From: Trichoplax adhaerens
Lineage: Eukaryota; Animalia; Placozoa
Direction of reading: 5' to 3'
DNA: 64,000 nucleotides
NCBI RefSeq assembly: GCF_000150275.1
Contig: NW_002060944.1
Coordinates: forward strand, 7,516,735-7,580,734
The notes beneath the pieces were generated by a model. The model made no database searches, had not been told where the DNA came from, and worked only from the letters and a program-made list of their open reading frames with translations. Position 1 is the first letter of the stretch. Each line of letters opens with the position of its first letter. The position numbers and the translations under genes were made by a program. Below are positions 1 to 64,000 of this stretch, piece by piece.

Positions 1-82
1 TATCGTTTACTATTTCTCAGCTTTGACAATATCTGGCGTTGCGATTGCCTCGACTTTGATTCATGAATATTAAAATCTTTCA

Positions 83-3000
83 ATGTTGAACCATATAGAG
101 ACCCCGCGATCTTCAGTACCTGGCTCAGTAACTCATGATGATGATATTCTCCTCAGTAAACCGACATCAAGGCACACAAATCTCCATACTGGTCACCAAA
201 GTTCCATTATGGCACGGATGCCAAGCCAACAAGCAATCCAATCTGCTCCAGGAGCCAATTTAACTCGAAAAGATTGTCATAGACGTTGGGTTCGATCTAG
301 TCGATCAGGATTTCAATCCATACCTAACGATGAAAGGGAGGATCAAATTGAAGATGTTGAGGATGAGGATTATAGTCATGAACATCATGAACATAGAGCC
401 AAATTAATTAAGCAATACGCTTCCAATATGAAGAGAAAACGTGAAGAATATCAGTAAGATTTCTAGTTTTCTTATAGAACAAAATTCAGATCGAATTAAA
501 ATATTCTCCTTACTCTAGATCAATTTCTGACATATACAATTATATATACAGTATCTCTCTCTCACCCTTTTTCGAGCTATTTTTAATTCAAGTATGTCAC
601 TATCAACTTGATTCAAACTTGCTAATGGGATCATCTATCGATATTTAAGGAAATTACAAAAAGCTACAGCATTGAAATATGGAAATCAAGGTCATCGTGA
701 TAGAAAGCAAAAAGGGGTAAATTCTATAGATATTGTAAATAGAGACTGTTACCTTGCTTGACTAACTTTATAAATAACTGGTGATAGAGCTGAAATGCCC
801 TATAAGATTTCGGTAATAAGTTTGCTAGCTTTTAAGTAAATAGAAGTTAATTTTTCCCTCTCTTCCTATACAATGCAGATTTGGCAATCAGTAAAGCAAG
901 GATTTCATGAAAACTTTAGCTTTAGCTTATGGAGATCACATTTAAAAGAAGTAGAAGGTAATATCGATCCTAGTTAGTCCATAACTGCTGCAATATGAAT
1001 TATCATTTATATCAATATCTTTAGGCCAATTTGGCAATGGTGTTCTATCCTATTTCATCTTCCTACGATGGTTATTCTACCTTAATTTAATGCTAGGCTT
1101 AATGTGGTTTGGTTTTTTATGTGTGCCAGAAATTCTACTTGCCCATCGAAACGTGGTCTCTTTTGATTATGCTACCTTTAATATTTCTCAATCCATTGCT
1201 AACACCACAACAGGGGCTAGCATTTACTGTAGTCCAGATTATATCGCTAATACAACATCAACAACCCATTTGTTTATTGTTATTATTAGTGGCAAGGTAG
1301 TCTAGCATTTATGAACTGCCATTTTAATCTTCGTTCATGTTTCTTTTATCCGTTTCAATTTGCTTTTCTCCTCTATTTTAGGGACAAATGGAATGCAGCC
1401 AGCTCTTTTATGGCAATTATACCGCTGATGTTGTTCATACACCAAATATACCCATCTATTATAGTATGCCATTTGTATATTTTGTGGTAACCCTCGTCCA
1501 TTTTATATTAAGTCTTGTCCTAGTTGCTAGAAGGTAAAATTTAGGTAGAAAATTCACCTTATATTAATAGATAAATTGCATAAGTTTGTTAGTCTACACG
1601 AATTCGATTAGAAGTAATAGGTAGATCTGTAGTTTAAATTATTTCTATCGATTTCTGCGTTGCTGAATTTTGGTAGGAAAAAATGATTACTAGATTTTAC
1701 TTTCAACCTAATTTTATCCAGTGCCTCCAATGCCTATCAGAAAAGCTATATTGAAGGCGGTAGTAGTGTCCATCAATTCTGTAATAAGCTATTTGGTGGT
1801 TGGGATTATTGTATTTGTGAGCAGAAAGCGGCAGAACTGAAAATGAAAAGCATTGCACATGATATGAAGGTAATTTAGAAGTGATATTAATGTTCATTTC
1901 TCTGGTTTATTTACGGCAGACGGTGTTAATGATGATATTTTACGGCTTGTTATTTATCTATATTATTATTTACACGATAGTTACTCCGAGTGTAGCTTGT
2001 AAATTAGATCACTTTATTGTGTTACTTGTACTTATTTCCTTCCACTAAGAGCACTGCATGCTATCATGATACGCGAATTCTACTAGCTATATTAAAGGCC
2101 ATAATCTAGGCTATGCTATATCACATAGTAAAAATCTTGCATAACCATATTTAGAGTAACAGAGCCTTTCCATATTAATATTAAATATTACATACTCATC
2201 TAATTACTTATTTTTACAATACTATACATATCATACAGTTTATAAATATAGTTCCTAACCATTAGATATTAATCTTAAATATTACTTTCTCATCTAATTT
2301 TACCTTACAATTATAGTTACTTATTTTTGACAATACTGTACATATTATGTACCAGGCAATGATTTCCTTTTAATCTACCGTCAAATATTAATACTATGCA
2401 ATTAAAATTATGCAAGCTAAATTAATTAAAAAGAAAGCGGAGCTACCTAACTTTCTTTTGTGGCTTCCTATTTATTCTTCTTCAGGTTGATTTAGCTGAA
2501 GAAATTCGAGCAATAGAGTCAAAGTTGAGGAATAAAAAAGAGAAATGTACAATTTATCTCAAACGCATCCTTGTTAATCTCATCATCCTAGGCATATTAA
2601 GTGCAGCTGGTGCTGCTATTTACTATGCTGCTAAAGAGACCATCGATGTAAGCTATTTTCTCTCGTTGAATTCTAAAAATGGAAACCATAATTATCTACA
2701 ACTAGTTAATCAATCTTTAATTTTCATTTTAAATTGTAATCTTTTAAAATTTTCAATCAATTTTTAATCATATTTTGCGATGTTTCTTCTCATCTCCAAT
2801 AAAAATCCCTTCCTAATGCTTTTACTACTATTATAATTACGTTATTATTCTTCAAGAGCCAAACAACTTCTGCCAGCTCTGCATTTTTGCAGCTACTAAG
2901 AAATTACACTGCTTCGCTCACTATTTCTGGTTTAAATATTATTTTACCGCCTATCTTCAGTATTCTCATTTTATATGAGAACTACAGTCCGAACTTTGAA

Positions 3001-6000
3001 GTCCAGTTAACACTTCTCAGGTATATTCCCCTTTCGACTGTAATAGTAGAAAATTTGAAAGTTTTCGATCTTACATTATATATTTGTATACGACTTATCT
3101 CGATGATGATATAATCACTTTGAAATAGGACTGTATTCCTCAAGTTGGCATCGATCATCTTCCTACTGGCTTCATTATTTACAGTTACTCGCAACGCAGC
3201 ATCAGGTGGATCAGATACTATTTTAGTAAGTAAAATGTTATTAGATTTCTAATTAATGATGCAAATTGAGTATGACAGGAATAGCTTGTGATATAATAAG
3301 GCTTAAGCTATCGTGAATTCAATTCACGCTCATCTCTAGTATTTGCTTACAATTTAAGTTAACGAATTATTCTCTAACATCGTTCTTCATTAGTGTTGGG
3401 AAACTTACGTTGGACAAGAATTATTTAAATTAGTCGTGGTTAATTTTTTTGTTGTTGTCTTTGCTACAATACTTGTAGAATTTCCTCAGAGGTATGCTTT
3501 GACACGTTTTTATCTAAGTACAGTAGATGTTTCGTTATTTGTAAGTATGAATAGTGTTATATATGTTTTGAACATGTTGGAAATTTCTTACAGATTTATA
3601 GCTGATAGGATCAGATCTCAAACGATATGTTGTATTCCAATCTATCCGCCCGAATTTCAAATTCCTAAAAATGTTTTGGATTTAGTCTACGCACAAGTAT
3701 TGTGTTGGTAAGTAACATCATTAATAATATCGCATAAGGCGCTTGGTCTCTCCTTATCTATTTTCGATGAATTTAAAAAAAAGATTGATAAAAGTATTTA
3801 GTATTTTAAGATGTTCAATAAGACATCTTACATGATAGTAAAATCTACACTGCTACCTTCTGCCTTAACCTTATAGCTTTGTACTTGAAGATATAGAAAA
3901 CAAACAATCTATAATATAATCTATTGCAATATGGCTGTGCTACTATATATTTTATAGGGTGCTGCTAAATTTTTAGCGGCTTACTTATAGAATTCTGCTA
4001 ACGTCTATTCCATATCAATCTTATATTATGTTTTATAAATAGGCTAGGTGCATTTTATTGCCCTATGGTTCCTCTGATGATTGTTGTCTCCCTAGTGGTC
4101 ATCTTTTACGTCAAAAAGGTTAAAAGATGTAGTTTCAATAAATTTTTTCAACACCATTTCGTAATTAAGAATTTTGCAAATTTTATATCATGATAAACTT
4201 CATCTATAATCAAGTTATAGGTCGCTACTACATGGTATTTAATCAATTATTCATTAAATTTATATGAGTAAAATTGAAGTAGAGTCTGATGTTAAATTAC
4301 AAATTATATTATCATGATGGGCTTCATCAGTAATTATGTTAAAGATTGTAATTGCACAATTTATTGACTCGTTTCTTGGAGCAAATAGACATCGAATCAG
4401 AAATTGAGTCCGACATTAATTTATCAAATTTTATATCATCGAGAGAATAGATTTCTACTAAAAACAGAAAGAACCAAATATCATATCGTGTAGTGATACT
4501 AATACTATAATTTCTCACTTTTAGATCAGTTTAGTCTACAATAACCACCCGTCGCAACGTCCTTACCGTACATCAAAATCAAATTCATTTTTTATGTTGC
4601 TTTTGATTATTTCCTATTTCCTAGCTGCAATACCGGTTGGTTATGGCTGGGCCAAGTTAGTAAATTTATTATTATCGACTCTTCATTCTTCTTATGACTA
4701 TTAAATGTTAAATAGTTGTATTCAATGGAGTTTTTGGGCTTTAATATGATTACTGTAACTTAGCTTACTGATAAATGATTTCTTTTATTAGTTTAACTCC
4801 ATCAAAGCAGTGTGGACCTTACAGGTATATTGGATGGATTAGGATTAATAAAATATCAATGGTAACGCTAAATATGTCATCTAATTATATTAATAATTTC
4901 TTGTGTTTAATACAGGAGCCAGTCTACTGTTATTGATGCGATAACGATAATCGTAAAAAAGAACTTACCTACTATTGCTTGGGATATTCTCAGTTTTATA
5001 TTCTCTGCCGGATTTATTATACCTTTGATCCTGATCATGAGGTAACGCGTGGTTATAATTCTTGTCATAATCAGCCATAGTCGCTCGATTGAAGAGTAAA
5101 TTACACAGCTTACTTATATTGGTTATTTTTTACTATAAAATACTTTACATGATTAATTACCACAAGGAAGATTATTATCTCCAGCATCTTTACCTACTCC
5201 TGTACTTTTATGGGATATTGTGACATGAGATTTTATTATTTGGGATATAGTAGACTTGACGGTATACGAATTTAGTACCAAACTATTGCGTGCTTTTTGC
5301 TACTCTTCATTTCTATCCAAATCTCTTTCTTCATTCTCCTATTATTACAGAATAATTACAGCTTTTGTGGCTTTTACGCTACAATTACCTCCAATCGATA
5401 TCATTATAACCATTTTAGCAGTTACTATAGCCAACTACTGAATAAGTACGGAAAAATAATCATTGGTTAAAATATTCTCTATGGTCTTTATAATTTTTTC
5501 TAAATCGGCTACGTGTATCGTATAGCTAACAGCTGTAGCTATTAGTATTGTAATATGATTTTAGGAATCAACCAGCTTTTGTAGCTTATCCGAATATAGA
5601 AGTAATTTTTTATAGGTTAAAATGGTCTGTCTATTCTTCATAATTTATCTAAATCAGTTGTATTTATGACATGGCTATCTAAGCATTTTTTCCAATCGAA
5701 TATGCAATAATGTTATTTTTTTGCCAAACTGGAATATTTCTAGTACAAATTATTAAAATCTTTTTCTTAATTTGATGTCTACAAAGTAATTTTTATTATA
5801 GTTTTTAATACCTAGTATAACTTATTTGACTATACTAGTATTTTAAAATTATGTACTCATTTATATCTATCGTCAATATACATTTATTTTTCTCTATATA
5901 TAGTCTTATACTTTATTACTTTCGATCCTTGGCGAAGGCTCGTATTATCAAAATTCAGTTACTGAAAGAACAACTAGTGATGGTGAGGATAGATTGATGG

Positions 6001-6213
6001 ATATGCGTATAAATGTGCATCTAATTCAAATACATTTCACATTTTTCAATTTATGCTTAGCATGGACAATTTTAAGAAATCTTTTGTTTGCGTAATCTGA
6101 TAAAAAATTGTAAAAAATGACTTTCTGAAAAATAGGAGGGAAGAGATAAATCATTTCTGTTGGAACAAATCGGTCAGACAGAAGAAAGATTACAAAGACT
6201 AATAGAGAATTGA
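83..6213 (+). CDS. TMC7: Transmembrane channel-like protein (TMC4-8 / TMC7-like), ~17 exons
   Basis: Spliced in frame: 83-453, 650-716, 879-957, 1025-1296, 1382-1533, 1722-1869, 2486-2647, 2857-3020, 3129-3225, 3394-3491, 3594-3707, 4043-4118, 4525-4655, 4792-4824, 4916-5041, 5904-5982, 6137-6213 (TGA). Motifs include [35 protein letters not shown], the TMC signature [59 protein letters not shown] and LKEQLVMEGRDKSFL. The family call is secure; the paralogue name is approximate. Confidence 0.9.
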
Positions 6214-8118
6214 TCGTTGTTGTATAGGTGGTATTTGGGTATCCTACGATCTTTCTTCATCTGATGGCTATAATATAATTATAATTACTTAAATACAATA
6301 ACAATATCAGCACAGAGATCATAAAATCAATAACACGTGTACCAGCGGCTATTTCATAGAATAATTATGCTTAAAGTCTATCAATATTTAAATAATTGAC
6401 TAGGTATGACAGATTACGATACCGTATCTTTGTAAAAACTTCTTCTGCTTGTATATATATATATACATTCATTTATTAGCTGACTGTGGTCACTTTAAGC
6501 CTTCTTACCTTTTACAGTGTTTTACTATAGTACTATCGCAATGATTGGTGATATTTGGTTGTTATCTGCATCAATTTGAAACTAGCTCTTAGCTTAGCAA
6601 CATTTATGACATACGTATACATTCTATATGTCCGACGAAAAAAAACTTTAACAGTGAATTATAGCAACAAATTGTAAATACGTGATGTGCAAACTTTACT
6701 TACGGTAATTTATTAAATTTTAATTTGAACATTTTTGATATTTATGTTTATCGTGATAGTGAATGTAATGCGGATTAAATCAAATTACGTACTCAATACA
6801 TATCACCAAATAATGAGATTATCATTTATCATTTAGGCTTTACTTTTCATCTCTTACAATTCTTGAAATATTAAACTAAAGTTATCGTGATTATATTTCA
6901 TGACTACTGTTTATCACTATAATATTGGTTATTTCGAATAAATTGTCAATAAAATAGGCTAAAGCCATGCGCTGAATAACTAAATAGGAGAATATTGCTT
7001 CAATGTTGGAAAGTTAATTTCGCAGAAGAAAGATCGCATCATTTCATCACATCGTAATATTAAACATGCAATAGGAGTAATCCTTAGCCTACGCTTACTT
7101 ATGAAATGGTGAAAGTTATATATTGAATGATCCTATTAGTTAATTAAATGGAGAAATGAGAATATTAAGGCAGTAAAAACTTAGGGGTCAATTTCCTTTA
7201 TTTTCACCAGATCAGTCAACCAATATTAGTTAATCTACTTATTATTAAGTCAATCAAGGCAAAGGCGAACATTATTACCGCAAAAATTAATAAGCACTTA
7301 CATTGACAAATCGATCAAATATATAGTGTTAATTAAATAATTATTACAGCGTGTATGCAAATACGCGACCATTATACTTAAAAAGATCATATTTCATGCT
7401 TAAAAACATTCAGCCAGTTGCTTTGGAAGATCATATCTACATGCTAGCACAGTATGTAATACCATAACGTTTATAGCTGAAAGACTACGTAGAAATTTTT
7501 GTGTAAGCACGTACGAACACTTTTCGTTGAAATGCCTATACTTATACAGAAAACTGTTGATTATAATCAATATCATACTAGTGCACCGTGCGACATGATC
7601 TCAGGTTATTCTAGAAAGCCGGAATGCATAATACATAAAATTTTAAGTCTGAAATCTACGAAATTTTCCTATCATTCTTCTCTATTTCAAACTAACATTA
7701 ATAAAACATAGATGCATATTATGCGACGTCAAACTTAAAGAACCCATTAACAAGAATTTCTAATAAATTACAGGCTCAGAAAGGATACCAATTTTAGTGA
7801 ATGCCAAATAATTTAAGTGTTTATCACCCACATGACACTATCATCATTTGATACTCATATATTATAATTACATACCATTGATAGATGCCATGATGTGAAA
7901 CGCTTGAGTAATAATTTGAATTAATTATTATTATAATTGATATAATTACATCGGAACATACATTGTCGTACTAGGGCAGACTTTAAATTTTAAAATTAAG
8001 GTAATAATAAGTAAATTACGCATAAAATTAGTTCGTGCGAAAGTATTGTGCAGTTATTACAAGCAATCGAAACTTGCTAGATCATATTTTCTATTTTTTC
8101 ACATATTTATAGCGGTAT

Positions 8119-19700
<11,582 letters not shown>

Positions 19701-19875
19701 ATTTTCACCCCTAGAATGTCAATGGATCTCGCCTCCAAAGTACAGAATTGATCAAAAGTTCACCCAAAGAGTTTTATTGGCGATTTTTGGAAAAAAAAGT
19801 TAACGTAATTATAAGAGTTTATCAAGTAGAAAAATGGCAGAAAGTTGCAATAATATTAATAATATTTTTATTATT

Positions 19876-20185
19876 ATACTGCACTACAGTACATTCATTC
19901 TTATTATCCTTCTACTGTACTGTACTGACTGAATACAGTACAGTACTGCGGTCTACTGTATACTGTACAGTATACTGTACGATACAGTGCATGTTCAGTA
20001 CAGTGACTTTCGTGACGTCAATACTGTAGTGTACAGTACAATACGCCAACGCACAGCACTGTACACTTGTACAGCCGATCATGCACTGACGCTAGTTAGT
20101 GGACGTTTGTAGTTCGTGTTGCATCATGCGGGACGATCTGGTACTACCATGTACAATACTATAGACTGTAAAATGTACAGTACTG
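19876..20185. repeat. TACAGTA/TACTGTA cluster (PKC upstream)
   Basis: Dense CAGTA/CTGTA pentamers, e.g. TACTGTACTGTACTG and TACAGTACAGTACTG. Confidence 0.9.
20013..20020. promoter_or_regulatory. CRE (CREB/ATF) palindrome in the PKC/CFAP52 divergent promoter
   Basis: TGACGTCA, ~310 bp upstream of the PKC ATG. Confidence 0.4.
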
Positions 20186-21039
20186 GACGCCCATCTGGTA
20201 CTACAATGTCGCCTACTGTGACGATAGCCAGCAGCCATACTAATCACCATTGGCCCGCCCTAGACAGAAATCGATTGTGAGTCATTTACTTTAAATGATT
20301 CCAGTACACGCCCGACCGACCTCCCGGACCGAACCTTTTCGTCCAGGTCTAGCCTGACATTATTGAGCAACATGGTAGTCCCCAAAATAGGTCTTCAGTC
20401 AGTGTAGTAGAGTCAATTGGAAATTTGACTACTGGAACTTTATGAGTCGTATACTAAATCATTGAATAAAAAAACATGACAGTATACACTTTCATTGCAT
20501 AGACTACAGTAAAAATAAAATGGATTAATTAAATTAACATCATCCATTTTTCTCTTCAATTCATTCATTAGGGTGATACAGTCTCATACGTCTAGCAGCA
20601 TCCTTTCGCCTCTTGACGAATTGACACAGCATAGTTACCCAATACTAATGTCAAGTTGCAAATAAGGAAGTAATCTGTTAGTACGCCACTGTTACAGACT
20701 ATCTAAAAGCACCATTTCATCGATCTACAGTGTATTCTTGAACGAGCCAACTAACAACGGCTGTTAAGCCTACAGTATACAGCAATACTGCACTACGCTG
20801 TTCATACAGGTTACCTTGATCATCCTGTATGTACAAAATGATATATTTTGACTCCGCATATGACGATAGTATACTTCAATTGATAAAAAGATATCTCTAT
20901 GTTTTGACTACGTTATCACCATTCGCTAATTGAGACTTAGTCAATCCCATCAAGGTGTACAAAAAACCTCTATGGTCATTCCACTATACTAAACTGGACA
21001 TTATAGTACTGTATGTTATTCGTATTCAATTTGTTGATG

Positions 21040-21052
21040 GTTGCTTAGCAAC
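21040..21052. promoter_or_regulatory. RFX X-box upstream of CFAP52
   Basis: GTTGCTTAGCAAC, near-palindromic, ~160 bp upstream of the CFAP52 ATG. X-boxes typify ciliary gene promoters. Confidence 0.8.
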
Positions 21053-21210
21053 TAAATCCAAGCACATCAGATTGGGCTAGCGCTCCGTGCGGTGTACGGC
21101 GTATACTTATCAGCTATCCCTCAATTGAATTTCTGTGACAAACTGTAGATAGAGTTTATTTGCGAAACATACTATAATTGATAACTCTACGCGCACTTCA
21201 AAGTTTCATC

Positions 21211-24200
21211 ATGGAAGAATCTGGTGGACAAACTCGTCAATTACAACTGGCGTCAACAATTGGATTTTCAGGTACTTGCGCAGGCTATCACAAGCGTTGC
21301 AGAGTTGTAACTTAATATGATCACAGATGATTGAATATTGATTTCATTTACAACGCTAGATCAACTTACTAGCTAAAAACTTGTTCTAACGGATAGAATC
21401 ATACTAAAACCATAGTAGTTTGTTTAAAAAGAATATTCAAGATAGATTTATTTTGTTAATTTTCTCTGAATTGACACTCTACGCACCAGGTTATACTAAA
21501 CTAAAAAGAATCATTTTTTTTCATAAAATTTCATCTTACTAAATGATCTTCAATTATTGACACTCATCCAATGTTTAACACCAACTCTTACTGTATCTTA
21601 GTGTATGCTATACGATTAATAGTGTACAATGTGATAAATTTACAAAACTAGACGTAAACTAATGGAAACCTTGATAACTTAAGAAAAAATTGAAGAAAAT
21701 ACGCACTTTAATTGCCTATAGACTAATCGTTCAACGCATTAACAAAATATCTACAACTTGCTTAAATAGGAGATATTCACAAGGGCTTACTCGTTCATCC
21801 TGATCGCCAACACTTAGTTCATGCTATTGGCAGCACGATCGTGATTCAAGATTTGGCAGATGGTTCTCAAAAATTTCTCGTTGGTCATACTGGTGATGTT
21901 TCCTGCCTTACAGTATCTCGTAGTGGAAGATATATTGCATCTGGCCAAGTGGCGCCAATGGGATTCAAAGTATGGTGATCGTAAATTAGAAGATATATAT
22001 ATTCTTTCCGAATAATTGTTTACATGGAATTGCATATAATCTATACATTTGATTAAGGCATTCGTAAGCATGATCTTTAATAAATTTTTGTTGATCTCAG
22101 GCTGAAATAATTATATGGGATTTTGAAAAGAGAACATTAAAGTGCAGGCTAACGCTTCATAAAGTTAGAGTTTATGCTCTTGCCTTTTCACCCAACGACA
22201 AATTTCTTGTATCACTCGGAGGACAAGATGATGGAAGGTATACGCAATAACTTAGCCGTACTATTATGATCACATAACATATTTAATTTATTTTATTACA
22301 AGCTAAATTAATTCAAGGCTCTATATAAAGCTACAGGTTAAAGAATTCACTTTTATTCATTCTTTATGTTATAGTGTTGTAGTTTGGGATGTTGCTTCTG
22401 AACAAGCAATTTGTGGAAGCCCTGCAGCTCTGCAAAGTGCTGGCGTTACATATGCAATTGCATACGCCAACAACAATGATTATAAATTCGTTACTGGCGG
22501 AAAGTATGATAATATCAAGTTAATAGTGTAGATATAGTTAATATCTTTCAACCGCTTCGAAAATAATTTATTTAAATTCTATTATAGTCAAACCCTGCGC
22601 ATATGGGAATTAGACTTACCCAACAGAAAGATCAGACCTACCGATTGTGGATTAGGGCAATTAAAACGTGTGGTGAAATGCATTGAGGTATGAACACAAA
22701 TTAGCTAATCGATACCATAGCTGTAAAATATCACGTTTTCGCCATTAACACAATTATGTTATAAAACTTGTTTCAGATAAATGAAGATGATAGTGTATTT
22801 TACTGTGGTACAACAACTGGAGATATTTTGCAGGTTTTTAAACATTATGTTATCGCTAGTATGTTAACTATTTTAAATATAAATTTTTCATTGCTATGCT
22901 TTTAACGTACAACAACTATTGATATTATCCGAATACTGACTGTTAGAATAATATATCGTGCATTACTTTGACAGGTTAATATGAATACTCATCTAATGAA
23001 AGATTACGGTCCCCAAAAAGAACGTCTTAGCTTAGGAATTTTATCATTGAGTTTGCTAACTACTGGAGATATTCTCGCTGGTGCGGGCGATGGAACAGTC
23101 GCTTTAATAAGCGGTGCCGCTTTTGCTAAGAAAAAGTAAATTCAATTACTCCTAACTATTGAAAGCCTATAAATATTTAGAATATTTAACGGAAAATAGA
23201 GACTGGTAAAGCTACCTAAGTTGATTATTAACGATATTGCTTTCTTAGAAATTATATCAAGAATTCAGTCAAGGTTCAAGGACCGGTAACATCAATCAGC
23301 CTTAGAGGACAGGGTCATCAGGTTGATATAATATAATAAGATTTAATTTTAGCAATTTACTAGTCACGAAATAGAATGGCTTTTGCCTTGCACGAACGCG
23401 TCGTCATTGAAGTTCTGATTACGATTAGACCTGTAATTATTCATGGAAAATAACTATTTGATAATAATTCTTGATTTACTGTTTATCCAAATAGTTTTTT
23501 GTTGGAACAGAACGTTCCGAAATATATCGCTTCAATCTTGCGGATTTTTCCAATGAACTGATCACCACTTGCCATTACAGCGCAATCAATGATATAAACT
23601 TTCCTTTGTAAGTATTCGAATAATTGATTTAACAAAAGTGTAGATGAAAAAAAATTACGATATGCTAGATTATGACAGTCTGTAATTACCGAACTGAGAT
23701 ATTTCGAACACAGGGTATTATGATTAATCAACAGATGAATTCTCAAAAAACGTTAATTGTAGCCTGATTTCACTTCCATTTCTTTTAGTGGTTACTCTGA
23801 TGTATTTGCCACATGCTCCAAGAACGATATTAGAGTTTGGAATGCAAATAATAATAGACTTCTTTTGCGTATTACGGTGCCAAACATTGTATGTGAGACA
23901 ATCGACTTCACTCGTGACGGGAAAACTATCATTAGCGGTATCTATATATGCTACAGATACTTTCATTTAACTTTAGTCGAAATTTTTTAATCATAATCTA
24001 TGTATAATTCAGGATGGAATGACGGTAAGATAAGGGCTTTTACGCCAGAAAGTGGAAAGGAAATTTATACCCTTCATGATGCTCACAACAAGGTAAAACA
24101 CTTGTCGCTACTAGAATGTAAGGTTATGGGTTAAATAGATTATCAGTCTGTTTTCCGTAATGGACGGTAAAGTAACATGATGCTATTGAAATTGATACTT

Positions 24201-25472
24201 TAGGGTGTTACAGCCATAGCCTCAACAAGTGATTGTCAGAGAATTATTAGTGGTGGAGGTGAAGGTCAAGTACGCGTTTGGCAAATATCTGCTAAGAAGC
24301 AAACTTTACTGGAAGCCATGAAAGAACATAAAGGTTCAACTTTTATTTTCATTTATTCACAATTTGAGCACCAAACTGAGCATTCTGATACTGTAATACG
24401 TTGTTACACTTACGTATAACAGAGTAATACCTTAGAGTGAAATTTACAATTATTTTTACCGTTTCGTATGGCTTTGAGGTAAATCTTAAATATTACTGAT
24501 TATTCTGTTTTACAATATATAGGAAGTGTTTCATGTATTAAGATACGAAAAAATGACCAAGAGGTAATAAAATAGCTTCTATCCTTGCTTCGGAATGATA
24601 AAATCTCTAAGTCTGATAAGTAAAGCATTTCTACGCTCCCATGTGGTAAATTTAATTTTTTTTTCTTTAACAATGATAGTGCGTTACAGCCAGCACCGAT
24701 GGTACCTGTATAATTTGGGATTTACAGTAAGTTGATTGAGTTTGAATTATTTCGAGACATCTTCCCAGCAATTTAATCAGCGCTGGTAATATTTGTAGTA
24801 AAAATGCACAACAACTAACTTTTTACTGGTGTATCCTTCATTCATATAGACGATTTGTACGAAATCAGATTATATTTGCAAATACATTATTCAAGGGTGT
24901 TTGCTATCGTCCGGATGAATGTCAGATAATTACATGCGGAACCGATCGTAAGGTATTGTATATTGTACTGTATTACGCGTACTCTAAAGTTTGACCATTA
25001 CAATTTCTAAAGGTTCATACGCAAAATAAATGTACTAAAGGTAGTTTGAGCGATGTAATTACTGTCGTAGCAAAATTGATCATACTTTTCTCTAATTTTA
25101 CTTAATATCATAGATTGGGTATTGGGAAACTTACGATGGTACTCAGATACGTGAATTGGAAGGCTCCAAGAGTTCAATTAATGGCATGGATATTGCTCCA
25201 GATGGGCTTTTCGTTGTTACTGGTGGTGCCGACAAAGTGATAAGGGTAAGCCAACTTCAGTATCATTCCTTATTATATTTTCATATATTCCTCAGCCTTC
25301 TTTATGCAATTTATAGATGTGGAAATACAATGATGGAGAGGTGGAATATGTTGGATATGGGCATAGCAGCGATATTTCACGCCTCAGAATTTGCCCTAAT
25401 CAAAAACATATCGTTAGTGTCAGTGTTGATGGCGCTGTAATGCGTTGGAAATATCCATCGACTTTTGCGTAG
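21211..25472 (+). CDS. CFAP52: Cilia- and flagella-associated protein 52 (WDR16), WD40 microtubule inner protein, multi-exon
   Basis: Exon 1 MEESGGQTRQLQLASTIGFS(G). Later exons give HPDRQHLVHAIG, GRYIASGQVAPMGFK, LAFSPNDKFLVSLGGQDDG, LRIWELDLPNRKIRPTDC, FYCGTTTGDIL, WNDGKIRAFTPESG, IISGGGEGQVRVW, ASTDGTCIIWDL and VSVSVDGAVMRWKYPSTFA*. These are colinear with vertebrate CFAP52. Confidence 0.95.
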
Positions 25473-26625
25473 AAGCTCAATCAAAATGATTACACAAGCT
25501 TCACTGATATTGCGTTACAGTTTTTATCCAACTGTAATATCACTGTCCGTAATATTAATTTCCAACAAACGCATTTTACTTCAATATGCTATCAAAATAA
25601 ACATAACTTTATGGCTCTCTTTTTAGAATAATGCGCTTTTGATTACTTCAATAAATGTAGTAATAGTTGCAATTACTGTATATTGCTACCACCTAACTTT
25701 GAATTTACTTAAAATTTATTGGTAACGTAATACGATACCGTGCAAGTATCTTAATAAAAACATAAGAAATTTACAGTGCAGTCTTTATAGCGCTGAAGTT
25801 GAGAGCTATCTTCAATTAGCAAAGATGCTTGAGCTGTGCTTGTCCGTCACACTTCTTGATTTGTATATCATTACATTTTATTGGTATTTATAACATGAAA
25901 ACTGTTAATGCTATGATTGCTATCTTACAAATGATTTTACTAGTGTATTCTTAGTGATAGGTAAACTCCTCAATGGTAGTATATCCATGCAAAATTATTG
26001 TAGAATTATTAAGGCAACCAATTTGTTAATAAAAGTTTAACAGACTTTCATGCGAGGTATAAACAATTTTTTCCTTCTTGCTATTATAGCTTTTTTGTGC
26101 ACATTTGATTAGTCTGGTGATGACATAACTGTATTAACTACATGCTCATAAATATCATATTAATAAAACAAGATTGGTATCTACAAGTATTACTTTAAAA
26201 TAAATTTTTTTCCAAAGAAACTTACAATATTATCAACATCATCTTTTGAAATAAATTGTTAATATATACTCACACATCAACAACAGTTCAGTAACAAAAC
26301 TAAGACGTCATCTTAATCATAAGGTCTTATAGAGGATCTGATATAGAAAGAAAATGACAGCATAGACACATCACAGTAAAATTAAAAATGTAGTTTATCA
26401 TGTGGGTACGTCAATACATTGCACAATAATTTGATGTTAAAATAAAGTACTATATTTATTTAATGTAAACTGTCAGAACGATAAGTTATCTCTAGATAAC
26501 AGCCACATTAATAATAGTGGCCATAAAGTTTGTAAGTAATAGTTACAGCCTCACAAATTTACAAAATGATAACCCTACTATAAGAAATTGTAGGTTTATT
26601 TGCCAGTAAGCTATGAGTTCCTTGT

Positions 26626-27748
26626 TCAGCCCCATGCTGGAGTCTTACAATAATATAATACTAGTTTACCATCAGCAGCAAAGCACTGTAACAGATAGGT
26701 AGGTTGAATGGTAAGTTACATCAATATTATAAATACAGAAATTATTGTGACGAACAAAAGTAACAGAAATGACTGTAGAGCAGTATGAAAAGAACTAACT
26801 TAACTTCATCATTTAAGGATTACAATTTTACAACAATTATGAAAGCATTTCTAGCTATAGAAGCACAACGAAGAGAGTATTCACATGATATACAAATATT
26901 CAACATCTGTTTACCTGATAGAGATTTCGTATACTTTGATCAGCAGAAGGTACAAAGGCTTGATTCACGTAAATAAACTACATGAAGCAATAAATCAAAG
27001 AAAATAAATTTACGTGAACTGCAGGCATACACCATAAATTAATTGTCGTAAATCGCTGATTGCATTTCGCTACATACGCGTATATAGTTGCACGGTTAAT
27101 TATACAATGGTTGCATAATCGTAAAAGACTCTGATCACTGTAATCATTTTAAAAATTTTGCATATTATCATCCAAATAGTGATACTATCAAAAATAGCAA
27201 AATATATATTGTTATATTATATATACTGTACTACTATCCTATCACAGATTGCATAATTTATACTGAAATTGGCGATGACATATTGGTAAATATGAAATGA
27301 CACAGTGGCGAATCAATCAGTAATTTTCTCTCGGTGCTATAAGTTTACTACAAAGCACATTGTCTATCATTTAAGGATTGCAGCTCGATATCTGGATAGA
27401 TTAAATCATCTATGGTAACTAACCAATGATTCTGACGGCTGGCATTTCAGGTACCTTCGCAAGAAATCTATTACCCATACCACTTTCTTGTCCGGGTCTA
27501 CAGACCATTTCTTTTTCTTTAGTATGGGTGCATCACCAGCACTTTTTAATAATAGATCAACTGGACACATCAACGGTAAAACAATTCTTATTAGTAATCG
27601 GGTCATATACAGCATATTCCACTGAATTTTTGCTTCATTTTATGTTTCATAAAACAGAATAGATAGAACTGATTTTACCTTTCTTTTTTTCTCCTGTTAC
27701 ACTAGTAGTTGATTCGACAGGAACTGCTGTTTCTTCATTGTCAGCCAT
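26626..27748 (-). CDS. ATG12: Ubiquitin-like autophagy protein ATG12, 4 exons
   Basis: Exons 27679-27748, 27424-27560, 26915-26977, 26626-26685 translate to MADNEETAVP...VDLLLKSAGDAPILKKKKWSVD...[42 protein letters not shown]. The C-terminal AWG carries the conjugating glycine. Confidence 0.96.
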
Positions 27749-27783
27749 TACTGCTCCAAATCTCTCAGCTGCTCAACACTAGT

Positions 27784-28100
27784 TACAGTGTACTTTGAAG
27801 TACAGTATAGTTTACAGTACAGTATACTGTAAAGTGCCATGGACTACTGTACTGTACTAGAAAAAATTCTGGTACTTGTACTATACAGTACGTAGTACGT
27901 ACAGTATAGTACGAGTACTAGAATTTTTACGTACCATACTGGAGGGCCTTCTGGACAGTACTGTACAGTCTACTGTACAGTACAGTCCGTTTCCTACAAT
28001 GTACAGTACAGTACTGTACTGTACCGTACAGTGTACAGTGACTGTACTGCAATACTATACTGTACGGACGGACACTTTGTACACCATATTGCAGTATTCA
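27784..28100. repeat. TACAGTA/TACTGTA cluster (ATG12 upstream)
   Basis: e.g. TGTACAGTACAGTACTGTACTGTACCGTACAGTGTACAGTG. Confidence 0.9.
27862..27928. repeat. 67 bp near-perfect palindrome in the ATG12 promoter
   Basis: 33 bp arms with 3 mismatches around a single G at 27895: AAAAATTCTGGTACTTGTACTATACAGTACGTA-G-TACGTACAGTATAGTACGAGTACTAGAATTTTT. Confidence 0.9.
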
Positions 28101-31100
28101 GGCATCACTATCATGGACATCTAGTGCATCTATTGCAGTAAATAATTTGATGACTGGCGTTGCTTTATCATAAACTGCTATATACATGTGCTGAAAGAAC
28201 CCGAATTTTTATAAATAAAATTTTATAAAAATTTTTCCGGGAACTTTCTGAACAGTGGCAGTGATTGCATATCTCATGTGTTCTTACTTCCACGCTATCC
28301 CTATTTTCATTGAAATCTATTGTCAATGTAAAGCGAAATTGACGTTTGAGCATATATTAATCATCAAATTTGTATTAATCGTTAAAGTAATTTTACTTAA
28401 CTTGCAGAATTCCAATTGAGCATAACAAGACTTTCGGGATATACTGATTAGTACCGGTTCCGGTACAAGTAAATTTTTTTATACTCGATATACTTCGCGT
28501 ACTTGTTTCCTAAATAGAATATTTCAGTTCAATAGTATGAAGCTTTACATAGAGCTAAACAGAGTTTTAATAAATTATAAGACGAGCCTGGTATCTAACA
28601 ATATCTTATGAAATTCGAAATTCAAGTATCCAATTAAAATAGGAATAAATCCACTTTACAGTATGTCCTAAATTTTGTAGTCAATTTCGCAATGGTTACA
28701 TGTACCATTGCAAGTTGCGGTTAAGCGGCTCTAAACCATCGTAGATCATATGTCGTAAACTCGTAGATACCAGCAATATCGCTACTGTAGAGTTTGTGTA
28801 TATATCCTGTTTCATGCCAAGGATTAATTAGAGCTGTTGCTATGCTGTAAATATGCTTGCGTGGATATGAGATATAACGCATTATTTAACGTATTTTGCT
28901 TTATCTTAGCTGCTGTACAGATTAATAGCGCAGTATTACTATCAGCGAAGCGGCAAGATGCGCTTAGATTTTAGATCTATATATAATCATACACTGTGTA
29001 ATATATAGCGCCGTAATTATTGTTTGCACTATGGCAGCATCGTGTGATCTAGCTGCTGAGATAAACGATCTAGTTCTATTTCTTCATTTATCTATTGCTA
29101 TTCTCTATGGTTGCAAGATTCGATTTCTCCTATTGCTACGAATTAAATTTGTGTTTTGCATCCTAGTCAATCCTTTAGAAGTTTCTCAGGCTCTTCAGAT
29201 ATTTCTGTATCTCATTTCTCCTATTTTTGTTGTCACTAATTAGTGCACAAGAACCTAAACTGTTAACCAAATAATAATTGTACCATTATCATCATGTATA
29301 CCTCAAGTCTACCGAGTAATAAAGTATTGCACTCTTTCTATAGAGCTTAGCATTCAGTAATATCCAATTTTGTCTAGTAAAAACGCGCACTGTATATAAA
29401 GAATAACTATCCAAGAGACACGATAATAATTGGTTGGCGATGAGAGCTTTTAAGAGCAAATATGCCATAAAATGATAAGTATTTACCGACCAAATACAGT
29501 ACTGTCGTAGTTGCACTGTTACTGATAGTAGGGTACAGACATAAATTATAATATGATTGATATTATAATTAGATTTTTGTGGTAGGAACAAAAAGAAACT
29601 AACAAGTACCACAGCGTATTATTTTATATTTTACATCTGATTACGCATTGTCTGCTACGTTACTTTATGAACAAGAGATTAATACAGATACGATTTATAT
29701 TTCACTGCTTATCAAGACAGCAAATTATTATTCAGGCCACGGAATATTTGTTCTAATCACTATTAATAACTATGAATATGTTGTACTGACGATAGATTTA
29801 GGTAAAGAACAGTATATATCAATACATAAATTAAAAGCAAATGATATACGTGGATTGTACGTTTTAATTATATATGCTGAGATCCGTAAATTTTATTTAT
29901 ACTGTAACAGCGTACAGTATATTACTATAGATAATAGTATATCATTATTACGTGTACATTTTTATAATAATATAGTTATCATCATGCATTTTTTTATAAA
30001 ATACCGAAATATATGCTACTGTGGTGGTTCTTGTGAAGAATACCTTCCAGTTTCCTAGTGATTCTTTCTTTAATGTTAACTTTGTATGATAAGAGTATCC
30101 TTTACGTTATACCTATGCAACACTGGTCCAAACTCTACTTCATGTTTCTTTATTGTGAACATACAGCTAAGGTGTCTTATCTAAGTTAGTTAAGAAAGTA
30201 CAGTGATACATTCACTGTCCCTTTTGCCTTTCTCTTCAATTGTTATGACCAGTTACTTGCAGTACTAATCTACTGTTGGTGCTAGAGAATTGCTGAGGTA
30301 CTGTAGTTATAAATCATGTCTAAGAATGCTGTTTAATTGACCTTATGTGTTTAATATCGCAATCAAAATTAAAGTCTCGCATATGCTTTCAATTTACAGT
30401 GACTGAAATAAGGACAAAGCTACTATACTAAATGTACATTGCACTCGTGTAGCAAATTTTCTTACCCAATGATAGCTCAATCGGATTGCTCTCAGGTCTC
30501 TTTTTGATCCGTTAATAATTTAATACTTGGTATATCTTTGAATTGTTGTATTATCTATTAATATATATAAGATTAATTACTGTTTAAGTAATTTTATTGA
30601 GCGTTGATACATGCATGTAACGATGGACATGTATGATTCGCTATATTGATTAATATGAGATTAATTGCTACTTAAATAATTTTATCGAACGCTCATATAC
30701 TCGTATATGACGGTGGAATTCACTGTGATACTTGTCGGTACCAAGGTTGCATGAATAATAATTATAATGTTTGAGAGCATTAACTGTAAGTATTCTATTT
30801 TTTAAAATTATTTATGACCGAAATAAATGGGTATTTGAAATAGGAGTTTTATTTAAAAATTTGTATAATATATAATGTAGAATCAGTAAGTAAGATTCTT
30901 CTTTCTCAGCACAGTGCGTATACGCGTATACGTGCTTTAGTTATTTACTGACACCTATACATTCGTAGGAGGTCGCTTACAAAAATGGGCCATATTTGAA
31001 TTTCTATTAAGTAGGATGGACTATTTTAGCAATGTAAATTAATGTAATTACTGAAGGTCTTTCTTTCTATAGTAGGTTCTTTACATCCGTAGACGTGATA

Positions 31101-31102
31101 AT

Positions 31103-31189
31103 TTCTCGGAAGCTTTTAATGCTATTCAAGAGAAGGCGTTCTGTATTCTTTATTAAAAGTATCAAGACGGACAATGAGAATTCCAAGAA
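31103..31189. promoter_or_regulatory. Candidate distal STAT-site cluster
   Basis: TTCTCGGAA (31103-31111), the N4 site TTCAAGAGAA (31125-31134) and TTCCAAGAA (31181-31189). Confidence 0.45.
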
Positions 31190-32992
31190 ATGATAACGAA
31201 TTCCTGATTATGATAGAGAAATTAAGTGCTAATAATTCTAATTAAACATTTTATATGCTACATTCTATATGTCGAATTATGGGGAATTTTGGATAATGAA
31301 GAGCATTTGATTTCCCGAATGAATGATCAATCTAATTCTTTATAAGTAGTAATAATACGAGTTTTGTTATAGAGTAAAGAGTAAAGACTTTAAATTCGTT
31401 ACTTGTAGTTAATAAAGATTCTGTGTCTAAGCAATCGGTTATTACTGTATTCAGGCGAAAATACTGGAAATTCAAGTAATACAGTCTGTAAATATGCGAA
31501 AGTCATGCAATATGCAAATTCAAATACAGTTTACTATACTGTAGGAAAAGCAGCTTGTTCTATACTCATGCAATCATGCTGCATACTGCTACTTGACCTT
31601 CATATGTTAGTCAGTAAATGATAATGATGATTTACTGTTAACTGTAAATTAACGCTAGGTATTCATTACGCAATCGTTGTGCCGTATAAAACGTGTACAC
31701 TATACTGCATAGCGAAGAGGTACTGTGGCGTAAAAGTGAAAAGCTTTCAAATTATTGTGCTTCTATTGTAGTAAATGATTTCATCCTGTACTGCCATACT
31801 CATATGGGATAAAGTTTTAGAATTTCCGTCGAGATTGTTGAATAAGAGAAGAAGAGAATTATTAGCCCCCCAAAGTTTCACTGACAGTTTACATTGTACT
31901 GTACTGTTGCATGCTGCCATTGCTGCTGTTGAATTTCGTATTCTCTAACATCTAAAACTGACTCGTTGCTACTGGAGCTAAGAGGAAATCACGTTTTTCT
32001 CCTACTTATCTAAATAGAGCTGTTCCATGCAAACTCGCACAGTAGTCTGACTTTATGCACGTTGATGCTCGATACTGAGATACCGACAGTTGATTTTGAA
32101 GCATCTGGCTCTGACATTTGAGAATTGTATCGCTTCTGGTAAGAATAGCAATACCACAGTATTGACTCTCTTACTGTTCTAAAAGCAATTGTCTATGAGC
32201 ACTTTCATTAATCGTGCAGCTATTCATGTTGATAGTTTCCTAGGCTGTTTATCACGACACTGTACATAGGGAATGTGTGGACTGTACAGTATAATAAATG
32301 CAGCAGGTAGTACAAGAGGGGAACGAAATACTGTGCTATTGATTAGTCCCGGACTACAGTATTATACATACATTAGGTAAAACAGCCATTCATCCATTAC
32401 ATTTACATTTATTTGGTTATGACTAAAAACCTCCATTGTAATAACAATAATGCAGATGTTAAAGAAGAAAGTCCTATCCTTGGAAAGAGCATATTCCATT
32501 GCATATGGTAATATCAATAAGGTCATAGTTTGGTAGGGTTGCAGCACTATTTCAGGCATTGTCCAACTTTAAGGTTTGTCGAAAGCATTACGCAACAAGC
32601 ATTTTCCGCAGTTACTCGTACAGTCATTCATGGACTATGTCCACTGTAGAGTACTGAAATGAGTATGATGGTCTAGTAAAATTAGTATTTTAGTAATTTA
32701 TGGTAATCATCGAGACATGAAGCAATGTGTATTGAATGATGCTCAATGTTTAATAGTGCTGGTACTATACAGTGTTTATTTTTCTTTTCAGACTGAGAAA
32801 AAGGGGAAAAATATTACTGATACTAAGGTAAAATTACTATACTTTCTTTCTACTTGATATCACGATGCAGCTGTTTGCCATGCAAAAATTGGAACGAAAA
32901 TAAACACATCGTTCATTTAGTACTACAGTCCATGCCATCAACATGTACCGCCATGGACTATTCAATTGGCGGGATGCTAAAATGGACCTTTA

Positions 32993-33365
32993 ACAGTACA
33001 GTACTGAATGGCGGGGGAGCAGGACTTGTATGAAGAGAATTTCTTCCAAGTTGTTGAGTGACAGCTCATTGTGTAAGTTAACAAGTGTACACTGTACACT
33101 ATGTACAGTGTTGTCTTTGTTGGTCAGTCAAAAGGGGAGGGATTTCAGTACAGTACTGTACAGTACCAGTACTGTACTGTACCAGTAACGGAGACTTCGA
33201 AGAAGTCCATGGGAAGAAAGAGCGTTTTTGACGTACAGTACTGTACTGTACAGTAAAGATCACGGACAGTACCTTGGCGAAGGGAGTTGACGGTGAAGAA
33301 ACCACTCCAACGCAATGAGTATTTGCTTGCCACGCAAGTTTCCTGTACACTGTACTGTAGACTGG
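32993..33365. repeat. TACAGTA/TACTGTA cluster (~1-2 kb upstream of SOCS)
   Basis: e.g. CAGTACAGTACTGTACAGTACCAGTACTGTACTGTA and GTACAGTACTGTACTGTACAGTA. Confidence 0.9.
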
Positions 33366-33695
33366 CACTATATTATTGGAAAAGCTGAATGAAATCATTC
33401 ATACAGTAGGTGTAAGTTGATCAGCAAGGGGGAAAAGATATAAATAAATAACTACGTAAACAATCTAGTGCAAGTAATTACGGTAATCTACAATACTTTG
33501 TTTTTCCAGTTGCTAGTATACAAACTCACTGGTCCCTGGTGATTACCCCTAGTGGCGTCTTTTAAGTGCTAGTAGTCCTACAGTATACCAGTACCATGGA
33601 CTAAAGTACTGTACAGCACTGTACTCAAAATAGAAATTTTTCAATCAATAATAATAATAATACTTTCTACTCGTTGATGACAAGTGCAGTATGTC

Positions 33696-34106
33696 GTCTC
33701 CAGTGTAACTTGAATTGATGAAAAAACGACTGGTTCTATCGAGGAACGTGACCACGTCCAGTTAGACCTGCGGTCCAGTCGATTCCTGTAGACTGTCCAC
33801 TCATAGTAATGAGCATGGAGCTTTTTACTGCCTGTTTAATGTTCCAACCACTCTCATATAGTAGAGTAGACAGTAGGAAAAAGAGGAGAAACTCATTTCA
33901 GTCTCAGTGTACAGTAACTTGAATTGATGAAAAACGACTCGATTCCTGTAGACTGTCTACTCATAGTAATGAGCAATGGAAAGGAATGACTTGACATGGA
34001 GTTTTTTACTGCCTGTTCAATGTTCCAACCACTCTCATATAGTACAGTACAGTAGAGTAGACAGTAGGAAAAGACGAGAAACTCTTTTCAGTCTCAGTGT
34101 ACAGTA
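33696..34106. repeat. Imperfect ~200 bp tandem duplication upstream of SOCS
   Basis: Two copies of AACTTGAATTGATGAAAAA...GATTCCTGTAGACTGTC...TCATAGTAATGAGCA...TGTTCCAACCACTCTCATATAGTA...GAGAAACTC...TTTCAGTCTCAGTGTACAGTA, differing by indels. Confidence 0.93.
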
Positions 34107-34172
34107 CAATGCACTCTGGCCTAGCCAGCAGGTTGGGTCACGTGATCCCCCTGTCATGTGAGTCAAATGTTT

Positions 34173-34417
34173 TTCTTTGAATAATTCCAATTTCTTGATT
34201 AATTTAAGCGGCGGCTCCTTTGAGCTCCTTTGGGCTCCTTTGAGATACTGTGTTAAGGCGTTTGGACTGTTAAGAGGTAGCTTGAATAAATAAGCTATTG
34301 TCTACTTTCATCACAAAGACAATAGAACAATCTTTCGATAACATTATTATTCCGCGAATAGGAAATGCGTTTCCAAGAAATTTTAAATATGGGCCGGTGC
34401 ATCCTGTTGTATATAAG
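34173..34417 (+). promoter_or_regulatory. SOCS proximal promoter with three STAT (GAS) sites and a TATA box
   Basis: TTCTTTGAA (34173-34181), TTCCGCGAA (34350-34358), TTCCAAGAA (34371-34379) and TATATAAG (34410-34417). A possible 5'UTR splice donor AAG|GTAATC lies at ~34477. Confidence 0.65.
34214..34243. repeat. Three tandem 10-mers GCTCCTTTG(A/G)
   Basis: GCTCCTTTGA GCTCCTTTGG GCTCCTTTGA, read directly. Confidence 0.9.
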
Positions 34418-35033
34418 CTGGTGGAATTTGAAAGTAATTTTATTCTACTCCATGAAAAAATAAAAAGCCGTACAAGGTAATCTCGTCTCGACGACCAAGA
34501 TAGCTGCAAAAAAGTGTCTCGTCGGCGCTTTTTGAATGTCTGCAGTCGTTTTGCCTTGTGGGCTGCATCACTCTAGCGTTTTATCCTAGACTCAACATTG
34601 ATTTGCAGTAAGAAGAACGAGAAGACAGACGATCCACTACTTTCATTGATTGATGATCATCACGCCTTGGAATTCAATCCTATTCTACTGATGGAAATTG
34701 ATTGAAAAAATTGATTTACGGACTGTAGGATTCTTCTCTATTTCCATTTCAATCGTCGTCGTCAGTTTTTCAATCTTGATCAAGACAACACTTCAATAGG
34801 ATTAAGCCTATTGCAACCATCGCCTTATACATAGCAACTGCATCATTTTGGGGGCCATAGTAAATCAATCATTATCATCGTCTATCCCCAAATTGCTCTT
34901 GCGTCGATCTCTATCAACTGATTAACTCATCCACTACAGTCAATTCTGTCGCCTTACCGAATCATCATCGTATTACCCTACGTCCAACTCGCAAGACCTG
35001 CATTCATTATATTACTCAACCAAATCTTGAGTC

Positions 35034-35615
35034 ATGATTGGCCAACATTCTCATAACGTATTGGACCATGGGTTGGATCAACAAGCTATCATTAGTATTA
35101 CCAAAGTGTTGTACATGTTGAAGGAAAGTTGTTGGTATTGGGGCAGTCGATTGACTAGCGATGAAGCTAAAAGGATGCTCAAAGCAGCACCTAGTGGCAC
35201 ATTCCTCTTACGGGATAGTAGTAATGAGCGCTACTTATTTGCGCTCACGGTCAAGACCGATGGCGGTGTTACCAATTTACGCCTCAATTATTGTAAAGGT
35301 AGATTTCAATTAGAATCCAACGACGATATCGTCTCTCCAAAATTGCCATCTTTCGATTGCGTTGTTCAATTGGTCAATCACTATACCCAATCCAAAAGGC
35401 GTATATTATATTGCTCAAAGTCATCCAAGACGTCGAATAAACGAAAAGCCATGCTAAAAGTTGAACTGGCTCAACCCTTTTATAACAATGTCCCTAGTCT
35501 ACAACATTTATGCCGTAGGGCAGTTCATAGTCAAATGAATTCTGATACCCTTCGTCAGTTACCTATGGCAAATACCCTGATGCAATACATTATGAAATAT
35601 CCTCATTCCATTTAA
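35034..35615 (+). CDS. SOCS2: Suppressor of cytokine signalling, short type (SOCS1/2/3/CIS clade), intronless CDS
   Basis: 193 aa ORF with an in-frame stop just upstream of the ATG. Short N-terminus, SH2 domain (WYWG...GTFLLRDSS...FALTVKT...TNLRL...FDCVVQLVNHY) and C-terminal SOCS box (VPSLQHLCRRAV...LPMANTLMQYIMKYP). The sequence looks most like SOCS2/CIS, whereas synteny points to the SOCS1 position. Confidence 0.9.
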   Translation: MIGQHSHNVLDHGLDQQAIISITKVLYMLKESCWYWGSRLTSDEAKRMLKAAPSGTFLLRDSSNERYLFALTVKTDGGVTNLRLNYCKGRFQLESNDDIVSPKLPSFDCVVQLVNHYTQSKRRILYCSKSSKTSNKRKAMLKVELAQPFYNNVPSLQHLCRRAVHSQMNSDTLRQLPMANTLMQYIMKYPHSI

Positions 35616-38600
35616 ATGGTAGTAGCACACGCTCAACTTGCATCACTCCAAACGCTATCAAGTGAATAGATTGATAGCCTAAAAGTATAAAGTTGCTTGA
35701 TCCACATCAAACCGAGCATCAATCTGCCTCTTACTGCTTATATTGTCTATAAATGTACTTTCAAACATGCTAGAGGAAAAGTTTATTTCAAATCAGCGTG
35801 TATCACCGATCGTCAATGACTAAAATTAGACAACTATGATGTAGCTAAGGTGATGGCAGTTTTTTCTCCATATAAAAATAATATTAAGGTAATGATCCAG
35901 CATAGCTAATCAGGTTAGTTATATCTTGGATCGACTTCTTTCGTTCTTTGGAAATACTAGATCGGAAGTGGGTACGGCTTTCAAGCAAGACAATATGCCA
36001 TTTATGGCGTTCTTTAAGACGTGCACAATCAGTATACTGCACAGTATTACACAATGTGCAGTCAATTTGTAGTTCAATTACGACTTTATAATTTTCAACT
36101 AGACACTATAGTATGTTAGTGATTGTTGTTATTTGATAATTATTAAATCCATCAAATGGTTATGGTAATTATACGAGTTATAATGATTGAAAAACTTGAT
36201 TGTTTCTTCCATTACTCATATTCTCTTTGACCTTAGGAAATCGTCTAGTAAATGGTGATTGCTAATTACGTATTATATTATTACCATGTCTATGATACGG
36301 GACAGTAACATTAACTGTTTGTCATTATTTGGATGAGTTTGTTTTAATGTCTGCTTTCAAGTCACAGTGTGATCTCTGTACATGAATCAAGTATCCAAGT
36401 TCTAAAGCAACTCTTCAATGACTGCTATTCTTAGTAGTAAAGAAAATTTCAAACTAACTTGTACATTCTGATTCGCAAGGGTAGTACCCTATACATCTGT
36501 GATTGAAACTGTCAACGACTGACCAACACCAATGTTCTAAATCTTGATAACTAAGTTTTATTAGCAAATTATCTCAATTTATATCAACCAAGTTGTAGGA
36601 AGTTTTGTATATTTTGAAAATAATTATACTGTACACAATTGCAAATGTGTATATCAATAGAACACTACAATTTTTTTGTTCAATTTTATCCAAGATTGTC
36701 TCAACTTATTACGTGACAATGCCAAAATTTTTCAATTTTTATTTTTAGCATCGTTTATAAACTTCTGCTACATTGATGGCTCATCTTTCATCACTATTCA
36801 ATCCATAATCATGATTACAGTGTATATAGATAACAAAGTCATCCATTTCTATCAATGAATATAGTGACGTACACCAGCCACAGAATTTATCCCCTATAAA
36901 ATAGGCTATGGCGTCTTGATCCACTATACATATCTTTACATATCTAATATGTGTTAGGGGCTGTCATGCCACCATAATTTGTACAATTATTTCTAAACTG
37001 ATTTTTATCCATGAAATTCTTATACTGGAGTGTTTGATATTGCTTTTTAAATCTAAATCCATCGTCTTATTTATTACTATATTTATATAATGCAATACCT
37101 TCTTACTAATGGATTAACTCAATATAATCGTGTTTCCATGATTTTGATACCATCAAATCAAATAAAATACTCTGACTTCGATATTATATCTGCTTGGTCT
37201 ACATTACAGTATATATTTATTCATATTTAGAAATTGCCTGTCCACTAAAACAGAGTTGTGCTAGGTTTTGCTAATGTAAAAATACCAAGTAATCCGACTA
37301 ATTTTTAACACGCGAGTTTGCTTACAAATAGAAAGACGATACTTGCACTAATGTTGAAACATGCCGTAATACACGTTATGTAATGCATGATGGTAACATG
37401 CAGTTTATCACATCAAGCAGTATAGTTAGCAAAAAATTTCTTAATAGTATAATCTAACTACGATAGCATTACCAATATTTTTTTTACCTTTGGATGGATC
37501 ATATCTTACTGCTGGATATTAGGATGTATTTGTACAGCAAGCTACAAATACGTGACGCTAATTCAATCCATATGCAAAATAAAGCATACAGGCATGTATA
37601 TGAAACAATTTAGTGCAGGGTCACAATATCGTTTTTGATTCCAGCTAGCATCCTCGTTTATTCCTGACATTACTTAATCATTTACTAGTTGCTTAAAATT
37701 ACCCTAGGTAGTAAAACTAGAATCTCCGTATCTCAACACCATTTTATTTATTACGTCAACAAGAGCTATAATAATTATTATAGCTAAGTGTTTCTACTAC
37801 TCACTCTATCGTCAACTACATGAGGACAATTACCACTTTTGTATAATAATATAAGGTTCAGCGCACAGCACAGCTTTAATGGTCTTCATTTCATTCATTC
37901 TTTCGGTTTGGATGGTGTTTTGTGTTTTGATCATTTTTTACTATTTTATTTATTCTATTATTTCATTAGAGACATAGTAGTTATCCAATCCGAATAATAC
38001 GTTATCTCACTTCAGTTCTCTCGTAATATGATACATTGATTCAATCATACTCGTTAGCAAATTTGCTCTATCTTGTATAATTTAATATCAATGCACACAG
38101 TAGTTATGCAAGACATCTGCTGTAATGCATCTTTTTATAGCTACCCAGTTAAATATTGGTATCAAGAAGCTGAAATTGTAATTTTACTCTGTCAACCCAC
38201 TATTCTACGAAGTGTGCATCACATACGCGTATTAAATCTAGCTATATAGCTGGAATAGCTCAGTTTAATCGGCTTATTTTCAATTCACCATAGTTTAAAC
38301 CAAGGATTCACTAATCATGATAAATGGTTTCCATCATTTGCTCGTAATCAATATTAAGGAATTTTGAATGGTACATTTATTTCGCTAGAGTCAGATCTGT
38401 TGTTAAACATTTTACTGCCCTATTACGACTCTCCGTTAAACATAAACACCCATATTGGTAATAAAATAACTTGCTTCTCTTCGTGTTCATTCTTCATGAT
38501 ATGCCAATAAGATTACTGTACAATCTATTGAAGCTTCTTGTGCTGATGCCATGTGTTGATAAGAGACTTTTACAGCTACGATTTATTATTATCTCAATAA

Positions 38601-41600
38601 CCTTTCTATCGTATCCCATGGATGGATGTGTATTTCCGAAATAAGTGCAGAAGAGACTATGCAAATATTTTGATATGAATTTTATTTTTCGATCACTTTG
38701 CACAATAAATTTCCACTAAGCTTAATATTTTATCACTCCCACTATCATAGTGAATATGATCACTGTCATACTGCATAAATTTTGTCTGGCTCTGTTGTTG
38801 ATGTATGTTAGGCAAAAGTAACTCGACGGTATTATTACGGATAAATAATTAACATAAAAATTCGATGTGATTGTCATATTGTTTAAAATTGTGCACTAAA
38901 AGAATGCAAATTTGGTAATAGATAGAGACATTCCGTCAAAATAACAAAAAGTCAACAAAAAATCTTCATTGAAGTACCTTCTATTTTTCAGATTGACGTC
39001 ATTATGACAAGAAAGAGTCGTAAAAACTATTAAGAAATTATGAAGAGTGAAGATTAAGAGGTATACCATTTGTAAATGATTTAAAAGGAATTCTAGATGC
39101 TATTGGATATTAAAAAGGTGTAATCTTGGAGAGCATTTTCTTATAATAGATTTTGAAGATCTGATAGGGGCAGTTAGTAATTCCAGTACGAGTTTAGCAA
39201 CATTAGAGTTCCATATTCTATGTAAAAAATTGGAGATGATGCATGAAAACGTATCGATCCGTTTATTTGGTAAAAGAACTGTAGGAAACACTCAGGGCCA
39301 AAGTTAAAGCAAATAACTCTAAACGGATTGACATTATACTCAAAATCGACTTCGCTACATCATTGATATTTAAGAATTTTGGGATGTTTGTCTACGTAGA
39401 TAGCAAAAATGGAAAATTACAAATGGGCTACATGGTCACCAATACTCTCTATATTTACTGTAGTAAGACATTGACAGTGAGCACATTTTGATGCTTTCTC
39501 AACATGTATCATCGAATAGTACTGATAGGACTAAAAGAATAGAAGTAGCTTGTACAATATACACAATATGCCATGAGTATACACTAGGAAAAACATGAGT
39601 TTAATCTTCGTCTTCATAGTATTTGTACAACAGACTCAAATTCTATTGACTTTTTGGAGTCTCTACAGTAGAAGCAACTAAATTAGAAAAACAGAAGGCA
39701 ATTAATACTATCTTATTTACTATTCTGCCAAATTATCATATTACTTGCCATTGGTTGATTTTCAACGCTAAATAGGAAACATAGTGGTCATAATATTTCA
39801 ACTTAACATATATGTCACGAGATAAAAATGAGATCATTAAAGTTTAAAAATAAAAAAAAATATGCATGTTTCGATTGTAAATACAGACGTCATTTTGATC
39901 ATGTCTATTGCAAGTTCGTACTACGTCAGTAATATAATTACGGATAATATTGTAGAAATTGAGCTTATGTGCTACAGTATTGTATCGTGTTATGATTGAT
40001 GTAGAGAATAGATTGTAAATATAACTCAAGTGGTTCATGGAAGAACGAGGTAGTTTTTATTATTTCATTCAACTATAGCCTATAAGAAAATGATCATGAC
40101 TTTGAGTATATTACATTATGTCTGCCTTTCATTTCTGATAAAAATGGAAAATGAAATCATTATCTGCAAATCTTTCATCTATTTGGTAGACTTGTAAATG
40201 ATCGCACATTACATTACACATCTGGATTTTAGTTGTTGGATGATGTTATTCCTCAATTATAAAACAACAATAGATTATCCACATTTACCGTAAAAGATGA
40301 TTACAGTAAATTCCATGCAAGATTGGATTGTCCTGTTGTGTGAGGTATTATCATCTTTTCAGACAACATAATGATTGATGCTTTTTATTCGTATGCTATT
40401 AAATAGAATCACTGAGGTTAACAAAGATCACATTGACCTAGGATACAATTTACCATCTAATTGTGTAGTAACTAAGAATGTTTTATATCTTTTAATTGTC
40501 TATATCGTACAGTGATATTGATAGTAGCGTATATAATATGGATGGTCGTTTTCTAATGATGAATAGATTGATTAGGCATCATAAATGTGAATAGGCATGA
40601 ATCAATATCGATATGCAATATGGCTGTTGATGATATCTAGTTTATAGCTTATTGTTTATTGCATATTAACTATTTTAAATTACTAGAATATCATTTCAAT
40701 CTATAAATGAAGTAGAAACAATTAATCAAAGTAACAACAGCCAGTTGCAACATCGACCATCGACGAATACTTTAACAAGTCGAAGTAAGTACCGCTTATT
40801 TTGGTCTAATTTGTTCACAACTGCGTAGGTGAAGGGTTTAAAATGATGAAAAGAAATACGACATCAATCAATGTAAGTATTAAGCTATTTTCTGCTTAGT
40901 TACAAGTGTAGAATGGACTGTGCTGAGACTCTTAACTCTTAACAGTAGGCAATTATATTGTATCTTACAGTTCCAATTTTTTTCTATCTTTCTATATCAC
41001 CACGTCAGCTGGCTAGCAAAAAAGACAGTTGTATAAATGAGTGGTCAAGGTATTTCATCTCGACATCAGTAAGAATAATATTGCTAAGAATAAAAAAGGT
41101 GAAGGGTTACGTAATGCGAATAGGAATATTTTAACTGATTAGTAACATCCTGTTATAGCTGCAATTATTTCTCGCGGCTTCTATTAAATTGATTTTTGCG
41201 ATCAATTTTCTCTCATTCTACCAATATCTATCAATCGCATATCATTGTAATAACTATGGGGACAAAAGTACTGTCAGGATAAAGAATTATATTTTTTCTC
41301 TTCATAAATTATCCTGTTGAATAATGAATGATGCAGCCGACAGTGCTATTAATCTAATGAACAATAAAATGAGAGATTATAATGAGATGACGTGATATCC
41401 ATTAACTATGATCATTTCTAGTAAATCAGTATGTGGTCTACAATAGTTTATTTGATATAATGTTTGTTTCATTTTATTTGGATATAGGTTTAAGAATTGT
41501 GCTAGGCTTGTTGTTTACAGAAAGAGTATTTCATTACTGCATCATCTGCTCTGAATGGTGTGTGCATTATAAAATAGTTAGAGGAAGTTGGTCTGTATAC

Positions 41601-44600
41601 AGTAATAATGGAGTATAGGGATGAAAAGATCTTCAACAATCGCTCTTTTAGACACATATTGTATATAAATGAATGAATCTTAAAATAAAATTAATGTAAT
41701 AGCATGGGGAAAGACCGCCCTCATTCGAGTCCTGTAGTCTTGAATTTTTAAACATTCTTCATAGGTGTCATGCGCTTTCTCACTATTTTCAATAGCCAAC
41801 TTAAATCATGGATCACTAGTTCTCTACAAATAAATGTTACTTTTTATTTTCTAGTAGTCCATGTCTCGAATAGTTTAAATTTAATTTGGATTTCACTACT
41901 TTATCCGTTACCATGAATAATATTGCAAATTAATAGATTCCAATTGGAAAGTATATTAGCATTCTCATGGCATATGGATATAGATCTTCTTAAATTCTAA
42001 TTGAATACAATAATATAGCATAGGCTGCTCTTTAGAGTGTTTCTGCTAGTTCTTTAACTTTTTAAATACCGTTCATTCATGTATGATAGCACCCTTGATT
42101 TATGGAAAACTAAAGAAAAATCTTATATTTTCTTTTAATGGTCCATAACTTGAATAGTAAGGGTTAAAAGCTTATTTTACCATCTCTATACTTGAATTAT
42201 GAACAACTAGAGAACAATCTTACATTTTGTTTTAGTAGCCCATAATTTGAATGTTCAGTATTAAGATCTTATTCCACCACCTCATCAATTTATCATAGCA
42301 TAAAAAATAGTACAAGTTACAGTAGATGATGTAAATTGGCCTGTATAGAGCAATAATGTACATATTACAGAGTACCGGTAATTCTTCATTCTCAACTTTT
42401 TGTACAAGTAGTTTCTTACATATTGCGAAATATCTATACAGGCTACAGAGATACACTATAAAATGCTGATATTTGATTCCGTTGATCAGATTTTCACTAT
42501 CGTATGTACCTAGGTCTAATTTTAGACTGCTAATTCATGTATTGTTACGCATAATGCTCCGTTGGTGAACTACTGAGGTTAATTTATTATAAGATGTACA
42601 AGTTCAGTTAGAAAGTGTGGCAGATGCAAGCAAATACCGTAGGTCCACTTGGTCATATTGATGATAGATTGTACAGTAAGGATATAGAATGATATTGAAT
42701 AATATTGTTGAATGAGAAATTTAGTAGTTACAGTTCAAATAACGCAGACTGTAGCAATCATATCTGACTAGGCCTTGCCATTAGTAAAATATGTAGGCTA
42801 ACTGACTCAAATTTAGTGCCATAAATGATAGTAAATAGATAGAATGGCAAATTTACAATTGCCTAATAGATTATATATATATATACAGACAGGTAATCCA
42901 GCTCAAGTTTTTAGATTGTTAGGTTCTACTCCTAGCTGATATTCAATTAGTAACCATTATTAAGCTGCGAAAAAATACATTGTACAGTAAAGCTCAATAA
43001 AGGACTTTAAGCATACTGTATTTCTAATAAAGTGAGATATGTCTCATATAATTCACTTAACTTTCGTGATGTAACTTACTATTAAGAAATATAGTATACT
43101 TTCGTCCGTAGTCTATATGTTTCTCACGTACTATAGACCACAAAAGATTTTAATATAATAGATTAGTAGTCATAATGAATACCTAAAAATAGATCAAAAG
43201 TTTAGTATAGTAAATCGTGCATAGTTGTCTTTTGTGGTATATCACTAATAAGTCGTACCATTAAAAAACATTTAATTCATACGTACTATAAGCCATAGAA
43301 ATTACACTGTGCTGTATAAGCTATATCAGTGATAATGCATATTTTGGTTCTATATTTCGGTATACGCCTTCACTAGACTCTGGTATACGCTATCAAGCTG
43401 TGCAATTTGTTGAAATAATCCTATAAGAGTCATTGATATATTTTAGCGTCCATCATCCAAATGCAATCTACAACGAAAATAAATAATCTGTGATGATAAA
43501 TGCAAGTGTTTTGTTACAAATAACATACTGTAATATGATTGATGCCGAAAAGTTAATCGAGAGTAATTCTAGTCAAGGAAATGCATAACAGGGCGACTTT
43601 CAGAATTTGCCTATTTTACGTTTAGGCAATCTATACTGCGTAAACTCACCGCTCAGGACGCAACATGAACGCGTTAATGATATCTATACGTGTTGAAATG
43701 AACTTCATCAGTACAATTCTAAATATGCCTTATGTAAGTTAATTATTTTGTATTCTCAAGACTTAAAATGACGATGCTAATGCTATAGTTTTGAATTTGA
43801 CTTGATCATTGCCACTTATCCAGTATTGACTTGTCTAGGTCTCATCGATGATACCGTCTTGCGCTACAAGTCTAAATTATTTCACTTTAATGTAGCCATG
43901 TCACATTTAGTTATCCATAATAGATTAACTAAGAATGAGCTGAAAGGGCTAATCACTTTGCAACATAAGAATAATAAAATAATCCAATTTAAATTTCATG
44001 TATCCACAGAGGATGAATACATTGTGTCTCGTATTTACAATATATGATGTTCAGACGATAATGATAACTTACTCTTTATGCACTCGGTAATCAATATCAG
44101 AAAATTGAAGGTTTAAAAAAAGCCGTTTAATAATGTTGAAAGTTACTATTTAAAAAAAGGACTGCAATAACTACTCATGCATGAACTCATTCAATTTCAA
44201 TTACTGTACAGATCATGGATGACATTTATATACAATATCTTGCTGATAAACAGGACATTGTGTGCCATTACATCCCTAAGTGAATAGGAGAATCCAATCG
44301 ATACTAAAATCCTATTGACCAGAAATATCTGTCCAGAGCATAGCGGAAATCTTTTCATTGATATTTGTATAAGGCATTTTTTATTGTATCAGAAATCGAT
44401 CATCACCAATTTAAATATAAGAAAGGAAAACATTAAAAATATGCTTTTACTATCACGTGCAACGTTTTCTTGTTTAGTAATATATCAAGACAACATTGGC
44501 AATAAATTTAATAATTTATGTTTCATACGAGGCAGTCGTGTTAGCTTATACCCGTATAATGAATGATATGTATACATATATATATAGATAAATATACTGC

Positions 44601-45936
44601 ACATATATACAGTATATACCTTTTATAAGTTATAATTTTTATATAGTATCAATGAATTATAGTTGTGAACGTTATCAACTCCAATTTTAGATCATTTAAT
44701 ATCGAAGCACTATTAAGCATAAAATTTACCCAAACTACTTCTGTAGTACTTGAAAAATTATAATATATAAAGAGTGATCAATAAAGAAGTGATAATTAAC
44801 AAACACGCTTTCACATGGCAGCATCAGGTCACGGCATCAAGATATACCGTGTTTTTTTTCTATGAAATGCAGTCACAATTACCTTTCGCTAAATTCGTCA
44901 AATTGAATTGGCTCGAGGACAGAAAACTTTATAGTTATTACAATATTTAGCAGTTTAATCAGTTAAATATATTGCACTAGTGAAATATTAATTATTACTA
45001 TTCCTAATTTACATCTTATAATGCGTAATAGTGTGTTATTCAATTAAACAAATTTCGTAATATGCTTATAATGTCATCTTAATTGCACTGCAAGATTACT
45101 ATAAATGTTATAAGCTCTAATTTCATTTCAAGATCATATTCTCAAGATGCATTGATTATTATTTTCAATCATCACTAACTTAAATAACGTTATTAAACAT
45201 CTCTAGTTAATACGTACTTAGATATATACATATGCTGTAAATATATACAGCTATATTATACATAGATACAGTGTTAACCAAAATATACCGTTAGGAAATC
45301 ACTTGAAATTTAAAAAATTGTACATGTTCGTATACTGATGTCAGGCCAAACTTGTTTAGCAAGTGAACACATTGATGTCATTCAGCTTATTATTTAGAAG
45401 ACAAATATACATCGAGAAATTGTGTTAACGGCAGTGTGTTGCATGCGGACGGTTGTAAAAAACTAGTCTATATAAGCAAGATGTACATAAATAATATCGA
45501 CTGATTAGCCATTACACGTCTAAGTTTAATTAACGTCACATTAGGTGTATATTAATTTTCAAAGGCATTGATATAATAAATATCCACGTAAACGTATCAC
45601 AAATAATAGATATCTAGTTCGTAACTGCATTCGTGCAAGTACATAATTGTGGTGTAATATAAAATTTAGATAAATCTTAAACTCATCTTTATCAGGATGA
45701 TATGCATTGTTACTTTAAGCTTTCGTTGTAAATTTATAACGAAAGATACATCGTTAGATGTAATTCATTGATGTTATAAATACAGGTTTTATTCCAGTGA
45801 ATATCAATATAAGATATAAATAATTTTTCTTCCGAGATATTAAGACGGGTAGATTTTATATAAAATTTTATGTACTGTACAAGTATACCTGGCCTTCTAC
45901 GTATTAGCCAAGATTGAGTAAAACTGCACTAAAAAT

Positions 45937-48900
45937 TTAATTTGTATCATTTCTTAACTCCTCAATGTTGTTGTCTGAATCACCATCTACTGCATTTTTT
46001 TGTGCAGAATTACCTTTTAAAGGAGGTAATAACCTAACTGAATCATTATTACCTAAGTTTGCAGTTCCTAGGGAGCGATTTAGACTTCCTTTCAAAGACA
46101 TATCTTCACTAATTTCATTTCCAGACGTTATTTCGAATACAGGGGAAGGAGGTAATAGTTGTACATTAGAAGCGGAAATTTCACTTTTATCTGTTGCTTT
46201 GTTGACAAAGGTATCGCTGTTGCTGCTTTGTGTTTGTACAGTTGCTTCATCTGTAACTGAATCATTATTAGAGCGACTATTATCGATGGTGGATTCATCC
46301 AGTTTCAACTCATGTTGAGGTTTCGGTGCTTCATTAATAATTGTAGAAAATTCTTCAGTTACAGCGGGTTTCATTTGCAAATCGGATGTGGAATCATTTT
46401 TTATAATATTAGCAGCATCATCGGCATTTGCGGCCTGGTTTGCTGCTGAAAATGAAATGCCTAGCACTTGCCCGAGTTGATATAATTTCTTCTGTCTGAC
46501 GATAAGTCGACCTCGTTTTAAACGCTGTCTAGCAACAATACAGTTGATATGGTCAGTGAAAACAAACTTTGCCGTTAACATGGACAAAGTACCGCGACTA
46601 ATAGCAGTTGCAGTTGAGGTTTGCCGTATACTAATTTGAAGAGATTTGTTGTCATCACGTTCGCTGGACACTTCCACGTCCTTTAGTAAAAATAACGACA
46701 CCGACAAAGTTATAGTTTATATTACATTAATATCTTGAACTGAATGAAACTTAAAGCAAAGAATATATAAATCCATCAACAATTTGAAGGATTTATCATT
46801 ATACCTGCAAGTTTCCAACAAAACGAACAATACCCCATCCATATTTCGTTGAATCTGTATCAACCAAGATAAACTGTGTTTCTCTAATAGCTAGAAAGCG
46901 TCGGACCATTCTAAAAATTAAATTTTAAGAAATTTTTAACGTTAATGGTACAAATAATACCAATAAAACAAAATCAATTCAGCTTAGTATTACTTTTCGC
47001 TCGTTATGACATGGCAAGCTATTAAATCGATATTGCCTAGTATTAAAATAAGAAGCAAACGTTATTTGCGCGTTAATACGCAATTATTTCTTGATTTGTT
47101 AGAAAGAAATATTCAAATGATACGCTCACACATAGAAGATACTGTGTGAGGGGATATATTACTAACTTAATTCCAAAACATCTTTAACATTTATTGATCC
47201 AATAATATCAAATAACGATAGATTGTTATTTCTTGTTCCTTCGAACTTGTTAACTAATTTTCTGGTCATTAAGTAGATTCTCATAGCCTTAAGCATATAG
47301 CAGAGTATAAATTAAGATTAAATTCAAGGATCTCATCATTTAATGATAGTTAGCAATGTTATTAGCTTACTCGGCGTGCCCTTTCTATTGAATTACAAGG
47401 TAAACGTTTAGAAAATTCTATAGTGGTAATTGAGGAGCGGCTGTAGGGAAGTAGCAACGATCCGTCCATGATTAGCTTACTAATTCCAATAGGCTTGTTA
47501 TTCTAGTATACGCAATTTATTAAAAACATTGATTATTAAGTATTTAAAACCCTAATAGTACATTTCAAGAGTGTAATATCTTCATACGGCAAACCTTTAA
47601 ACTCCGGTATTCATCCTCAAACATGTCTAAGAATACATCTTCCACCTTTATTTAACGCCATCATATTACAAAAGAGTACTACTGTTAGTTTCGTATGATC
47701 AGTAACCAAGAATGTTTTAAAAATTTAGTTAGAATTCGGAATTACCGTATAAAATACCCTTAGTTGCTCAGCAGAAAGTTCTAGTACCCTCTATGCAATA
47801 ACAACAGATTGAAATGCAATATCAACATAAGCTGCCAACATCCACATTATCGATTTGCTAAACAGTTAATCTAGCAATTAAATACTTATTGAATGTTAAA
47901 ACTAACGTAAAGTGATTGCACATGATTTTCACAAAGCAATCGCGCATTTGAATGAGGATTTATAGATAGGTGTTCCAAAGTTCTAATTAAAACTTCAAAG
48001 GTAACAAGACGGGTATGGCTTTCTGTTTAATGGGATAAAAACCAATATTAAGTGATAGCTTTAAATTGGCATTACAGCTATCGTTACATCTATTATTCAA
48101 GTATAACTTTGTAACCTTGAGAGCAAGACATTTCAGTAATGCTGAATAGTTTTTCAACAAGTTCATAATGATGAGGAGCCTCCTTGCGTATAAAATATTA
48201 GAGAAGATACATTCATATTTTTTCAACAATATGAGCACATAAAATTTATTACCGCTTTAGGCGTTTCTCCTAACGGTAGAAGGTTTTTTAACAAACTTGG
48301 GGATATACCTTGTAGTAGAGATAGAGTATAAACACAATCATTTCAGTATAAAAAGCTCTATTAAATAAAGTAGAATAAATATCTTACCTTTAGTTTCCAA
48401 AATGCCATTTACTAAAATTAATATAAAAAGTATAGCAGTATCTTCATCGCTACTTTCAATATACTTTAGCAATTCTTTCCAGAACAGCGTTGAGCTTCTG
48501 CAAAATTGATAGTTACAGTCAGTATAGCGATTGATACGAGCAAAACGCAGTAGCACAGTTAAAGAGGAAGCGCATATTTAATTGAAGCAATTTAAGGTCG
48601 CATTCAACATTAGTACAGTATAATTGGCGTACCTATTATTTAGTTGTCCCTGCATAACAATCAAAAAATATGAATAAGTATAGAAATATTTAGAACATAG
48701 AAAATGCAAGACTATTTAATTACCTCGACAGTAGATAGATTATCCGTCGCTTCAGTGGCTAATAATAAAAAAAAATTTCGATAAAGATGATGAGCCACTT
48801 TATGCATTTGCAATAGGTTCATAGTTGATAACTTACATTCAGAATTTGCGTCATCGCAAATGTTCGAATTTTTTTCAACAGCTGAATCGATCAACGATCC

Positions 48901-51900
48901 ATTTTCTGTGTTGATCTCGGAAGGCCATCCAGAATCAGCAGTTAAAGTTGACGTAGATTTCAGTGTTGATAAGGAGTTCTCATCCAGTTGGTTGTCAATT
49001 TTCGACATCGCCGATGAGCTTGCATCTGATTGGTTATTAGAATTTTCTTCATCTTGCCGCTGCTCAATTTCTGTTGTTGTGCTAGTGCCAACGTCGGAAA
49101 AGCTACTCTCACTGTCCGAAGAAACACTAAGCTCATCAGAAGAACTTTCTGGAAAAAGAAACTGATCTCCGTCGAAGCTAGTATTGACGGTAGCTGTAGT
49201 AGTCTTGACTTTGAATGCAGATAATGTCTGACTTAAGCCTTGTTGTGGAGGCCCAAAGACGCGGTAACAGCCAAGTAATGATACGCTTCTCTTTTTCATC
49301 TTTGGGAATGTTAAAAGTAATTACTTCGATAGCTGTCAAATGATCAATGAAAAATAACTATATTGTAATAAAATTTTGTACATACTAAGCCTGAAGAAGT
49401 ATTACTGCTAGCATCTGACGATTTATGAGCTTTCGTCATTAGAATAGATTCCTCGCCATACAGTACAATATCGCAAAGGCAAGAGATCAGCGGTCGATAG
49501 GAAATAATATAGAATATCTATAACAAAATATAATCATATATAAGGAATATAATTTTTAGTTAATAACAAAAAATACCAATTATGTTAACTGCAAATATTC
49601 TAGACTGTATCTTGAAGATATATAATAATTGCATAGCTGTAGTATAAAGACATACTTCACTCGAACTGTGATCCATTTTTATGCTTACATGATAATATAC
49701 TGTAGTGTAAGTTAGCCAATAAAAAGAACTATAAAAACAATGTCCAGCATTTACCTGAGAGAGTAAATAAATGGCAATGGCAGGATGAATTCTAGTTTTC
49801 GCGCTCTGGAAGATTAAAATAGTACATTTATTGTGAGTTTTTAAAATTTTGAACTCAACTACAGTTAAATCGACAATCAATTAAACTTGTACAATAAATG
49901 TATAAATAATAAGTTAGATTAAATCTTACTTGGCCGTTGTCGCCATCGTCTCTTGGCATTTCTTGAGTAAGCAAGGAATTAACATACAAGGGAATTATCA
50001 ATCGATTGAGTAGTTGATCTGTTAAGATACTATTTAAGCAGCCGATATTAAGACAATAAATGTCGTTGATATAGTGTAAATGATCCACATGTTCAGCAAC
50101 GAGATCTTTTAATCTTGAACAATTTGATAAACTATATCAAAAATTATGACGCATATATTAGTGCACATATCCTTATAATATTTACTATGGTCCTGAAAAA
50201 GAAAACAGTATCTGATCTAAAGAAAGCAAGAAGGATTTTTGACTAACCTAGATTTAATGCGATAAGTATCAATCTGCAAAGTTACATTTCCAATCGACCA
50301 TGCTAAGCTAGAAAAGTACGGAATAGCGGTTCGATTTCGAATAAATCGTAACATCGGAGGATCAGCAACTGTTAAGTGTAACAAACAAATTGTGTATAGC
50401 ATAAACACATTATAATCAGTAAAATGAAAATAGCTGCAATTCTCTCTATACATGCGTTTGATATATATAAATAACATACAATACAGCATACAGGGTGTAT
50501 CCAGTAAATATACTCGTAAGTGATGTAGTACCTCTGAAAACATTTAAGGTGAGTGTTCTAACGGCCGTACGGACCATACTCTCGCTGTGATCAAAAAACT
50601 TGATTGCTTCGGTGTATAAAGGAAAATTTTGTTGATGCTAACATATGTAATACAAAAAAAGCCAACTTACGTAATGCTCAAATAATACTTCATGAACAGA
50701 TGAAATACTATAGGTGGTGTATACGTATAAAGGGTGATAGAGAAAATGTATGTCATAATATTCTATGTATGAATATGTCGTTTATTGAAGTGGGGTATCA
50801 TATTATTAAAGAGTATATTATTTTCTCAGATTTACGTCTACAGTTGACTATTATTATAATGCATACAAATAGGTAACATTCACACAAGTAACGATGACAT
50901 TAGGTTAAACTAGTTGTTACAATGTAATTTTTAATTGAAATTGCATCCAAGTTATACAGAATACGAGTATAGTAGTATTATTATGAAATATCGATTGTGA
51001 GTACCTCATTGTAGAAGAAATGGATTGTGTCTTGATCCAATTTTAAAGATAGAGTTTTCAGTATAGAAATATAGTACGCTAGTGTCTGAAATATAAGCCG
51101 TTAAACAATTAGTAGTGCCCTTATTAACTGAACCTTCGATGAGAATTCTATACTTGTTTATTTATCCGTTCTACGTACCTCATCATCGGAAAAGTCATAT
51201 TTATAAACAATTACATTATTGATATGGTTATTGGATAGCAAATAATCTGAAAAGATCAACATTAAGTGAAGCAATTAAGACCCACGTAAATAAATTTCTT
51301 TGGGGTAATAATACTCGTCATTAACTATTTCCTGAATCAGTGATGACTGTCATGTAAATAGTACTAAACTGCTAGTTATAATATAGTACCGTATAATTAA
51401 AAGCGAAGGTTGATTTTATAGCATGATATGCAACATCTGCGCACATTGTAAAGATGACATTAAGGCAATATCATTTTCAATGTTCATCATATCAATTAAA
51501 AATTAATGTTTAACTTACATAAAGAATTTCTATTTCGAAGATTTTCCAGCAAGATATTAATTGTTTGCAATAATTGAACTCGTACAATCTGTGATTTTTG
51601 CTCCAAGAATCTTATTAATAGTGACAACATGTTCTTCTCGGCGAATAAGCTATAAAGGCAATCATGGTTATAGACTTATAGATATTGTTTTCATTGACAC
51701 ACACCTGAGTATAATATTTTGAAATATATCGGCAACACCGAACTTATGAAGTGTATTGCAAGACACCCTACTACTAAAAATGAGCATGTCATATTTATCC
51801 TAATCATAAGCATATCAAATAGCTCTAGTTAAAATATTTATAGGTAGTAATGGAATCAGTGGTATACATCCATCCAGTAGTTGCTGTAAATATTTATCGC

Positions 51901-53770
51901 AAAAGGGGGAAGCCATGAAGGCAATAAAAATTTCCCGTATAAATGACTCCACTAAATATGAGTACATGACTATAATTACATCTAAATTAACCAAAGCGAG
52001 AATTGATCGAAGAAAAGTTATTCCTACAATGTAACATCTTACAATTATAATATCTTGATATTTGTTGTGGTTGTAAGATTTTTCTCGTATAGTACAATGA
52101 TCAAACTACTTGCTGTCTATTTTTCGTACATGCCATAATAACACATTGCATTCAATTGAAAAATCTTTACTACTTCCTGCTACAAGGATAATTTTCAAAC
52201 AAGTTAGTTTTACTAGTAGTAAAGTAAAAAGTGACGAAAGGAGTTTTGTGCATTTCAACTAGCATTATAATGCTAGTTGTGAAGTCATTACCCTCCATGC
52301 CTTCTCCTAAACATAGGATATACGAGAAACTTTCTTGCATGTTATATCAACATTGATGTTATTTTGCTCAATCAAACTGGATTCAGTAATTGGATAGAAA
52401 ATGGAAAATCGCAACAATATGGTATTGAATGGAATCAACATTCTACTCTTAATATTATAAATAAATATTACTATCACAAACAGGTTTAAAATGTTATGGT
52501 TAAACTATTTACAATTGCTTTCTTTTACCGATAAGAGTTGCTAAGACATCTTATCTTCCATTGCTCGAATGTTATTTATTGTAGATGATCGTGATAATCT
52601 CAGTATCATGTCCTAAGGACAATACATTATATATCAAGACAGCAGCAAGGGTATTTTATACTGATAAAGTAATGGCAATTATGATTCATGATAGCCAGGC
52701 AAAGTCTCATTCCATGTGATACAATATACAGTAAGTTTAAATTGTATCGAAACGAACGAGTGAATTCAACTATTTCTACTGGTGGTCAAAAAATGTCTTT
52801 TGATGAAAGGGAAAGTCTTATTGATTTTTGACAAGCTGAATGCTGTCCTACTATTTTATCATCATTTGTCTATATACATACAGTATCCATCGTACACGAT
52901 TATGACGCTAGTTGGATGGAATTTTCCATAGACTATTCATTGTATCGTAACAAAATGAACTTACTCAAATATTCTTCCATCGTGTTGATCACCCCAGATA
53001 ATAATTTCTGCCATAGAACGCAAGGATTCAACGATTAATCCTCGATTGCGGTCAGTAACGGTAATGTTTTTCAACAAGACGGTATATAAATGCCTAAAAA
53101 TGAATGTCATGGTCAATTTTTACATCCTTTTGACTGTTTTTTTTATTCATAAATTGAAGGCAAGTCATTGAAGGGTGCTAAATTGTCATGGGTGTAATCC
53201 TATATTGGACTATTTTTGATGGCTAAAGAGGCTTGTCGAACTGGTGGATTACCATTTTCTTTTAACACATGTTTAAGTGGCTCAGCAAGAGTGTCCAATA
53301 CTACAGTATACTGTATAGTTGTACGCATACATACTACTCGTCTAGATCATGCTATGGAGATCAGATTGAAGCAGTGTAACTATGATAGTAGGATAAAGAG
53401 CTGTACGTCTCCAGTTGATCCTATCGAAAAGAACACTTTGATACAATCTTTCTCTACAACGTACTAGAAGGAATAATAATTTCTATTGGAAATCTCAGCC
53501 AAGAATGAAGATAATCGATTCTTGCCGTTCTAATTCACTGGCGTTAACCTTTTACTCGACTGGACAATACCTAAACTACAGCTAAGTAGAGTATAGTGGT
53601 CAAACAAGAGGATGTTGACAAAGGTGTGTAGTGTGCATGGCAGATGTGAATGGCAAAATGTTCTGTCATGCAAAAATAAGCAATGAAATTTACCGCAAAT
53701 GTTCCATAGACATAGGCTTCTTTGGTTTCCATAACGTATCTGGAAGCCAATTTTTACGCTTTTGAAACAT
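45937..53770 (-). CDS. CLEC16A: CLEC16A / Ema / GOP-1 (FPL-domain endolysosomal and autophagy regulator), multi-exon
   Basis: Exon 1 (53694-53770) [26 protein letters not shown]. Exon 2 [38 protein letters not shown]. Further exons give [93 protein letters not shown] and [22 protein letters not shown], followed by a disordered tail. Confidence 0.95.
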
Positions 53771-53889
53771 TTTGTTGAGGAATTATTTTCGCACGCATCA
53801 TTCAAAAGGTTCCAAGCAACAGACAAAACTGACGATAGACTAAGGCGGTGGTAGTATCTGCCAGGACAATATTTGCTCTACGGTGAGTG

Positions 53890-55152
53890 AGTGTACTGTA
53901 CACTGTGCACTATGTACTGTACACTCTACAGTAGTCTAGAGTTGTAAACAATATTATTCTACTCTCTCTTGTGCTTCAGTTGTCCACCCCAAACACTACG
54001 TGCTGTCGTGGTGTAAAACAGTCTAGTGATACCGCAGCTCAAGAATGGAAAAAAGTCCCCAATTTTACAAGCTATACAGTACAGTACAGTACCTACAGTA
54101 CTGTAATAATGTACTGTACACTGTAAAGTCCGATTATTTTCCATGGCACCCTTGGCCCTTGGTTCAAAAAATCAAAGTTGAACTCTGTTCTAGAATATTG
54201 ATATCTACACCCGTAGAAGAATATCTCCACAGATACAACTACATATAGAATTGATGTAGTTTGGTCCTGATTGAACTTATACAATTCTATCTTTTCAGGG
54301 TGCCATCGAAATAAATTAGATTGTACATTGTACAGCAAGGAACACAATCAGACTGCAAGTAGTTGATGGAATGGCTCTTAGGCTCTTCCACAACATCCTG
54401 TCCGTCAAATCAATCCCGTGTATTGTACACTATATAGTATACAGCGGAGACTGACATACTGTACTGTACAGTACTGTCAACTTTGACTTACAGAACATAT
54501 ACACTTATTATATAGTACGTTAACAGGGTCTCCAATCAGTCGTCCTTGTCACCATTTTCGATTTCAATGGTCAGTTATTAATGAAGGAATGTTGATTATA
54601 ACCGACAGTGTATAAATCCAATTTCAAATGATTTATTGGAGTTTTACTGTGAGAGCGGCACTGTAATTTTCACCTTTACACATGCATTGCCCACCCTAAG
54701 CAATAAACCATAGGAATAAATACCAATGAATTTCTTGCTAGTCCAATGCATCCAACTCGTCACTTATTCAACTACACATTCAACACCGATACTATAGTAT
54801 CTGGCAGCCAAGAGCTCAGTATACTATACTGTACGGTAATCGCCGCCCGATGGTCAGTTACGGTTAGTCCAGTTGAAATGAGCAGCAAAATACTGTAGCC
54901 GATGGACAGTACTGTACACTGTACACAGTACTGTACAGTACAGTGTACAGTACACTAGTTCCCAGTTCTACAGTACTGTACTGTACGATAAAGATCTACG
55001 GCCGTCCGACTCATACTGTCCAGAACAACGATCTTCTTGTACTGTACTGTACTGTAGGAAACATTTTTGACATTCTGGATCCCTCTACTGTGTACAGTAC
55101 GGTACAGTACAGTACTGTAGCAGTAGCCTGTGACTGTACTGTACTGTACGTA
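53890..55152. repeat. TACAGTA/TACTGTA clusters in the CLEC16A / secreted-protein divergent promoter
   Basis: Clusters at ~53890-53935, 54074-54125, 54420-54478 and 54890-55152. Confidence 0.9.
54114..54335. mobile_element. Degenerate MITE-like element (~222 bp) with ~39 bp terminal inverted repeats
   Basis: Left arm CTGTACACTGTAAAGTCCGATTATTTTCCATGGCACCCT (54114-54152) versus the reverse complement of 54297-54335, CTGTACAATGTACAATCTAATTTATTTCGATGGCACCCT: 31/39 identical, ungapped. TA lies on the left flank and CA on the right; there is an internal hairpin AACTACAT...ATGTAGTT. Confidence 0.55.
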
Positions 55153-55265
55153 GTTTAGTCACATGACTGCAGTCAACCTTGCCCCCCGCACTGCGCTAGT
55201 AATGTAAAGCTATCTTGACACTATAGCAACATTTATAGTTCGTGCTCTCTTAGCTGAGTCGAAAA

Positions 55266-56453
55266 ATGGCTAGGCAATTCGAAAAACTGATTTTACTTTT
55301 GGTGATAATAACAATCCCTTCATGCCTGTCATTGAGCCTGATAGAGGGTCATTATCATACATGGTGGGCTGTAGTGCAGTTACCACGTCAAGATGTGCAA
55401 GATATGTTGCCGAAGAATATGCCAAATCGGAATTTCACACTGCAAAAACCCAAACTGAAGGGATTGAAAGATGCGATGCATCCTGTTGTATTCGAGTTGG
55501 GCACGGAAATTCACACAGGCCCTATCTTTCCTGGGTTTCTCCAAAAAACATTTACTGAATTCAAATTCGAAATTCCATGGGTAAATCAAGGTAATAAACG
55601 AAATATTTCCATCTTATACAGCAGTTATTTTGGATGCCTTGCGTATAGTGTAAACTCTATGCTATGGCTTGGCCTCGATTGTGTGCATGATGTTCTTGTA
55701 AATTACAGCACACTTAACAACATAGTACGTACTACCATGATACTACGTAGGTAGATTTAAAACCTTGACAAGTTTACCTGATGATGTAAATATGATAGTA
55801 ACGCATTTCTTTAGCAGGGGCTGTTGTGAACTGTACAAGATTATAGTTAATAATCAAGCCAAGCAGCACAGTACCAAATTTCTTCAATCTACAGTATTGT
55901 TTTAATATTCGTTCACTACCTACTATTGCAAGCAAATTGATAATATATTATTGTTTTTCCCCTCCTATCTCTAGCTGGAAAATCGACTCCCACTGTATAC
56001 AAGTACGTTATCTATACAAACAGCTCCTTTGAATCGTTTTCTACCAGAGAATTTTACAACTTAAATTCCGCTGCTATCAGAATGAACATGAGTGCCAATA
56101 GCTACTTTATGCAATACAAAGATACTTCATCCAAGCTACGTGCCGAATTCCAAAATCAGACTGCGAAGTTCAGCCCAGCTAGTAGCTATAAATATTTTAG
56201 CGTTTATCAACAAGTAATGTCGCAAGAATGGTTTGGCGATGCCGACCCAAAGACTTATACTTGTGCTAATCACCACTACGATTTTAGTACGACTAAAGTA
56301 CGACCAGCAAAAATGCAGTTAATGGTTTCTAATGGCCTTTTGCCTCCCAAATTTCCTACCAATAAATTGATTGCTACTCCAGGACTGAATCAGCCTCTTG
56401 GAACTGCTGAAGTTTTCACCACTTTCAAATTGACACTGCCTCATAGCTGTTAA
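55266..56453 (+). CDS. Uncharacterised secreted protein (~267 aa, 2 exons), possibly acetoacetate-decarboxylase-like fold
   Basis: Exon 55266-55590 (phase 1 donor GTAATA) joins exon 55975-56453 in frame, merging the two ORF-track pieces. Hydrophobic signal peptide MARQFEKLILLLVIITIPSCLS. The fold assignment rests on motif recall only. Confidence 0.7.
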
Positions 56454-57891
56454 ACCTAAATCAGGCTGTCGCAATGTCGTACCCTGGCCTCTTTCTACTA
56501 CTCCTTTTATACTGTAGTATAGGTAGAAAGCACTTAGTGAACAGACAGGAAATGTAGTGGAAAAAACTACGTTTTTACTAGCGACTTATAACCTACTCCG
56601 ATCTCGAAAAAGTTGATGAAGAAAATAAACATGTACTGTACATTGTGCAGTTATGTCCCTCATAGGGTATATCACTCGATTAAAGACTTATCCTACATGT
56701 CCATTCTGTCATATGATATGAGAGAAGTAGTTTTCTTAACTATAATTTTCAAGCCATCATTTCCGCCTAAAGTATACTGTACATACAGTGCGATGTATTC
56801 TTGCTCAACATCAGTTTCAACAACGGTACACTACTTGTAGCACGTGTAAACGGTAAAATATTTCGAGACAGTTGATATAGCAATTGATCGTACGTGCAGG
56901 TTTTCATCTATTTTATCGTAGATAGCAGCATCATTATTTCGAATACTGCTGAAGATACTGTAGACGATGGCAAAAAAGCGACCCTATTAAGATTACAAGA
57001 ATGTGTAAAAACAATCATTTTTTTAGAATAAAGTTCGAATTTTTTATTTGATATTCTAGAGTGTTTGCAAGTACTTGCATTTCGTATTAAAAGATCTTTA
57101 TATTTGAAGCAATAATAAATTACGTATATTTTATTCTGTATTGGTCTAATTGTAGTTATTAATGTGTTGCAGTTCTCTATTGGCTTTATGATAAATGGCT
57201 ACTGTATTAAAAAACTATATGAGTATCAGACTTATATAAGCTTTTGAGATCATTATTTACGATACCTGTTACTATTTTTCTACTGACTTAACAGTAAACT
57301 CAGTAGCGCTTGAAGACAGTTAATAATTCCGTACAGTGGCTGAACTTCGAAAAAGAAGCACACTATGCAGTGCCTTAACTACAGTTACCATATAATAATG
57401 TACTGTAGCCAAACTAATTAGCCCAGTGACGATTACTTTCAGGCTGATACTGTTTAACTATTGCCGATTGCTTTAATTAATTATTGTTTTACTGTAATGT
57501 ACTGTGCTTTCTTCATCTCGTCCATTTCCAAACGTCAGTGACCGCAACATCATATTTTATAGAAACAGAGTAAATTTTATTCATTCTGCATTAAATAGCC
57601 GTCATAGAAATATTGTAATATTACTTTATTAGGAATCTAGCGCCTATCTACAGCGAATAGGGAAAGATACAACATACAATAAAATCGAATTACAGCTCAC
57701 AAATTAACTGCAAAAAGTTATCGTCTGTTGCTGAACGAGTCGATTAACATAATTACACATATACGAATTACGACGTACAAACATAATAATGGAATATCAA
57801 TGTATATATTATTACAGCCACTACGATCGTAAGTATGTACGTCAACTAGCACGGTTTATGAGTACTAGAACTACCAGAGAGGTTATAGCGT

Positions 57892-60470
<2,579 letters not shown>

Positions 60471-60570
60471 TTTGACTTTTAGGAATTGTAGTTGCTTTGG
60501 AAGACAGACAAAAACTCACGCTTAACGATTTGAAAAATTTCAAGAACTAACCTTGTTCTACCGATTGACT

Positions 60571-60748
60571 CCTTTATATATCTTACGTTACTAAGCAACT
60601 GAGGTTGTCAACAGCAGACGTTGCTAAGTAGTAGCCAATCATGTTCCACCAAGACCATAGTAAACAACGGTTGCTGTGTCTATGATCGACCTTAGATACC
60701 GCTCACGATGACGCATCCTCTAGCGTTATTGACGGTTGCTATGGACAT
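60571..60748 (-). promoter_or_regulatory. Beta-tubulin promoter: TATA box plus X-boxes
   Basis: TATATAAAGG on the minus strand (~60571-60580), GTTACTAAGCAAC (60587-60599), CCAAT (~60635) and GTTGCTATGGACAT (60735-60748). Confidence 0.7.
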
Positions 60749-62319
60749 GTTGAATCTACATTTTACTATGTATTTCTATAGCCACGCATATACTGTACCG
60801 TACGGTATACTACCACTACACCACAATGTCCTTTCTCTTTCAACGTTGTTAGGCAGTTGCAGTCGTAGATTCACAATCTGCATCACCACCAGTAGTGCTC
60901 CAATACATTACTATCTAAGTAGTATCTAGGTAAATGATTTTAATTTTAATTTAAAATTAAAATTATTTATTTATTTTAGGTCTCTGCGTAGCAACGCTCA
61001 GTAGCTTTAGGCAGTCCAGTCCGTACAGGCTATGTAGCTACTGAATGTCAGTCTGAGACTTGTTTACCAGGTCGTATTTTAGTACTGCACTGTACTTTAA
61101 TAACTGTTCTAGTGCATAATAAATTAATTCAAATATAAATCCTAAATGCTCCACTGTACTCGTAAAAAACAAAATTCCACTTTTGACAGTAGATGCAGCA
61201 AACAAATACACGCTGTATTGTATCAATGTGATCTGCATGAATTATGAAAGACCCCAGGGTCTGTAGCATGAATATTGAATACTTTAGGTGTTTGCATGAT
61301 GTAGATTCATTATTATGCAAGGCAGTAAATAATACCGCAGTATCTATCTCATAGAGAGAAGGTTACTATAGCACAGGATGGGGGATGTGCACCATGGTGT
61401 GCACGATCTTCTGAATAGTTGTTATTATTAATTGCATGTTTTATTTGTAATTTAATTTAATTTATGAGACAATGTTTACTGTAAATGATGGTAGCCATTA
61501 TCATCTGCAGTACTGTCACACTGAAGACAGCTTGAGTACAACTCGAAATTCTGATAGACTTTCCATAGTAACCAGCGTAGTATTTGTTGTCCCCATTTTT
61601 TTATCCTCGTTTTCATACAGCTCCATTAGAATACTGTAGTAAAAATTATAATTATGACATAGCATTAGAACATAAAAATGGTCACATATTAGCGGTAAAA
61701 TGCCAATAAGGGCTTCTAATTACGTTAAAATAAAATTAATAATATTCATGTCCTATGTTGCTATTACAAGGATTTTCCATCATAATTAACGGGTACTACT
61801 AAAGTGCAGAAATTAATTAACTATACGATTTAGGTGCTGTGATTCGGATCGAAGATAGCTTGTGTACTGATCTAATTGTATTAAAAAGGACCACTTGTTG
61901 TGTTATTTCTCCTGCGATAATTTTCTTTCTTTTCTTTTATTTTATAAGAACATGTTTCCTATACTGTATTATGGGGAACTTAAGGCTCACTATTTCGCCT
62001 TCTATTCTCTAAAAGATGTGGAAGGACCACTTACTTGTGTTACTTTCAGTACAATGTGCCACGTATGATTTTTCTCCTTACTGTACAACAGATAGAACTG
62101 TAATGCATGCAATAACCACGATGCGATACCATCAGTGTGTATTCGCAGTACTATTTGAGTACCGCTGCAATCATCAGCCATCAGCTTTGATCAAGTATAA
62201 TAATTTGAGCATTTCATTTTATCACAGCAAATTCAAGGGACAGGTTGATTACCTACTGTTATTGATAACTGATACGTGCTGAATGCTTCTACAATATGAT
62301 CAAATTTGGAGCTGCATTT

Positions 62320-62990
62320 ATAGTACTGTAGGTGTTATTTCCAATGTACAGTGTACACTGTACAGTATAGTACTGTATTTGCAAAATCCGCCCTTTTAAA
62401 AAAGTTTTACGTATTGCAGATTAATTTCGATGTCATCACATGTAGTGGGATTCGAATACTCTGATTTTTATACTAAAATATTTAGATGAAAAGGAGAATT
62501 AAAAAAATGCTTACAAAAAATGAATCTCTCTAATGTTAGCAGGAATAGACTACGGTAAGTGGTACTGGTCTGTAGTAGTTCTCCAACAGTATCTTGTACT
62601 GTATACAGTATTACTGAATCCTCTAGGTATACAGTACAGTATATTGCGCTATACTGTACAGTGTACAGTGTACATTGGGTCATATCCAGCGTTTATCCAT
62701 TCACTGCTTAATGACAATTTCACCCAGTAATGCCCTTCGTCTCCTTAGTTAATTATTCGTATTTTCAAAATTATCAAAGAAATCAGGGTTACTGTGACTT
62801 AGTAGTGTGTAAATATGGGTCGAATAGTCCCTAGTTTGTCTTTTACAATCTTAAAAAGACGAATTTTTGACTGAGGGGACTAAATTCAAGAAGGGGGTTA
62901 CTGGTATGAAAGTCATTTACTGTAGCATTGAGTGAATATGTACTGTACAGTACAGTACTAAATTCACCTGCGAATTTACTGTACAGGGTC
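62320..62990. repeat. TACAGTA/TACTGTA clusters upstream of the putative 63.4 kb exon
   Basis: Clusters at ~62320-62378, 62595-62675 and 62940-62985. Confidence 0.8.
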
Positions 62991-63378
62991 AACGGGCTAA
63001 TTTCTATGATTTTTGGGCAAACCAACGTATAAAATTTGGGGGTTTCTTGAACAAATTGTAGATCAATCGATAGAGAAAGAGTTAATTTACAAGAATTTGT
63101 CGTTAAAATTTACTTACGACGTCTGCCTTCATTGTAATTATTATTATTAAGGTAGGCGAGCGGCTACAGTACAAAGTAAAAATGAAGATTTGATAGCATA
63201 TGGTATCACATACAACAATACAGGTACAGTATTGTGTATGAAGTATTATGCTATACTTAAGTACTGTATTAAAGTACAGTAGTGGAAATACGAGTTCAAG
63301 ACGGGCCAACAAGAAGCTCTTGCTAAATGGTCATCATTTATTTCCTAAATCAAGTGTCGATTTTGCGGAAGAAATAGA

Positions 63379-63484
63379 ATGAAGCGCATCGTGCATATCT
63401 TCAGCCGAGAACCCGGCCTGAAGGAAATAATTGCATCAATGCACAGAGATGTTGAATTGAAAGAGATTTGCCCACCATCTCCAG
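63379..63484 (+). CDS. Putative first coding exon of a gene continuing beyond the window
   Basis: ATG-initiated MKRIVHIFSREPGLKEIIASMHRDVELKEICPPSP ending at CAG|GT, downstream of TACAGTA clusters. No family recognised with confidence. Confidence 0.25.
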
Positions 63485-64000
63485 GTTCAATATAATATGA
63501 TGATACAGTGTGATGATGATATCTAAAAGAGCTCATCTAGTATGTGAAATATTTGTTTACCTGGATGATTTTTTGCTTGTTGTGCTCAAATGCAGCATTT
63601 GGCTCTATAAAATATTGCTACTATACGTGCATAGGCATATCGCGTTAGAGTAGGTGCCATTTGAGCTGTAAAGTACAGTATGTTACTATCTTTGTATCAG
63701 GTTAGGTTTTCATATGCGTTCATCATGTACATTGTACAGTACTGTACTGAGGTGGCTAGAACTTGCTAATCACTTGAGCTACTCTGCTTCAACTCAAGTT
63801 TGAAATAGGAATAGTAGCTTACGTTTCAGCTATTCTCCTAATTAGTATTATCGAACTAACTCTGTGGACAAGATGTCGTACAGAATTATTGAGCGAAATT
63901 GAGGCGAAGACGAAACTGCTTCAGCTAACCACCTATACACAGGATAGCTACAGCCAACAGTCATCTCGGGTATCATGCCAACGTTACAATTTCTATATAC

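Follow-up and report, generated by a model that had tools for sequence, protein, structure and literature searches.

Human SOCS1 and CLEC16A lie tail to tail at 16p13.13, roughly 70 kb apart, in an autoimmune-risk region that ranks among the most replicated, and the target gene of the intronic CLEC16A variants is debated. A preliminary description of a 64,000-nucleotide stretch of the Trichoplax adhaerens genome, referred to here as the window, proposed that a short-type SOCS gene and CLEC16A are arranged in the same manner in this placozoan. Does this arrangement descend from a common ancestor, and if so, what has kept the two genes together?

The SOCS gene is encoded on the forward strand, with two recognizable domains:

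35034-35615, + strand: SOCS2-like type II SOCS gene, single exon, 193 amino acids plus stop codon (open reading frame call)
35133-35384, + strand: SH2 domain, residues 34-117 (Pfam PF00017, E 6.4e-10)
35487-35591, + strand: SOCS box, residues 152-186 (Pfam PF07525, E 7.4e-8)

With Pfam scores of 39 bits for SH2 (cut-off 21) and 33 bits for SOCS_box (cut-off 23.5), the protein displays the family architecture, with the SH2 domain in the center and the SOCS box at the C-terminus. Its N-terminal region is short, with about 33 residues ahead of the SH2 domain and, in the part relevant to the kinase inhibitory region of SOCS1 and SOCS3, only about 15 ahead of the extended SH2 helix. The counterpart in Trichoplax sp. 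H2, likewise of 193 aa, is 99% identical and annotated as 'Suppressor of cytokine signaling 2'. A genome-wide scan of Trichoplax with PF07525 re-found this SOCS box (locus L004) and yielded a single gene combining SH2 domain and SOCS box, a count to be read as at least one. Type II SOCS genes are induced by STAT, and their products bring elongin B/C-cullin 5 to phosphotyrosine targets. In Trichoplax, STAT-type sites (TTCNNNGAA) are located upstream of the gene at 34173, 34350 and 34371; neither in the gap downstream of SOCS nor in the whole window does their number exceed chance.

Compared with solved structures by phmmer, the Trichoplax protein scores 115 bits against SOCS2, 81 against SOCS3 and 70/64 against SOCS1, while SOCS6 (54) and SOCS4 (44) fall far below. 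SOCS2, CISH and SOCS2-like proteins of invertebrates are among its best database matches. Only four proteins were returned by a single-sequence query, a profile query built from it recovered vertebrate SOCS2 almost exclusively, and a query with SOCS2 of the brachiopod Lingula added few further named invertebrates. The tree of named SOCS2-like proteins, which holds no SOCS1 or SOCS4-7 reference rows and has no resolution at its deep nodes, broadly mirrors the grouping of species, and each invertebrate lineage contributes one gene. Liongue et al. 2012 (PMC3296744) inferred one socs1/2/3/cish precursor for invertebrates. Judged by these comparisons, the Trichoplax gene is of the CIS/SOCS1-3 (type II) kind, in agreement with the short type named in the preliminary description; both the solved-structure scores and the short N-terminus place it nearer to these proteins than to SOCS4-7.

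CLEC16A follows downstream on the opposite strand:

45937-53770, - strand: complete CLEC16A gene, ATG at 53770-53768, stop codon at 45937-45939, about 19 coding exons (Pfam and open frames)
50449-53119, - strand: the five FPL-domain exons, PF09758 profile positions 1-148
52964-53119, - strand: FPL exon, PF09758 positions 1-20
51499-51675, - strand: FPL exon, PF09758 positions 14-65
51161-51274, - strand: FPL exon, PF09758 positions 66-88
50984-51100, - strand: FPL exon, PF09758 positions 89-115
50449-50637, - strand: FPL exon, PF09758 positions 116-148
45940-46716, - strand: last coding exon, 259 codons, PF19439 profile positions 506-581

From the exon at 49858-50136 to the last one, the exons match the CLEC16A_C region collinearly (Pfam profile positions 2-581). 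One gene thus carries both the N-terminal FPL domain and the C-terminal region of CLEC16A (Ema/GOP-1), an identification that draws on Pfam and local tblastn searches of the individual exons. The start of the last exon is conserved, with tblastn matches in the soft coral Xenia (L009 15953-15681) and in Lingula (L017 19591-19316). The gene spans 7.8 kb, its longest intron measures about 1.3 kb, and GC content did not separate its short exons from the introns.

Hence, SOCS and CLEC16A, both confirmed by Pfam, are indeed adjacent and convergent. The range 35034-53770 that had been singled out extends exactly from start codon to start codon, a block of about 19 kb, and the stop codons are separated by 10,321 bp:

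35616-45936, no strand: intergenic gap, 10.3 kb, single copy in the genome, without recognizable protein gene

None of the ten longest open frames of the gap matches Pfam, and searches of the gap for Rfam families, tRNAs, repeat families and GC islands found none. A gap filled by a transposon was rejected, as the sequence occurs just once in the genome. In Trichoplax sp. H2, no gene is annotated within 10 kb downstream of SOCS; the H2 locus is 98.6% identical, too near for footprinting, and the match runs to the end of the 10-kb flank, short of CLEC16A. Around SOCS, about 18 kb are devoid of other protein genes (7.2 kb upstream, 10.3 kb downstream), and the remaining spacers in the window measure 1.2-1.5 kb. 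The neighbors of the pair are ATG12 and a WD40 gene to one side, with an orphan secreted protein and beta-tubulin to the other.

The absence of any recognizable gene between SOCS and CLEC16A, as originally described, holds for protein genes according to Pfam and annotation. RNA assemblies from two studies, covering 37800-43799, likewise revealed no protein-coding gene there. They did contain a low-level spliced transcript on the forward strand:

38750-39060, + strand: first exon observed in the gap transcript (contigs 38750-39163 and 39031-39192; joint from 39060 in run X6; donor GT at 39061), 5' end not fixed
40687-40872, + strand: middle exon (joints in runs X6 and X9), between an acceptor AG ending at 40686 and a donor GT from 40873
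41009-41776, + strand: last seen exon (contigs to 41446 spliced, to 41776 unspliced), 3' end not fixed

Both introns, 39061-40686 and 40873-41008, are of the GT..AG type, and the second (joint 40872 to 41009) is present in the two independent studies. The transcript is apparently non-coding; the longest ATG-initiated open reading frame of the joined model comprises 52 aa. A role as an additional SOCS coding exon was discarded since the SOCS reading frame closes at its own stop codon and the middle exon contains stop codons in all three frames.

If the arrangement is old, it should recur elsewhere. The survey started from SOCS2-like genes of other animals and covered their 10-kb flanks, and it recovered the pair in two further phyla:

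L009 10001-12512, + strand: Xenia SOCS2-like gene (survey locus)
L017 10001-10903, + strand: Lingula SOCS2 (survey locus)
L017 17558-20903, - strand: Lingula gene for 1326 aa with FPL and CLEC16A_C (Pfam)

In the octocoral Xenia sp., a 1079-aa gene on the reverse strand starts 2.6 kb downstream of the SOCS2-like gene, and its exons match CLEC16A_C at positions 376-417 (E 1e-17), 475-508 (E 4e-10) and 510-584 (E 9e-18) in Pfam. The corresponding distance in the brachiopod Lingula anatina is 6.7 kb, and in both animals the two genes are convergent. Their SOCS proteins, like that of Trichoplax, score highest against the solved structure of SOCS2 and next against SOCS3, with lower values for SOCS1, SOCS6 and SOCS4. 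Within 10 kb of the SOCS2-like gene, CLEC16A was not found in Nematostella, Porites and a third hexacoral-like genome, the amphioxus Branchiostoma belcheri or a Geodia-like demosponge, and any constraint on the pair must therefore be breakable. That no CLEC16A was seen in the 10-kb flanks of the acorn worm Ptychodera, the chiton Liolophura, the mite Tropilaelaps and a spiralian-like genome carries little weight, since spacers there are large or the contig ends. The pair thus occurs in some intermediate lineages and is lacking at this distance in others.

The two genes and the way they are oriented are direct observations, as is the recurrence of the pair in three phyla, Placozoa, Cnidaria (Xenia) and Lophotrochozoa (Lingula), to which Liongue et al. 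2012 (PMC3296744) add socs1-CLEC16A synteny from zebrafish to human. By our own arithmetic, a named pair has a chance of about 5e-5 of being neighbors in convergent orientation when the genome holds at least 10,000 genes, and two further recurrences among about ten lineages have a chance of the order of 1e-7. Chance is unable to explain this, and the pair is therefore very probably inherited from an ancestor that lived before placozoans, cnidarians and bilaterians split, in line with the pre-bilaterian origin initially suggested. Conservation deeper than vertebrates was not found in the searchable literature text, nor any paper that brings together CLEC16A, SOCS1 and microsynteny; the main text of Irimia et al. 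2012 (PMC3514665), its supplementary pair list aside, does not name SOCS-CLEC16A, and neither CLEC16A nor SOCS is listed by name in the supplement of Robert et al. 2022. The vertebrate synteny is thus already published, while the deeper conservation is new as far as searchable text goes.

The favored scenario starts from a single type II SOCS gene ('SOCS2-like'), co-orthologous to vertebrate CISH, SOCS1, SOCS2 and SOCS3, that would already have been positioned tail to tail with CLEC16A in the placozoan-cnidarian-bilaterian ancestor. The arrangement would then have been kept in Trichoplax, Xenia, Lingula and vertebrates, where, after two whole-genome duplications, the SOCS1 copy alone may have retained CLEC16A as neighbor. 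As for the cause of this persistence, part of the inducible SOCS cis-regulatory landscape could reside within the 3' part of CLEC16A or past it, which would make CLEC16A the bystander and SOCS the target of a regulatory block; a break between the genes would therefore misregulate SOCS. In human T cells, intronic CLEC16A enhancers contact the SOCS1 promoter and their repression by CRISPRi lowers SOCS1 (PMC11211866), and a risk allele in CLEC16A acts as an eQTL for SOCS1 (PMC4512731). The gene-poor surroundings of SOCS, set against the short spacers elsewhere in the window, were also counted in favor of such a mechanism. Long introns, as expected of a bystander, are not found in Trichoplax CLEC16A, and the lack of enrichment of STAT-type sites in the gap also counts against the mechanism. 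By analogy with the human locus, regulatory constraint might well be the reason for the persistence of the pair, though we stop just short of an even judgment; for the scenario as a whole, an ancestral pair maintained by a SOCS landscape in or beyond CLEC16A, the arguments for and against are evenly balanced. More tentatively, the block itself may predate the placozoan/cnidarian/bilaterian split, with SOCS enhancers in or beyond CLEC16A for more than 600 million years and the gap transcript marking such an element.

The strongest competing explanation holds that the ancestral pair persisted by chance, as a neutral remnant in genomes that rearrange slowly (placozoans, octocoral, brachiopod, vertebrates), with the two genes functionally unlinked. 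Trichoplax and Lingula are known to retain ancestral linkage. Moreover, hexacorals and amphioxus at least have broken the pair, and it was not seen in the demosponge, although neither gene has obviously been lost. No non-coding sequence is common across phyla: tblastx and blastn detected no similarity among the Trichoplax, Xenia and Lingula spacers. Yet, strict adjacency and orientation in four lineages over more than 550 million years are hard to obtain neutrally, and the enhancers inside human CLEC16A do regulate SOCS1 (PMC11211866). We regard neutral retention as a serious but somewhat doubtful account.

Alternatively, the linkage could be maintained by an interplay of the 3' ends, for example, if the output of the two genes were coupled by convergent transcription, by termination or insulation common to both, or by the gap transcript running toward the CLEC16A 3' end. 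The tail-to-tail orientation common to all four lineages, the short spacing in Xenia and the spliced forward-strand transcript seen in two Trichoplax studies would fit this idea. However, the spacing ranges from 2.6 kb over 6.7 kb and 10.3 kb to the roughly 70 kb of the human locus, which excludes overlapping 3' ends as a general feature; in addition, the gap transcript is present at a low level, and the annotations of Xenia and Lingula contain no counterpart of it. This explanation thus appears improbable. Finally, independent joining of SOCS and CLEC16A in each lineage, a merely coincidental resemblance to the human locus, deserves mention since the pair was picked after the fact from a window of about eight genes, but hardly any room is left for it by a prediction that, when tried on new genomes, recurred twice in the same orientation at the small per-genome chance given above.

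Returning to the regulatory block, its ancient origin would, if true, explain the effect on SOCS1 of autoimmune-risk variants in human CLEC16A introns. A linkage that is pre-bilaterian and kept in at least four distant lineages would provide an independent evolutionary argument for a shared regulatory landscape with SOCS1 as a genuine target. The Trichoplax block of about 19 kb and the Xenia spacer of less than 3 kb could offer small, tractable genomes for the dissection of this landscape. For placozoan biology, the locus presents a SOCS2-like feedback gene in an unusually gene-poor 18-kb stretch together with an unannotated spliced transcript.

How does the locus compare with known systems? 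Trichoplax SOCS resembles the invertebrate SOCS2-like genes, which encode about 190-300 aa with a short N-terminus, an SH2 domain and a SOCS box and are present once in each invertebrate genome sampled; as the sole SH2 and SOCS-box gene found (a lower bound), it contrasts with four SOCS classes reported in Nematostella (PMC3296744). With the conserved microsyntenic pairs and regulatory blocks of Irimia et al. 2012 (PMC3514665), SOCS-CLEC16A shares the adjacency of two unrelated genes across phyla and the placement of a small regulator beside a many-exon housekeeping gene with, at least in human, intronic enhancers. In contrast to the usual targets of such blocks, SOCS is a signaling feedback inhibitor and not a developmental transcription factor, and Trichoplax CLEC16A lacks the long introns of typical bystanders. 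Relative to the vertebrate 16p13.13 block CIITA-DEXI-CLEC16A-SOCS1, the spacer is 10 kb instead of tens of kb, CIITA, DEXI, NUBP1, RMI2 and the protamines are all missing from the Trichoplax window, and the SOCS protein, probably co-orthologous to all four vertebrate genes, is nearer to SOCS2 than to the SOCS1 of the human locus. What both loci have in common is that CLEC16A adjoins a SOCS gene of the CIS/SOCS1-3 type, tail to tail.

The SOCS gene and CLEC16A of Trichoplax adhaerens are adjacent and convergent, with a stop-to-stop distance of 10,321 bp. ORF and exon maps agree on this arrangement, and the coordinates of the preliminary description proved exact.

35034-35615, + strand: SOCS open reading frame, 193 residues, with Pfam SH2 (34-117) and SOCS box (152-186)
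45937-53770, - strand: CLEC16A, ATG at 53770 and stop at 45937-45939, with exon matches to Pfam FPL and CLEC16A_C

In domain searches run on individual CLEC16A exons, five exons cover FPL profile positions 1-148 in order, while later exons span CLEC16A_C positions 2 to 581, the final exon comprising 259 codons. The SOCS ATG is immediately preceded by an in-frame stop codon. Its product is 99% identical to the annotated protein of Trichoplax sp. H2 and 81% identical to a second placozoan protein; since both likewise have 193 aa, the gene consists of one coding exon. Over the surrounding 20.6 kb, identity to the H2 contig is 98.6%. The protein search returned H2 SOCS2 but not the T. adhaerens protein itself, and the gene may thus be absent from the T. 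adhaerens gene set of the collection searched.

Judged by sequence, the Trichoplax protein is a member of the CIS/SOCS1-3 class and not of SOCS4-7, because of its structure scores, its N-terminus and its named relatives. Against all solved structures, SOCS2 scored highest (115 bits), followed by SOCS3 (81), SOCS1 (70 and 64), SOCS6 (54) and SOCS4 (44). Just 33 residues precede the SH2 domain. Among the best 150 matches (1.8 billion representatives searched), the named relatives comprise SOCS2 and CISH from vertebrates, a SOCS3-like protein from hagfish and "SOCS2-like" proteins from invertebrates. The short-type assignment made at first reading is thereby upheld, as neither structure scores nor named relatives group the protein with SOCS4-7. 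Liongue et al. (2012; PMC3296744) inferred a single invertebrate socs1/2/3/cish precursor from which two genome duplications generated four vertebrate genes; this would make the Trichoplax gene a co-orthologue of SOCS1 despite its closest resemblance to SOCS2. A tree of named SOCS2-like proteins, built without SOCS1 and SOCS4-7 rows, roughly tracks species groups, with support for sponge, placozoan, protostome and vertebrate groups and no resolution of deep nodes. A SOCS-box model scan of the whole assembly, whose SOCS count is a lower bound, revealed no second gene combining SH2 and SOCS box; the remaining matches, at four loci, are two ankyrin-repeat (ASB-like) proteins, one SPRY (SPSB-like) and one methyltransferase-like protein. 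SOCS4-7-type genes, reported from Nematostella (PMC3296744), may hence be absent from Trichoplax, again with the scan count as a lower bound.

The pair recurs in other animals, as seen in a survey of SOCS2-like genes of named animals, each with a 10 kb flank. In the octocoral Xenia sp., an opposite-strand gene of 1079 aa lies 2.6 kb downstream of the SOCS2-like gene; its exons correspond, in order, to the three last conserved exons of Trichoplax CLEC16A and cover CLEC16A_C profile positions 376-417, 475-508 and 510-584. In the brachiopod Lingula anatina, an opposite-strand gene of 1326 aa, recorded with FPL and CLEC16A_C and backed as CLEC16A by local tblastn and Pfam, lies 6.7 kb downstream of SOCS2. 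As for Trichoplax SOCS, the top solved structures for both SOCS neighbours are SOCS2, then SOCS3. The neighbour survey was thus positive in octocoral and brachiopod and negative in five other genomes: within 10 kb of the SOCS2-like gene, the pair is absent from Nematostella (where a death-domain kinase lies downstream), Porites and a third hexacoral-like genome (gene order Kelch-SOCS2-SHMT), Branchiostoma belcheri and a Geodia-like sponge, and tblastn found no CLEC16A exons at any of these loci. For Ptychodera, a chiton, a mite and one further animal, the flank limit was reached without any relevant gene. Hexacorals share a SOCS2 setting of their own, with an FAD-oxidase and/or BTB-Kelch gene upstream and SHMT downstream, and this common arrangement suggests a single move of SOCS2 away from CLEC16A, on the stem lineage of hexacorals.

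For a genome with at least 10,000 genes, our arithmetic puts the probability that a named pair is adjacent and convergent by chance at about 5e-5, and that of two further matches among about ten lineages tested at the order of 1e-7. The arrangement was therefore very probably inherited from a common ancestor, and the pre-bilaterian age proposed initially is borne out by two convergent recurrences beyond chance. Synteny of socs1 and CLEC16A from fish to human has been published (PMC3296744). The simplest reading is that placozoans, cnidarians and bilaterians inherited the pair from a shared ancestor and that it broke several times later; given the Geodia-like sponge result, it may or may not be older.

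No recognisable gene separates the two, as first described: Pfam (ten longest open frames), Rfam and tRNA searches of the gap were empty, and the H2 annotation calls no gene within 10 kb downstream of SOCS. The gap sequence is single copy in the genome and contains no GC islands in a GC profile that also failed to resolve short CLEC16A exons. Yet the gap is not silent. Of its words, 18-25% are present in RNA runs, and contigs from four runs, placed on 37800-43799, define two introns.

39061-40686, + strand: intron of 1626 nt, GT..AG (39060-to-40687 joint, one run)
40873-41008, + strand: intron of 136 nt, GT..AG (40872-to-41009 joint, contigs of two studies)

At the 39060-to-40687 joint, the seven "between" letters were assigned to 40687-40693. 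Unspliced contigs are patchy over 38750-43799, and none of the four runs gave contigs in 37800-38750. All three frames of the middle exon are interrupted by stops, the longest ORF of the joined model has 52 codons (local look only), and the H2 gene set lacks the transcript. The gap thus carries a low-level, spliced and probably non-coding transcript in SOCS direction. The RNA check over 37800-43799 accordingly left the absence of a recognisable gene standing while adding this + strand transcript, and the adjacency of the two protein genes is unaffected. The first AATAAA lies 1.5 kb past the SOCS stop and 143 bp past that of CLEC16A.

Upstream of SOCS, three TTCNNNGAA (STAT-type) sites occur within 210 bp (34173-34379), about 650-860 bp before the start codon; 9 of the 24 such sites in the window fall in 28.2-34.4 kb, the window total being not above chance. 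ATG12 (autophagy; - strand), projected from the H2 annotation (region 26660-35033), lies about 7.2 kb upstream, with no annotated gene in this 7.2 kb interval. CLEC16A, the neighbour of SOCS on the opposite flank, also regulates autophagy/mitophagy. On both sides the block is bordered by short tandem repeats of CAGTAC/TGTAC type (33146-33187 and 55092-55125, also 27860-28140 and 53840-55160); where they fall in open frames, they translate as "VQYSTV". Directly upstream of CLEC16A, 55254-56450 (+) holds two long open frames with a secreted-protein look and no family assigned.

According to Irimia et al. (2012; PMC3514665), ancient pairs mainly result from co-regulation, mostly of head-to-head genes, and from regulatory blocks, in which the neighbour's enhancers sit in a bystander gene. 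Our tentative explanation is that regulatory constraint kept the pair, CLEC16A being a bystander that would carry enhancers of its SOCS neighbour. Three human results count for such a block: CLEC16A intronic enhancers touch the SOCS1 promoter in T cells and their repression reduces SOCS1 (PMC11211866), a CLEC16A risk allele is a SOCS1 eQTL (PMC4512731), and in beta cells a cytokine-responsive 16p13 element forms a loop with SOCS1 (PMC9903835). The roughly 18 kb around Trichoplax SOCS without other protein genes, where other window spacers measure 1.2-1.5 kb, also fits a SOCS gene whose regulatory landscape is large. Against the block count the short introns of Trichoplax CLEC16A, the lack of non-coding similarity among the Trichoplax, Xenia and Lingula spacers, the lack of STAT-type site enrichment in the gap, and the separation of the two genes in several lineages; neutral retention of the pair is a possible, if somewhat less likely, alternative. 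Retention through 3'-end interplay is improbable.

In the texts searched, none names a SOCS-CLEC16A pair outside vertebrates; it may be listed among the supplementary pairs of Irimia et al. Already known are vertebrate SOCS1-CLEC16A synteny, the human regulatory cross-talk and conserved metazoan gene pairs as a kind. In human, CLEC16A is on the + strand, and about 70 kb past its 3' end SOCS1 lies on the - strand.
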